From: an uncultured Micavibrio sp.
GTDB taxonomy: Bacteria > Pseudomonadota > Alphaproteobacteria > Micavibrionales > Micavibrionaceae
DNA length: 64,000 nt
Reading direction: 5' to 3'
Assembly (NCBI GenBank): GCA_964351195.1
Contig: CAYGNI010000001.1
Span: forward strand, 5,575-69,574
In this document: in pieces, positions 1 to 64,000 of the stretch
Layout of the letters: the number at the start of each line of letters is the position of its first letter
How positions within the stretch are numbered: the first letter of the stretch is position 1
Program-made: the position numbers and the translations under genes
Notes under the pieces: model-generated
The model's input: only the letters and a program-made list of their open reading frames with translations
Told to the model about the DNA's origin: nothing
Database searches by the model: none

Positions 1-1
1 T

Positions 2-685
2 TCGCAGGTCGAGCTGCGACTGGCCGCAGAAATGGCGGGCGTCGAGGCACTCAAGCAAGCCTTCAAAGACGGCGTAGACATCCACACGCTCACAGCCTCA
101 CAAGTCTTCGACGTCCCGCTCGATAAAGTTGATTCAGAAACGCGCCGTCGCGCAAAGGCCGTAAATTTCGGAATTATATACGGAATTTCCGGCTGGGGCC
201 TGGCCAAGCAACTCGGCTGCGACCCGTCCGATGCCTCTGATTTCATCAAACGCTATCTCGCCAGATTTCCCGAAATCAAAGATTACATGGAAGCCAAAAA
301 GGACGAGGCGCGCGCAAACGGTTTCGTCAAAACGCTCTATGGCCGCAAATGCTTTACCCCCAATATCAATGCCAAAATCCCCGCCCAGCGCGGCGGATCA
401 GAGCGCGCGGCCATCAACGCTCCGCTTCAGGGTACAGCCGCAGACATCATGAAAATCGCCATGAGCAAAATGCCCGCAGCGCTACAAAAAGAAGGACTCT
501 CCGCCAAAATGCTGCTGCAGGTCCATGATGAGCTGATCTTCGAAGTCCCCGATTCAGAGCTCGAGAAGACCTCCGCGCTCGTCAAAGACATCATGGAAAA
601 CGCCTTCAAAATCATGGGCGTGGAAATTTCCGTTCCCCTCGAAGCCGAAGCGGGATCAGGGCAGAACTGGGGTACCGCGCACTAA
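2..685 (+). CDS. polA: DNA polymerase I, C-terminal fragment (5' end lies upstream of the window)
   Basis: Frame 2 is open from base 2 (SQVELRLAAEMAG...). Family-A polymerase motifs are present: RRRAKAVNFGIIYG (motif B) and QVHDELIFEV (motif C). Confidence 0.93.
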   Translation, partial: SQVELRLAAEMAGVEALKQAFKDGVDIHTLTASQVFDVPLDKVDSETRRRAKAVNFGIIYGISGWGLAKQLGCDPSDASDFIKRYLARFPEIKDYMEAKKDEARANGFVKTLYGRKCFTPNINAKIPAQRGGSERAAINAPLQGTAADIMKIAMSKMPAALQKEGLSAKMLLQVHDELIFEVPDSELEKTSALVKDIMENAFKIMGVEISVPLEAEAGSGQNWGTAH

Positions 686-696
686 TCACTCTTCGT

Positions 697-727
697 CATT
701 GCACGGACAAGCCGTGTCATGACGATT
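697..727. terminator. Imperfect hairpin between convergent polA and the channel gene (possible bidirectional terminator)
   Basis: gtcat-tg-cacgg / ccgtg-tc-atgac inverted repeat in the 48-nt convergent intergenic gap. The T-run is weak. Confidence 0.35.
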
Positions 728-733
728 TTATTA

Positions 734-1582
734 CTAACGCGCTTTCAAAATTTTCTTCATCTCCGCCAATTCCTCGCGCAAACCCCGCACCTCTTCCGTC
801 AATTCACTGGGCCGCATGCGCCGCTCTGGTCCGGTATAATCCTCATCTTTTTCATGAATAATATTCATCGCATCAACAATAATCCCGATAAATAAATTCA
901 AAACCGCAAAGCTGGTGATCACAATAAAAGGAATGAAAAACAGCCACGCATAAGGGTAAACATCCATGACGGGGCGAACAATTTCCTGGCTCCACCCCTC
1001 CAAAGTCATCACCTGAAATAACGTGTACATAGACTCGCCAATATTCCCAAACTTACTGGCAATCACTGGATCAGGATGCGCATAAAACAGCTTCGTGGCC
1101 AACACCGCACACACATAATAAATTACCATCAAGACCGCCATAATTGACGCCATCCCTGGGATTGCATGCAACAAAGCGGCAACCACTCTGCGCATGGATG
1201 GCACAACAGAGACAAGCCGCAACACGCGTAAAATGCGCAACGCGCGAAGAACTGCCAACGGCCCACTTGTAGGGGCCAGCGCAATCAACACAATCAAAAA
1301 ATCAAAAATATTCCATCCGGCACGAAAGAAAGAGAGCCGATAAACGAAGAGCTTAAGTGCAATCTCAACCACAAAAATATACAGAACAATCCGATCAAAA
1401 AGCATCAGCTCCGGCCCGTATTTGGCCATGATGCCGGCATCGGTTTCCATACCCAACGTCACGGCATTCATCAAAATCACGATTGTGATAAAAGATGTAA
1501 AAGCAGGCTTTTCAATGAACCACGCAATGCGGCCCCGTAAGCCTGAAAATTCGCGGTCTTTAAGATTTAACGGCCTGACCAT
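734..1582 (-). CDS. Bacterial voltage-gated cation (NaChBac/BacNav-like) channel
   Basis: S4 arginine ladder LRALRILRVLRLVSVVPSMRR, pore/filter FQVMTLEGWSQ, and C-terminal coiled coil ELTEEVRGLREELAEMKKILKAR. I chose the start at MVRPLNL (M51 of the track ORF), which gives a typical ~280-aa BacNav and avoids overlap with the divergent gene. Confidence 0.8.
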   Translation of the reverse strand: MVRPLNLKDREFSGLRGRIAWFIEKPAFTSFITIVILMNAVTLGMETDAGIMAKYGPELMLFDRIVLYIFVVEIALKLFVYRLSFFRAGWNIFDFLIVLIALAPTSGPLAVLRALRILRVLRLVSVVPSMRRVVAALLHAIPGMASIMAVLMVIYYVCAVLATKLFYAHPDPVIASKFGNIGESMYTLFQVMTLEGWSQEIVRPVMDVYPYAWLFFIPFIVITSFAVLNLFIGIIVDAMNIIHEKDEDYTGPERRMRPSELTEEVRGLREELAEMKKILKAR

Positions 1583-1684
1583 TTTTTTAAGCGCCTCTTC
1601 CCTAAATTCAACTATCGTGTTTGTACCAGAATGGTGATAAAAATAAAGATTATTACGATGCAAGAACCATGAAAGAATATCCTC

Positions 1685-2455
1685 ATGTCCGATGCGATCC
1701 AAATCAAAACCAAGAATAATGAAACGATCCACGGTTTCCTCTCAAAACCCAAGCAAAACGCTAAGGATGAGCATAACAAAACCCTCATCCTCATGATCCA
1801 CGGCTTTCCTGGGCAATCGGCGGGGCAAAGCAACCTCTATGGCGATATGGAATTCGTATTGGCCGACAAGGGATATCATGCCTTGCGTTTTGATTTTCGC
1901 GGCTGCGGGCAAAGCGACGGCGATCAGGCCAATTTCACTTGCAAAAAGGCGGGCGAAGACATCAACGCCGTCCTGAATTGGGCCCAAGAGCAAGGCTACG
2001 AACGCTTTATCTATATGAGCGAGGGGCTGGGCACCACGATCGCCATCATGAATATGCCGCCCTCTAAACTAATCGGACAAATCATGCTCTGGCCGGGGCT
2101 CAACCTCCCTTATCTGGCCAAAAGCTTGTTCAAGGCCAACGATATCACCCCCGAAGACGAAAAAACCGGCTATGTCCGGATCAATGACAACAAGATCGGC
2201 GTGCCCTTCATTAAAGAACTGCAAACCATAAAATTCGGCAATTTCATGCGCGATGTCACTATGCCAGTCCTCATTATGCAGGGCGCGCAAGACAGACTTT
2301 TTCCCGTCGAACAAATCGACCTCGCACGTAAGCATATGAGCCCGAAACGCATTGATATCACAACCTTTCAGGATGGTGACCACGGGCTTCTGGCGAGCAA
2401 TCACCGCAAAATGATGATCTTCCACATCGGCCAATTCTTGCAGAAATACGTTTAG
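1685..2455 (+). CDS. Alpha/beta-fold hydrolase
   Basis: LILMIHGFPG oxyanion-type segment, nucleophile-elbow-like YMSEGLG, then GAQDRLF and DGDHG late acid/His positions. Confidence 0.65.
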   Translation: MSDAIQIKTKNNETIHGFLSKPKQNAKDEHNKTLILMIHGFPGQSAGQSNLYGDMEFVLADKGYHALRFDFRGCGQSDGDQANFTCKKAGEDINAVLNWAQEQGYERFIYMSEGLGTTIAIMNMPPSKLIGQIMLWPGLNLPYLAKSLFKANDITPEDEKTGYVRINDNKIGVPFIKELQTIKFGNFMRDVTMPVLIMQGAQDRLFPVEQIDLARKHMSPKRIDITTFQDGDHGLLASNHRKMMIFHIGQFLQKYV

Positions 2456-2640
2456 GCGCTTTTTTGCTTGATTTTTCGGCTGTGATCTTAGTATAACCCA
2501 CACATCCAAAAGATGATCTGGCGAATACGGCTGCCTCGGTCATCGACGCCCGCTCTATGGCGTCCCCGCGAAAGCGGGGATCTTAAAGCGGATAAAAAGA
2601 TCCCTGCCTACGCAGGGAAACCAAAACAAAGGAGATAGAA

Positions 2641-2886
2641 ATGCCGAAAATGAAAACCAAATCTGGTGCCAAGAAGCGATTCCGCGTCACCAGCAGTGGC
2701 AAAGTAAAGGTCAAACAGGCCAAAATGCGCCACATGCAAATGAACAAACCAAAATCCATGAAACGTAAGGCCAAAGGGCAAACAATATTAAGCGAGCCTG
2801 ATGCTCGCATTGTACTGCGCAATTGGTTGCCTTACCTTCGTCGTACAAAGAAGATAGCTCCCAAAGCTGAAGAAGGAGGCAAATAA
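2641..2886 (+). CDS. rpmI: 50S ribosomal protein L35 (with ~15-aa C-terminal extension)
   Basis: [27 protein letters not shown]... is canonical L35. SD aaaggag lies 7 nt upstream. The stop overlaps the rplT ATG (TAATG). Confidence 0.9.
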
Positions 2887-3263
2887 TGGCACGCGTTAAA
2901 GGTGGACCAAGAGCACACGCTCGTCACAGAAAAGTTATCAAAGCTGCTAAAGGCTACTACGGACGCCGGAAGAATTGCTTCCGCACCGCAGTCCAGGCCG
3001 TTGAAAAAGCTGGTCAGTACGCATATCGCGACCGCCGCAACAAAAAGCGTAATTTCCGCGCCTTGTGGATTCAACGTATCAACGCCGCCGCACGCTTGCA
3101 TGACATGACGTACTCAACATTTATGCACGGCCTGAAGCTTACAGGCATCGAATTGGACCGCAAAGTTCTCTCCGAGATCGCAATCCACGACGAAGCTGGC
3201 TTTGCCGCTATCGCAAAGCAAGCGGCTGATGCCCTTGCAAAGGCCGAGAAAAAAGCCGCTTAA
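2886..3263 (+). CDS. rplT: 50S ribosomal protein L20
   Basis: [30 protein letters not shown]...[13 protein letters not shown] is canonical L20. Confidence 0.95.
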
Positions 3264-3289
3264 GCGAAAATAAAACGAATTTTAAGAAG

Positions 3290-3316
3290 CGGCCTCATAC
3301 TTTGAGGCCGTTTTTT
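3290..3316 (+). terminator. Rho-independent terminator after rplT
   Basis: cggcctca-tactt-tgaggccg stem-loop followed by TTTTTT. Confidence 0.8.
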
Positions 3317-3355
3317 ATTGAGCTGCCCTCAAACATCCTTTAAAACCAAAACATT

Positions 3356-4459
3356 ATGACCGATATAGCTGCATTAAAAACCGAATTGACCGCCGAAATC
3401 GCGGCCGCCAATGATCTCAAAGCCCTCGATGACGTGCGTGTCACCGTGCTGGGGAAAAAGGGCCGCATCACCGATATCATGAAGACTTTGGGCGGTATGG
3501 ACCCCGAAGAGCGCAAGACCAAGGGCCAGGCGCTCAATGCGCTGAAAGACGAGATTGCCGATCTCATCAAAAGCCAGGAGCGCGCCCTGAAAAAACAAGA
3601 CATGGATCAGCGTCTCTCAACCGAAATCGCCGACATCACGCTCTCTTCGCGTCCCGAGCAAAAGGGCACAATCCACCCGATTTCCCAGACCATTGAAGAG
3701 ATGGTCAGTATTTTCGGTGCCATGGGCTTCAAAGTCGCAGAAGGCCCCGATATCGAAGACGACTGGCACAACTTCACCGCGCTGAACTTCCCGCCCGGCC
3801 ACCCGGCGCGCGAGATGCAGGATACGTTTTTCTTGCCCGAGGACAAAAATGAGAGTGACCCTGAACGTGCAAAAAAGCTGCTCCGTACGCATACCTCATC
3901 CGTGCAGATCCGCCACATGGTGGATAACAAACCACCAATCAAAACCATCTGTTTCGGGCGCACATACCGCTCCGATTACGATATGACCCACACACCGATG
4001 TTCCACCAGATGGAATGCCTCTATGTCGACAAAGGCGTCACCATGGCGCATCTCAAAGGCTGTCTGACCGATTTCGTACGCGCCTTTTTCAAAATGGATG
4101 ACCTGCCCGTGCGCTTCCGGCCCAGCTTCTTTCCGTTCGTGGAACCGGGCGCGGAGGTTGATATCGGCTATATTAAAAAACCCGATGGCGGCATTAAGCT
4201 CGGCAAAGCCGGAAAAGGCGAAGAACAAAAATGGATGGAAATTTTGGGCTCCGGTATGGTGCATCCGAATGTGCTTAAGAATTGCGGTATAGACCCCGAA
4301 GAATACCAAGGCTTTGCGTTTGGCACAGGAATTGAGCGCCCGGCCATGCTGAAATACGGCATCCCTGATTTACGGACCTTCTTCGAAAGCGACACGCGCT
4401 GGCTCTCCCATTACGGCTTCGACCCGCTCAAACGCCCCAACGCCGCCCACAACGCATGA
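3356..4459 (+). CDS. pheS: Phenylalanine--tRNA ligase alpha subunit
   Basis: 367 aa with class II aaRS motifs (FPPGHPAREMQDTFF, RTHTSSVQIR, GFAFGTGIERPAML). Located downstream of rplT. Confidence 0.95.
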   Translation: MTDIAALKTELTAEIAAANDLKALDDVRVTVLGKKGRITDIMKTLGGMDPEERKTKGQALNALKDEIADLIKSQERALKKQDMDQRLSTEIADITLSSRPEQKGTIHPISQTIEEMVSIFGAMGFKVAEGPDIEDDWHNFTALNFPPGHPAREMQDTFFLPEDKNESDPERAKKLLRTHTSSVQIRHMVDNKPPIKTICFGRTYRSDYDMTHTPMFHQMECLYVDKGVTMAHLKGCLTDFVRAFFKMDDLPVRFRPSFFPFVEPGAEVDIGYIKKPDGGIKLGKAGKGEEQKWMEILGSGMVHPNVLKNCGIDPEEYQGFAFGTGIERPAMLKYGIPDLRTFFESDTRWLSHYGFDPLKRPNAAHNA

Positions 4460-4887
4460 ACATCCGCCCGGTAAACCCCGAAGATTTCCCCGAATGGCTG
4501 ACCCTGTGGAATGCCAATAATCAGGGCCACAAAAACGAAGAGCTCACGACCACGACATGGATGCGCCTGAACGATCCCGCCGTGCCTGTCTTCGCATTGG
4601 TTGCGCAGAGTGATGATACGCTGATCGGGCTTTTGCAATATATCGTCCACCCAACCACGGGCAGCATCGATCCCGTATGCTATATGCAAGACGTGTTTGT
4701 TGATCCTGCGCAGCGCAAAAAAGGCATAGCCCGCGCCATGATCAAGGAGTTGGAAAAAATCGCTAAGCGCGAGAAATGGGCGCGGCTATACTGGCTCGCC
4801 GAGGCGGAAAACGAACCCGCTCAGGCCCTCTACAAAACCCTTGGCCATAAGATGAATTTCACACTCTACATTTTGCCGGTGGATTAA
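4456..4887 (+). CDS. GNAT-family N-acetyltransferase
   Basis: Motif A QDVFVDPAQRKKGIARAMIKELE. ATGA overlap with the pheS stop. Confidence 0.8.
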   Translation: MNIRPVNPEDFPEWLTLWNANNQGHKNEELTTTTWMRLNDPAVPVFALVAQSDDTLIGLLQYIVHPTTGSIDPVCYMQDVFVDPAQRKKGIARAMIKELEKIAKREKWARLYWLAEAENEPAQALYKTLGHKMNFTLYILPVD

Positions 4888-6815
4888 GACCCCATGCCAA
4901 AAGTTTGGTTGTTTTGAGGTAACAAAGCCTGAACCATTTCTTCGGATGTTGGGCCGTGAGCATTGCCAAATTGTGATGACAATGCATGTGGCTGATCCCT
5001 GTCCATGCGCGCCGCCGCAACGTAATATCTATTCGCCAGAGATTCATCCCATCTATCAGGGACAGCGCCTTGCGGGCCATACGTGGTATCATGACCCAGT
5101 TCTAGTTTTTGTTCCATCTGGGTCATCAAATCAGGCGTAATAATTCCTGTTGGTTGCATGCCCAGAGCCGTTTGAATGGCAATAACCGCCGCTTCGGTTT
5201 TGGGACCAAAATACCCATCCGTACCAGACGGAGTTTTACTTGTTCCCAAGTCAACATCCTGAAGTCCCAATCGCTGCGCAAGTTCGTTGGCGTTTTGCTG
5301 AAATTCCTGAACAATCGGGTTGAACTCATAAGGCGGCGGATCAATGGCATATGCATATTCCGGCTGTGATGGCGGTTGCGGCGCTGGCTCCGGTGTAGGC
5401 CTTGGCGCTGGGGCAGGGGAAACAACAACCGGTGCCGGGTCTGGTGTAGGATTAGGTTCGGGTTGCGTAACAACCGGCGCTGGCTGCGGACGATCTGGCG
5501 GCACATCCCAGATATTGGAGTATGCTGAGGTTGGAACTGAAGGAAGATTGATATCCGTCACATCTTTAAACTCAAAATTACCGTCTGGAAGTTTTGTGAC
5601 AAGTATATCCTTGTCGCCGTTATCGCTCTTAAAGACAATACTATCGCCGTCTTTGATCTCTTCATATGTCGCGACATGCGCGTTATAGTCTAAACGCAAA
5701 TACATTTTTTCATGCAACAATAGTTTCGCGTCAAGGGCCTCTTGGCGAATTGCTATGAGAGGGTCATTTTCATTGGGCGTTACTGGCGGAATTGTGACTG
5801 TCTGTGTTTGCCCTTGGTTGTAAATAGCAACGTAATGATTATATTCTGCGTATTTGTTGTTACGCGAAAATTGATTTTGTGAATTCCCAAGGGTATCGTA
5901 AGCACCATTACTGATTGCACTCAGACGGCTTGTATACGTTCCGTCTTCTCCCGCAGCATCCCAAGACCCATATACAGCAAGGTCATAGTTATCCTTGAAT
6001 CCATAGGAATTAAAAGTTTTACCTGCAATGATCTCGACAAAATTAGCGTCTGTGATGCGATAGGAATCATTGCCATAGCGACTATCCGGATCAGCGGTCG
6101 CTTCAAAGACGTTGCCTGTAACAGATGATAAAACATAAGCATGACCTCCTACACCGCCTGAGCTAGGCCCAAAAAAAACTCCGCCGGTCGTATAAAAATA
6201 ATTGCCTGCAAATTTTAAGTTATCGGGGCTGGGGTCGTTGCCCGCAAGAAACGTATTTTCGACCGCCTGCATGAGTGTGCCTTCAACAACTGACATCGCC
6301 TCACAATCAAATTCTACTTTTTGGCTCCCGTTCAAAATATCTTCGTTAAGATCGTTGAGGCGGTCGGGTCTGATTTCTGTTTGACTGCCATCTACATGTT
6401 GATCGCCTTCAAGACGATATGTGCCGAGACCTTGAATTTTATTGAGCTCTTCAGATGTTATCTGGCTGAGTTTGGCTTCCCATTTAATCCTGTCCCCTTC
6501 GCTCCAATTCGGATCTTGTAATAGGGCTTGCATTTCCGGATCATTTTGAATGCGTTCAATGGTATTGTGCCTTACGGTTTCCAGAGCGCTTGTAAAAGGG
6601 TCGTGGGGCTCATATCCGTCTTGACCAAAAGGCACAGGGCTATTGCCAAAATCTATGTATTGATCTCCACCATACATTGTATCCTTCGGATCATGGGGTA
6701 CTGTTCCATGTTGAAGGGTATAATTGAACGATACAGCCTGATATCCGCTACCAAGCGTAATTAATTGTTGATCAGCGAATTCAATACCAACTTGTGATAA
6801 TGGTGATTTTGCCAT
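4884..6815 (-). CDS. Putative cell-wall-active protein: N-terminal transglutaminase/papain-like Cys-His-Asp region, Pro-rich linker, C-terminal peptidoglycan-binding domain
   Basis: C-terminal DGYFGPKTEAAVIAIQTALGMQPTGIITP resembles PG_binding_1. The linker is PQPAPVVTQPEPNPTPDPAPVVVSPAPAPRPTPEPAPQPP. Candidate catalytic residues are FDCEAMS ... GGHAYV-x16-DPD. Start chosen at MAKSPLSQ (agagga SD). Confidence 0.6.
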   Translation of the reverse strand: MAKSPLSQVGIEFADQQLITLGSGYQAVSFNYTLQHGTVPHDPKDTMYGGDQYIDFGNSPVPFGQDGYEPHDPFTSALETVRHNTIERIQNDPEMQALLQDPNWSEGDRIKWEAKLSQITSEELNKIQGLGTYRLEGDQHVDGSQTEIRPDRLNDLNEDILNGSQKVEFDCEAMSVVEGTLMQAVENTFLAGNDPSPDNLKFAGNYFYTTGGVFFGPSSGGVGGHAYVLSSVTGNVFEATADPDSRYGNDSYRITDANFVEIIAGKTFNSYGFKDNYDLAVYGSWDAAGEDGTYTSRLSAISNGAYDTLGNSQNQFSRNNKYAEYNHYVAIYNQGQTQTVTIPPVTPNENDPLIAIRQEALDAKLLLHEKMYLRLDYNAHVATYEEIKDGDSIVFKSDNGDKDILVTKLPDGNFEFKDVTDINLPSVPTSAYSNIWDVPPDRPQPAPVVTQPEPNPTPDPAPVVVSPAPAPRPTPEPAPQPPSQPEYAYAIDPPPYEFNPIVQEFQQNANELAQRLGLQDVDLGTSKTPSGTDGYFGPKTEAAVIAIQTALGMQPTGIITPDLMTQMEQKLELGHDTTYGPQGAVPDRWDESLANRYYVAAARMDRDQPHALSSQFGNAHGPTSEEMVQALLPQNNQTFGMGS

Positions 6816-6948
6816 GCTTTTGAGTCCTCTATACCTTACACACATATAAATTACGGAAAATTAGTTAATAATTTGTCAAATTCCCGCCTTATGCGTTGTT
6901 TTTTCTGCCAAATCCGTTAAAAATGGCCGTTGATTGGGAGACAATACG

Positions 6949-9354
6949 ATGAAATTCACGCTGAGCTGGCTTCAGCAGCCATTACAGACAAATGCGGATC
7001 TGGATGAAATTTCCAACACCCTGACGGCGATTGGTTTGGAGGTTGAAGAAATCACCGATAACGCAGCGAAATATGCGCCGTTTACCGTGGCGTATGTTGA
7101 AAAGGCGGAAAAACATCCCGATGCGGACAAGCTTCAGGTTTGCACCGTCAAAACAAAAGACGGCGTACAGCAGATCGTTTGCGGCGCGCCCAATGCCCGC
7201 GCGGGTATGAAAGCGATTTTTGCGCCTGAAGGCACGTATATCCCTGGCCTTGATGTGACGCTCAAAAAAGCCAATATCCGCGGCGTAGAGAGCTGCGGCA
7301 TGCTGGTCTCGGAAAAAGAGATGGAGCTTTCGGACGAGCATAAAGGCATTATTGAGGTTGATGAAAAATTCGAGATCGGCACGCCGATGGCTGAAGTTTA
7401 CGGACTTGATGACGCGGTTATTGATGTCTCGCTCACACCCAACCGCGCGGATTGCGCAGGCGTATACGGTATTGCCCGTGATCTCGCCGCTGCTGGCCTT
7501 GGGACACTCAATCCCGTCAAAGCCGCGCCCGTTAAAGGCACATTCAAATCCAAGATCGGCGTTACAATAGAAGATGAAGGCTGCGCGCAGTTTTTAGGGC
7601 GCGAGTTTCGCGGCGTGAAGAACGGCCCCTCGCCCGCATGGCTGCAAAATCTTTTGAAAAGCGTTGGCCTGCGCCCGATTTCCGCGCTGGTGGATATCAC
7701 GAATTTCATCTCTTTGGATCATGCCCGCCCGCTGCATGTCTATGACGTAGATAAGCTCAAAGGCAACATCGCCGTGCGCGCGACCAAAGACGGCGAGACA
7801 TTCGACGCACTGAACGACAAATCCTACACCGTGCAGGACGGCGCGATCGGCATTTACGACGATAGCGGACTTTTGGGTCTTGGCGGGATTGTCGGCGGCG
7901 TATCGAGCGGCTGCACGGAGCAGACCACAAACGTCTTCCTTGAAGCCGCGTATTTCGAGCCGTCACGCATTGCGCGCGCGGGGCGCGATCACGCCATCAC
8001 GAGCGATGCGCGTTATCGTTTTGAACGCGGGGTTGATCCGGAATTCACACGCACGGGCCTTGAGCTCGCTACACAGATGATCCTTGATATCTGCGCCACG
8101 GACTCTACAGAAGCCAGCGAGATTGTTGAAGCGGGCGCGACGCCGAAATGGCAGCGCGACATTGATTACGATCCTGCCTATGTGCAGCAATTGATCGGCC
8201 TTGATGTTTCCGCCGGCCAGCAAAAGCAGATCCTCGAAGACCTAGGCTTTCATGTGCAGGTTGATAAAGGCTTTGTGGTATCCCCGCCGAGCTGGCGCGG
8301 TGATATCGAAGGCAAAGCGGATATTGCCGAAGAGATCATCCGCATTGTCGGGTTTGATAACATTCCCGCCGTTTCTGTCACAGCCGAGAACGCAACGCCG
8401 CAGCCTGCGGAAACACCGCTACTCAGCAAGACCCGCATGAGCCGCGCGGCCTTGTGTGCGCGCGGTTTGCAGGAATGCGTGACCTGGTCGTTCCTCTCGC
8501 GCGATGAAGCCATAGCGTTTGGCGCGAATGATAACGCGATTGCGGCGCTGACCCTGCAAAACGCTATTTCTTCGGAAATGGATGTGATGCGCCCCTCGAT
8601 CCTGCCCAATTTGATTGCGGCGGCGGGGCGTAATGCGGCGCGGGGATATCCGAATGTTGCGCTGTGCGAAGTGGGTCCCGTTTTTGAAAGTCCGCGCCCT
8701 GAAGGGCAAGCCATTCTTGCAGCGGGTATTCGCGCAGGAGCGAATGCGGAGCGTCATTGGGCGGATGCAAATTCCGCGCGCGCCGTTGACCTCTATGATG
8801 CAAAAGCGGATGCGATGGCTGCGCTTGAAGCCTGCGGCATGCCTGCGGGTTCGGGGCGGATCACCCGCGATGCGGCGGAGTATTTCCATCCTGGCCGCTC
8901 CGGCGCTATTCGCCTTGGCAAAACCATCATCGCGCAATTTGGCGAAATCCACCCCGCCGTGCTCGAAGAGCTGGATGTTAAGGGGCCGATTGTCGGCTTC
9001 GAAGTGTTCCTTGAGAATATCCCTGAGCCCAAAAAGCGCGGCACAGAAAAGGCGTTCCTCGCCCTGCCCCCGCTGCAGGCGCTCACGCGCGATTTCGCGT
9101 TCCTCGTGGATGATAGCGTTGAAAGCAAGGACATCATCAAATCCGCGATGGCGGCGGATAAAAAGCTGATCACCGAGGCCAGCGTCTTTGACGTATATAA
9201 AGGCAAGGGCGTGGAGGACGGCAAGAAATCGGTCGCGCTGTCTATCACCATCCAGCCTTTGGATGAAACCCTGACGGATGAGCAGATCGAAGCGCTTATG
9301 AAAGCCGTGAGCGAAAGCGTGCAGTCCAGCACGGGCGGGGTTTTGCGGGGGTAG
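6949..9354 (+). CDS. pheT: Phenylalanine--tRNA ligase beta subunit
   Basis: MKFTLSWLQ... is the canonical PheT N-terminus. The tRNA-binding, B3/4, B5 and FDX-ACB regions are recognisable. The start is M6 of the track ORF. Confidence 0.95.
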   Translation: MKFTLSWLQQPLQTNADLDEISNTLTAIGLEVEEITDNAAKYAPFTVAYVEKAEKHPDADKLQVCTVKTKDGVQQIVCGAPNARAGMKAIFAPEGTYIPGLDVTLKKANIRGVESCGMLVSEKEMELSDEHKGIIEVDEKFEIGTPMAEVYGLDDAVIDVSLTPNRADCAGVYGIARDLAAAGLGTLNPVKAAPVKGTFKSKIGVTIEDEGCAQFLGREFRGVKNGPSPAWLQNLLKSVGLRPISALVDITNFISLDHARPLHVYDVDKLKGNIAVRATKDGETFDALNDKSYTVQDGAIGIYDDSGLLGLGGIVGGVSSGCTEQTTNVFLEAAYFEPSRIARAGRDHAITSDARYRFERGVDPEFTRTGLELATQMILDICATDSTEASEIVEAGATPKWQRDIDYDPAYVQQLIGLDVSAGQQKQILEDLGFHVQVDKGFVVSPPSWRGDIEGKADIAEEIIRIVGFDNIPAVSVTAENATPQPAETPLLSKTRMSRAALCARGLQECVTWSFLSRDEAIAFGANDNAIAALTLQNAISSEMDVMRPSILPNLIAAAGRNAARGYPNVALCEVGPVFESPRPEGQAILAAGIRAGANAERHWADANSARAVDLYDAKADAMAALEACGMPAGSGRITRDAAEYFHPGRSGAIRLGKTIIAQFGEIHPAVLEELDVKGPIVGFEVFLENIPEPKKRGTEKAFLALPPLQALTRDFAFLVDDSVESKDIIKSAMAADKKLITEASVFDVYKGKGVEDGKKSVALSITIQPLDETLTDEQIEALMKAVSESVQSSTGGVLRG

Positions 9355-9424
9355 TTTTACTCCGTATCTGTTTTAGATTGACATAATAGAAAATATTGTC
9401 TTTATTTCCTGATAAAGGAAATTA

Positions 9425-10426
9425 ATGCGTATGCCTGCCCAAGAGCCCTTAACACTGTTCCAATCAATTATGGGGAAACCCAATTTGGAGCCCGAACAGA
9501 CCATCACGTCTGGCGCGATTAATACTATTTTTGTGTTTAGGCAAGACGGAAAAAGAGGGGTTTTGCGTGTAAGGACGGGGGAAGAAAATTTTATCTACGA
9601 AAAAGGCTTTTTTAAAGAACTGCTTCTCGAACATTTTCTTGCAAGCGCATTAACCGGCATAGATAACGCAGCACACAATCAAAAAGTTTTAGAAGAGGCG
9701 CTCGATGCTGCAAAACAAGGCGTTATTCCAGAGCAGAAAAGCGGGGTCTTACCCGCACCGCTCGCAGTCGGAAAGATTCAAATGAATGGGCGCTCCACCC
9801 CCTGGATGCTGCAAGAATATGCGGAAGGACTTTTGATGGCGGGATCAAAGGATCGCGAGATCTGGAGAGAGCTGGGCCGCAAAATTGCTTTTTTGCATAG
9901 CTTTTCATTATCAAGCGCCGGACGCTTTGATGCCGAGGCCAGGGATTTATTATTTTCTCAGCATGTTAAAGCGGTTATTGATGAAATTGCTCAGAAAGCA
10001 CCGTATGCATTAATGAGGAAGTTTGAAATTCAGTCCAGGCAAGAAGCCCCCTTCTCATTGTGTCACAACGACTTGCACCCTCTCAATATTGTCAGTGTAA
10101 AAAGTGGTTTGCATGTCTTAGACTGGGATAACGCTTCGATATCAGCCCCTATGCAAGATCTGGCTAAACTTCAAAGATGGACAAACATTGATGAACTTGG
10201 TTACTTGACCCCTGATGCTGATAAGTTTCAGGCATTCTTAGAGGGTTATAGGGAGATCGCTTCGCATGAAATTGATGATACGTTGTTGCAGCTTTACGAG
10301 CTTTTATTTTTATGCCGCGTCTACAGATTTGAAGAAAAACGAGAAAATGCGGGAAGATCACCCCAAGCCCCACATCCTGCCAGCGACACATATAAGCAAA
10401 GAATAGCAGAGCTCTGTCAGGGTTAG
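9425..10426 (+). CDS. Aminoglycoside/choline-kinase-like phosphotransferase family protein
   Basis: Brenner-type catalytic loop CHNDLHPLNIV and VLDWDNA metal-binding motif. Confidence 0.7.
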   Translation: MRMPAQEPLTLFQSIMGKPNLEPEQTITSGAINTIFVFRQDGKRGVLRVRTGEENFIYEKGFFKELLLEHFLASALTGIDNAAHNQKVLEEALDAAKQGVIPEQKSGVLPAPLAVGKIQMNGRSTPWMLQEYAEGLLMAGSKDREIWRELGRKIAFLHSFSLSSAGRFDAEARDLLFSQHVKAVIDEIAQKAPYALMRKFEIQSRQEAPFSLCHNDLHPLNIVSVKSGLHVLDWDNASISAPMQDLAKLQRWTNIDELGYLTPDADKFQAFLEGYREIASHEIDDTLLQLYELLFLCRVYRFEEKRENAGRSPQAPHPASDTYKQRIAELCQG

Positions 10427-12138
10427 GCGTTTTTATCTGTTTCCTGCGCCACAACATCCTTACGGCTTAGCTTGCCGATCATGGTTTTGGGCAAAGGTGC
10501 ATCGCGGAACTCGATGCGTTTGGGCAATTCGATGGTGGAGATTTTATCGGCTAAAAACGTTTTGAGATCCTCCACCGAAAGCTCGCGCCCCTCTTTCAGC
10601 TTAATCCATGCCTTCACGATCTCGCCGCGCTGCTTATCGGGCAGGCCTGCAACGATGCATTCCTCAACCGACGGGTGCTGGTAAATCGCTTCCTCGACAT
10701 GGCGCGGATAAACATTATAGCCGTTGGTGATGATGAGGTCTTTGATGCGGTCGACAATAAAGATATAGCCGCGCTCATCCATGACCGCGACATCGCCCGT
10801 ATGCAGCCGCAAGCCGCCATCGGGCGTTGCGCGCAGCACATCTTCGCTTTCCCTGGGTTTTTTGTAATAGCCCTTCATCACTTGGGGCCCGCGAATACAC
10901 AGCTCGCCGCGCTCACCAATTGGCATCGGCGTTTGTTTATCATCGCGGTCAATAATCTCGATCACGGTTTGCGGGATCGGCAGGCCAATGGAGCCCGCAA
11001 CATTCTCCCCAAAGGGCGGGTTCACAGTCGCCACGGGCGTGGACTCCGTAAGGCCGTAACCTTCAAAAACCTTACAGCCCGTTTTTTCCTCGAACTTCTT
11101 TTTCACCTCAACGGGCAACGGCGCGCCGCCCGAGATGCAATAATCCAGAGATTTGAGATTAAATTTTGCCAGCTTTTTGTGGTTGTTGATCGCGTTATAA
11201 ATCGCGGGGACACCCGCCATATATTGCGGCCTGCATTTGTGAATGAGCTTAAGAGCTTCATCAAGCTCAAAGCGCGGGATCGTGACGATCTCCATGCCCG
11301 CGAGCACAGCCATGTTCATGCATACGGTCATGGCGAAGACATGGAAGAACGGCAGCACGGCCAGCATTTTCTCATGCCCCCCATTCACATCTTTTTTCGG
11401 ATCAGGGAAATTGGCGTAGCATTGCACCGCGTTGGCGTGGATATTCGCATGGGTGAGCATCGCGCCCTTGGGCACGCCCGTCGTCCCGCCCGTATATTGC
11501 AAAACGGCAACGTCATTCAGCAAATCGATTTTGACCGGCGTCACCTTGCCGTCATTCTTGGTGAGATCCGCATACGATAAGATGCGCTTATTGAATGTAA
11601 CACTGGCTTTATCTTTGGCCTTGAAAATCGGAAACAGGATGTTTTTCGGGAACGGCAGGATATCGGTAAACGAACAGACGACAAGCTTTTTCAGCCGCGT
11701 ATCCGAAAGCATTTTCACCGCTTTATCCATGAGCAGCGTCAAATCTATGGTCACAAACACATCTGTATCGCTGTCTTCAATCTGATGGCGCAGCTCGCCC
11801 TCCGCATAGAGCGGATTAAAGTTCACCACAGTGGCTCCGATTTTGAGAATCGCGTAATACGCGATGAGGAAATATGGGCAATTCGGTAGGAAAATCCCGA
11901 CTTTGTCCCCCCGTTGTATGCCTTCTTTCTGTAATCCACAGGCAAATTTATCGATCTGTTGACCCAGTTCCTCCCATGTATAAGTGGTTCCATTCCCCAT
12001 AAAATCAAAGGCCGTCTCATCGGGCCTTTTCGCGCGTGTTGATTCGAAAACATCAACCATGGATTGCGCAGAAATGGTCATATTCCAGTCAGGTTTGGGG
12101 GGATAATTTTTCAGCCAAGGATAATCGAATGTGGTCAT
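10423..12138 (-). CDS. Long-chain fatty-acid--CoA ligase (AMP-binding enzyme)
   Basis: AMP-binding signature LQYTGGTTGVPKGAMLTH, then GYGLTES and C-terminal LPKTMIGKLSRK. Confidence 0.9.
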   Translation of the reverse strand: MTTFDYPWLKNYPPKPDWNMTISAQSMVDVFESTRAKRPDETAFDFMGNGTTYTWEELGQQIDKFACGLQKEGIQRGDKVGIFLPNCPYFLIAYYAILKIGATVVNFNPLYAEGELRHQIEDSDTDVFVTIDLTLLMDKAVKMLSDTRLKKLVVCSFTDILPFPKNILFPIFKAKDKASVTFNKRILSYADLTKNDGKVTPVKIDLLNDVAVLQYTGGTTGVPKGAMLTHANIHANAVQCYANFPDPKKDVNGGHEKMLAVLPFFHVFAMTVCMNMAVLAGMEIVTIPRFELDEALKLIHKCRPQYMAGVPAIYNAINNHKKLAKFNLKSLDYCISGGAPLPVEVKKKFEEKTGCKVFEGYGLTESTPVATVNPPFGENVAGSIGLPIPQTVIEIIDRDDKQTPMPIGERGELCIRGPQVMKGYYKKPRESEDVLRATPDGGLRLHTGDVAVMDERGYIFIVDRIKDLIITNGYNVYPRHVEEAIYQHPSVEECIVAGLPDKQRGEIVKAWIKLKEGRELSVEDLKTFLADKISTIELPKRIEFRDAPLPKTMIGKLSRKDVVAQETDKNA

Positions 12139-12352
12139 ATGAAAGCCTTATGTTGCTCATTATATTGTATTTTAAAGTGCCGATGATTGCAAAAGATCTG
12201 ATTTCATAAACTTTATATTATGGCTGGATTTATCCATAAATTTATTCCATTATGATATTTCTTACACTGCGTTCGTAGTAAAACTTCTTCTTGAGTAAAA
12301 TTATCTGAGTTCTGTTATATCTCTGAGTCAATAAACACTAAGGAATTCAATT

Positions 12353-12862
12353 GTGTCTGCTGTCGATCAACCTCTCCTTCCCGAGGAAGACCTCAAACCC
12401 GTAAAGCTGCACCTTAAATGGTTCAATGGAACCAAAGGTTTTGGATTCCTTGTTCCCGAGGATGAAAGCTTTGACGCATTTCTGCACATCACAACGCTGC
12501 AAGAAGCGGGTATGCATTTCCTGGGCGAAGGCGCAGTTCTTATGTGCACCGTCTATGACGGTCCTAAGGGTAAGCAGATCAAAGATGTGATCGAAGTCCT
12601 GGAACAGGGCGCGGTCAACATGATGCCCGAAGCCAATGAAGAAGACGGCACCGTGACCATGGGCGGCCTTGTAAAATGGTATAAACCTGAAAAAGGCTTC
12701 GGCTTCATTATTCCCGATGACGGCATGAAGGATGTGTTCATCCACCAGAGCCTGCTGGAAAAGCTTGAGGTTGATGAACTGGAAGCCGGTCAACGCGTGC
12801 GCGTCACCCTTAAAAACGTTGATAAAGGCCGCGAAGCCGTCGATATCAAGATTGTACGCTAG
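12353..12862 (+). CDS. Cold-shock protein with two tandem cold-shock domains
   Basis: Two CSD RNP motifs: KWFNGTKGFGFLVPED and VKWYKPEKGFGFIIPDD. GTG start. Preceded by a ~210-nt AT-rich leader. Confidence 0.85.
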   Translation: MSAVDQPLLPEEDLKPVKLHLKWFNGTKGFGFLVPEDESFDAFLHITTLQEAGMHFLGEGAVLMCTVYDGPKGKQIKDVIEVLEQGAVNMMPEANEEDGTVTMGGLVKWYKPEKGFGFIIPDDGMKDVFIHQSLLEKLEVDELEAGQRVRVTLKNVDKGREAVDIKIVR

Positions 12863-15800
12863 GCGCCTTTTTGACTTTAGGCGCACGCGATTTTTTCATC
12901 CCAAATTTCCCAAAGAAATTTTTCGCATTCTCCCGCAGCATGAGCGCGCTGGGCGTCACCACAAGCGTTAGCACGGTTGAGAAACTGAGGCCGTAAACAA
13001 CAGCCGTCGAAAGCTGTACCCACCATTGCGTCGACGGCGCGCCATAACTGACCTCCCGCGCAATGAAATCGATATTGAGCTGCAGTACCATCGGCATCAG
13101 CCCCACCACAGTGGTAATGGTCGTCAGCAAAACAGGACGCAGCCTTTGCGCCCCCGTGCGCAGTATAATCTCGCGCACGTTCATTTTATCGCCGTATTCT
13201 TTGCGCAGATGATCGAACGTGTCGATCAACACGATATTGTTATTCACGATAATCCCGGCCAGAGCGATCACACCCACCCCGCTCATGATGATGCCAAAGG
13301 GCTGACCCGTGACCATAAGGCCGATCATCACGCCAATCGTCGACATGATCACTGCCGTCAAAATGAGAAGCGCGGAATAAAAGCTGTTGAACTGCGTCAC
13401 CAGAATAATCGCCATAATAAACAGCGCCACAACGAAAGCCTTCATTAGGAACTCCTGTGCCTCACGCTGGTCTTCATCCTCACCCTTAAAGGTGACCTCA
13501 ACCTGTGGGTCGATCTTATTCGCGTTCGTTTGCATCCAGGCTTTAATCGCCTCGACCTTTTCATTGATGTTAAAGCCCGGCGGCAAATCAGCCTTAATGG
13601 TTACAATGCGCCGCTGATCAGAGCGGTTGATGACACCCACAGCGGGCTTCGCCCGCCGCTCGACAAAGCTGCTGATCGGCACAGACCCGTTCGCCCCTTC
13701 GATGCGCACATTATCCAGCTGGTCCAGCGTGCGCTGATCAATGTCGTGACGAAGGACAATGTCGATTTCCTCATCGCTGTCATTCGGGCGGTATTCCGCG
13801 ACTTCCAGGCCGTTTGTGACCATCCGCACATAAAACCCGATCGTCGTGATATCCAGCCCGAATTTCGCGGCCTGAGAACGGTCGACATCCAGCTCCCAGT
13901 CAATGCCGGGCAGGGGACGGCTATCTTCGATATCTCTAAAATCACCAATCTCCTCCAGCGCGCCCAAAAACAGCTCTGTCGCCGCGTCCAGCCTTTCCGG
14001 ATGCCGCGAAGCGAGTTGAATTTGCACGTCTTTGCCGCTTGGCGGCCCGCCCTCTTGCTTGCGGGTTTCCACCATAATGCCGGGAATATTGGCGGTCTTC
14101 TCACGGATTTCATTCAAAATGCTATCCGCGCTATCACGCATGAACCAGTCCTCAAACTGAAGCTGGAATTGCCCGATCACATCTTCCGCCAAATCCGATC
14201 CCTGCTGTGGCGCTTTCCCCGCGCGCGTATAAACGGTTCTGATCCCGTCTATGCCTACAATAATCTTCTCGGCCTCACGCACCAGCTTGTCTTCTTCAAA
14301 AACCGAGAGATTGCCGCGCGCATGCACAAGAACACTGGCAAAATCGGGCTCGATATCGGGAAAGAATTCAACGCCTTTTCCAAGCTTCGCATAGGCCATT
14401 TGCACCCCGACCAACAACACAGCCGCCAGTACGAGGATAAAGCCGGGCACAGATAACGCCTTATTCAAAACCTTAATATAAACGCCTGTAAACCCGCCCA
14501 CATCTTTGAGATCGCCTTCCTCTGCCGCCGCCAGCGCTTTTTGCAATTTCGGATCACTGGCCGCCCCGGCCTTGCCGAATAAAGCCCCCAGCACCGGTAC
14601 AAACACCAAAGCCATGAGCAGAGAAGCCGATAACACGCAAATCAGTGTAAGCGGCATGTATTTCATAAATTCACCCGCAATCCCCGGCCAGAATAGCAAA
14701 GGCGCAAACGCCGCCAAAGTCGTCGCGGTAGAAGAAACAATCGGCCAGGCCATGCGTTTGGCCGCGATAGCATAGGCTTCGCGCCGGTGCAGCCCCTCTG
14801 CCATTTTCCGGTCCGCAAGCTCGGTTACAACAATCGCCCCGTCTACTAGCATTCCCACGGACAAAATAAGCGAGAACAGCACAACGATATTCACCGTCAG
14901 CCCCATGGCGAAAACAATCAAAATACCCGTCAAGAACGCGCCGGGAATGGCAATACCCACAAGCCCCGCCGCGCGTACGCCAAGCGCCCAGACCACCACA
15001 ATCATCACCAGCAAAATAGCGCTAATGACGTTGTTTTGCAGATCTGCGAGCATGGTGCGGATCGTCTTAGATTCATCTTGTGTGAAGGCGACCTCCACGG
15101 CGTCCGGCCATAATTCCTGCTCTTCGGCAACAAGGGCGCGTACCGCCTCAATCGTATCAATCACATTTTCACCGCTGCGCTTGACCACCTCAATCGCCAC
15201 TGCCCGGTCACCATTCAGCCGCGCAAAATTCTCCGGATCTTTGAACGTGCGCCGGATTTCGGCGATATCACCCACAGTAATGCTGGAATCCTGACTGACG
15301 CGTAAAGGCATCGACATAATATCCGACACGCTTTCAAACAATCCCGGTACCTCAATCGCAAAGCGTCCTGCGCCCGTATCCAGATTCCCCGCCGCCACCA
15401 ACCGGTTAGAACGATTAAAGAAATCCAGAATTTCCACGCCATCAAGCCCGTAACTCTCCAAAAGCTCGGGCTTCACGATAATTTCAACAAGCTCCTCGCG
15501 GTCCCCCGTAATCGGCGCTTCCAAAACCGAAGGCATCGCCTCGATTTTCTCCTGCAGCCATTGCGCCAGCTTCAAAAGCGTGCGCTCGGGCACTTGTCCA
15601 GAAAGCGTGACGATCAGAACGGGAAACAGGCTGAAATTCACTTCTGTTACTTTTGGCTCATCGACATCATCGGGCAGCTCGGGGCGCGCCTGATCCACGC
15701 CTTTTTGCACGTCATCCAGCGCTTTGTCCTTATCAAAACCCGCCTGAAATTCGAGCAGCACGTAACCGCCGCCCTGATACCCCGAAGCGCGCATCTCCTT

Positions 15801-16037
15801 GACGCCTTCAATGCTGGTAAGCTCTTGCTCCAGCGGGCGGATCAAAAGCCGCTCCGCATCGTCGGGGGAAATCCCCTCCAAATGCATAGAGACATAAATT
15901 TGCGGGATATCAATATCGGGTGAAGACTCTTTGGGAATGGTTACATAGGCATAAATGCCGGCAATGATCAAAAGCACAAAGATCGAAAGAACGGTGCGCG
16001 CATGGCTGATCGAGGCATCTATGATCGGCGCCATCAT
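12846..16037 (-). CDS. RND efflux transporter permease (AcrB/AcrD/AcrF family)
   Basis: 1,063 aa with 12-TM RND architecture. 4-nt overlap with the upstream adaptor gene. Confidence 0.92.
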   Translation of the reverse strand: MMAPIIDASISHARTVLSIFVLLIIAGIYAYVTIPKESSPDIDIPQIYVSMHLEGISPDDAERLLIRPLEQELTSIEGVKEMRASGYQGGGYVLLEFQAGFDKDKALDDVQKGVDQARPELPDDVDEPKVTEVNFSLFPVLIVTLSGQVPERTLLKLAQWLQEKIEAMPSVLEAPITGDREELVEIIVKPELLESYGLDGVEILDFFNRSNRLVAAGNLDTGAGRFAIEVPGLFESVSDIMSMPLRVSQDSSITVGDIAEIRRTFKDPENFARLNGDRAVAIEVVKRSGENVIDTIEAVRALVAEEQELWPDAVEVAFTQDESKTIRTMLADLQNNVISAILLVMIVVVWALGVRAAGLVGIAIPGAFLTGILIVFAMGLTVNIVVLFSLILSVGMLVDGAIVVTELADRKMAEGLHRREAYAIAAKRMAWPIVSSTATTLAAFAPLLFWPGIAGEFMKYMPLTLICVLSASLLMALVFVPVLGALFGKAGAASDPKLQKALAAAEEGDLKDVGGFTGVYIKVLNKALSVPGFILVLAAVLLVGVQMAYAKLGKGVEFFPDIEPDFASVLVHARGNLSVFEEDKLVREAEKIIVGIDGIRTVYTRAGKAPQQGSDLAEDVIGQFQLQFEDWFMRDSADSILNEIREKTANIPGIMVETRKQEGGPPSGKDVQIQLASRHPERLDAATELFLGALEEIGDFRDIEDSRPLPGIDWELDVDRSQAAKFGLDITTIGFYVRMVTNGLEVAEYRPNDSDEEIDIVLRHDIDQRTLDQLDNVRIEGANGSVPISSFVERRAKPAVGVINRSDQRRIVTIKADLPPGFNINEKVEAIKAWMQTNANKIDPQVEVTFKGEDEDQREAQEFLMKAFVVALFIMAIILVTQFNSFYSALLILTAVIMSTIGVMIGLMVTGQPFGIIMSGVGVIALAGIIVNNNIVLIDTFDHLRKEYGDKMNVREIILRTGAQRLRPVLLTTITTVVGLMPMVLQLNIDFIAREVSYGAPSTQWWVQLSTAVVYGLSFSTVLTLVVTPSALMLRENAKNFFGKFGMKKSRAPKVKKAPSVQS

Positions 16038-17119
16038 AACAAGCCGTCACCTTCCGCTGGAATAGGCTCAACCGTCTGCCCTTCAATCACAAATTCCTGA
16101 CCAACAGTAATAAAACGCGCCGTTTCGTTTGGTCCTGTGATCCACATTGCATCGGGCTTATCCGCGAGTATATTGACTGGAATAAATTCAACAATATTCT
16201 GAGCGTTCACAATCTTCACACCGATTTGACCAGCATCATTGAGCGAGAGTATAGAAGGCGAAATCTTATGCGCAATTTTGTTGGACACAGGGATAGCCAA
16301 GGTCGCGGTCAAACCGTCCCGCACATTCATATCGGCATTGGGTGTGGAAACCACGACACGGAATGTGCGTGTCTCTGGATCAGCGGCAGGCGCGATATAG
16401 GAAATCTCGCCTATCACGACCTCTCCATTCAAAAGCTCTATAGGGGTCTGCATACCGGTTTCAATTTCATTGATGCGGCGCTCTGAAATATATCCAACAA
16501 ACTCAATCGGATCCAAATCGACAATCGTAAACAACGTATCGCCCGCACTGACATAATCACCAAGATCAATAGCCTGATCATAAATCACACCTTCAAACGG
16601 CGCTTCGATATTCGTTTTCGCCAGATTAAGATTAGCCTCCGCCAACGCGGCTTTAGCATCCTCCAGATCCGCAAGGCTCTGTGCCAGGCGCACTTGCGAA
16701 TTAAAGCCCTTATCGGCCAGTTTTTTCGCGGCGTTATATTCGATCTGGCGCTGGTTGACGCGCTCTTGCGCTTCCGATTTGCGGGCCTTGCGATCGCGGA
16801 TTTCCAGCACAGCCAGAACATCCCCTTCCTCCACGCTCATCCCTTCTTCCTTGTCGATGCTGCCAATCGCGCCGCTGATCTCGGCCTTAAGCTCAACAGA
16901 GCGCGAAGCCTGCGAGCGCCCGGTTACAACCACGCTGTCGGCATAAGGAACCGCTTTGATATCCCGCACCCGCACTTGCGTCATACGGGCGTCTGCGGCG
17001 TTGTATGTTGTGGGGGTTGTGTCAGATTGCGTTGGCGCATCATCGCCCAAAAAGCCAGAACCAATCCAGACGATGGCAATAATGGCAATGAGTATGGCGA
17101 TGAGCTGTGAAGATTTCAT
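16034..17119 (-). CDS. RND efflux periplasmic adaptor (MFP)
   Basis: N-terminal membrane anchor, lipoyl/coiled-coil/beta-barrel pattern (VRLAQSLADLEDAKAALAEANLNLAKTNIEAPFEGVI). Confidence 0.88.
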   Translation of the reverse strand: MKSSQLIAILIAIIAIVWIGSGFLGDDAPTQSDTTPTTYNAADARMTQVRVRDIKAVPYADSVVVTGRSQASRSVELKAEISGAIGSIDKEEGMSVEEGDVLAVLEIRDRKARKSEAQERVNQRQIEYNAAKKLADKGFNSQVRLAQSLADLEDAKAALAEANLNLAKTNIEAPFEGVIYDQAIDLGDYVSAGDTLFTIVDLDPIEFVGYISERRINEIETGMQTPIELLNGEVVIGEISYIAPAADPETRTFRVVVSTPNADMNVRDGLTATLAIPVSNKIAHKISPSILSLNDAGQIGVKIVNAQNIVEFIPVNILADKPDAMWITGPNETARFITVGQEFVIEGQTVEPIPAEGDGLL

Positions 17120-17268
17120 GATTTCTTTTTTAAGCTATTAGAGAATGTTATGCCAGAGCCTATTTCCAAAAGCGTCAAGAGAGGCATGGCCGCTAGTCAA
17201 ATAATGCAAATTATGCGATAATCCAGCCACACTGCTTACGCCTCTCATCACCTCTGATCTGATAGTTA

Positions 17269-19977
17269 ATGAAACAAGCTTCCCTCATAAAAAAAGCACG
17301 CATTTTTGTAATATCCTGCTCTGCGCTGTTGGTTGCAATGGGTACGAGCGTTATCTACGGATGGCATATTGAAAGCCACATGCTGACACAGATCAATCCG
17401 AGTTTTGCACCAATGCAATTCAACACGGCTCTAGGATTTTTCATATGCGCTCTCTCACTGTTGTGCCTTCAGCTTGATTTGCAAATCCTCTCAAGACTGC
17501 TGAGCGTGATTGTCCTTGCTCTTGGAATTGCAACACTCTCCCAGTATGTCTTCGAAACAACCCTCGGGATTGACCAACTCTTCATGGACCATACAATCAT
17601 GACCAAGACATCTCACCCGGGTCGTATGGCGCCCAACACTGCTTTATGTTTTTCATTATGCAGCCTGGCATTATTGATTGGAGGGCTAAAAAGATCTTTG
17701 ATGATCAGCCTGTGCGGCGCCGCCTTAATCTTGGGTGCGATGGCCCTGCTCGGATATATTTTCAAAGCGGAAGGCGTTTACGGATGGGGCAACCTTACAA
17801 GAATGGCTGTACATACGGCTTTCGGATTTGTAATTCTTACATCAGGTTCTATCGCATACGCCTTAAGCGTGAAAAAAAACAGAAGGTTTGATTTTTGGAG
17901 GCTGGCGCCATTCTCCATTGCAACCACTGTTTTCATCCTAACACTTCTGTCTTGGTATGCGGTAAAAGAAGAAACGCAGGCCCGCAACGAGGCATATTTT
18001 AAAGATTTAACCCAGGAAACCAGTGACGCAATTCTAGACCGATATGCCCTTTATGAAGAAAGCCTAAGAGGTGGGTTAGGTCTTCACTACGCTTCAATTG
18101 AAGTCAGCAGGAGCGAATGGAAAGCCTATGTCAACGCCTTAAATATAGAACAGACCCTGCCGGGTATTAATGGTCTTGGTTATATAGACTATACGCTTGC
18201 AAAGAATCTTGAAGAGTATATTGAGAGCGCACGTGCCGATGAAGCTCCTGATTTCCAAAATCACCCACAGACATTGTATCCCGATAAATTCATCATCAAA
18301 TACATTGAACCCGAGGAGATGAACAAAGAAGCTATAGGGCTCGATATCGGTTTTGAGCCTAACCGCCGTGCAGCTGCTGAGCGCGCGCGCGATTTAGGCG
18401 TTGCCGCATTAACCAAAAAAATACTGCTCGTGCAGGACCATGAAAAGAAAGCTGGCTTTTTACTGCTCATTCCGACCTATAAAACAAAAAATACACCTCA
18501 GACTATTGAAGAAAGGCGTGAGCATTTTCAGGGCTGGGTTTATGCACCTTTTATTGGCCCTAAATTTTTAGAGCAGCTAAGCAAGGTAAGCAGGGAACAG
18601 TTGAACTTCGCTGTCTACGATGGAGAGACAATAGTTCCGGAAACTCTTATCTACAAAAATGCAGCGATCGATATGCAAGGCCCTTATAGTATACAAACAA
18701 AAATAAAAATCGCCGGCAGAACATGGACACTGCAATACTCCTCAAGCGAAGACTTCCAACCACCGGCAAAGGAAAACACAGCAACACTTATATTACTAAT
18801 CGGCAGTATATTCTCCATCCTCCTATACGCTACATTGTGGAGACTGCTCCACAGTAAGGAACTCATAGCAGATCAGGTTGAAAAAAGAACAGCGCAGCTG
18901 GCCGAGAGCGAACAGCGATTCAGGGCAACAATGGAGGGTTCCGCCGTCGGAATGGCGCTGGTTGCTCCTGATGGCCGCTGGTTAAAAATCAATAACGCCA
19001 TGAGCGATATTCTGGGATATTCCGAGGAAGAACTAAAATCCTTGGACTTCCAATCCATCACCTACAACTGCGACCTTGAAGCAGATTTAGATTTTGTACA
19101 AAAAGTGCTCTATGGAGATTTAAAAACCTACCAAATAGAAAAACGCTACATCCGTAAAGATGGCTCCATTATATGGGGCTTGTTGAGCGTCGCGTTGGTT
19201 AGGGAAGCAGACGGAAGCCCTAAGCACTTTATTTCCCAAATCCAGGACATCACAACCCAAAAAGAAGCAGCCGAAAAAATTCTCAAAGCCAATGAGGAAT
19301 TAGAACGCTCTAACCTTGAGTTGGAAAGGTTCGCTTATATTGCCTCTCATGATTTGCAGGAACCGCTGAGAAAAATCGGTGGCTTTACAGACCGCTTAAA
19401 AGCACATTTAGAAGGTCAGCTTGATGACAAAGCTTTAACCTACATGAACTTTGTAACAGATGGTGCCGAACGCATGCGCGAGCTTATTCAAGGCTTGTTG
19501 GCATATTCTCGCATCCGCTATGACAAGGGCGAGTCAGAAAAATTAGATGCAAATGAAATTGTTGCCAGAGCGATTGATAATCTGAGCGAAACAATTGCCG
19601 AAAATGAAGCCAAAATTCAATACGACAACCTACCGACTGTATCTTACAGCAAGGTCATGATGACTCAACTGTTCCAAAACCTCATTTCAAACGCCATAAA
19701 ATACCGGAGCAAAAAAAATCCAGAAATAATAATTTCTGCACATAAAGTTTCAGATTTCTGGGAGTTTTCAGTTGCAGATAATGGTATGGGCATAGAAGAA
19801 CAAAATTTGGATCGTATCTTCGAAATGTTCCAGAGGCTTCACAGAAAAGAAGAAATACCAGGAGCGGGAATAGGGCTATCGCTATGCCAAAAAATCGTAG
19901 AATCTTATGGTGGTGAAATTTGGGTTAAATCTGAACATGGAAAAGGATCTGTGTTCACCTTTAGTGTCCCGATTTAA
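17269..19977 (+). CDS. Membrane sensor histidine kinase (multi-TM N-terminus, CHASE-like periplasmic domain, PAS, HisKA, HATPase)
   Basis: H-box [22 protein letters not shown]-box NLISNAIKY and G-box DNGMGIE...GAGIGLSLC. PAS segment QRFRATMEGSAVGMALVAPDGRWLKINNA. Confidence 0.88.
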   Translation: MKQASLIKKARIFVISCSALLVAMGTSVIYGWHIESHMLTQINPSFAPMQFNTALGFFICALSLLCLQLDLQILSRLLSVIVLALGIATLSQYVFETTLGIDQLFMDHTIMTKTSHPGRMAPNTALCFSLCSLALLIGGLKRSLMISLCGAALILGAMALLGYIFKAEGVYGWGNLTRMAVHTAFGFVILTSGSIAYALSVKKNRRFDFWRLAPFSIATTVFILTLLSWYAVKEETQARNEAYFKDLTQETSDAILDRYALYEESLRGGLGLHYASIEVSRSEWKAYVNALNIEQTLPGINGLGYIDYTLAKNLEEYIESARADEAPDFQNHPQTLYPDKFIIKYIEPEEMNKEAIGLDIGFEPNRRAAAERARDLGVAALTKKILLVQDHEKKAGFLLLIPTYKTKNTPQTIEERREHFQGWVYAPFIGPKFLEQLSKVSREQLNFAVYDGETIVPETLIYKNAAIDMQGPYSIQTKIKIAGRTWTLQYSSSEDFQPPAKENTATLILLIGSIFSILLYATLWRLLHSKELIADQVEKRTAQLAESEQRFRATMEGSAVGMALVAPDGRWLKINNAMSDILGYSEEELKSLDFQSITYNCDLEADLDFVQKVLYGDLKTYQIEKRYIRKDGSIIWGLLSVALVREADGSPKHFISQIQDITTQKEAAEKILKANEELERSNLELERFAYIASHDLQEPLRKIGGFTDRLKAHLEGQLDDKALTYMNFVTDGAERMRELIQGLLAYSRIRYDKGESEKLDANEIVARAIDNLSETIAENEAKIQYDNLPTVSYSKVMMTQLFQNLISNAIKYRSKKNPEIIISAHKVSDFWEFSVADNGMGIEEQNLDRIFEMFQRLHRKEEIPGAGIGLSLCQKIVESYGGEIWVKSEHGKGSVFTFSVPI

Positions 19978-20002
19978 AAACAAGAAAAACAAACAAGCAT
20001 GA

Positions 20003-21385
20003 ATGACTATGGAACAGAACGTATCTAAAAAAGCAAAAGTCTCACTTACTTTAAAGCAAAGTTACATATTGGCCCTATCGCTGATCTTATTGCTTGCGAT
20101 TGTTAAATATGCAGCGATGGAAAGCATGATCAAAACGCAGGACAGTGCTGCCGTTGTTATAAATATGAGTGGTAGGCAACGCATGCTTTCCCAAAGAATA
20201 GCGCTCTTTGCAAATATTATGGTTGCTGAAGGTCATTCACAAAAAGAACGGCAAGCTGCGCGGGCGTCTTTCAACAGAACACTGGAAGAGTTCCAAAGCA
20301 ATCACAACGCCCTGATCAACGGAGACCCTGAAAGACAAATACCCGTATTAGAAAATGCAAATATCTTGGACATATATCAAGACGAAGAAACTGGGCTGGA
20401 TAGCTTAGTTAAACAATATATTGAGGCAGGTCATGCTATTTTAAGTGATAATAGCAATAAAGAGGCTGCATTGAGCTTTATTATGGAGGTCGGCCCCAAT
20501 ACCCTCCTTCAGCAGCTCAATGAAATTGTTATATTACATGAAAAAAACGCAATACAGGATGTTCAGAATATACGAGATTTTCAAACAGTGTTTTTTATTT
20601 TAACGGTGATTTGTTTGATCCTGGAGGCACTTTATATTTTCCGCCCAATGGTCCACAAAATTAAGAAAAACATAGCTGAGCTTGAACATAAGGAAGAGAT
20701 CATCAAAAGTCAGCTTCTGGAAATGGAGCGCTTTACGTATGTGGCCTCCCACGATCTCCAGGAGCCCCTGCGTAAAGTGAGGGGTTTCATCGACAGGCTG
20801 GAAGAGAACCTGGAAGGAAAACTGGATGAAAAAGGCAGGGTCTATATGGGTTTTATCACCTCAAGCGCGGAATATATGAGTGAGCAAGTAAGAGGTCTGC
20901 GCAGATATGCTGCTGTAACAGCGGCCCCCGATACAAAAGAAGAAATCGACTCTGCGAAAGTTGTTAAGCAAATCATAAAAAAGCTGGAAACAAAAATTGA
21001 GCTGACAAAAACGACCATCAATGTAGAAAAACTGCCGGTTGTATACTACAGCCACAATATGCTGATGCAGGTTTTTGAAAATTTGATCGTCAATGCAATA
21101 ACTTACAAATCCCTAGAAGATCCGGTCATTAATATAAGCGCAGATAAAAATAAATCTGAGTGGGTTTTCTGCGTTTCCGATAACGGCATAGGAATTGAAA
21201 AGCAATATTTTGAAAGAATTTTTATGCTCTTCCACAGATTACACAGAAAAGAAGACATACCAGGAATAGGGTTGGGCCTGGCGATTGTTAAAAAAATTAT
21301 CGAAAGACATGGGGGTAAAGTTTGGGTTGAATCCAAATTTGCGCAAGGGACTAAATTCTTCTTCACCGTGCCCGACGAAAAATAG
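20003..21385 (+). CDS. Sensor histidine kinase with PilJ/NarX-type N-terminal sensor segment
   Basis: [13 protein letters not shown] sensor motif. The H-box [21 protein letters not shown] belongs to the same subfamily as the upstream kinase. HATPase G-box DNGIGIE...GIGLGLAIV. Confidence 0.85.
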
Positions 21386-21401
21386 GAAAGAGAGTACAAT
21401 T

Positions 21402-23378
21402 TTGACAACGCTGTCATCACCAAAAAAAGAAACAATTTCAGTTCTGCTGTTAGAAGACGACGCCGGCGATGCGCTGATGCTGAGTGAAGATTTATATGAT
21501 GACGCACGCACGCAGTACAGCATCACACACGAGACAACATTGGCCGGCGCCTTGGAAGCTTTGAAACAAAATGCATTCGATATCATTTTGTCCGACCTTG
21601 GTTTGCCGGACTCCCACGGTCCGCAAACATTTTATACCCTGCTGGAAAACACGGACACTCCGATTATTGTTTTAACTGGAGATGATAATGAACGCGTCTC
21701 GTGGAAAGCTCTGGAAGAAGGCGTCCAGGATTACATCATAAAAAATGAACTGGGACGATACGACGTCTCCAGTGCAATCAAATACGCAATGCAGCGCAAT
21801 AAAGTTAATCAGGCTATCAACCAATCCAATCAACTTAAATCCGAATTTCTGGCAAATATGAGCCACGAGATCCGCACGCCGCTCAATGGCATAATAGGCG
21901 CCGCAGACCTTCTACGGCGTACACCACTGACACCGGATCAGGAAAAATATATCCGTATCATCACCAGTTCCGGTGACACGTTGTTGGCGTTGATCAACGA
22001 TATTCTTGATATCTCAAAAATTGAATCCGGAGAGTTGGAGATCAATCCTGAACCAGTCGAGATCAGGAGCTTTATGCATGAAGTGATTCAAGCTATTGCA
22101 CCGCGTGCCTATGATAAAAACATTGAGCTCGCAATAGATTATATAGGTGATGTTCCAGTATCGATCATGGCCGATACTGTTCGCTTAAGCCAAATCATGA
22201 CAAACCTGCTCGGCAATGCCGTAAAGTTTGTTGAGAAAGGGCATATCATTGTCCGTGTTGAAGAAAAAGATACGATCGATAACGTTGTAACTTTGCGCGT
22301 GATTGTCGAGGATACGGGCATAGGTATACCGGCTAAGAAAACACATGATATTTTCGATAAATTTGCTCAGGCTGACGCATCAACAACAAAAAAATACGGA
22401 GGCACGGGACTTGGGCTGGCTATCACGCATAAGCTTGTTGAAATGATGCAAGGGCACATTGATGTATCAAGTGAAATTGGTGTTGGCACAAAATTTTTCT
22501 TTGAAGTTCCTTTTGAGATTGTTGAAAAAAACGATCATGAGGCCCTACAGTCACGAACAAATGCAATGAGGAACCTTAGGGTTTTGATTGTAGATGACTC
22601 AAAAATTAATGCAGGGCACATGTCCCGGTGGTTTGAGCAGGCAGGCATCAGCTATGAATTGGTGGACAATGCTCAAGATGCCCTGGAGCTTTTAAAAACA
22701 AACGCAATGAACAAGACTAAATTCGACGCAGTCATTATCGATCAAGATATTAAGAGTGGGGGCAGCTTACAATGCATACAAACCTTGAAAGCTGATAAAG
22801 CACTTCAGGAAATTAAGGTTATTTTGACTTCAGCGGTATCATCGATGGAAGCAATGGGATCAGGCGAGGATGTATGTGACGGCTATTTAATCAAACCTAC
22901 AAATGACGAAGCTGTGCTGCAAAAACTATACGACATTAAACTACAGAGCCCTGCGCATAAACCTGACTCTGTAAAACAAACGCAAGCCTATGCTTTAGGT
23001 ACTTTGGATGCCAAAGTCCTCTTGGTAGAAAATGAAATGGTCAATCAGATGGTAGCTACAGATATGTTGGAAGGCCTTGGCTGCAGCGTTGATCTGGCTA
23101 GCAATGGCAAAGAAGCGATAGACATGCTGGCGAACAACGACAATGATTACGATATTATATTAATGGATTGCATGATGCCTGTGATGGATGGCTTTGAAGC
23201 AACCATAGAAATTCGTAAACGCGAAATATCCAGCGGCTCACGTCACGTCATTATTGCAATGACAGCCAACGCTATGGCTGGTGAGAGGGACAAATGTCTT
23301 GAAGTCGGCATGGACGATTACCTCGCAAAGCCTGTAAGACAAGAGGTACTTTACGCAAAGCTTCAACAATATCTGTGA
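21402..23378 (+). CDS. Hybrid histidine kinase (REC-HisKA-HATPase-REC-REC)
   Basis: N-terminal receiver ([11 protein letters not shown]...[11 protein letters not shown]), H-box [27 protein letters not shown], and C-terminal receiver [15 protein letters not shown] chose the TTG start after an aggaaagagag SD because the track start at 21285 lies inside the upstream gene. Confidence 0.85.
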
Positions 23379-23410
23379 AACAAAAGCTAAGCTACGCAGA
23401 TAAATTCAGA

Positions 23411-23438
23411 GCAAAAAAAGACGGACAAAATGTCCGTC
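23411..23438 (-). terminator. Rho-independent terminator (minus-strand sense)
   Basis: gacggac-aaaat-gtccgtc hairpin. On the minus strand it is followed by TTTTTTT. Confidence 0.6.
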
Positions 23439-23500
23439 TGAATGTTGATGCATCAATCTCACAAATAAGGGCTAGTTACCATGAGAAAGATAATTGGCTA

Positions 23501-23728
23501 TTAGTAATTAGCAGGATTGTCAAAAAAATCCCCTTTGAGTAAGGCAACACAATCCACACTCGCATCAAGAGCCTTTCTGGCCCCAACAACGATACGCTCT
23601 AACTCATCTTCTATGATATGAGCTTGATGTAAAAGTACGTCATCACTTTTAATGTGTTTGATCATGTTACTAACCCTTTTGACAAGAGGGATTTGCATGG
23701 AACATGCCAAAAACGCTAAATGAAACAA
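23501..23728 (-). CDS. Small hypothetical protein (true start probably internal, e.g. MIKHIKSDD at 23665)
   Basis: The only support is an ORF followed by a good minus-strand terminator. No recognisable motif. Confidence 0.35.
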   Translation of the reverse strand: MFHLAFLACSMQIPLVKRVSNMIKHIKSDDVLLHQAHIIEDELERIVVGARKALDASVDCVALLKGDFFDNPANY

Positions 23729-23857
23729 TATTGTTTTAAAACAGCTATTTATACAATTTTTTTTAATTAATAAACTTTACAAAATTAATAAAATGTTTAA
23801 AATTGCAAGTGCATAATACAAGAATAAATAAAAATCGTTGAAAAAAGCAATTAAATT

Positions 23858-25249
23858 ATGAAAAAAGTTTTGATCATTGAAGATGAGCGAGCCATGGCTG
23901 CAACGCTGGAAGAATTTCTGGCACCTGAAGGCTATACGATTGATGTTGCTTATACCGGCAAAGAAGGCCAGAAAAAAATCGCAAAGCAACAGTATGACGC
24001 GGTTTTGCTAGACCTAAACTTGCCAGACATTCATGGCTTTGAAATATTAAAAGCGATTCACAGCGCGCACATGCGTTGCGCAGTGATCATCATCACAGGG
24101 CAAACAAGCATGTCCGCAGCCGTGGAGGCCATGCAGCTTGGCGCACATGATTTTGTGCCTAAACCCGTATCGCCGGAGCGCTTACGTGTGAGTCTTAATA
24201 ACGCCCTGGAGCGCGTCGACCTAAAGGCTATTGTACAGAATTTCGAAAAAATCTCGCGTGACACATTTCAGGATTTCATCGGAAAATCCCCAAAAATGCA
24301 GGCCGTCTATAATGTCATTGAAAATGCGGCTCAGAGTAAAGCGTCGGTATTCATCACGGGTGAAAGCGGTACGGGAAAGGAACTGGCCGCCTGTGCGGTA
24401 CATAATTTAAGTACGCGAGCATCAAAGCCGATGGAGATCTTAAACTGCGCCGCCATCCCGCATAACCTATTGGAAAGTGAAATCTTTGGCCACGTTAAAG
24501 GCGCATTCACCGGCGCAACATCGGATCGCATTGGCGCCGCCGCGCGCGCGGATGGAGGCACGCTTTTTTTGGACGAGTTGGGTGAAATGCCGATGGAGCT
24601 TCAGGCCAAGCTTCTTCGTTTCATACAATCCGGCACATTTATGCCAGTTGGCGATACACGTACCCAGAGCGTCAATTTACGTTTTATAAGTGCAACCAAC
24701 CGTGACCCCCTGGAAGCGATTAAAAACGGGTCCCTGCGCGAAGACCTTTACTACCGCCTCAACGTGATCCCTATAGAGCTACCGCCTTTGCGTGATCGGG
24801 GAGATGATATCATGCTTTTGGCACAGGACTTTCTGCACAAGGCCGCAGATGAAGAAAGCAAGTCGTTCGAGAGCTTTTCAGACGGGGTTAAAAACCTTTT
24901 CATGAATTACCGCTGGTCGGGCAACGTGCGCGAACTGGAAAACACAATCCGCCGTATCGTGGTGCTGAATGATGGCGAAGTCGTAGAGCTTGAAATGCTC
25001 AATGTTTTGGAGCAGGCTGCAGAACATACATTGGACAAACTCGCCGCTGATGCTGGTATCACGCAGCAACCTTCATTCTTGCCTCAACAAGAAGAGCACA
25101 TTAAACCTCTGCAATTCTACGAAAAAGAAGTGATTCTCGCTGCGTTAGCGGCGTGTTCAGGAAATACCACCCGCGCAGCAAAGCGGCTGGACATTAATCC
25201 GGCCACCATTCACCGCAAACAAAAACAATGGAAAAACGCGCAATTCTAA
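23858..25249 (+). CDS. Sigma-54-dependent response regulator (NtrC family: REC-AAA+-HTH)
   Basis: Receiver DAVLLDLNLPD, Walker A GESGTGKE, sigma-54 contact motif GAFTGA, and C-terminal Fis-type HTH GNTTRAAKRLDINPATIHRK. Confidence 0.93.
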   Translation: MKKVLIIEDERAMAATLEEFLAPEGYTIDVAYTGKEGQKKIAKQQYDAVLLDLNLPDIHGFEILKAIHSAHMRCAVIIITGQTSMSAAVEAMQLGAHDFVPKPVSPERLRVSLNNALERVDLKAIVQNFEKISRDTFQDFIGKSPKMQAVYNVIENAAQSKASVFITGESGTGKELAACAVHNLSTRASKPMEILNCAAIPHNLLESEIFGHVKGAFTGATSDRIGAAARADGGTLFLDELGEMPMELQAKLLRFIQSGTFMPVGDTRTQSVNLRFISATNRDPLEAIKNGSLREDLYYRLNVIPIELPPLRDRGDDIMLLAQDFLHKAADEESKSFESFSDGVKNLFMNYRWSGNVRELENTIRRIVVLNDGEVVELEMLNVLEQAAEHTLDKLAADAGITQQPSFLPQQEEHIKPLQFYEKEVILAALAACSGNTTRAAKRLDINPATIHRKQKQWKNAQF

Positions 25250-25593
25250 GGCGCCTCAAGATCCCCAGCCATGCGCTCTATAATCTCAACAGCTGCTTCA
25301 ACATAGCCCAAAAGAGCCGGCGTATCTTCAAAGGCTTGGGAAAAATCTCCATCAATCACTGCCTTTTCAATCCTCTCCGCCATTTGGCCTGTCTCCTCAT
25401 CCCCAATGGTATAAGACAAAGACTTTATATCATGGATGGAAGCCTTCAATGCCTCCGCATTTTGACTCTTAAGGGCGGCTCTGCAGGTATCAATATGAGA
25501 ATTCAAGCTCAAGCTAAAAACACTCAGCATTTTGTGATGCTTGGCATCATCAAAATTCTGTAAAAAATCACGGACTGTATTTTCATTAATCAT
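25246..25593 (-). CDS. Histidine phosphotransfer (Hpt) domain protein
   Basis: Hpt signature SIHDIKSLSYTIG in a ~115-aa helical protein. Confidence 0.75.
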   Translation of the reverse strand: MINENTVRDFLQNFDDAKHHKMLSVFSLSLNSHIDTCRAALKSQNAEALKASIHDIKSLSYTIGDEETGQMAERIEKAVIDGDFSQAFEDTPALLGYVEAAVEIIERMAGDLEAP

Positions 25594-25649
25594 TTAGGTG
25601 ATATAGTGCCTAGCTGAAGTAAACAAATGAGTCTTAGAATATTACTACG

Positions 25650-26036
25650 ATGAGCTACGGTCCCAAACCTAAAATTTTAGTCGTCGAAGATGAATATGCA
25701 ATGCAAATCGTGTTGCGTGACTACCTAGAAGGAGACTACGAGCTTACTTTGGCCGATAATGGACGGCAAGCAAACAAGCATATTAAGACAACTGTATTCA
25801 AGGCCGCGCTGATAGATTTAAACCTCCCTGACATAAATGGCGTTGAAATCATAAAGGCGCTGCACGCTAAATCCTCGAGAACGGCTGTGATCGTGTTAAC
25901 CGGGGATATGTCTGAAGAGGCAGTAAAATCAGTCATCAAAGCCGGGGCAGATGATTACCTGGTGAAGCCTGTAAAAAAACCAATTCTGCTTGAACGTTTG
26001 ACACGCGCCTGTTTGAAAAAAATTATGGATGAATAG
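25650..26036 (+). CDS. Single-domain response regulator (CheY-like receiver)
   Basis: KILVVEDEYAM...AALIDLNLPDING...VIVLTG...DYLVKP. Confidence 0.88.
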   Translation: MSYGPKPKILVVEDEYAMQIVLRDYLEGDYELTLADNGRQANKHIKTTVFKAALIDLNLPDINGVEIIKALHAKSSRTAVIVLTGDMSEEAVKSVIKAGADDYLVKPVKKPILLERLTRACLKKIMDE

Positions 26037-26041
26037 AAGGC

Positions 26042-27283
26042 TTATAACCCTTGCGCCGCTTCTTTTTTCTTTCGCGCGTTGCGTTTTTTAACGACTTTGA
26101 CAACATCAAGATGTTTGAGCAGCCCACGCTTTTCAACAAGATAGAGCCACAAAGGCGTCGCCAGTAAACTCAGCGATATAATCGCCACAACGAATTTATA
26201 ACCCTCTGGCCTGATCGTTTCCGCACTGAGACCAATAGCGGCTAAAATAAAGGAGAACTCTCCGACCTGCGCGAGCGCGGCGCCGGTCACGTAGGCCTCT
26301 TCCTTTTTCATGCCTTGCCAGCGTAGAACGTAGAAATTAACCACGGTTTTCAAAAGCATCGTCATAAACAAAAGCGTGAGCGTCGCGCCGATATTCTCCC
26401 ACAAGAATTTTAAATCAATCAGCAAGCCAATCGAGAGGAAAAACACCATGATTGTGACATCGAAAATCGGCTTTGTATGATCCTCAAGCTCCTTACTTTT
26501 CATAGTATGACCCAAAAGAATGCCCGCTAAAAATGCGCCATAAGCCGCAGAAATACCCATAATACCGGCGATTGCCGCGGCACTGAAACAAAACGCCAGA
26601 GCAGTAATTGCAACCTGACCGCGCATCGCATCGGCTTTGATATGCTCAAACCTCTTCCAGATCCTTTCAAAAATTTTCGGCCGCCGCGTCAGCAAAAACA
26701 TCAAAGCCGCCAAAAGCACAATCGCAAACGCAAGACGGATCAAGCCGTCATAATTAAATCCCTCACCAGTATTGAGCGCCCCAATAATCAAAACCATAGG
26801 GATGAAAGCGAGATCTTGTGCGACCAAAATGCCGACGCTCGATTGCCCGATTTTGGTTTTCCGTAGACCCATATCCTCCAGGATTTTAAGCGCCACTGCA
26901 GTACTGCTCAAAGCCACAGCAAAGCCTAACAGGATACAACGGTTCAAGGGCCAATCGAAAAGCAGCCCCAAGATTGACATGGCGACAAGCCCAATGCCTA
27001 TTTGTGCCGCGCAGGTTACCAAGGAAATTTTCGAAACGGACCGAAACGATTTTAAATCAATCTCCATTCCGACGATAAACAATAACAACAAAATGCCCAA
27101 CTCAGCCAGAAGAGAGACTTCTTCAGGGCTTTGCACAACACCCAAGACAGAGGGGCTCAAGATTAAGCCAACAATGATATAGCCAACCAGAACGGGTTGT
27201 TTAAGTTTGCGAAACAATGCCCCGCCGAGGAAGGCCGCCGCCAAAACTGTCGCTAAATGGGTTAATGCATGTGAATGATCCAC
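26042..27283 (-). CDS. Cation:proton antiporter (CPA2/Kef-type membrane domain)
   Basis: Multi-TM protein with LKQPVLVGYIIVGLILSP and QVGEFSFILA motifs. The start is uncertain: GTG at 27283 after an aaggga SD, while the track ORF extends to 27340. Confidence 0.8.
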   Translation of the reverse strand: MDHSHALTHLATVLAAAFLGGALFRKLKQPVLVGYIIVGLILSPSVLGVVQSPEEVSLLAELGILLLLFIVGMEIDLKSFRSVSKISLVTCAAQIGIGLVAMSILGLLFDWPLNRCILLGFAVALSSTAVALKILEDMGLRKTKIGQSSVGILVAQDLAFIPMVLIIGALNTGEGFNYDGLIRLAFAIVLLAALMFLLTRRPKIFERIWKRFEHIKADAMRGQVAITALAFCFSAAAIAGIMGISAAYGAFLAGILLGHTMKSKELEDHTKPIFDVTIMVFFLSIGLLIDLKFLWENIGATLTLLFMTMLLKTVVNFYVLRWQGMKKEEAYVTGAALAQVGEFSFILAAIGLSAETIRPEGYKFVVAIISLSLLATPLWLYLVEKRGLLKHLDVVKVVKKRNARKKKEAAQGL

Positions 27284-27421
27284 AATAATCCCTTTTTTAA
27301 AAAAACAGTATAACCACATAAGAGTCTGTATGCCATGCACATATCGCGCATGTATAAAGAATAATCTTAAAGGAACTTCATCATTTTATTGCGTGTTGGT
27401 TATCATTAGAGGTTTGAAAAC

Positions 27422-28339
27422 ATGAATAAAAATCCTGCTTATCATATTGTTATCAATCAGGAAGCCGGAACTGTCATAGAGATGGGCCGCGACCATTTTG
27501 AAAAGATGATTGCAAATAGCCCTGTAAAAGTTGAAACGCTCGACTTCTTAAAGCCACAGGATATTACTGCGCGCATAAATGATTTGAACGACAGTGAAGC
27601 TCCAATTCTGATTGGCGGCGGCGACGGTACTATCAAAAGCGTTGCGGAGCTTTGCCTACAGAGCAAAAAATCATTCGGGATTTTGCCATTAGGCACGATG
27701 AACTTGCTTGCCAGAGATCTCAATATTCCCGTTGATCTATCCGAGTCGCTCAGTGGCTATGCCCAAGGCGTCAAAACAGTCAGCATGGATGTTGGCATGG
27801 TCAATCATAAGATTTTCCTATGCTGTGTGGGCTTAGGAACAATGCCTGAGAGTGCGGAGTTTCGTGAGAAAAACAGAACCCAGAGCACGCCGATTTTAAT
27901 ACCGCGTTTGACTGTTTTTGTGCTTGAGCAAATTGACAAGGTTAACCAGCGTCATGTTAAAATTACGATAGATGGTAAAAGTCACTCACTAAAAACAGCG
28001 GCTCTCGTCGTATCGAACAACCAATACATGCCCGATCCGCACTCAGGCGAAGATATGTTTAAACGTCAATCTCTACAAGATGGCGTTTTAGGTATCTATT
28101 CCGCAGCCCCAGCCAATACATGGGACAAAATCCGCCTTATGGCGCGGTTGCGTTTTGGCAACTGGCATAAAGATCCAGTCATTCGTGATTGGGTGGGTGA
28201 AACGATGAGTTTAAAATCTTCAAAGGAAGAAGAGCTTTTATCTTTGGACGGTGAGACCGTCTCAATGAGAATGCCGCTGAATTTTTGGCTACAGGAAAAA
28301 GCGCTAGATGTTCTCGTGCCTGAAGCTGGGGTCCAATAA
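27422..28339 (+). CDS. Diacylglycerol/lipid kinase family protein (YegS-like)
   Basis: ILIGGGDGTIKSV nucleotide-binding motif and GILPLGTMNLLARDL. Confidence 0.8.
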   Translation: MNKNPAYHIVINQEAGTVIEMGRDHFEKMIANSPVKVETLDFLKPQDITARINDLNDSEAPILIGGGDGTIKSVAELCLQSKKSFGILPLGTMNLLARDLNIPVDLSESLSGYAQGVKTVSMDVGMVNHKIFLCCVGLGTMPESAEFREKNRTQSTPILIPRLTVFVLEQIDKVNQRHVKITIDGKSHSLKTAALVVSNNQYMPDPHSGEDMFKRQSLQDGVLGIYSAAPANTWDKIRLMARLRFGNWHKDPVIRDWVGETMSLKSSKEEELLSLDGETVSMRMPLNFWLQEKALDVLVPEAGVQ

Positions 28340-29013
28340 TGAGTAATGCCATTAAATTAACTCAAACGCTTGATTTGCTTCAAGATGATATCAAAGGCTC
28401 AAAAGTGAGTTTTGGTGATGTTGTGGAATCTTTCAACCATAGAGGCTTTGGCCCTTTGCTCTTGGCCCCCGCGCTGATGGCCATTCTTCCACTCGGTGCA
28501 ATTCCTGGCGTACCGGCTTTTGCAGGTTTGTTTATTGCCGTCATTGCTCTGCAGATGCTAATGGGCCGCCGCTATCCGTGGCTACCGCAAAGAATAAAAA
28601 GTTTTTCTTTCAAAAGAAGCAAACTTACACACGCAATCAGAATGGCGCGCCCCTATACACAACGCTTAGACAAAATTCTAAAGCCACGCTTGAGCGTTTT
28701 GAACAGCAGAGTATTTCAATACCTTGCGGCATCCATATGTGTAGTGCTGGCTCTTTTGATGGTTCTTATCGGTTTTATCCCATTTTTCCCGATGATAATA
28801 TCAGTGCCTATTTTGTTTTTTGCGTTGGGTTTTAGTGCAAAAGACGGCGCTATGACACTGATGGGCTTTGCTCTAACCATAAGCGCATTATTGTTAATCG
28901 GCTGTGGTTTGGGGATCTCATGTGTTGATGATAGAATTATTATTGGAGAACCGACTTTTACCGTACAAAACTCATATCTGATTAATTTGGATATGTTCAA
29001 AGATTTTAGATAG
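28339..29013 (+). CDS. ExoD-family exopolysaccharide synthesis membrane protein
   Basis: FGDVVESFNHRGFGPLLLAPALMAILPLGAIPGVP matches the ExoD family pattern. 4 TM segments. The start overlaps the upstream stop. Confidence 0.7.
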   Translation: MSNAIKLTQTLDLLQDDIKGSKVSFGDVVESFNHRGFGPLLLAPALMAILPLGAIPGVPAFAGLFIAVIALQMLMGRRYPWLPQRIKSFSFKRSKLTHAIRMARPYTQRLDKILKPRLSVLNSRVFQYLAASICVVLALLMVLIGFIPFFPMIISVPILFFALGFSAKDGAMTLMGFALTISALLLIGCGLGISCVDDRIIIGEPTFTVQNSYLINLDMFKDFR

Positions 29014-29036
29014 CGACAAGGCTCACGAAAGGACCG

Positions 29037-29831
29037 ATGAAACTCCTACACCTCTCAGACCTGCATTTTGGGACAGAAGAAGACAAAATCTTCGATGCCC
29101 TCAAATGTGCTTTAGAAGAGCAAAGCCCCAATCATATAATCGTAAGCGGCGATTTTACGCAAGTCGCCAGCAGCCGTGAATTTGCGAAAGCCAAAACCTT
29201 TATCCAAAGCCTGCCTGCGCCCGTTTTCTGTGTCCCTGGCAACCATGATATTCCGCGCTATGATCTGTTTGAGCGTTTCTTGAGTCCCTACAGAAAATAC
29301 AAACATTTTATTGATGAAAATTTATGCCCATACTTTTCAAATGATCAGGTTGTGATTGCAGGCATTAATTCTGCACGGCGAGTACTACCCCATTGGAATT
29401 GGGCAAATGGCGCTATTTCAGGGACACAGATACTGAATATCCGTGGCATTTATGATCAGTATGATCCTGATAATACAAAACGCCGCATCTGTGTGTTCCA
29501 TCACCCAGTGCACCATGCCCTCAATGCTCCGATGGATGCTGTTGTGTTTGGCGCTAAAAATGCAATGAATGCCCTTAATGATATGAAGGTCGATCTTGTT
29601 CTGACTGGCCATGTCCATCATGCATCGGTAACAACGATTGGGGATATTGATCACAGAACTCTATACCTGAGTGCTTCCACGGCGCTGTCTTCACGTCGGC
29701 GCAAGCAACAAAACGGATTCAACGAAATTGAAATCAACCCGGACAGCATGAGCATTAAAATTCACGCCCATGACGGAACTGGCTTCAAAATTATTGAAAG
29801 CTACACACAAAGCATACCAGCAAAAAAGTAA
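29037..29831 (+). CDS. Metallophosphoesterase
   Basis: Calcineurin-like motifs LHLSDLHFG, SGDFTQ, GNHD, FHHP and GHVHH. Confidence 0.85.
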   Translation: MKLLHLSDLHFGTEEDKIFDALKCALEEQSPNHIIVSGDFTQVASSREFAKAKTFIQSLPAPVFCVPGNHDIPRYDLFERFLSPYRKYKHFIDENLCPYFSNDQVVIAGINSARRVLPHWNWANGAISGTQILNIRGIYDQYDPDNTKRRICVFHHPVHHALNAPMDAVVFGAKNAMNALNDMKVDLVLTGHVHHASVTTIGDIDHRTLYLSASTALSSRRRKQQNGFNEIEINPDSMSIKIHAHDGTGFKIIESYTQSIPAKK

Positions 29832-30055
29832 AGCCTTCCTTTCTCCATAGGAAAAATGTCCCTACAAAAAATTGAAAAAATCCAAATTGGGCCATGAGGC
29901 GTATAGAGCAAGTAAAAATAAAGCTCTTAATTTGCATAATATCAAAAAATAGTGCCAAATTGCTTTCGTTTCTTGAGTTTTTTTCGAAAAGCCTGTATTG
30001 AAGATAATAATCAGCTTGCAAAAATAAACAATACTATGTAAATAAAAAGATAAAT

Positions 30056-30071
30056 TGGCATGTAGTTTGCT
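30056..30071 (+). promoter_or_regulatory. Sigma-54 (-24/-12) promoter upstream of the RTX gene
   Basis: TGGCAT-gtagt-TTGCT against the consensus TGGCAC-N5-TTGCW, with correct GG/GC spacing. It lies 59 nt upstream of the ATG at 30130 and is preceded by ~220 nt of AT-rich DNA. Confidence 0.65.
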
Positions 30072-30129
30072 ATAAAAGCTGCCTAGCAGCAACCAGGCTG
30101 ACAACGGATGAAAAATCGGAGATGTAGAA

Positions 30130-33100
30130 ATGGCTACAATTAATGGCACCAATCAATCAGAGACCCTGAATGGAACCGCGGGAAATGATACGATTAATGG
30201 GAAGGGCGGTGCCGACATCCTGAACGGCTCCTCTGGCAATGACACCTACATTTGGAATATAGGCGACGGAAACGATACGATCTTTGACCATTCAGGCACA
30301 GACGACAGAGTGAGCTTTGGCTCTGGTATAAGCGTCAGTAATGCTATCTTCACAATCTCTGGAAGAGACCTTTTGGTCTATATTGGCTCTGAGCAGTTAA
30401 CAATCCAGGATCATTTCAGAAAACAAGGATTTGGTGTTGGATTTGCAAACAAAATTGAGAAATTCGCCTTTGCGGACGGGACAGTGCTGAATGCCAATGC
30501 AGATTTAACGTTAAATGGAACCAATGGTGACGACAATATCTTCGCGACCTCAATAGAGATACCATTAGATGCCAAATTAAATGGACACGGTGGCAATGAC
30601 CTCCTCGACGGAACTCAGGGTAACGACATTCTAACTGGTGGAATCGGCGACGATAGACTGCAAGGGGGTATGGGCAACGACACCTATCATTGGAATTTGG
30701 GCGACGGAAACGACACCATTCAAGATTTCAGTGGGATGGATCAAATCATTTTTGGCGCAGGCATCGCCCCCGAAGATGTAACAATTTCGCAAATATCAAC
30801 TTTCAACAGCCCAGGATTATCGGCAATGACGGTGAATATTGGTGATAGCTTTATTACTATCGAAGATGCATTTATTGCCGGCGGGAATATGCTTCCAAAC
30901 GCAGTTGAAAAACTTGTTTTTGCAGATGGCACCGAAAGACGTATTGACCGCCACTTTACGCTGCACGGCACAGAAGGCAATGACGAACTCGTGACCAATG
31001 CGAATAGCATATACGAGAGCGACGATACGCTTTATGGGCTTGGTGGAAATGATCGCCTGTTTGGTAAAGCCGGAAACGACACCATATATGGTGGCGATGG
31101 GGATGATGACTTATTAGGAGGCGATGGGGACGACATCCTAAATGGTGGAACCGGTTTAGACACTGCTAACGGTGGTGCAGGAAGTGACACGTATGAGTGG
31201 AGCATTGGCGATGGCAACGACATTTTTTATACTACACAATTTGTAAGTGGCGATGTTAACACCATTGTTCTCGGCCCTGGTATAACAGCGAGTGACGTAT
31301 CGCTTTCAATTGAACAAAAAGCACCTCCCTCAAACCCACTCGCTGTGTATTTCTTAGACCTTTACTTGAATATAGGTGATGAAGTTATAACACTCGGTGA
31401 TCACTTTGTAGGCGATAATAGTCTTACCGATTTTGCCAATATCTTCGCAAAAATAGAATTTTCCAACGGTTCAACAATGAACCTCGATTATGCATCGATC
31501 GCTGGTGTAAGTGCGTCTGTTTCGAATTTGGGCGCGCAAATAAATGAAGATGCTACGCTGACCGTTACACAAAGCCAGCTCAGCCTGTCTATGGGTGGGA
31601 CACCTGTAGACCCATCCCAGATTATTTACACGTTGGATACAGCCCCTATTAAGGGACAGCTAACATTGCATAATGTCGAAATCAGCGCTGGTGGAACGTT
31701 CACTCAGGCTAATATCAACAGCGGCTCTATCAGATACGTCCCGAACTTAAACGTCGACACGGATGACAGCTTTGCTTTCACAGTATCCGCCAATGGTATG
31801 ACAATGCCGCAGGAAACATTTAACATCGACATTATCCCTGTAAACGACAGACCGAATGCCAATAATGACAGTGCCACATTGACGGAAAACACATCGAGAG
31901 TGATCAATGTTTTGAGCAACGACACAGACCCTGAAGGAAGCCCTCTCACGGTCACGATTCAATCAGGTCCTGTGCACGGAAATGTAACCGTCAACGCCAA
32001 TAAAACAATTACCTACACGCCTTTCGCGAACTACACCGGCTCGGACAGCTTTGTATATAAAGTGAATGACGGCGGCATCAATGGAACAGATACGGCGACC
32101 GTAAGTCTGACGGTCAATGATGACGGGATTCCAGAGTCTAACAGCCCGCCTGTCGCCAATAATGACAGTGCCACATTGACGGAAAACACATCGAGAGTGA
32201 TCAATGTTTTGAGCAACGACACAGACCCTGAAGGAAGCCCTCTCACGGTCACGATTCAATCAGGTCCTGTGCACGGAAATGTAACCGTCAACGCCAATAA
32301 AACAATTACCTACACGCCTTTCGCGAACTACACCGGCTCGGACAGCTTTGTATATAAAGTGAATGACGGCGGCATCAATGGAACAGATACGGCGACCGTA
32401 AGTCTGACGGTGAATAGTGACGGGATTCCAGAGCCTAACAGCCCGCCTGTCGCCAATAACGACAGTGCAACGCTGACGGAAAACACATCGAGAGTGATCA
32501 ATGTTTTGAGCAACGACACAGACCCTGAAGGAAGCCCTCTCACGGTCACGATTCAATCAGGTCCTGTGCACGGAAATGTAACCGTCAACGCCAATAAAAC
32601 AATTACCTACACGCCTTTCGCGAACTACACCGGCTCGGACAGCTTTGTATATAAAGTGAATGACGGCGGCATCAATGGAACAGATACGGCGACCGTAAGT
32701 CTGACGGTGAATGATGACGGGATCTCCGACCCGCCGCCGCCAACGAATATCGCGCCTGTCGCCAATAATGATACGATTACGCTCATCAGAGGATCGGCAA
32801 AGACAATCAATGTTTTATCAAATGATAGTGACGCGGATGGCGACAGTCTGAGAGTGACATTTAATACGAACCCAGCGCATGCAACTTTAAGTATGTCATC
32901 AAATGGGACACTCACACTCATTGCAAATTCGCAATATTCTGGCACATACTCGATTCAATACACCATTGACGATAACAATGGTGGCACTGATACTGGAACC
33001 GTTACAGTCCACGCCCAAAACCCAACCCCCGTTAACGGAAGTAGATTCGATAATGAAATTACAGGAACTAACGGCGTTGACATTATTTATGGTAGAGCAG

Positions 33101-33969
33101 GCGACGACGTTATTGCTGGTAATGATGGGGATGACGAACTGAATGGCGATGAGGGTAACGACATTGTCAGGGGCGGTAGCGGCGATGACTTCATTAAAGG
33201 CGGTAGCGGCGATGACAGACTGCTTGGTCAAGCCGGAGACGATAACATTAGAGGCGATAGTGGTGACGACACTATTATAGGTAATGGAGGAAACGACGTT
33301 CTCAGAGGCGGCAGCGGCGATGACTTCATCAAAGGCGGCGGTGGTGATGATAAGATCGTAGGCCAGTCAGGAAATGATACGCTCAAAGGTGGCGGACGCG
33401 ATGACTTAATCAAGGGTAATGGCGGAGAAGATACATTAATTGGCCAGGCTGGTGATGACACGCTTAAAGGCGGAGGCAGCCATGACACGCTCAAAGGTGG
33501 CGGCGGGAATGATACAATATTAGGTCAGACCGGTAATGACACGCTTCTTGGTCAAGCCGGTAACGACACCCTCAAAGGCGGGGGTGGAGACGATGTCCTT
33601 AAGGGTAACGGCGGCAACGACAAACTTATTGGCCAGGCCGGTGCAGATCAGCTCTATGGCGGCGCAGGAGCAGATACATTCGTCTTTGATACGAGCAACT
33701 TGAGAAACAATGGCAAAGATACCGTCATGGACTTCAAGAGAGGGCAGGGCGACAAATTGGATATCAGTTCCATCCTCCAGGGATACGATTCCAATGATGA
33801 CGTTATCACGGACTTTGTGAGCATCAATCAAGCCGGTAGAAACAGTGAAATCTTCATAAATCGTGATGGAAATGGTAATGATTTCGTGAAAATTGCAACG
33901 CTGTTGAATGTATCAGGTCTTAGCAATGAACAAGCGCTTGAAAATCAGGGCATCCTTATAACAGAATAA
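30130..33969 (+). CDS. Large RTX-type calcium-binding protein with cadherin-like tandem domains (probable type I secretion substrate/adhesin)
   Basis: N-terminal GNDTxxG/GDGNDTI modules. Four VINVLSNDTDPEG...-type ~99-aa Ig/cadherin-like repeats. A C-terminal block of GGxGxDxL/I nonapeptide repeats (GGSGDDFIKGGSGDDRLLGQAGDDNIRG...) is followed by an acidic tail. Confidence 0.9.
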   Translation: MATINGTNQSETLNGTAGNDTINGKGGADILNGSSGNDTYIWNIGDGNDTIFDHSGTDDRVSFGSGISVSNAIFTISGRDLLVYIGSEQLTIQDHFRKQGFGVGFANKIEKFAFADGTVLNANADLTLNGTNGDDNIFATSIEIPLDAKLNGHGGNDLLDGTQGNDILTGGIGDDRLQGGMGNDTYHWNLGDGNDTIQDFSGMDQIIFGAGIAPEDVTISQISTFNSPGLSAMTVNIGDSFITIEDAFIAGGNMLPNAVEKLVFADGTERRIDRHFTLHGTEGNDELVTNANSIYESDDTLYGLGGNDRLFGKAGNDTIYGGDGDDDLLGGDGDDILNGGTGLDTANGGAGSDTYEWSIGDGNDIFYTTQFVSGDVNTIVLGPGITASDVSLSIEQKAPPSNPLAVYFLDLYLNIGDEVITLGDHFVGDNSLTDFANIFAKIEFSNGSTMNLDYASIAGVSASVSNLGAQINEDATLTVTQSQLSLSMGGTPVDPSQIIYTLDTAPIKGQLTLHNVEISAGGTFTQANINSGSIRYVPNLNVDTDDSFAFTVSANGMTMPQETFNIDIIPVNDRPNANNDSATLTENTSRVINVLSNDTDPEGSPLTVTIQSGPVHGNVTVNANKTITYTPFANYTGSDSFVYKVNDGGINGTDTATVSLTVNDDGIPESNSPPVANNDSATLTENTSRVINVLSNDTDPEGSPLTVTIQSGPVHGNVTVNANKTITYTPFANYTGSDSFVYKVNDGGINGTDTATVSLTVNSDGIPEPNSPPVANNDSATLTENTSRVINVLSNDTDPEGSPLTVTIQSGPVHGNVTVNANKTITYTPFANYTGSDSFVYKVNDGGINGTDTATVSLTVNDDGISDPPPPTNIAPVANNDTITLIRGSAKTINVLSNDSDADGDSLRVTFNTNPAHATLSMSSNGTLTLIANSQYSGTYSIQYTIDDNNGGTDTGTVTVHAQNPTPVNGSRFDNEITGTNGVDIIYGRAGDDVIAGNDGDDELNGDEGNDIVRGGSGDDFIKGGSGDDRLLGQAGDDNIRGDSGDDTIIGNGGNDVLRGGSGDDFIKGGGGDDKIVGQSGNDTLKGGGRDDLIKGNGGEDTLIGQAGDDTLKGGGSHDTLKGGGGNDTILGQTGNDTLLGQAGNDTLKGGGGDDVLKGNGGNDKLIGQAGADQLYGGAGADTFVFDTSNLRNNGKDTVMDFKRGQGDKLDISSILQGYDSNDDVITDFVSINQAGRNSEIFINRDGNGNDFVKIATLLNVSGLSNEQALENQGILITE
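31861..32751 (+). repeat. Three near-identical in-frame 297-bp tandem repeats inside the RTX gene (a fourth, diverged copy starts about 32764)
   Basis: Repeat starts at 31861, 32158 and 32455 give an exact 297-nt period. By eye the copies differ at only a handful of positions. Confidence 0.9.
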
Positions 33970-33982
33970 CTGCGGATGCTAA

Positions 33983-35341
33983 TTAATAAACACCCAGCGA
34001 TTTGTAAATGCGCGCTACGCTCTCTGCTTGAGCGGCGCGCGCGCTGACAACAGCCGTTTCGGCATCATTCACACTGCGCTGCGCATCCAAAACGTCGAGG
34101 AAAGAAACCTCGCCTTCCTTAAATAAAGTCTGCGAAAGTTTGAGCGCTTTTTCCGCGCTGATATAAGCTTTGCTCAAAGACGCATGGCGCTCATTAATAT
34201 GCGCGTAATCGCTGAGGGCTGTCTCAACCTCGCTCACCGCTTCAAGCACAGTTTTACGGTACGTCTCAAACGCTTGCTTCTCGCGCGCACGCGCCGCATC
34301 AACCCGCCCCTCAATGCGCCCGAAATCAAGCAATGACACTGCCGCGCCAATCGCAATATTCCAAGGCGTCGCGCTATCTATCACCGCGCTATCCGCGATG
34401 CCGTAAAATCCGCTTAAAGTAAAACTGGGGAAGATTTCCGCCGTGGTGGCTTCCGCCAAAGACGTACTGGCTTCCAAAGCGGCCGCCGCTGCACGAACAT
34501 CCGGACGCAGTGCCAGAATTTGCGCCGGACTCATAAGAGCTGCACGCACCCCGCTGCCCGGTATCTCTGCATCACCAGCGACAATCGGCAAAACAACATC
34601 AGGCGTCAGGCCCGTTAAAACACTAAGGCGCAGCCGGGCATTTGCAGCTTGCCGTTCAAATTCAGGGACAGAAGCCCGCGTCGTATTGACAAGAGTTTCC
34701 GCACGCTCAACATCGAGCCGTGGCGCTTCGCCCAAGCGGAAAAGATCATTAACGAGGCTCAGCGTCTTTTCTTGTATCACCAAGTTTTTCTGGGCAATGC
34801 GTGTTTGGTTCTGCGCCGATCTGTAATCGATATAGGTCCGCACCACTTCCGCAATCAACGTCAGACTAACATCATCATACTGCTCTTGCGCAGCCTCCAA
34901 TGTTGAGTCTGCCGCAGAAAAGTTTTTGCGGTTCTTCCCGAAAACATCAAGCTCGAATGACGCATCAAACCGCGCATCATAAAAAGAATCCTCATTGCTG
35001 CCATTGACCTCCGTATCCTCTCGACCCGCAGAAGCCGAACCGTCAATTTGTGGGAACAGGAAAGAGCGCGAACTGCGGCGCAAACCGCGCGCTTCAAGAA
35101 TTTTTGCTTCTGCAATAAGGCGGTCTGGGCTCTCGCGCAAACTGTGCGATACCAGAGAGTTCAAAACAGGATCATCAAAACGCTTCCACCATTCATGCAA
35201 AGACTCCGCATTCACAATCTCAGCAGCCTGATGATTTTTCGCGGTCCAGCTTTGTGGTCCGGCAACTTCGGTATTCTCTAGACCGCCTGCAAAACACGCA
35301 CTTAAAACCAGACAGCTGGATAATAATAAATGTTTTTTCAT
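33983..35341 (-). CDS. Efflux outer-membrane lipoprotein (NodT/OprM family)
   Basis: Lipobox LVLSAC. Two TolC-like repeats. Last gene of the TetR-MFP-RND-OMF operon. Confidence 0.9.
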   Translation of the reverse strand: MKKHLLLSSCLVLSACFAGGLENTEVAGPQSWTAKNHQAAEIVNAESLHEWWKRFDDPVLNSLVSHSLRESPDRLIAEAKILEARGLRRSSRSFLFPQIDGSASAGREDTEVNGSNEDSFYDARFDASFELDVFGKNRKNFSAADSTLEAAQEQYDDVSLTLIAEVVRTYIDYRSAQNQTRIAQKNLVIQEKTLSLVNDLFRLGEAPRLDVERAETLVNTTRASVPEFERQAANARLRLSVLTGLTPDVVLPIVAGDAEIPGSGVRAALMSPAQILALRPDVRAAAAALEASTSLAEATTAEIFPSFTLSGFYGIADSAVIDSATPWNIAIGAAVSLLDFGRIEGRVDAARAREKQAFETYRKTVLEAVSEVETALSDYAHINERHASLSKAYISAEKALKLSQTLFKEGEVSFLDVLDAQRSVNDAETAVVSARAAQAESVARIYKSLGVY

Positions 35342-35345
35342 GCGC

Positions 35346-38300
35346 TTATTCTCCTGCTTTGCCGGTTATGTGCTCTTTTGAATGTGCTTTTTGGCCTGCC
35401 AGTTTCAATTCCAGGCTACGCAGCAAAACATAAAATACAGGCGTAAAAACCAATCCAAAGAACGTCACACCAAGCATGCCCGAGAATACGGCAATTCCAA
35501 TCGCCTGACGCATCTCTGCGCCCGCGCCTTGGCTGAGTGCCAGGGGCAACACACCCATGATGAAAGCAAACGACGTCATCAAGATCGGACGTAAACGCAA
35601 ACGAGACGCCTCAACAGCCGCATCAAGAACACTGCGTCCCTGGTGCTCCAGCTCGCGCGCAAACTCAACAATCAAAATCGCGTTCTTACACGCCAGCCCC
35701 GCCAGCACGAACAAACTAATCTGCGTAAAGATGTTGTTATCGCCATTTGTAAGATAAATTCCTATCAACGCAGACAAAATGCCCATCGGCACAATCATGA
35801 TGACCGCCAGCGGCAGCGTCAGGCTTTCATACTGCGCGGCCAAGACGAGGAACACAAAGAAAATACACAGCGGGAAGATATAGATCGCCGTATTCCCCGC
35901 CAGAATTTGCTGATACGTCAGCTCCGTCCACTCGAACTCAACACCTTGCGGCAAAGTTTCATTCAGAATCTTCGTGATCGCGGCTTGTGCCTGCCCGGAC
36001 GAATATCCCGGCGCAGCATTACCGTTCAGATCAGCAGAGCGGAATGCGTTATAACGCGATGCAATCTCCGGCCCGAAACTCTCTTCAACGCGAACAACAG
36101 ACCCCAAAGGCACCATCTGCCCGTTCGCATTACGCACCTGCAGGCGCAAAATATCCTGCGGCGTAGAGCGAAATTCTTTATCCGCTTGTGCAACGACTTG
36201 GTATGTGCGCCCGAACTGGTTGAAATCGTTCACATAAATTGAGCCTAGATAAATCTGCATTGTGCGGAAAATCTCATCAATCGGCAGACCGAGTTGCTGC
36301 GCTTTTGTGCGGTCAAGATCGACGTAAAGCTGTGGCACATTGATGTTGTATCCACTATAGACCCCAACCAAGGCCGGATCCGCATTCGCTTTTTGAACGA
36401 CTTCACCAACAATCTCCGACAATGCCTGATACCCCAGATCAATACGGTCTTCGATCTGTAATTTAAACCCGCCAGTAGTCCCTAGGCCGCGCACAGGCGG
36501 CGGCGGGAAGATCACAATAAACGCATCATCAATCGCGCTGTATTTTTGCTGCAGCCGTCCTGCAATCGCGCCCGCACTCAACTCCGATGACTTGCGTTCT
36601 TCAAAATCATCCAGCGGCACGAATACAATTCCCGCACTTGATGAATTCACAAACCCGTTAATCGACAGACCGGGGAATTGCACAGCATTCGAAACACCGT
36701 CTTCGCTCATCGCAATTTCACCCATCTGGCGCATCACATCTTCTGTGCGCTCAAGCGTCGCGCCCGGCGGCAATTGCGCAAAGCTGATCAGATATTGCTT
36801 ATCCTGCGCAGGCACAAATCCCGGCGGAACAAGGCTGAAGCTGAAATACGTTGCATAAACAAGCGCGCCAAACACAACCATCATGATCGCCTTACGACGG
36901 CCAAATACGCCTACACTCTTAGAATAGACATGCTGTCCTTTTCCAAAAGCCTTGTTGAACAGGTTAAAGAACCAGCCGAACAAAAAGTCCATCACCTTGG
37001 TGAGCTTATCGCGCTGCGCCTCACGAGGCTTGAGCAGCAAAGCCGACATCGCCGGGCTCAGCGTCAAAGAGTTAAAGGTCGAAATAAATGTCGCAATCAC
37101 AATCGTCAGCGCGAATTGCTTGTAAAACATGCCCGTCAAACCACTGATGAATGCAATCGGAATGAACACGCCGGCAATCACGAGCGAGGTCGCGATAATT
37201 GGCCCAGTCACCTCTTTCATCGCCTGAATTGTCGCATCGCGCGGCTTCTTACCTTCTTCAATATTCCGCTCCACGTTTTCAACAACAACGATGGCATCAT
37301 CAACCACAATCCCGACGGCCAGAATAAGTCCGAACAGGGACAGCACGTTAATCGAAAATCCAAGTGGCAGCATAATCGCAAATGTACCGACGATCGATAC
37401 AGGCACAGCCAGCAAAGGAATGATTGAGGCACGCCATGTCTGCAAGAAGACAATCACCACCAAAACCACCAGCATCACCGCTTCAATCAATGTGTGGATG
37501 ACGGAATCGATGGAATGACGCACGAACACGGTCGGGTCATAAACAATTTCGTAATCGACATCTTCGGGGAAGGTTTTCTTAAGCTCCGCCATCTTTGCCC
37601 GCACATCGCTGGACAGCTGCAAAGCATTGGCATCTGGTGCAGCAAAAATCGGAATCGCAACCGCTGGTTCGTTATTCAGCATAGAGCGCAGGGAATAGGT
37701 CTGCGCATCCAGCTCTGCATGCGCCACATCTCCCAGCCGCGTAATCACACCCTTTTCATCACGCTTGACGATAATGTCTTCGAATTCTTGCGCACTCGAA
37801 AGTCGCCCCTGCACATTCACTGGCAATTGCGTTTGCGTCTGATCGTCATAAGGCGGCCCGCCGATAACCCCCGCGGCAACCTGAATATTCTGACGGCGAA
37901 TAGCGCCAATAACCTCATCCGCGCTCATGCCGCGCTCGGCAATCTGATCAGGGTTCAGCCATACGCGCATCGCATAATCCCCGGACCCGAAAAGACGAAC
38001 CTGACCCACACCGGGAATTTTCGCCAACTGGTCTTTGATATTCAGCGTGCCGTAATTGCGCAAATACAGCATGTCATAGCGCGAATTCGGCGAGGTCAGG
38101 TGAACAACCATCGTCAAATCGGGCGAGCTTTTTACAACCGTAACGCCAAGCTCTCGCGTTACAGCAGGAAGCCGGGGCAGGGCCTGTGATACACGGTTCT
38201 GTACAAGCTGCTGCGCCAAATCGACATCGGTGCCAATCGCAAATGTCACCGTGATCGACAAACGGCCATCTGCCGTTGCCAGCGAGTTCATATAAAGAAG

Positions 38301-38528
38301 ATTCTCAACCCCGTTGATCTGTTCTTCCAATGGCGTGGCCACTGTCTCCGCAATCACCGAAGGGTTTGCGCCGGGGAAGCTTGCGCTGACCTGCACGGAT
38401 GGAGGTGAAACTTCGGGATATTCCGAAATCGGTAACTGAAAGAGCGCAATGGCTCCCAGCATAAAAATCACGAAGGAGAGCACACCGGCGAAGATTGGCC
38501 GGTCGATAAAATAGCCTGATAAATTCAT
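35346..38528 (-). CDS. Multidrug RND efflux permease (AcrB/MexF-like)
   Basis: 1,060 aa with the typical N-terminus FIDRPIFAGVLSFVIFMLGAIALFQLPISEYPEV. Confidence 0.93.
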   Translation of the reverse strand: MNLSGYFIDRPIFAGVLSFVIFMLGAIALFQLPISEYPEVSPPSVQVSASFPGANPSVIAETVATPLEEQINGVENLLYMNSLATADGRLSITVTFAIGTDVDLAQQLVQNRVSQALPRLPAVTRELGVTVVKSSPDLTMVVHLTSPNSRYDMLYLRNYGTLNIKDQLAKIPGVGQVRLFGSGDYAMRVWLNPDQIAERGMSADEVIGAIRRQNIQVAAGVIGGPPYDDQTQTQLPVNVQGRLSSAQEFEDIIVKRDEKGVITRLGDVAHAELDAQTYSLRSMLNNEPAVAIPIFAAPDANALQLSSDVRAKMAELKKTFPEDVDYEIVYDPTVFVRHSIDSVIHTLIEAVMLVVLVVIVFLQTWRASIIPLLAVPVSIVGTFAIMLPLGFSINVLSLFGLILAVGIVVDDAIVVVENVERNIEEGKKPRDATIQAMKEVTGPIIATSLVIAGVFIPIAFISGLTGMFYKQFALTIVIATFISTFNSLTLSPAMSALLLKPREAQRDKLTKVMDFLFGWFFNLFNKAFGKGQHVYSKSVGVFGRRKAIMMVVFGALVYATYFSFSLVPPGFVPAQDKQYLISFAQLPPGATLERTEDVMRQMGEIAMSEDGVSNAVQFPGLSINGFVNSSSAGIVFVPLDDFEERKSSELSAGAIAGRLQQKYSAIDDAFIVIFPPPPVRGLGTTGGFKLQIEDRIDLGYQALSEIVGEVVQKANADPALVGVYSGYNINVPQLYVDLDRTKAQQLGLPIDEIFRTMQIYLGSIYVNDFNQFGRTYQVVAQADKEFRSTPQDILRLQVRNANGQMVPLGSVVRVEESFGPEIASRYNAFRSADLNGNAAPGYSSGQAQAAITKILNETLPQGVEFEWTELTYQQILAGNTAIYIFPLCIFFVFLVLAAQYESLTLPLAVIMIVPMGILSALIGIYLTNGDNNIFTQISLFVLAGLACKNAILIVEFARELEHQGRSVLDAAVEASRLRLRPILMTSFAFIMGVLPLALSQGAGAEMRQAIGIAVFSGMLGVTFFGLVFTPVFYVLLRSLELKLAGQKAHSKEHITGKAGE

Positions 38529-38531
38529 GGA

Positions 38532-39728
38532 TTATTCCTCTTCGCTTGTTTCGTGGCTTTCAGGGATAGTGTCTTGAGGCGGTGTCTCATCCGCCATCTT
38601 CGCAGACACCGGCATACCCGGACGAATGCGCACAAGCCCGTCTGTGATAATCTTCTCGCCTTCTTCAAGCCCCGCCAAAATCACGCGTTTACCGTTAAAG
38701 CTTTCTCCAAGTTTCACCTCGCGGTATTTGGCAACCTTATCGCCGTTCACCGTGTAAACGAATTTTCGGTCCTGATCCGTGCCAATTGCGCGCTCTGAAA
38801 CCAGGATCTTGTTTTGATCGCCTGTACCGCCCATAAGCACGCTAACAGACATACCCGGCAGTAAAACCTTATCTTCATTTTCAAAAATGGCCCGCGCACG
38901 AATAGTCCCTGACGCAGGGTCAATGCGGTTATCAAAGCTATGAATAACGCCCTTATATTCTAAATCTTGATTAAGCACCTGCAGGCGAACAGGAACTTTT
39001 TCATCGCCATTTGCGCTCGCTTTCACACTGTTAAGATAGGTGCGCTCATCGACTTCAAAATCGGCATAAACCCGTTCATCATCAACAATGCTCGTTAACA
39101 GCGGCGCATTCGGACCGCTTTCAACCAGATTGCCTTCCGTGATTTCCGCGCGGCTGACCTTGCCAGAAATCGGGGCCTTCACATAGGCGTAATCCAAATC
39201 AATCTTTGCGCTTTCTACAACAGCCTTAGCGCCTTTAACAGCAGCCTCTGCCGCATCGCGCCGGTTGGTCCGCTCATCCAGCAAGCTTTGCGAAATCGCT
39301 TCGCTCGAAATCAAATTCACTGCGCGCTGATAGTCCTTTTCCGCCAAAGTGGCCTCGGTCATCGCGACATTTAACGCCGCTTGTGCTTGGTTCAAAGTCG
39401 CTTGATAAGGGCGCGGATCAATAACGATCAGGACATCACCTTTATCAACATGCTGCCCATCTTCAAAACGAAGCTCTGTAATACGGCCACTCACCTGCGG
39501 ACGAATCTCCGCACGATCGACCGCGACAATGCGACCCGAAAAATGCTTCCAAATCTGCACGGGCTCGGCCTTGATCTCTGCTATATCAACGGGCATCGCC
39601 TGCATACTTCCAGGTGCCCCGCCTTCGGCTATAGCTTTATGCGATGATTGGTTGAAAGTAATAACACCGCCACTAACCGCTGCGATTACTGCAATTCCCG
39701 CTATAATAATAAAAGTCCGTTTTTTCAT
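38532..39728 (-). CDS. RND efflux periplasmic adaptor (AcrA/MexE-like)
   Basis: Signal-anchor MKKRTFIIIAGIAVIAAV and lipoyl/hairpin motifs. An alternative start at 39740 is possible. Confidence 0.88.
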   Translation of the reverse strand: MKKRTFIIIAGIAVIAAVSGGVITFNQSSHKAIAEGGAPGSMQAMPVDIAEIKAEPVQIWKHFSGRIVAVDRAEIRPQVSGRITELRFEDGQHVDKGDVLIVIDPRPYQATLNQAQAALNVAMTEATLAEKDYQRAVNLISSEAISQSLLDERTNRRDAAEAAVKGAKAVVESAKIDLDYAYVKAPISGKVSRAEITEGNLVESGPNAPLLTSIVDDERVYADFEVDERTYLNSVKASANGDEKVPVRLQVLNQDLEYKGVIHSFDNRIDPASGTIRARAIFENEDKVLLPGMSVSVLMGGTGDQNKILVSERAIGTDQDRKFVYTVNGDKVAKYREVKLGESFNGKRVILAGLEEGEKIITDGLVRIRPGMPVSAKMADETPPQDTIPESHETSEEE

Positions 39729-39763
39729 GATATCTCTCATTCTCCCGATTAATCTTTAAGTGC

Positions 39764-40390
39764 CTACGCAGCGCCTTTCAGAGCGTACTGTTTGATCCCA
39801 ATCAGATCAAACAAGGCGTCTTCCATATTGTTCTCAATAAAACCCAGATCATTTTTAATGCGGGCCATAATGAGCTGACCAATAATAAAGGCGAAAATCT
39901 CATCCGCTTTTTTCGCCACATCGGTGCTCGGATCAATAAGCTCCAAAGTGGCAAGATCCCGCAAAGCATCTTCGTAATACCGCGTTTTTTTCGCGCAGAT
40001 AGAGGCAATCTTTTTGCCTACGCCTTCATCCTGCGGGGCAAGCTCTGATCCCAAAGTCGCAAAAGGACACCCGCAAACATGCCCTAATTCCTCAGAGATA
40101 GTGCGTTGCTGTTCAATGACATGCTGAACCATCCGTTTAAAACGCTCAAACGGTGGGTGCTCAGAAGCGAAAATTTCATCATATTGAAGCTTGGTCTCCT
40201 CCATGCAGGCATTCATGGTCTCAAGTGCCAAATCCACCTTCGAAGGAAAATAATGGTAAAAACTGCCCTTTTTAACGTCCGCTTTCTTACAGATTTCATC
40301 GACACTGACCGCGTTATAACTTTCGCTCCAGATAAGCTCCGTCGCAGTCTGAATCAGTTTCTCTTTTGTGTTGGTAGGGGCGCGTCCCAT
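39764..40390 (-). CDS. TetR-family transcriptional regulator
   Basis: N-terminal HTH KEKLIQTATELIWSESYNAVSVDEICKKADVKKGSFYHYFPSK. The start is placed at MGRAPTN so the operator palindrome stays upstream. Confidence 0.88.
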   Translation of the reverse strand: MGRAPTNTKEKLIQTATELIWSESYNAVSVDEICKKADVKKGSFYHYFPSKVDLALETMNACMEETKLQYDEIFASEHPPFERFKRMVQHVIEQQRTISEELGHVCGCPFATLGSELAPQDEGVGKKIASICAKKTRYYEDALRDLATLELIDPSTDVAKKADEIFAFIIGQLIMARIKNDLGFIENNMEDALFDLIGIKQYALKGAA

Positions 40391-40430
40391 AATGCTAAAA
40401 GTCCCAAAATTTTTACGTGTAAGACACATA

Positions 40431-40460
40431 TAATATATTTGACCGATCAGTCAAATATAT
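40431..40460. promoter_or_regulatory. Perfect 12-bp inverted repeat, probable TetR operator
   Basis: AATATATTTGAC-cgatca-GTCAAATATATT lies immediately upstream of the tetR-RND operon. Confidence 0.6.
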
Positions 40461-40565
40461 TTTTAGCTTTTAAGTTGAGACATGAAACAGAGCACTATTA
40501 GACAGAATCCAACTCTTTTTTGAAATCGTACTTTACTACCGGCTCAGCATAAACTTATTTCTTGA

Positions 40566-40651
40566 ATTGACTAAATTCTGTCGTAAAGTTTTTAGAGTGT
40601 CTCTTTTTAGATGAGGGTAGTGGTTAAATGTTTTTGAAAAAAAGACTGAAA
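40566..40651 (-). mobile_element. Non-coding scar of an IS6-family transposase 3' region
   Basis: Two blocks, aaattctgtcg and tggttaaatgtttttgaaaaaaagactgaa, match 42080-42090 and 42110-42142 inside the truncated transposase gene. Indels destroy the frame. Confidence 0.5.
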
Positions 40652-40684
40652 GGTAGGGGTTGTAGTCAGCCGATAACTATTCTC
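40652..40684 (+). repeat. IS6-like terminal repeat, copy A
   Basis: GGTAGGGGTTGTAGTCAGCCGATAACTATTCTC is 30/33 identical to copy D. Confidence 0.8.
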
Positions 40685-40819
40685 TTTTCAAATTCTTATC
40701 TTCATCAATAACGGCGTGCGGTTAATACGCGCCTTTTCACTGCACAATATGCGTCGAATATTCTTGCCAATACGGTGAATGAGTGATATATTCTCCTTAT
40801 AATATGCGGTGAATTGATC

Positions 40820-41932
40820 ATGACTTATATACACGAATTAAAAAAATGGCCGGACTTTTACTGGGACAGCGCTCATCTATCCACTCTCTTGGCAGAAGTT
40901 CGTCACGCCCAAGGGCGGTTGCTTGGCAAAATGGAAGCGCTTGGATTTCCCCTAAGAGCCGAAGCCATTTTAGAAACTCTTACTTTGGACACACTAAAAT
41001 CCTCTGAAATAGAAGGCGAAATCCTTGATAAAGAGCAAGTACGCTCATCTATCGCGCGTAGACTTGGTATGGATATCGCCGGGCTTATTCCGTCTGAGCG
41101 CCATATCGATGGCGTTGTGGAAATGATACTTGATGCAACCCAAAACTTCGCGAAGCCATTAACCGATAAACGCCTATATGGATGGCATGCCGCTTTGTTT
41201 CCTACAGGCTATAGCGGCATTCATAAAATCACAGTGGCCGCCTATAGAAATGATGAGCAAGGCCCTATGCAGGTTATTTCCGGTTCATACGGACGTGAAA
41301 AAATACACTACGAGGCACCAAATGCCGCGCATTTAAAAAAGGAAATGGATCATTTTCTCATCTGGTTTGAAAAGAAAAGCGATACCGATGCAGTACTGAA
41401 GGCTGCACTTGCTCATTTATGGTTTGTTACTATTCACCCTTTTGATGATGGGAATGGCCGTATCGCCCGCGCTATATCTGATATGGCGCTTGCACGCTCG
41501 GAAAAAACAACCCAGCGTTTCTACAGCATGTCGGCACAAATCAAAATCGAACACAAAGAATATTACGACATATTGGAGCGAACCCAAAAAGGCGATCTGG
41601 ATATCACTGCATGGCAATGGTGGTTTTTAGAATGTCTGTGGCGAGCTATAAATCAGGCAGAGGAAACTCTTGCCTCAATTTTATTCAAGGCAAAATTTTG
41701 GGAAATGTATAAAGAGGTATCCATCAATGAGCGTCAGCGCACTATGCTAAATAAACTGCTGGACGGGTTTGAGGGCAAACTCACTTCTTCTAAATGGGCC
41801 AAAATAACCAAATGCTCTCAAGATACGGCATTGCGTGATATTACGCATCTTCTGGAGCACAGCATATTAATTAAAGATCCAGGGGGAAGCCGCAGCACGA
41901 GTTATAGCCTCAACGATCTTAATAACGTTTAA
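40820..41932 (+). CDS. Fic-family protein (AMPylase/adenylyltransferase-type) with C-terminal winged-helix region
   Basis: Fic active-site motif HPFDDGNGRIARA, N-terminal inhibitory-helix-type motif SSEIEG, and an N-terminal WPDFYWD segment. Confidence 0.88.
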   Translation: MTYIHELKKWPDFYWDSAHLSTLLAEVRHAQGRLLGKMEALGFPLRAEAILETLTLDTLKSSEIEGEILDKEQVRSSIARRLGMDIAGLIPSERHIDGVVEMILDATQNFAKPLTDKRLYGWHAALFPTGYSGIHKITVAAYRNDEQGPMQVISGSYGREKIHYEAPNAAHLKKEMDHFLIWFEKKSDTDAVLKAALAHLWFVTIHPFDDGNGRIARAISDMALARSEKTTQRFYSMSAQIKIEHKEYYDILERTQKGDLDITAWQWWFLECLWRAINQAEETLASILFKAKFWEMYKEVSINERQRTMLNKLLDGFEGKLTSSKWAKITKCSQDTALRDITHLLEHSILIKDPGGSRSTSYSLNDLNNV

Positions 41933-41973
41933 TACAAAACAGAGAACAGTTAGTGAAGACTGCTTGGTAAAAT

Positions 41974-42006
41974 GGCAGTGCTGTCAGACAAACGATAACT
42001 TTTCTC
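41974..42006 (+). repeat. IS6-like terminal repeat, copy B (terminal inverted repeat of the truncated IS)
   Basis: GGCAGTGCTGTCAGACAAACGATAACTTTTCTC starts 54 nt outside the transposase stop codon. Its first 14 nt resemble the IS26 IR GGCACTGTTGCAAA (recalled from memory). Confidence 0.7.
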
Positions 42007-42027
42007 CGAAAGTTTATCTGAGTTTTG

Positions 42028-42360
42028 TCAGGTACAAACCTCCTTCCAACAAACAACGGAATTGTGACGTAGGTTTTTAAAATTCTGTCGGGTTTCTAAA
42101 TGGTGTTGATGGTTAAAATAGTTTTGAAAAATTGACTGAATTGAGATGAGTTTTTGAAGCGATCGCATTGATCTAAATTTATTCATGCCGCGCTCTCGCC
42201 TTCGAAAATGCAGATGTGAATTTTCAACTTGGTTATTCTTATACCGCCCCGTTTCTTGAAGTTGACCGATTTTCAAATCTCTCAACGCAGCTTTATATGA
42301 TGGCAGCTTATCAGTCACAATTTCTTTCAGTCGACTATATAGATACATCAATTTTTTCAA
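42028..42360 (-). pseudogene. Truncated IS6/IS26-family transposase
   Basis: IVTDKLPSYKAA...YKNNQVENSHLHFRRRERGMNKFRSMRSLQ matches the C-terminal DDE 'E' region of IS6-family transposases (YLNNxIEQDHRxIKxR). It is only 110 aa, against ~230 aa for intact copies. Confidence 0.75.
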
Positions 42361-42413
42361 GACTTTGCGCGCTTTCTTATCATAATACTATATCCATTAT
42401 AGAGAATTTATTT

Positions 42414-43022
42414 TTATGACAGTTTTCTCTTGCCTGAACGGTTTTTAAGATCGTTAATTGTTAGCCTCATCTCTTTCTCCCCGTAGTCAATGTCCGGATG
42501 ATGTGCTCTTGCAACATGGATCGCTTTCACAAGGTCGTATGGCTTTACAAGCGCAGGAAGCCGGACATCGTCCATGAAACGACAATCGAGATATAACCGC
42601 CCATATCCTAATAGCCAGCCCAGCCATCCGTGATCCACTCTCTCAGATCTCATATCGATGAGATCCACCTCTTGAACCTGGATTCGAATTATCCCTTTTT
42701 TGTAAAGAACACGTTTATTTGTGAGGCCAACTTCTATCGAAATATACATCAGAAACATAAACATAAGGCCAGAAAGACCGATTGTTCCAAAAATCCAGAT
42801 AACAGGCACTTTCAACTCGGATGAATGAAAGGACCATAAACTCATTGAAACCAGACCGGCTTGATTACTACCGGAGTAAAACAATAGATAGTGATTAGCA
42901 ATAAAACCAAGAACTAAGAAGAATAAAAGCCATAAAGCGCCTTGGACGACATAAATCCAATGTAATGAGGTAATGGTAAGAATCTTTTCATCTGAATCAA
43001 TAACTTTTTCAACATAGCTCAT
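42414..43022 (-). CDS. Membrane protein with bacterial PH (YdbS/YdbT-like) domain
   Basis: EKILTITSLHWIYVV followed by TM helices, then LTNKRVLYKKGIIRIQVQEVDLIDMRSERVDHGWLGWLLGYGRLYL. 4-nt overlap with the upstream gene. Confidence 0.65.
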   Translation of the reverse strand: MSYVEKVIDSDEKILTITSLHWIYVVQGALWLLFFLVLGFIANHYLLFYSGSNQAGLVSMSLWSFHSSELKVPVIWIFGTIGLSGLMFMFLMYISIEVGLTNKRVLYKKGIIRIQVQEVDLIDMRSERVDHGWLGWLLGYGRLYLDCRFMDDVRLPALVKPYDLVKAIHVARAHHPDIDYGEKEMRLTINDLKNRSGKRKLS

Positions 43023-43582
43023 GTATCATCCTTTTTATCCTTGGGGCTGTTATTGGAACCTGAATAATCTCCCATAAACATTGATAAATGATCTTGGTGA
43101 TTCTGCGCCTGCTTCAGGTTTTTGGCATCGCCGTCGTCCTTACTGTCCTGAAGTGTTTTATCGGTTTGTGTCTTTTTATCTTTTGTAATTTTTCGCCGGA
43201 TCAGGGCAAATTCCATGGCATCGCTCAGACCGCTAAATTCGCCCCGGATCATATTATCTGCAGCGCCGGCTTCGATTACAAATGTTGCAAGTTCATGTTC
43301 TTTTTCGCCTTTTCCAGTAATAACAATGATAGGGATATCATGAGCGGAAAGACCCATCTGGCGGTAGATCTCTTGAGGATCTTCAGACCCTTTCAAGCTT
43401 AGGTCCAGGATGATGATATCCGCACGCAGTTTCTTTACGTCAAGATAGCCAATACCCTCTGTCAGGGTGGGGCACTGCCAGATATAGCATGCAATATCAT
43501 CGCGGCTTTCCACTCTGCTTTTTATATTGTTAATGTCCGCTTCATTATCGCAGATAAGCAGAATTTTTATGTTTTTTTTCAT
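43019..43582 (-). CDS. Receiver-domain protein with no recognisable output domain (low-complexity acidic/basic tail)
   Basis: KILLICDNEAD...ADIIILDLSL...IIVITG is receiver-like. The C-terminal ~60 aa are K/D/Q-rich. Confidence 0.7.
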   Translation of the reverse strand: MKKNIKILLICDNEADINNIKSRVESRDDIACYIWQCPTLTEGIGYLDVKKLRADIIILDLSLKGSEDPQEIYRQMGLSAHDIPIIVITGKGEKEHELATFVIEAGAADNMIRGEFSGLSDAMEFALIRRKITKDKKTQTDKTLQDSKDDGDAKNLKQAQNHQDHLSMFMGDYSGSNNSPKDKKDDT

Positions 43583-43761
43583 TGTTTTATGTGTTCCAGG
43601 CTTTTATCAAACACCATGATGTAGGAGTTCTCGTCAGAGAGGTCATTTTGAAAAGCAATATTGCTTTTGCAACCATCCTCTTGCTCTGCATCAAACCCCC
43701 TATGCAGAAGCGGTGTGATTTCACGTGAAAAATGCGGTTTTGATTGATAGTGAATGTTCAT
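43579..43761 (-). CDS. Small hypothetical protein (60 aa), first gene of a three-gene overlapping operon
   Basis: Its only support is the ATGA overlap with the receiver gene. No motif. Confidence 0.4.
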   Translation of the reverse strand: MNIHYQSKPHFSREITPLLHRGFDAEQEDGCKSNIAFQNDLSDENSYIMVFDKSLEHIKQ

Positions 43762-43835
43762 AATTTTCTTTCTAGTCTTCTATCGGCACATCAGGAGGCC
43801 GGGCTTTAAAGACACAGGCCTCCTCGTGCTCTGGG

Positions 43836-44000
43836 TTAGCTGCATCCGCCTTCGGATTGCATGTCGGATTTTTCCTGTTTGCTTTCCTTGTTGTCGCGCG
43901 GCTTATTCGCGGCATCTTTATTCGTAACTACACCGGATTTGTCTTTCGGCTTTTGGTTTGCGGGACGGATTTCATTTGGTTTTTTGTTTTTGTTAAACAT
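43836..44000 (-). CDS. Small hydrophilic K/N/D-rich protein (54 aa), stress-protein-like; not in the ORF track
   Basis: MFNKNKKPNEIRPANQKPKDKSGVVTNKDAANKPRDNKESKQEKSDMQSEGGCS. SD aaggaaac. ECF-type promoter motif ~65 nt upstream and a hairpin (43793-43824) downstream. Confidence 0.5.
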   Translation of the reverse strand: MFNKNKKPNEIRPANQKPKDKSGVVTNKDAANKPRDNKESKQEKSDMQSEGGCS

Positions 44001-44065
44001 GATCGTTTCCTTACATTTCGGGGGTTAAGTTTTTTGGTATGGTTAGAGTCTATTGAGCCGTGTAT

Positions 44066-44100
44066 CAGGAAGCGATGCGGGAAGAAGGCAGCCATATAAA
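44066..44100 (-). promoter_or_regulatory. ECF-type promoter motif, copy 1 (TTATAT-N14-CGCATCGC)
   Basis: The minus-strand reading TTTATATGGCTGCCTTCTTCCCGCATCGCTTCCTGA aligns with the three other copies. Confidence 0.55.
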
Positions 44101-44189
44101 TTTCTCGTAAGGATCGAATATTCTCACGTTATTATGATTGCTTTCATGCTATAAAAGCGTACACATGTGTTTTGGAAAGAAGATCGCGC

Positions 44190-44804
44190 ATGAAGCGTTT
44201 TGCCGCATTATTGATAACGATGCTTCTGATAACAAGCGGCACATACGCATCCGGCGTAGCCGAAAAATTCAGCTTTGACAAAGATCACACCACTGTCGGG
44301 TTCAATGTGAGCTATTTGCTTTTAGCGCGGGTCAGTGGCCGCTTTGACGATTTTAAAGGCTCCTTTGTCATCGACCACGAAAATCCTGAAAACAGCCGTG
44401 CCGACATCGTTATACAAACCGCCAGCGTGGATACCGGCATTAAAGCGCGGGATGCGGATATACGCGGCCCCGGCCTGTTCAATGCCGACCGTTATCCCAC
44501 AATGGTCTTTCACAGCGACAAAATAGAGATGATAACGAACGATACGGGCCGGATGACGGGTGACCTGACCCTGCTCGGCATTACAAAGCCTGTGACGCTT
44601 GATCTTGTCAAAATGCCAGGCCAAGACAAGAGTTTGATTAACGGATACAAAGTCACGGGCCAGATTAAACGCTCGGACTATGGTATGAACGCGTTTATCA
44701 GGCCGATAGGAAATGTTGTGACGCTGCTGGTGTGTTACAATATGGAAGAGTGCAGCAGTGGCGATACCGATCAGAATAAAGCAAAGCCCAGATATAATCT
44801 ATAA
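44190..44804 (+). CDS. YceI-family periplasmic (polyisoprenoid-binding) protein
   Basis: Signal peptide MKRFAALLITMLLITSGTYA and YceI pattern FDKDHTTVGFNVSYLLLARVSGRFDDFKGSFVID. Confidence 0.85.
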   Translation: MKRFAALLITMLLITSGTYASGVAEKFSFDKDHTTVGFNVSYLLLARVSGRFDDFKGSFVIDHENPENSRADIVIQTASVDTGIKARDADIRGPGLFNADRYPTMVFHSDKIEMITNDTGRMTGDLTLLGITKPVTLDLVKMPGQDKSLINGYKVTGQIKRSDYGMNAFIRPIGNVVTLLVCYNMEECSSGDTDQNKAKPRYNL

Positions 44805-44821
44805 ACAACCAGGTTTTCTGT

Positions 44822-45346
44822 TTAAGCCGCGCTTCTAAGTTTTGCGTTCGCGATATAAGCAGGGATAGTGGGCGTATCCAGCATAAATTGCAAACTTGCG
44901 CGGGCGCGGAACAGGCGTGAACGAACCGTGCCGAGTGGGATTTCTAGGATATCGGCAACCTCTTGGTAACTTCCACCTTCAAAACAAACCAAAATAAGGA
45001 TGTTGCGGTGATGGGCGTTGAGTTTAGCCATGGCTCTTTGAACGTCTGAAAAATCCATCTTTGCATCCTGCGTTGGCTTTACGAACTGTTCTTCCAGATA
45101 AGATTCCGGGTCATACTGGGTTTCAAATTTGACCTTGCGGCGATAACCGGAAACGAAGAGGTTATACATGATCTTGGAAGTCCAGCTGAAAAGGTTTGTA
45201 CCATCCTCAAAATAATCCGCCTTTTCAAGCGCACGCAGACAGGTGGACTGGACGAGGTCATCAGCATCGGCTTTGTTTCGCGTTAGACGCATGGCAAATT
45301 TTTGTAATTTTCCGGTTTCTGCAACCAACTCATTCTGGGCAAACAT
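44822..45346 (-). CDS. ECF-family RNA polymerase sigma factor
   Basis: Region 2 DADDLVQSTCLRALEKADYFEDGTNLFSWTSKIMYNLFVSGYRR. Region 4 GGSYQEVADILEIPLGTVRSRLFRARASL. Start at MFAQNEL after a caggag SD. Confidence 0.88.
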   Translation of the reverse strand: MFAQNELVAETGKLQKFAMRLTRNKADADDLVQSTCLRALEKADYFEDGTNLFSWTSKIMYNLFVSGYRRKVKFETQYDPESYLEEQFVKPTQDAKMDFSDVQRAMAKLNAHHRNILILVCFEGGSYQEVADILEIPLGTVRSRLFRARASLQFMLDTPTIPAYIANAKLRSAA

Positions 45347-45401
45347 GTCGATCTCCTGTGGGTTTTGTAATGTAAGAACCAAAGCCTAGGGGACGGCACA
45401 T

Positions 45402-45436
45402 CAAGAAGCGATACGGGAAAGTATCCGGTGTATAAA
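45402..45436 (-). promoter_or_regulatory. ECF-type promoter motif, copy 2 (upstream of the sigma gene itself)
   Basis: Minus-strand reading TTTATACACCGGATACTTTCCCGTATCGCTTCTTGA. Confidence 0.55.
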
Positions 45437-45471
45437 TTTCCTGTAAAGGAACTATTTCAAAACAAGCATAT

Positions 45472-45504
45472 AAAAACCGTCCGGTGGGGAGCCGGACGGT
45501 TTTT
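45472..45504. terminator. Bidirectional rho-independent terminator
   Basis: accgtccgg-tggggag-ccggacggt stem flanked by an A-run and a T-run, downstream of the csbD-like gene. Confidence 0.75.
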
Positions 45505-45526
45505 CGGGGTTAGGTCGATTTAAAAC

Positions 45527-45772
45527 CTATGCTGCTTTTGCTGTGCCGCAACCGCAATCTTTTTCGAGCTGCTGCATTTTCTTCTGGGCATCCTCTTTCG
45601 AAATATTGGCCTTTTCTTTCAGCTTGGCAAAAAATTCATCGCGCTTGCCATCGTAAAGTTTGACATCATTATCGCTCAGGCCGCTCCATGTTTCCTTGAT
45701 TTTTTTGTGCAGCTTCTCGGAGTTTTCTTTCGAATTCGAGTTCTGCTTCATATTCTGATTTTTATTGTCCAT
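45527..45772 (-). CDS. CsbD-family general stress protein
   Basis: KIKETWSGLSDNDVKLYDGKRDEFFAKLKEKANISKEDAQKKMQ. Start at MDNKNQ after an aaggag SD. Confidence 0.8.
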   Translation of the reverse strand: MDNKNQNMKQNSNSKENSEKLHKKIKETWSGLSDNDVKLYDGKRDEFFAKLKEKANISKEDAQKKMQQLEKDCGCGTAKAA

Positions 45773-45844
45773 GATGATCTCCTTGATCTTTTGGTTTAAA
45801 TCTGCGAACCGCAGATCCATGTGCAGTTGTCGCAGATGCCGTAT

Positions 45845-45880
45845 AACAATGCGATGCGGATAAAGGGCGAGAGTATAAGG
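45845..45880 (-). promoter_or_regulatory. ECF-type promoter motif, copy 4
   Basis: Minus-strand reading CTTATACTCTCGCCCTTTATCCGCATCGCATTG, ~70 nt upstream of the csbD-like start. Confidence 0.5.
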
Positions 45881-45904
45881 AAGGTATAAGGACGCCCCTC
45901 ATTA

Positions 45905-45937
45905 ATAAAAAAGCCGCCCACCAAGAGCGGCTTTTCT
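45905..45937 (-). terminator. Rho-independent terminator after the EF-hand gene
   Basis: aagccgc-ccaccaaga-gcggctt stem with a T-run on the minus strand. Confidence 0.7.
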
Positions 45938-45954
45938 GATATGTAGTCGAGGGT

Positions 45955-46443
45955 TTATCTCAGAACGCTTTTCCATTCTTCGAGGCTTAAGTTCCCATCG
46001 CCGTTATCGTCATAGGCGTTAAACGTGCCGATTTCGAACTCGGCGTTGCTGACCTTGCCGTCTGTATTTGTATCCCATTTTGAATACAGGCCGGTTTTTT
46101 CAATCAAAGTTTTAACCTCGTTGTTATCAAGGCGGTTGTCCTTGTCTTGATCCCAATAAGTGTAGTTATTGTAATTTACATCCTTGTAGGGGCGGTAGAA
46201 CTGGGATGTGGTGAGTTTCCATTCCTCATTACCCATATAGCCGTCGCCGTCCATATCCGATCTTGTATAGAGGTAGGTTGTAAATTCCTCCGGCTGGATA
46301 TACCCGTCCTTATTGCTGTCATAGGAATAGGTGCGGGTTTGAGTCTGGGTTTTGACCTCTTCTGCGCTGGCCTGAATGACCGGGACGGCGATAAAGCCGA
46401 GCAGGAGTGTTGCCAGAATGGTTTTGTTTAAATGTATGTACAT
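45955..46443 (-). CDS. Secreted EF-hand calcium-binding protein (five EF-hand loops)
   Basis: Signal peptide, then DSNKDGYIQPEEF, DMDGDGYMGNEEW, DQDKDNRLDNNEV, DTNTDGKVSNAEF and DDNGDGNLSLEEW. Confidence 0.8.
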   Translation of the reverse strand: MYIHLNKTILATLLLGFIAVPVIQASAEEVKTQTQTRTYSYDSNKDGYIQPEEFTTYLYTRSDMDGDGYMGNEEWKLTTSQFYRPYKDVNYNNYTYWDQDKDNRLDNNEVKTLIEKTGLYSKWDTNTDGKVSNAEFEIGTFNAYDDNGDGNLSLEEWKSVLR

Positions 46444-46492
46444 GGTATTTCCTTTGGTTTTGGGGTTTTTTAAGTGGGTATTCGGTCAAAGA

Positions 46493-46828
46493 TTATAACG
46501 GAGGCAAATTATCAGGGTTGCGACGTTGGTAAGATTCTTCCGCTCCGGTTTTAAGGCGGTTTCCTTTTCTGACCAGGGATTCACCCTCCCTTACGGTGAC
46601 CTCGCCCCTGGAAACCATGTCTTTTCCTTTATCAATTTCCTTGTTACCGGATTGAATTAAGGAATTTCCTTTTGTTACGAGGTTTTCGCCTTCAGACCAG
46701 TTTTGCCCGATGGCTTGAGTTTCGGCTCCCTGATTTTGAATTTTCTCGCCATAAGTAAGGTCCGTTGAGGCGCATGCACCAAGAAGAAGCAATCCGGGCA
46801 TAAGAAATAGTTTGTTATAATGTTTCAT
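46493..46828 (-). CDS. Lipoprotein, function unknown
   Basis: Lipobox LLLLGAC. The repetitive mature part is rich in G/E/N/K. Confidence 0.6.
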   Translation of the reverse strand: MKHYNKLFLMPGLLLLGACASTDLTYGEKIQNQGAETQAIGQNWSEGENLVTKGNSLIQSGNKEIDKGKDMVSRGEVTVREGESLVRKGNRLKTGAEESYQRRNPDNLPPL

Positions 46829-46853
46829 GGGTTTTGATCTTTCTTATGTTGGG

Positions 46854-46991
46854 CTACTCAGCCGCTTCTTCGACGGATTCACCGGCATGTTGAATATCGC
46901 GTCCGGCGCCCTCCATCGTTTCACAGGCCGAAAGGCCAAGGGAGAGAACGGCAAGAGAGGCGAGTGTTAAAAATCTTAAATTCGTAATCAT
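46854..46991 (-). CDS. Entericidin EcnA/B-family small lipoprotein (45 aa; not in the ORF track)
   Basis: MITNLRFLTLASLAVLSLGLSACETMEGAGRDIQHAGESVEEAAE has the lipobox plus the GAGxDIQxAGE pattern typical of entericidins. Confidence 0.7.
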   Translation of the reverse strand: MITNLRFLTLASLAVLSLGLSACETMEGAGRDIQHAGESVEEAAE

Positions 46992-47019
46992 GGTTATGTT
47001 TCCTTTGTTTTAAATTTTT

Positions 47020-47196
47020 CTAAACGGGCGGCGCTTTGCCTTTCAGGGCGTGTACCACAGCGGCAATGATGAACAGCACGATGAACAAGAAGAATAAGAT
47101 GCGTGCAATTTCCACCGCGCCGGCGGCAATGCCGCTGAAGCCGAGTACACCGGCAATCAGGGCAATGACAAAAAATATGATCGCATATCTAAGCAT
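47020..47196 (-). CDS. DUF1328/UPF0391 (YtjA-like) small membrane protein (58 aa; not in the ORF track)
   Basis: [48 protein letters not shown]. 8-nt overlap with the upstream CBS gene stop. Confidence 0.7.
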
Positions 47197-47650
47197 GATG
47201 AACCTTTTCCGCCCCGACCAGCTTTAGCGGTTCGGCGCAGATATGCCCTAAGGCTTTGCCACAAATACGATGGTGCTCATCGGTGGAATTTGCCGCCAGA
47301 TCGCCCAGCGATACAATGCCCACAAGCCGCTTGTCCTTATCCAGAACCGGCAAGCGCCGTACCTTGTTTTTGGTCATATCCAGCGCGACATCCTCTAGGG
47401 AATCCGTATCGCGGCAATACAGGATTTGTTTTGTCATGACCTGCTCGGCGTTTGTTCCCTCGGGATCATGGGATGCCGCAACACAGCGCAAGGCAAGATC
47501 ACGGTCGGTAATCACGCCGACCAGGCGATCATCCTTGCCGACCAGAACGCTGCCGCAATCGCTGGCCTGCATTTTCTTTGCAACTTCGTTTAAAAGTGTT
47601 TCAGGGGCAACAATTTCAACGTCTTTGCTCATAATATCTTTGATCTTCAT
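47189..47650 (-). CDS. CBS-domain pair protein
   Basis: Two CBS repeats: [46 protein letters not shown] and [33 protein letters not shown]. Confidence 0.85.
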
Positions 47651-47674
47651 GGTGTTATTCCTTGTTTTTTTGTT

Positions 47675-47785
47675 TTAAAATTTGAACCAATTGAAGCCGC
47701 CCATTTGATTGATGCTTACGATCACAAGGCCAAAGGCAATAACAATCAGTGCCCAGTCCTTAAAATCTGTGAATGCATTTTTCAT
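47675..47785 (-). CDS. Possible 36-aa membrane peptide
   Basis: MKNAFTDFKDWALIVIAFGLVIVSINQMGGFNWFKF with a gaggaaaag SD. The longer track ORF overlaps the upstream gene. Confidence 0.35.
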   Translation of the reverse strand: MKNAFTDFKDWALIVIAFGLVIVSINQMGGFNWFKF

Positions 47786-47804
47786 GACGTGCTTTTCCTC
47801 AAAA

Positions 47805-48464
47805 TTAACGGCGGAAATCGATGACAACGCGGCGGTTGTCCTGATTTCTGATGCCGTCTTTGGTCTGCACGGCCTGGTCATATTCGCCGCGCGCTTCACG
47901 TGCAAGCACCTGATTTTCAATGCCACGGCTCAGCAAGGCTTTTGATACGGCCTGCTCGCGTTCACGGGAGAGAGTTTGATTATAATCGGCTTTGCCAGAG
48001 CTGTCGGTATAGCCTGTAACAGTCACCTGACGCGGGTTATATTTCGAAATTTCCCGCATGGCACGATCAAGGGTTGCCATTTCATTGGCTCTTATATTTG
48101 ATTTGTCATGATCGAACAGCACTGTGTATGAGCTGACAATCGGCAGAACTTTTTCTTGTTTCTGGGTGTGCGTTGACATTTGCGTGCTCGCAAGCTCCAT
48201 TTCTTCTTCTTCGACCTTGGCGCAATTATCCATCATATTACGCGGCAGATCGCGATAGTTCTGGCACGGCTCTCTTTGCTCATATTGTTTGTATGATTTT
48301 TTATCCATGCGGTCTTCGGTATTGTTGCCCTGCGTGTAATTCTTTTGTGATATGTCAGAGCGGGGCGTATAGCGCGGGCCAGAGCTTTCCCACATGCCGT
48401 TGTAAGAGCTACAGGCGCCTAAAGTCAGGGCGACTGTGCATAAGAGGATGGTTCTTGTTTTCAT
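47805..48464 (-). CDS. OmpA-family (peptidoglycan-associated) lipoprotein
   Basis: Lipobox ALTLGAC. C-terminal OmpA-like domain VTVTGYTDSSGKADYNQTLSREREQAVSKALLSRG...NRRVVIDF. Start at MKTRTILL. Confidence 0.85.
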   Translation of the reverse strand: MKTRTILLCTVALTLGACSSYNGMWESSGPRYTPRSDISQKNYTQGNNTEDRMDKKSYKQYEQREPCQNYRDLPRNMMDNCAKVEEEEMELASTQMSTHTQKQEKVLPIVSSYTVLFDHDKSNIRANEMATLDRAMREISKYNPRQVTVTGYTDSSGKADYNQTLSREREQAVSKALLSRGIENQVLAREARGEYDQAVQTKDGIRNQDNRRVVIDFRR

Positions 48465-48514
48465 GGTATATTCCTTTTTTAAATTCCAGAACCAGACCAT
48501 GGGGCTTTCCCCAT

Positions 48515-48550
48515 CAGGAAGCGATGCGTAATGCAGCACGAATGTATAAG
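48515..48550 (-). promoter_or_regulatory. ECF-type promoter motif, copy 3
   Basis: Minus-strand reading CTTATACATTCGTGCTGCATTACGCATCGCTTCCTGA, ~50 nt upstream of the ompA-like start. Confidence 0.55.
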
Positions 48551-48570
48551 GATTGTGTAAGGGGGGGAGT

Positions 48571-49308
48571 TTAACCCGCCAGCTTGAGCACGGCCTGTTC
48601 ATGCAGATGTGCGATTTCGGCGATTTCCATGCGGTAGCCGATGCCGGGCTCGGTGATAATCAGGACGGGAATGGAGGGGTCTTTTTCAATTTTCTCGCGG
48701 ATTTGCCCGACAAACACACGGAGGTATTGCGTATCCTCAGCATGGGCGTCGCCCCAGACGTCTTTCAAAATCTCACGGTGCGGCAGCATCTTGCCGCGAT
48801 GAATAATAAAATAGCGCAGCAAATTATATTCCTTCGGCGTAAAGAGCAAAAGATCGTCATTCAAGAACACTTCATGGCGCACCAGATCCATCCGCAACGG
48901 GCCGTTGACCAGCTCCGGCTCGCCGGTTTCCTGCACCGCCGCCGAGCGCAGCGCGGCGTTGATCCGCGCCTTTAAGACATCGGCATTAAACGGCTTGAAC
49001 ACATAATCGCTGGCGCCCGCATTCAGGCATGAAATGACGGACTCGTTATCCGTATCCACCGAAATGATAATAATCGGCAATTCCGACCATTCGCGCAGGG
49101 CCTTGATAAGCTCCACACCGCTCATGTCAGGAAGGTCAGGATCAATCAAAACCAGATCAGGTTTGACGGACACACAAAGCTGGACGGCCTGCCGGCCTGT
49201 CGTGCAATCTACAAGCTTAAACTCATCCTCATCCAGAAAGAGCGAGAGCATTTTATGGCTTGTTTTATCGCCGTCCGCGACTAGCAGGACATTTTTCTTT
49301 TTGTTCAT
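48571..49308 (-). CDS. OmpR/PhoB-family response regulator (KdpE-like), no cognate kinase adjacent
   Basis: Receiver VLLVADGD...DLVLIDPDLPDMSG...DYVFKP and winged helix LTPKEYNLLRYFIIHRGKMLPHREILKDVWG...EPGIGYRM. Confidence 0.88.
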   Translation of the reverse strand: MNKKKNVLLVADGDKTSHKMLSLFLDEDEFKLVDCTTGRQAVQLCVSVKPDLVLIDPDLPDMSGVELIKALREWSELPIIIISVDTDNESVISCLNAGASDYVFKPFNADVLKARINAALRSAAVQETGEPELVNGPLRMDLVRHEVFLNDDLLLFTPKEYNLLRYFIIHRGKMLPHREILKDVWGDAHAEDTQYLRVFVGQIREKIEKDPSIPVLIITEPGIGYRMEIAEIAHLHEQAVLKLAG

Positions 49309-49450
49309 GAGACGCCAAAGCCGCGCCGGCTCTGTATTCGGCGCATTTATAATTTTAGTTTTTTTGAGAGCTTTTCTTTATAGCACAGGGGGATCAAATA
49401 AAGTAGTTTTACTTACTTAACATATTTTACTGTCCTGGATTCTATTTTCT

Positions 49451-49569
49451 GCAATAGAGATTATCGCAGCCCAAGAGAAAAGTTAGCGCAGACTACAAGG
49501 ATAGTGGCAGGGGTTGTAGTCTGGTGATGGCTATTCTTGGGCTTAGATCAAAATAGACTATCTATTGCT
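49451..49569. repeat. ~120-bp imperfect palindrome made of two inverted IS6-like terminal repeats abutting head-to-head (copies C-left and C-right)
   Basis: Matching arm pairs are GCAATAGA/TCTATTGC, AGCCCAAGA/TCTTGGGCT and CAGACTACAA/TTGTAGTCTG. The right arm, GGCAGGGGTTGTAGTCTGGTGATGGCTATTCTT (49506-49538), is 27/33 identical to copy D. Confidence 0.8.
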
Positions 49570-49602
49570 TTAAACCTCTAAAAATGAGCAAAAGGAGTTC
49601 TT

Positions 49603-49947
49603 ATGAGATATTTGTTACATAATTTAGCTGAGCTGGCAGAGCGTCGAGCTGTAAATGTAAGAGCGGAGGCACAGTTGTGGGATATTTTATCACGCGATTT
49701 AAAGCGTGCTGCAAGAGAGTTAGATGAAATCAGGCAGAAACCTAGGCCAACAAAGCCTAAGGCGGATCCGCCGGAAGAAAAGCCGGTATTTGAAGGCCGA
49801 CTTTATGTGCGCGTAAAAGAGGCGCAAAAGATCATGGGGATGGGGCATACGGCTTTATACAATGAAATCAATGAGGGCCGCTTACCGGTCAAAAAAAGCG
49901 GCAGAAAGACATTTATCGCGATGAAGGATATCCATGCTTGGCTTTAG
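49603..49947 (+). CDS. Excisionase/AlpA/MerR-type helix-turn-helix DNA-binding protein
   Basis: The C-terminal YVRVKEAQKIMGMGHTALYNEINEGRLPVKKSGRKTFIAMKDIHAWL is a typical HTH_17/excisionase fold signature. The N-terminal half is coiled and charged. Confidence 0.7.
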   Translation: MRYLLHNLAELAERRAVNVRAEAQLWDILSRDLKRAARELDEIRQKPRPTKPKADPPEEKPVFEGRLYVRVKEAQKIMGMGHTALYNEINEGRLPVKKSGRKTFIAMKDIHAWL

Positions 49948-50183
49948 GCTTTGCCGGATAAGGTGGGGTAGGACTCCTTCATGGTAGCAAGGTGATGCGC
50001 GTGTGATTTACCGTAAAAGCACAATTTACGCCACTCTCAAGTTGCCCGCATCACTTATTTGCTCGCTCCTATATCCATATATTTATTATAAAGAAGCATG
50101 ATTTTAGTTTTCATATTTTATTTGATTTTTTAGGTTTTGTAGTGGTATAAGGTCGAGTATTTTCAATAATAAAGAGTACTTGT

Positions 50184-53100
50184 ATGCCTAGCCCGCACTC
50201 TGTTGAAGCGAAAAAAGCTTACTTTGAAAGTGATGAATTATACGATTTGGCAAAAAGCGCGCCGCGTTTAATGGCTGCTTTTGGCGTCAGTCAATCGGAA
50301 ATACTTACTTTAAAGCCACAGCTTGATGCGACAATTGATACAGAAGGGCTTAGAAATACTGTGCCAATGATTGCTGGTTTAAGAGCAATCGATAAGTTTG
50401 ACGCAAAACAGAATTTCAAACGCTATTTTGTGTTTTTGAGGCTTTTATGCCTGTCTAAATATCCTCCACAAATCAATTATTGGCACGGCACGCCTACACC
50501 TATTAGTCAACAGGAACACGATTCCGCGGACAAGTTGACTATCAGAATGCTTAAAACGCGTGAATTCCGCGAAGAGTTTTATGGTTTTGCTGAGAAATAT
50601 GGTTTTTTAGCTCCGCTTCACTTTTTACTTACATCTAACAGAACGGTAGCACCTGAAGGCGCAGGTGAGTTCCTAGAGAAATGGTGTGCGGATAAGGGCA
50701 TTGATCTTGAGCAATTGAAAGTGGATTACGAAATCCCTGATGGGGATTATGTGTTGCCTAGACCGGATTCCGTAGAGCCTGAAGCGGACACTTCAATAGA
50801 TTTAGCAAATATAGTGGCAGGCCTGAGATATTCTTCAGGTGCTCCAGCAGAAAAAAAAAATATAAGTGCTAATAAGGCCTTAGTGACAGACGGAGAGGTT
50901 TCGTTTCAATATGATATTTCTGATGAGTTTCGATTAAAACTCTTAGATCTTTATGAGCGTGCTTCTAATGCCCAAGATGGCAAAGAAATGGCAGCCATTC
51001 ACAAAGAGCACGATAGATTACATCAATTTGACGAAACCACGAATTTAGATAATAAGGGGCCCAATACTCTTATCCAGCTTGATAAGCTGTGGGAGCAAGG
51101 CAGGTCTACACCAGAGTCAGATGCTTCACACATGATGAGCATCATATTTTTAGATAGTTTTAAACTCAGCAATGATTATATAAGCCAAAAAACTCTAATT
51201 GAGGGCAGACGATTAGAAGAGGTTATTGGTAAAGAAAATGCTGAGCGTATGGGGAAGGCTAAAACTAAAAAATTCTATGAAGAGTTATCGAATGATCAGT
51301 TGTATCGGTTATTTGAGCGCATGCATCAGCATGGAATCTTAGGCATATTTGAAAATCACTTGGCTAATAAAGATGTACATTTTTTGCCGAGCTTTTTATC
51401 TAAAAAGTTAGAGTGGTGGAAAGAAAACAAGATGCCTGTCTTAAAAGCTGGACCCGCTCTATTAGGTGCAGGGCAAGAAAAAAACGACCCGGAACCGGAA
51501 AATGCTGATGCCATTATTGCCGAAAAACAAGAATGGTTTGACCAGCATGGGCTTGCTGTAAAGGCGCGTCGATTAGGCGGTGAACAATTCGCTTTAGCTT
51601 GTGGCCTTGAACATTATGATCCCAGTCAATCAGATAAAATTTCAAAACGTATACATGCATATGGATCTACGGTTATAGGGTCTCTGCGTGCTATTGCGAC
51701 TATAGATGCAGATTTTCAACATAAAAGATCGCATTTATTTGCGGAAATGCTGAACCTATCAAAAATTTCTGCGCCTACGATGAAAGCAATCAGTAAAAAA
51801 ATTAAAAAGGCTAGTGCGCTGGGTAATTCGCAGTTGGTGGCAGAAGCTATTCAATATCCAGCATATATTAGCTGGACTGAGGGAGGTCATTGGAGCAGCA
51901 TGCTAAATGATCAGGGCATGAGCGAAGAAGTATTTGGTCATGTAAAAAACTTTGATTTGGTCGCACCTTTTTATTTCTTGCTGAGTTCAAAAAACACGCA
52001 TGCGCCAAGGCATGTTGCTGATGACTTTAAAGATTGGTGTCAAAAAGAAGGCATTAATCTGCGTCAAGCACTTTTGGATTATGAGCTTATTGATCTCAAC
52101 AAACCAAAACCTGATATTGACCTTGAAATGTCTTTGGCAAGCCAGCTTATTGAATATGGGATTTCAACGGGTTCAAAAGAGAGGAATGCTAGGCTAAGTG
52201 GACTCTCGATGGAAGAATTGCATGAAGTGCCTCAAGGTGAAAGGGATCATGCGTGGTATGCGCATATGGTACGGAAAAGTCCCGGTTACATTGGTGACAA
52301 AACTGTCGTGGATGCTCTTACAAAGTTTGTAAGAGAAACATCTGCAAGTGACGTGACGAAAGAACGCTTTGGTCAAGCTATTTCTCAAGAAGCAGGGCTT
52401 TCCGCCCCCCCAGTTCCTGCTATGTGGATAGAGTCTGATGTAGATGACGATGATATTGCCAAGATAGCTTTTTTATTGGAAAGGCTGCCGAAAAACAAAA
52501 CAGGTTTAAAAGTTACTCAATTTGTTCTTCACCGTGAACATGGGATGTTGCCCAAAGAAGGTCAGGCTATTTTTCATTCTGTAACTATACCAGTGCCCAG
52601 CAACAAGCTAGCTACAATAGTTTACAAATATAATGTATCGGTCCTACCTGAGACTGAAGAAGAGCTGGCCTTCGTTCGAAGTACAGCACAGATGGTGCAT
52701 TTTGTGGCTGCTATTAATGATACCTCTCAGCCCTTCAAATTTTTGCCACCTCCAGAAGGTGCCACCGCCGATATTCAAAACAAGCCGCTTGGTACTATTA
52801 CGTTAAATGGACCATCAATAACGCTGAATATGAAGAGAGCGGCACATATACCAGGTATAAACGCACCTGCCTTGCTTCCTACTGTTGATGAGAGTCCCGA
52901 GAAAACAGAGCCTGCAACACCTCCTTCACCAGACGCACCAGTTTTTACGCCTGTTATTGAAGGCTTCGCTCCTTCTCAAGCTGCCAATGATGGTATTGAG
53001 GCTGAGAGGGTTTCTAGAAAGTTTCGACTTAAAGCGATTGAACCTAATGGTATACCTCTTAGTGAACGGGATATATGGTGGCCAAACCCTGAAGGCCGTG

Positions 53101-55073
53101 ATTTGGATCATGCTGTAGTTAGAAAAAACATAAACGCAGCACGATTGAACCGTGCAAGTGGCGCTTACAAAGCTTTCAACGAACCTGCACATCATTATCC
53201 AAGAATTATAAGCTCCCCATCTGATGCACCCGATGGCGCAGAAAAAGAGCCTGCTAATGATACGTCTGTAACCAAAGAAACAACACACCGTAACGAGGAA
53301 AGTGGAGAACAAGCAAGTGGTACAAGAGAAAGAGAATCTCCAGCGGTGTTTGCAGGTCTTACTAAAGTGCCAGATATCGAAGAAAGTACTTTATTCCCAG
53401 ATTCCCTGACGGACGATGAGAAGATTGAAATTTGGGATAAATATGAACAAGCGTATCGAAAAACTGTCGAGGTTTTGTTGTCAGAGGCGGACATGTATTT
53501 ATTTCAGGCACTTAACAGAGGGTGCAATCAATTTAGTTGCTTCATTGATTTAAACAAACCAGGATTTGCTATTCATTTGCGCTTCTCGGGCGAGGTCGAG
53601 ATAGAAGGCGAAACAAAGACACGAACACATTCTTTCATATTAGAAAACTATGATAAGGTTTACAGAGATTTAGGTATTCCTTTAACCATGGAAAACGCAG
53701 TCGATCTCAAAATCGCTGTGCAAAGTATAATTCTAAATACTGAAGGTGTTTTTCCTGCTCGTCATGTTTCTTTTATCGGAAAAAATACTTCTGTCAAATA
53801 TGATACACAAATGCCATCTCCCATGAAAGGTTTTGAACCCGCAATACGCACAGATACTAGGGGCATGTGCTCTCTCACCTACGCAGTACAAGACCCCTAC
53901 AACAAAGGACTGGTCAGAGTAAGTGTGCCTTTAGGTATGGCTATGCATTTTGAAGATGAGGCTGCAGAGCAAACAGAGCTTCGAGAACGTAAGGAGTTTG
54001 TTCTTGGTTATCTAAGAAAAATAGAAGAATACAGAACGTCAGAAGGTTTCCGTGCTTACGTGTTCAAACGGGATGTCATGGCAAAATTAAAATCTTGGTT
54101 GAAGGAAAATAATAAAGAATGGGAAACCTCAGAGCGTGTGGATCTTGAAGGGTTTGAAAGTAGCAGACTGATTCATGTCTTTTCACAAAATGCACAACCA
54201 TCAAACTCAGACGCTGAAAAAAACATTACTTTGGCATCAATTTCTTTGGGAATGGACGTGGGGGGGGAGAATGCTTCATGGAATTGCTATTTGAATTTTT
54301 ATATGGGCGATCAAGGCAGTAAACTAATGGGTGAACGCGTTCATACCCGTTTCTTTTCTTTACGTACACGTGATCCTCAATTGGCAATTGCCAGAGCTTT
54401 GGAAACTTTAAATGGGGTAGGTAATAAATTTGATGGCATATGCGAAGGCTTAATTCCTACTCTGCAAAGGCATGCTCGTGAAAACGGAGATGGGTGGCGC
54501 GTTGAAAAAACAGATAAAGGCTACAAAGTTTATATTGGCGGTGGTTTGGAATTACAGGATGCCTTAGATGATATGATGCGATATGAGCGTGATATCGGCG
54601 TCAAACTTGAACAAATTTTACAAACATATGATGGGAATACTATTATCACGCTCCAAGCTCTACGCTGTTTGATAGGGGATCTTGGTGGTGCTGTTAGACC
54701 TGCACCAGAATATGTTTATGAACGAGACGAAAAGTCAAGAAAGCCGATAGCTTTAAGTGTCCAAGTCCCAAGAGAAAAAGTAGGCTTGATAGATTCATTT
54801 GTTGATGAAGTGGATAGTCATATCAAATGGTTTGCCGAAGAAGCCTACGGCTCAATTGCCATAGGCCAGAAAGAACAACCAGACAGGCGTAAGCGTCCTT
54901 TAGAATATCGTACGGTTCAAATCAGAAATGGGTTAATTCGCGCGGTAGAAGCGATTTACGAAAGTCATTTTGGTTACAAACTCCCAAAAAATTGGTACAG
55001 ACCGGAAATGCAGTATGCCATTTTACAAAACACAACTCGACAAGAAGAAAATTTTCCTAGAAAAGAAGTATAA
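50184..55073 (+). CDS. Orphan giant protein (1,629 aa), no recognisable catalytic motif, with N-terminal internal duplication
   Basis: Uninterrupted ORF in AT-rich DNA. The stop overlaps the next start (TAATG). I found no Walker A, HExxH or methylase DPPY/NPPY motif by eye. Confidence 0.85.
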   Translation: MPSPHSVEAKKAYFESDELYDLAKSAPRLMAAFGVSQSEILTLKPQLDATIDTEGLRNTVPMIAGLRAIDKFDAKQNFKRYFVFLRLLCLSKYPPQINYWHGTPTPISQQEHDSADKLTIRMLKTREFREEFYGFAEKYGFLAPLHFLLTSNRTVAPEGAGEFLEKWCADKGIDLEQLKVDYEIPDGDYVLPRPDSVEPEADTSIDLANIVAGLRYSSGAPAEKKNISANKALVTDGEVSFQYDISDEFRLKLLDLYERASNAQDGKEMAAIHKEHDRLHQFDETTNLDNKGPNTLIQLDKLWEQGRSTPESDASHMMSIIFLDSFKLSNDYISQKTLIEGRRLEEVIGKENAERMGKAKTKKFYEELSNDQLYRLFERMHQHGILGIFENHLANKDVHFLPSFLSKKLEWWKENKMPVLKAGPALLGAGQEKNDPEPENADAIIAEKQEWFDQHGLAVKARRLGGEQFALACGLEHYDPSQSDKISKRIHAYGSTVIGSLRAIATIDADFQHKRSHLFAEMLNLSKISAPTMKAISKKIKKASALGNSQLVAEAIQYPAYISWTEGGHWSSMLNDQGMSEEVFGHVKNFDLVAPFYFLLSSKNTHAPRHVADDFKDWCQKEGINLRQALLDYELIDLNKPKPDIDLEMSLASQLIEYGISTGSKERNARLSGLSMEELHEVPQGERDHAWYAHMVRKSPGYIGDKTVVDALTKFVRETSASDVTKERFGQAISQEAGLSAPPVPAMWIESDVDDDDIAKIAFLLERLPKNKTGLKVTQFVLHREHGMLPKEGQAIFHSVTIPVPSNKLATIVYKYNVSVLPETEEELAFVRSTAQMVHFVAAINDTSQPFKFLPPPEGATADIQNKPLGTITLNGPSITLNMKRAAHIPGINAPALLPTVDESPEKTEPATPPSPDAPVFTPVIEGFAPSQAANDGIEAERVSRKFRLKAIEPNGIPLSERDIWWPNPEGRDLDHAVVRKNINAARLNRASGAYKAFNEPAHHYPRIISSPSDAPDGAEKEPANDTSVTKETTHRNEESGEQASGTRERESPAVFAGLTKVPDIEESTLFPDSLTDDEKIEIWDKYEQAYRKTVEVLLSEADMYLFQALNRGCNQFSCFIDLNKPGFAIHLRFSGEVEIEGETKTRTHSFILENYDKVYRDLGIPLTMENAVDLKIAVQSIILNTEGVFPARHVSFIGKNTSVKYDTQMPSPMKGFEPAIRTDTRGMCSLTYAVQDPYNKGLVRVSVPLGMAMHFEDEAAEQTELRERKEFVLGYLRKIEEYRTSEGFRAYVFKRDVMAKLKSWLKENNKEWETSERVDLEGFESSRLIHVFSQNAQPSNSDAEKNITLASISLGMDVGGENASWNCYLNFYMGDQGSKLMGERVHTRFFSLRTRDPQLAIARALETLNGVGNKFDGICEGLIPTLQRHARENGDGWRVEKTDKGYKVYIGGGLELQDALDDMMRYERDIGVKLEQILQTYDGNTIITLQALRCLIGDLGGAVRPAPEYVYERDEKSRKPIALSVQVPREKVGLIDSFVDEVDSHIKWFAEEAYGSIAIGQKEQPDRRKRPLEYRTVQIRNGLIRAVEAIYESHFGYKLPKNWYRPEMQYAILQNTTRQEENFPRKEV

Positions 55074-57580
55074 TGACACGAAGACCACCTCCCCATAATC
55101 CAATACTCGAAAGAAATGTCCGCTTAATGATGGGGCGTTACACAGCGCATCTTGAAAGCGGAAACCACATTTTGCGTGAAGGTAGCCAGCAAGAAATCGC
55201 TCACAGCACAATTGATTATTTTCGTGAAGTCGATCCTGAAACATATGCCATTCCTACGAATGGCCATTATGTTGCACCCGGAGGGCTAGGAAAAACGATC
55301 ACTGGGGGTGATTTAGTAGTTGGCATTAATACAATGCCAAGTGGCCGCTATGTTCTTGGAGACCCTGCACTTGGGAAACGTATACTTATCGCTGTACCTA
55401 CAAATGGGCTTGTTGATCAATGGGCAAATAGGTTACTTGGCGAGTATAATGAGGAAAAACAAGCTCGTGACCCAAGCATCTTTGGCGATCGGTTTACGGA
55501 AGAAAATGTTGGAATATATCATGCGGGGCTTTCTGATACTGAAAAAGCTAATGTTCTCTCGAAACCCATCGTTATTGGTGTTCATGATTCTCTGCAAATA
55601 CTTTGCAAAGCGCAAGATCCAGCAGCCAGAAAATATAAACCACTTTTAAGCCCTCAAGACTTCGACCTTGTAATTATTGATGAGGTAGACGACAAAGTAA
55701 GAGGAGATGTAACACGCCAATTCTACTTGGACACCTTTTTCCCCCATTGTATGATCGTAGGCTGCACCGCTACTCCTTTATTTAAAAGTGGTAGAACAAT
55801 AGGAGACTATCTTTTTGGAGGAAAAAAACCTATATGTGAAATTCCACATGAGGTAGCTGTCCAAAGACGAGAAATCGCGCCCCACATCAATATTATCGTT
55901 GAGCCAAAAGTTGATTTATCATCCAATCCTGAATCACTGACAAAAGGTTGGGATGATTACACACCAGCCCAACAGCGTCGTTTTATTGAGCAAACCGGCA
56001 TTGATCAGGCATTGTTGAAAGTAATTGCCTTGGGCACCCATCCTAAAACCGGCAAGCCTTTGAGGGATATGATGCAGCTTCATCAGGCTGTTAACATCGA
56101 GCATGCCGAGCTTATAGCCGCACAATTGAACGCCGCATTTGGCCCCAACTACGCAGAGCCAGTGTGGGGGGGAACAGATGCAAAAATGGATGAATGGATG
56201 CGCCGAATTATCAAATGGGAATTTGGTAAAGATGATTTGAGGGCTGTTGTGCAATGCATGGTCTGGGGAAGAGGAACGGATTTTTCTGAGCTTGAAATGA
56301 CCGTGCAGCATGCACCAAGCTTATCGCCAAACAAAACAACACAATTTCACACGCGTGCAAGTCGCAGAGATGATGGAACGAAGACTGCCTTGTATTTGAG
56401 CCCATTCCTTCCGGGGATCGATCAGCTGGTTATTGGTGAGTTATTGGGCGGGTTATACATGATTCCTCCTGGCTTTGAATTTTCTCGAACGACAGACAGG
56501 GGGGGCCTTCCATCTGATCGCGAACCCTGGCCAGAGATAGAAGGAGTGAATGTCTATTATACGGAACGTCATTTGAAAATGTTTGCAAAAGAGCGCAAAC
56601 GCCAAAGAGAGATCGATGGCCTGCAAGAAAAGACAAAAGACATGATGACCTTGGATCAAATGTCGAAGGTTCTAAAGATTGATGCAAGCATTTTATACAA
56701 ACGCGTGTATGGCCCTCTACAAGAAGCTTACGAAAGAAGACAGGCACGCCAGGAGTTTATTGATCTGGAAGATGTACTGCATGTAAGGGGGAAAATATTC
56801 CCTGTGCGCCGTATGGGGTTTTATCAGCACGATGGACAAGAAGTCTTTTGCGTGGATAGAGATTTAGTCGGTTTGTGTGAACATACATTATATGGTCGCC
56901 TTGATCACACGCCCATGGAAGTTCTTGATAAGAAAATCGCTCAAGGATTGCTTGGGTGTGGAAAAGAAGAAATTGATAATTTGTGGGCAGAATTACAGCA
57001 AGCATTCTTTGATCGTAAACCTTATGAAACTGAATTTAAAGTTGCAGGTGTTGATTTCTCCTATAATAGCTTTGGCTTTTTTAGGCGTCAAAGGGAAGGG
57101 ACATCAGAGTTCTTTATTTTCCCAGATGCGCTCATTCCCGCGTATCGCAAAATAAACGGCGTTGATGTTGAGACGGCTCAGCGTTGGGCTGAAAAACCTT
57201 CCATACGCCAATGTAAAACAGCTGATTGGTATACTGCAGCCGGCGTTATGAAAGCATTACAACTTAATCTACTTGTAGAAAACGAAGACACGGTTTTTGT
57301 GGCAGAGGTATTCGAGTTTCTGGAAGCTCGAACACGAACCCTAAGGGTTGGGCAAGAAAGAGACATAATAATAGATATAAATGGGTGTAAACAGGCTCTG
57401 AGATGTTCCAGACGCTGGTTGCCCATGGCTTCTGCTAAGCAGCAGACCACTCTGGTTATCGACAAAAAAGCTTTACAATGGATCAGTAATAAACTGGATG
57501 AAGAAAGCACACATAAAGCGCAAAGATCTCATAGTGCACACCCGGATGACTTAGGACCACAACCGAACATGAGATCATAA
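55073..57580 (+). CDS. Superfamily-2 (DEAD/DEAH, type III restriction 'Res'-like) helicase with ~400-aa uncharacterised C-terminal region
   Basis: Q-like SQQEIAH, motif I APGGLGKT, Ia IAVPTNGLVDQW, II VIIDEVDD, III GCTATP, and V/VI VWGRGTDF...QFHTRASRR. Confidence 0.85.
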   Translation: MTRRPPPHNPILERNVRLMMGRYTAHLESGNHILREGSQQEIAHSTIDYFREVDPETYAIPTNGHYVAPGGLGKTITGGDLVVGINTMPSGRYVLGDPALGKRILIAVPTNGLVDQWANRLLGEYNEEKQARDPSIFGDRFTEENVGIYHAGLSDTEKANVLSKPIVIGVHDSLQILCKAQDPAARKYKPLLSPQDFDLVIIDEVDDKVRGDVTRQFYLDTFFPHCMIVGCTATPLFKSGRTIGDYLFGGKKPICEIPHEVAVQRREIAPHINIIVEPKVDLSSNPESLTKGWDDYTPAQQRRFIEQTGIDQALLKVIALGTHPKTGKPLRDMMQLHQAVNIEHAELIAAQLNAAFGPNYAEPVWGGTDAKMDEWMRRIIKWEFGKDDLRAVVQCMVWGRGTDFSELEMTVQHAPSLSPNKTTQFHTRASRRDDGTKTALYLSPFLPGIDQLVIGELLGGLYMIPPGFEFSRTTDRGGLPSDREPWPEIEGVNVYYTERHLKMFAKERKRQREIDGLQEKTKDMMTLDQMSKVLKIDASILYKRVYGPLQEAYERRQARQEFIDLEDVLHVRGKIFPVRRMGFYQHDGQEVFCVDRDLVGLCEHTLYGRLDHTPMEVLDKKIAQGLLGCGKEEIDNLWAELQQAFFDRKPYETEFKVAGVDFSYNSFGFFRRQREGTSEFFIFPDALIPAYRKINGVDVETAQRWAEKPSIRQCKTADWYTAAGVMKALQLNLLVENEDTVFVAEVFEFLEARTRTLRVGQERDIIIDINGCKQALRCSRRWLPMASAKQQTTLVIDKKALQWISNKLDEESTHKAQRSHSAHPDDLGPQPNMRS

Positions 57581-57889
57581 AATTGGCTAAAACAGTTAAA
57601 TTTTTTACTTTAAAGTTAAGCAAAACCTCGCCCTATGGTATACAAAATGTGTTAAGGAGAAATAGCTTTTGTTAAACCGTTCAAGACAAAAATTCTCTTT
57701 TAATACTCTTACAGATAGAAAAGTATGCGAAAGGTCACGCGGAAAAATAGTCACTTGAGATAATGGGTGAGAAACGGGGTGGTTTTGGCATTCTCTGCGC
57801 GTTTCGGACAGGGGCATATCGGCAAAGCGCTCGGATCGCTGGGCTTCAGCGCGTAAATTCTCTACACCTGGTGGATTGGAAGGCTGAAT

Positions 57890-57922
57890 GGCAGGGGTTG
57901 TAGTCTGCCTATAACTATTCTC
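57890..57922 (+). repeat. IS6-like terminal repeat, copy D
   Basis: GGCAGGGGTTGTAGTCTGCCTATAACTATTCTC. Its last 8 nt overlap the stop codon and C-terminus of the AlkB-like gene. Confidence 0.8.

Positions 57923-64000: not shown

Follow-up and report, generated by a model that had tools for sequence, protein, structure and literature searches.

The window analysed here is a 64,000-nt stretch from an uncultured Micavibrio sp. (GenBank assembly GCA_964351195.1, contig CAYGNI010000001.1, positions 5,575 to 69,574). Between two repeat copies it holds a block of three genes, all on the forward strand, that encode a helix-turn-helix (HTH) protein, a giant protein and a helicase (Table 1). An earlier reading of the letters alone (hereafter the original prediction) had described just these three same-strand genes, spanning 49603–57580, and an overlap of the giant gene's stop codon with the helicase start codon; both descriptions are accurate. 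The giant and helicase genes together measure 7.4 kb.

Table 1. Features of the three-gene block and of the repeats around it, in window coordinates
Feature	Position	Strand	Remarks
Repeat copy A	40642..40690	+	86% identity with copy D over 49 nt; core at 40652
IS6-family remnant	41941..42360	-	Copy B, 41941-42007 (presumed IS end ~41974), and truncated transposase ORF, 42028-42360
Repeat copy C	49474..49537	+	~64-nt imperfect palindrome; left boundary of block; core GGCAGGGGTTGTAGTCTG from 49506
HTH gene	49603..49947	+	114 aa; C-terminal HTH_17 (MerR superfamily, AlpA/excisionase-type), Pfam E 1.5e-8
Giant protein gene	50184..55073	+	1,629 aa; no match in any domain library
Giant module R, copy 1	50211..50747	+	Residues 10-188; internal duplication with residues 447-638
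Giant module R, copy 2	51522..52097	+	Residues 447-638; internal duplication with residues 10-188
Giant middle module	52116..53021	+	Residues ~645-946; common to only four relatives
Giant conserved C-terminal domain	53406..55052	+	Residues ~1075-1623; family-defining; from HMM mapping and conservation analysis
Stop/start overlap TAATG	55071..55075	+	Giant TAA 55071-55073, helicase ATG 55073-55075; one base in common
Helicase gene	55073..57580	+	835 aa
Helicase SF2 motor core	55187..56407	+	Residues ~39-445; motifs I, II, III and VI intact; Pfam ResIII
Helicase C-terminal extension	56408..57577	+	~390 aa; strongly conserved in family; no known domain
Repeat copy D	57880..57928	+	Right boundary of block; core GGCAGGGGTTGTAGTCTG at 57890

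The block is AT-rich, as had been noticed at the outset. Its G+C content is 0.4225 against 0.4626 for the window, which places it in the lowest 0.7% of 8.4-kb windows, and GC3 values of 0.33 and 0.37 in the block compare with 0.52 ± 0.08 for 32 upstream genes. AT-rich DNA runs on past repeat copy D as far as the window end, so copies C and D are no clean limits of foreign DNA. Rfam and tRNA scans of the block gave no match, and promoter and terminator scans gave nothing above shuffled expectation. Another very large ORF without known function lies just downstream of the block.

The block had been described as bracketed by IS6-like terminal repeats. The repeats are real: GGCAGGGGTTGTAGTCTG occurs exactly at both boundaries (49506 and 57890), with a third copy at 40652, where the chance expectation is zero. 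A genuine IS6-family transposase remnant lies 7 kb upstream of the block (DDE_Tnp_IS240, E 2.1e-14, profile positions 49–138 of 139). Copy B starts GGCAGTGCTGTCAGAC, 54 nt past the transposase stop codon, a start that we take to be like IS6-family ends (GGCAC/GTG..., as in IS26 and IS6100). Copy B shares ~68% similarity with copies A, C and D, so the flanking repeats appear to resemble the end of this decayed element nearby; for copies B and C the similarity reaches outside the presumed IS end. Directly to the left of copy A is a decayed IS6-like end with some interior (40488–40650). Copy D reaches into an AlkB-like gene (57915–58517, reverse strand), covering its stop codon and the three codons before it, and we considered whether the repeats might be att sites from the 3′ end of that gene; this is weakened by the fourth copy, which abuts the transposase remnant. 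Copies A to D are all in direct orientation and of one end type, no copy on the reverse strand or inverted partner was found in the window, and there is neither an intact transposase nor an intact IS copy. The direct IS6-like ends and the upstream remnant resemble an IS26/IS6-type pseudo-compound transposon, but an intact IS and a second end type are missing, and what remains of the original description is a decayed direct-repeat bracket, not a functional composite transposon.

The HTH protein scored 18.7 bits against TIGR01764, which is under the cut-off of that model, and matched PHROG_66 at E 2.7e-6. The HTH_17 family also includes plain regulators. A tblastn search of the window with the integrases of three related loci (L003, L005 and L013, below) found no homologue, nor was a relaxase or a tRNA found by which an integrative mobilisable element might be recognised. 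The original prediction counted an excisionase-type HTH as part of the system; no homologue of this gene adjoins the giant and helicase genes at any other locus, and it falls outside the conserved unit.

The helicase does have the full SF2 motif set that had been claimed for it. GGLGKT (70–75), IIDEVDD (201–207), TAT (232–234) and QFHTRASRR (424–432) supply Walker A, DExx, motif III and motif VI, at positions invariant or nearly so in 13 homologues; as judged from sequence, all ATPase and helicase motifs are retained, and the protein belongs to SF2. Pfam reports ResIII in the window helicase (AAA_11 is sub-threshold) and Helicase_C in 10 of the 13 relatives, with only helicase/ATPase-type families found across the set; PHROG_16 matches at E 6e-20. 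RecA2 was matched weakly, with generic hits to RecQ, eIF4A and XPB in profile searches of PDB sequences. The last ~390 residues have no Pfam or PDB match, in line with the unassigned C-terminus of ~400 aa first reported. Invariant columns reach residue 784, and distant orthologues align over the full length at 30–33% identity.

For the giant protein, searches of Pfam, NCBIfam, PADLOC, PHROGs and PDB sequences, the last also by profile, returned no match, which agrees with the original failure to see an NTPase, nuclease, methylase or protease signature and gives no sign of a relaxase, primase, anti-restriction protein or secreted effector. The label ‘orphan’ fits only part of the protein. A word-indexed homology search with the whole sequence matched nothing but itself, and this was misleading: BLAST against the ORFs upstream of helicase homologues, together with an exhaustive profile search, revealed that the C-terminal ~550 residues belong to a rare family, for which 1.84 billion proteins yielded 62 cluster representatives. 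The ~1,070 residues ahead of them are almost without relatives. No relevant Pfam match was found for 31 relatives of the giant, and a PADLOC scan of 31 family members gave 0 matches. Neither the giant nor the helicase contains a domain that can be recognised as a nuclease, a toxin or another kind of effector.

Across the family, conservation is confined to those last ~550 residues, and the N-terminal ~1,000 residues are made of fast-changing, sometimes duplicated modules. The two copies of module R in the window protein share 27% identity (E 2e-15), and an HMM of the module finds only the three closest relatives; the middle module is repeated within some of its four relatives. At L002, L005 and L013 the N-terminal part is a separate ORF (split genes), and a 315-aa ORF of L013 matches the equivalent part of other giants.

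Within the C-terminal domain R1269, W1313, A1401, R1404, R1494 and Y1555 are conserved in at least 91% of 46 sequences, and there are no conserved acidic or His residues. hhalign found no internal repeats in the domain. An AlphaFold model from a 39-sequence alignment is confident (pLDDT 87.4, pTM 0.72); an earlier one from four sequences was poor (pLDDT 60), and the fold search from it was uninformative. Fold searches of PDB and BFVD gave nothing at E<1e-3 for the domain and no query-normalised TM-score >0.15. Scattered low-probability matches to ssDNA/RNA-binding proteins (Whirly, MRP1/2, SSB, LEF-3, Rad52, dsRBD) serve as a lead only. With many invariant Arg, Trp and Tyr residues and no conserved acidic residues or His, the domain more probably serves in binding or docking than as a metal-dependent enzyme.

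The two genes recur together. The original prediction would have been undermined by homologues of the giant lying apart from the helicase; instead a giant-family member is followed by an orthologue of the ~830-aa helicase in 11 of 12 loci, overlapping or nearly abutting (spacing −23 to +39 nt). The paired loci (n = 11) are the window, L002, L003, L005, L006, L011, L012, L013, L014, L016 and L018. Each has a large ORF without Pfam domain directly upstream of the helicase orthologue on the same strand, and the C-terminal domains of these ORFs are homologous. Pairing holds down to 22% and 29% identity, and pairwise identities of the C-terminal domain and of the helicase correlate closely (r = 0.96, Mantel p = 2e-4), evidence that giant and helicase co-diverge and are inherited together.

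The distribution is rare and patchy. GTDB representative genomes contain one locus only, and JGI metagenome contigs one real locus. No giant-family member is present in PLSDB, INPHARED or IMG/VR, and neither 72,556 plasmids nor the phage collections contain the pair; the sole relative in the plasmid, phage and IMG/VR collections is one phage helicase of 23% identity. We found no description of the giant/helicase pair in the literature.

On residence in defence islands, raised in the original prediction, the neighbourhoods are suggestive: 3 of the 11 paired loci have a known defence gene right next to the pair, in a small sample in which several contigs are short. At L002 an Avs4 gene lies directly beside the pair (E 2.9e-195). 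At L014 the genes immediately after the pair are a DrmD-like SNF2 gene (E 8e-204) and those for a type III methyltransferase (Mod) and Res, and at L003 a Vsr-Dcm-Eco29kI system follows the pair.

The vehicles are different and unrelated: tRNA islands, IS6-type debris and plain chromosome. L003 is an island of 14.6 kb at tRNA-Pro, with att repeats that match perfectly over 45 nt, a tyrosine integrase and a NikA-like gene; L005 is an island with a tRNA, an integrase and MobA/MobL; the integrases of the two are homologous (33–34% identity). An integrase also adjoins the pair at L013. At L012 the pair alone fills an interval of ~8.2 kb, bounded on one side by a tRNA 3′ end and on the other by a second copy, 87% identical, of the downstream 179 nt. 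At L018 it stands alone between housekeeping genes, at native G+C and with no mobility gene nearby, and looks like a long-resident chromosomal operon; mobility genes are similarly absent at L014 and L002, and none of these three loci has flanking repeats. At another locus, L015, the short family member P0046 has a T4SS coupling protein as its neighbour and no helicase. Genes of RTX or haemolysin type turn up repeatedly in the vicinity of L011, L016, L018 and the window block.

An island location is also compatible with a function for the mobile element itself. The pair might serve replication after excision, DNA processing in mobilisation, or establishment of its carrier, the giant being an initiator- or loader-like partner of the helicase. 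Consistent with this, the pair sits between the integrase/NikA-like or MobA/MobL gene and the cargo at L003 and L005, the L012 interval is similar in size to the 8.4-kb repeat-flanked block, the window copy is preceded by an AlpA/Xis-type HTH gene, and P0046 has its T4SS neighbour. We nevertheless regard such a role as rather unlikely. The loci without mobility genes, L018 above all, and the unrelatedness of the vehicles argue against it, as does the absence from plasmid and phage collections; the proteins show no primase, Rep, relaxase or polymerase signature, and the C-terminal domain has no conserved acidic residues. To our knowledge, moreover, islands and satellites do not usually rely on SF2 helicases for replication.

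That the pair is itself a mobile element, with the giant as a new DNA strand-transferase acting through an invariant tyrosine and arginines and assisted by the helicase, loosely as in Rep-helicase elements, strikes us as highly improbable. Repeat-flanked units of ~8.2–8.4 kb holding little else (window, L012), isolated insertion in several genomes and the conservation of R1269, R1404, R1494 and Y1555 are what such an element might show. Yet the confident model of the C-terminal domain has no PDB fold similarity to a recombinase, topoisomerase, relaxase or HUH enzyme, the pair occurs at one copy per contig, and repeats are missing at L018, L002 and L014. Where repeats exist they have other explanations: those of the window are IS6-end-like, and those at L003 are the usual kind of tRNA att site used by a tyrosine integrase.

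A cellular or host-interaction role outside genetic conflict is likewise improbable, whether as an RNA/DNA remodelling complex or as a large secreted or scaffold protein beside a helicase by chance. The chromosomal setting and native G+C of L018 would suit it, as would the RTX/haemolysin-type neighbours and the further giant ORF downstream in the window. It is opposed by the strict co-inheritance of giant and helicase, by the very patchy and rare distribution, and by foreign composition in the window and island carriage elsewhere; a signal peptide and RTX repeats are not evident in the giant sequence.

Co-recurrence in at least 10 other loci, often on islands or beside anti-phage genes, makes the pair a credible candidate for a new defence system. 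We consider it most likely, at about an even chance, that the giant and helicase genes form a self-contained, horizontally mobile two-gene module for defence against invading DNA of phages or plasmids; the reading we favour, held with that same balance of confidence, is that of a new helicase-coupled module against invaders which islands carry as cargo. It is weakened by the lack of a recognisable effector domain, by the small number of loci with a defence gene as neighbour, by P0046 with its T4SS neighbour and no helicase, and by the resident look of L018. The original suggestion of a new defence or plasmid/ICE-establishment module is supported in part, by the conserved pair and its defence-gene neighbours, with the candidate defence role itself read only from gene neighbourhood. 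More tentatively, the pair could be an undescribed family of helicase-coupled immune systems in which the giant is a sensor or effector with no recognisable nuclease or toxin, and with a domain whose fold has no counterpart among solved structures or predicted viral ones.

As a defence module the pair might work as follows. Giant and helicase would be produced at a constant ratio and would join in a complex by way of the giant's conserved C-terminal domain. The variable N-terminal modules would recognise an invader component, and recognition would license the helicase to translocate on the invader's nucleic acid, or to unwind it, at the expense of ATP, with the 390-residue C-terminal extension of the helicase as a possible DNA-binding or effector part. 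The window copy probably came on AT-rich foreign DNA between decayed IS6-type end repeats, with the gene for an AlpA/Xis-type regulator upstream.

Should the pair be a defence system, it would add a family without detectable sequence or fold relationship to known ones, and its mechanism could not be guessed from existing systems, given a ~550-residue domain without structural analogue and no recognisable effector. As a new immune family it would bring a new anti-phage or anti-plasmid mechanism, in which recognition falls to N-terminal modules that diversify rapidly. If it serves mobile elements instead, it would point to a new and conserved function for islands integrated at tRNA genes in Alphaproteobacteria-like genomes. 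Being compact and self-contained, with clear mutational targets (helicase K74 and D203/E204; giant R1404 and Y1555), the module is directly testable. More generally, word-indexed searches can overlook a conserved C-terminal domain in giant ORFs that look like orphans.

The original prediction found no obvious match to Hachiman or Druantia, and we concur. PADLOC-DB v2.0 (2023 models) gave 0 matches for the window giant and helicase at E<=0.01. Hachiman is alike in being a two-gene operon of a non-helicase partner and an SF2 helicase of ~800–1,000 aa in defence islands. As described in PMC11914072, HamA bears DUF1837 and HamB a helicase domain. Unlike Hachiman, the pair has no DUF1837 and no PADLOC match to HamA or HamB, the 31 family members included, and its partner protein is 4–6 times larger, with a fold without PDB analogue and no recognisable nuclease. 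The YprA family of helicases carries DUF1998, which is not among the Pfam matches of the window helicase and its 13 homologues, and PADLOC found no DruE or DruH here. Druantia type III is characterised as a minimal module of two proteins, a helicase and a large unknown one (10.64898/2026.05.12.722862), and its helicase DruE is assigned to the YprA family (10.1101/2025.09.15.676423). The likeness lies in this two-protein plan, but there the large protein is the helicase DruE, whereas here the helicase has 835 aa and the giant is its partner.

Small tRNA-linked islands of the P4-like kind share the layout of integrase, AlpA-type HTH and large accessory genes, and PMC9122126 reports hotspots of antiviral systems on elements of this class, islands integrated at tRNA genes and phage satellites. 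Unlike in P4-like elements, no psu, delta or alpha primase was seen, no homologue of the island integrases was found for the window copy and the vehicles vary by locus. DISARM and restriction-modification helicase modules resemble L014 and L003, where helicase genes adjoin methyltransferase and restriction genes, but the association is limited to 2 of the 11 loci, the window has no methyltransferase near the block and its helicase matches neither DrmA nor DrmD. One distant helicase orthologue gives no more than a weak PbeA match (1.7e-15), over the motor core.

The block consists of only three same-strand genes, as originally predicted, and the last two form a pair in which the giant stop codon (TAA, 55071-55073) and the helicase start codon (ATG, 55073-55075) have one base in common. 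The giant protein, searched whole or in pieces, had no match at E<=1 in Pfam, NCBIfam, PADLOC, PHROGs or PDB sequences, which bears out the expectation that it would show no recognizable signature. The 835-aa protein is, by its motifs, an SF2 helicase: the full expected set is present (GGLGKT, IIDEVDD, TAT and QFHTRASRR), together with ResIII (Pfam) and a match to PHROG_16 (6e-20). Helicase_C was detected by Pfam in 10 of its 13 homologues, and the family profile weakly matched the RecA2 domains of RecQ, eIF4A and XPB in PDB. Its last ~390 residues matched nothing in Pfam or PDB, in keeping with the ~400 unassigned residues noted from sequence. The 114-aa protein has a C-terminal HTH_17 domain (Pfam, E 1.5e-8) and matches PHROG_66, ‘excisionase and transcriptional regulator’, while scoring under the TIGR01764 excisionase cut-off.

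Features of the window and of related loci
Feature	Sequence	Position	Strand	Remarks
HTH protein, 114 aa	window	49603-49947	+	ORF
Giant protein, 1,629 aa	window	50184-55073	+	ORF
Predicted SF2 helicase, 835 aa	window	55073-57580	+	ORF
AlkB-like 2OG-Fe(II) oxygenase	window	57915-58517	-	2OG-FeII_Oxy_2, E 5e-22
DUF4172-Fic protein	window	40814-41932	+	immediately right of copy A
IS6-family remnant end sequence (copy B region)	window	41941-42007		
Truncated IS6-family transposase	window	42028-42360	-	DDE_Tnp_IS240, E 2.1e-14, profile positions 49-138 of 139 (Pfam)
RTX/cadherin-like/Big_9 adhesin-type protein, 1,279 aa	window	30130-33969	+	tandem repeat 31858-32748
Split giant gene	L002	5468-9998		C-domain on second ORF
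Split giant gene	L005	4671-9998		C-domain on second ORF
Split giant gene	L013	21-2980		C-domain on second ORF
Island	L003	3666-18322		integrase, NikA-like gene, pair, Vsr-Dcm-Eco29kI R-M system, 826-aa gene
Duplicated tRNA 3′ end + 179 nt	L012	1-201 and 8268-8446		second copy just after helicase

A word-indexed homology search with the giant protein returned only itself. The helicase has 13 relatives at 40-68% identity, and every contig carrying one of them has a large ORF without a Pfam domain directly upstream. Over their C-terminal ~560-600 residues, those ORFs are 29-56% identical to residues ~1010-1613 of the window giant (BLAST). An exhaustive search of 1.84 billion representative proteins with a profile of this C-terminal region gave 62 at E<1e-3, 27 of them <1e-30. 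The giant is therefore not the orphan that had been supposed, but a member of a rare family marked by a novel C-terminal domain (the C-domain, residues ~1075-1623). Most full-length members measure 800-2,551 aa and have the domain at the C-terminus; none of the 31 scanned had a relevant Pfam domain or a PADLOC match.

Starting from distant giant-family members rather than from the helicase, we again found the pair: P0041 (2,181 aa, L014) precedes an 840-aa helicase that shares 33% identity across its entire length, P0052 (2,291 aa, L016) one of 941 aa with 30% identity, and P0059 (2,046 aa, L018) an 842-aa ResIII helicase. The proposal that the two genes are conserved as neighbors across taxa thus holds for 11 of 12 loci examined, with a spacing of -23 to +39 nt. 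The lone exception is P0046 (814 aa, L015), on a 6-kb contig beside a T4SS coupling protein. Its gene lies tail-to-tail with the coupling protein gene (region L015 811-4643), has no helicase downstream, and encodes ~350 aa plus the C-domain; about ten other family members of 800-980 aa may form a helicase-independent, conjugation-linked subfamily. Pairwise identities of C-domain and helicase are correlated (r=0.96, Mantel p=2e-4, 11 loci). The HTH gene, included in the system by the original prediction, falls outside the conserved unit, no homologue having been found beside the pair at other loci. Where hosts are named, they are Alphaproteobacteria or Pseudomonadota MAGs. Searches of 72,556 plasmids and of IMG/VR gave no relatives, and a phage genome collection held no giant relative and a single helicase, 23% identical.

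The conserved core is the C-domain and the helicase, while the N-terminal region of the giant is fast-changing; its ~1,070 residues are close to unique. A ~180-residue module occurs there twice (residues 10-188 and 447-638; 27% identity, E 2e-15) and otherwise only in the three closest relatives; a middle module (residues 645-946) has counterparts in four relatives. L002 (813+700 aa), L005 (605+1,114 aa) and L013 (315+671 aa) encode the N-terminal part in an ORF of its own, so N-terminal part and C-domain can be separate polypeptides.

An AlphaFold model of residues 1070-1629, built from a 39-sequence alignment (pLDDT 87.4, pTM 0.72), predicts an alpha/beta C-domain in which long helices accompany several beta-beta-beta-alpha units. 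Foldseek gave no match in PDB or BFVD at E<1e-3, with a query-normalized TM-score never above 0.15; a profile search of PDB sequences was empty and hhalign detected no repeats within the sequence. Conserved in 90% or more of 46 sequences are A1172, P1211, L1250, G1251, R1269, W1313, L1393, A1401, R1404, R1494 and Y1555. Since no acidic or histidine position reaches 90% among these sequences, we infer that the C-domain is more likely to bind or dock than to be a metal-dependent enzyme. That the pair is a self-mobile element with a tyrosine-based strand-transferase seems very improbable.

Settings of the relatives vary. The L003 island, a complete and classic example, is 14.6 kb at tRNA-Pro with perfect 45-nt att repeats; its 826-aa protein has no Pfam or PADLOC match. 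L005 has the order tRNA-like gene, integrase (33-34% identical to that of L003), MobA/MobL, pair, and in L013 an integrase adjoins the pair. In L012 the pair is the sole content of an interval that has no integrase and is bounded on one side by a tRNA 3′ end + 179 nt and on the other by a repeat of that sequence at 87% identity; the contig begins within the tRNA 3′ end, and the 179 nt holds terminator-like hairpins. The pair could instead serve the islands themselves, in replication, mobilization or establishment; this is the main rival reading, though an unlikely one. The neighboring int/mob genes, the L012 and window layouts and the coupling protein beside P0046 favor it, against which stand isolated chromosomal copies of the pair and the absence of replication and relaxase signatures.

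In L018 the pair lies alone, at native G+C and with no flanking repeats, between an RTX/HlyC operon and housekeeping genes, so the module is self-contained. It also moves horizontally on vehicles of unrelated kinds, namely tRNA islands with tyrosine integrases at other loci and IS6-type debris in the window. Residence in defence islands is suggested, in a small sample: bona fide defence systems directly abut the pair in 3 of 11 loci. The three are L003, L002 (Avs4 as convergent neighbor, PADLOC E 2.9e-195) and L014 (downstream, a DrmD-like SNF2 protein, 8e-204, a split type III methyltransferase and a Res-like helicase). Self-containment, mobility, these neighbors and a conserved core with a fast-changing N-terminus form the pattern that marks accessory conflict or defence cargo. 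We therefore take the most likely function to be that of a helicase-coupled anti-invader module, at about an even chance; a cellular or host-interaction role is distinctly improbable. In such a module, giant and helicase would form a complex via the C-domain, the giant N-terminal modules would act as sensors, ATP would drive action on invader nucleic acid, and the helicase C-terminal extension may be a DNA-binding or effector part.

The nearest functional analogues are two-gene helicase-plus-partner defence systems. Hachiman comprises HamA (DUF1837) and HamB (PMC11914072), Druantia has DruH-DruE (10.64898/2026.05.12.722862) and DruE is in the YprA family (10.1101/2025.09.15.676423). The pair has neither DUF1837 nor DUF1998 and matches neither system in PADLOC 2.0 (2023), which covers systems named by then; in contrast to Druantia, the giant is the partner and not the helicase. 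The pair thus belongs to neither system, in line with what was anticipated, and we found no description of it in the literature. The original observation was largely correct. The pair makes a good candidate for a new helicase-coupled defence module, and it is novel in sequence and predicted fold.

The window is chromosomal, since it carries pheT (6934-9354). The block (49505-57921) is indeed AT-rich, with G+C 0.4225 versus 0.4626 for the window and only 0.7% of 8.4-kb windows lower; the giant and helicase genes have GC3 of 0.33 and 0.37, respectively, versus 0.52 +/- 0.08 (mean; minimum 0.40) for 32 upstream genes. GGCAGGGGTTGTAGTCTG is exact at 49506 (copy C) and 57890 (copy D), with two mismatches at 40652 (copy A), all on the + strand and with no copies expected by chance. 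Copies C and D flank the block, but the foreign-looking DNA reaches past it, because AT-rich ORFs continue right of copy D (58830-59465, 59827-60660 and 60666->63998; GC3 0.28-0.32). The first two have no assigned function; the third (+, GC3 0.28) continues past the end of the window and encodes 1,111 aa or more, without a Pfam domain. The AlkB-like gene ends inside copy D, which holds its final three codons and stop; copy A retains a similar ‘...GAGAATAG’ stretch.

A tblastn search with the IS26 transposase pointed to 42145-42321, within a transposase whose N-terminal half is absent. Copy B (GGCAGTGCTGTCAGAC, 41974) lies 54 nt past its stop and is ~68% similar to copies A, C and D. Because copy B adjoins this remnant and resembles the others, the flanking repeats, which are real, are plausibly IS6-derived as proposed; they are, however, decayed, directly oriented remnants, with no intact IS or inverted partner in the window. 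The position of copy B also weakens an att-type reading, to which the overlap of copy D with the AlkB-like gene and the similar stretch at copy A had pointed. No homologue of the L003, L005 or L013 integrases was found in the window by tblastn. Copies B and C each form an imperfect palindrome of ~65 nt and are alike for ~33 nt beyond the presumed IS end; the repeats may represent a recombination site, a MITE-like palindrome, or solo IS ends left over from an earlier IS26-type array. Just left of copy A (40488-40650) is a further copy of IS end and interior, more decayed, and 40.4-42.4 kb of the window is IS6 debris.

RTX or haemolysin-type calcium-binding proteins recur near the pair (L011, L016, L018 and the window adhesin-type protein, which has three 297-nt tandem repeats of 92-100% identity); this may be merely host-lineage gene content. 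An ECF sigma factor (weak PhyR_sigma2 match), a receiver-domain protein and YceI at 43019-45382 may form a general-stress-response-like cluster.
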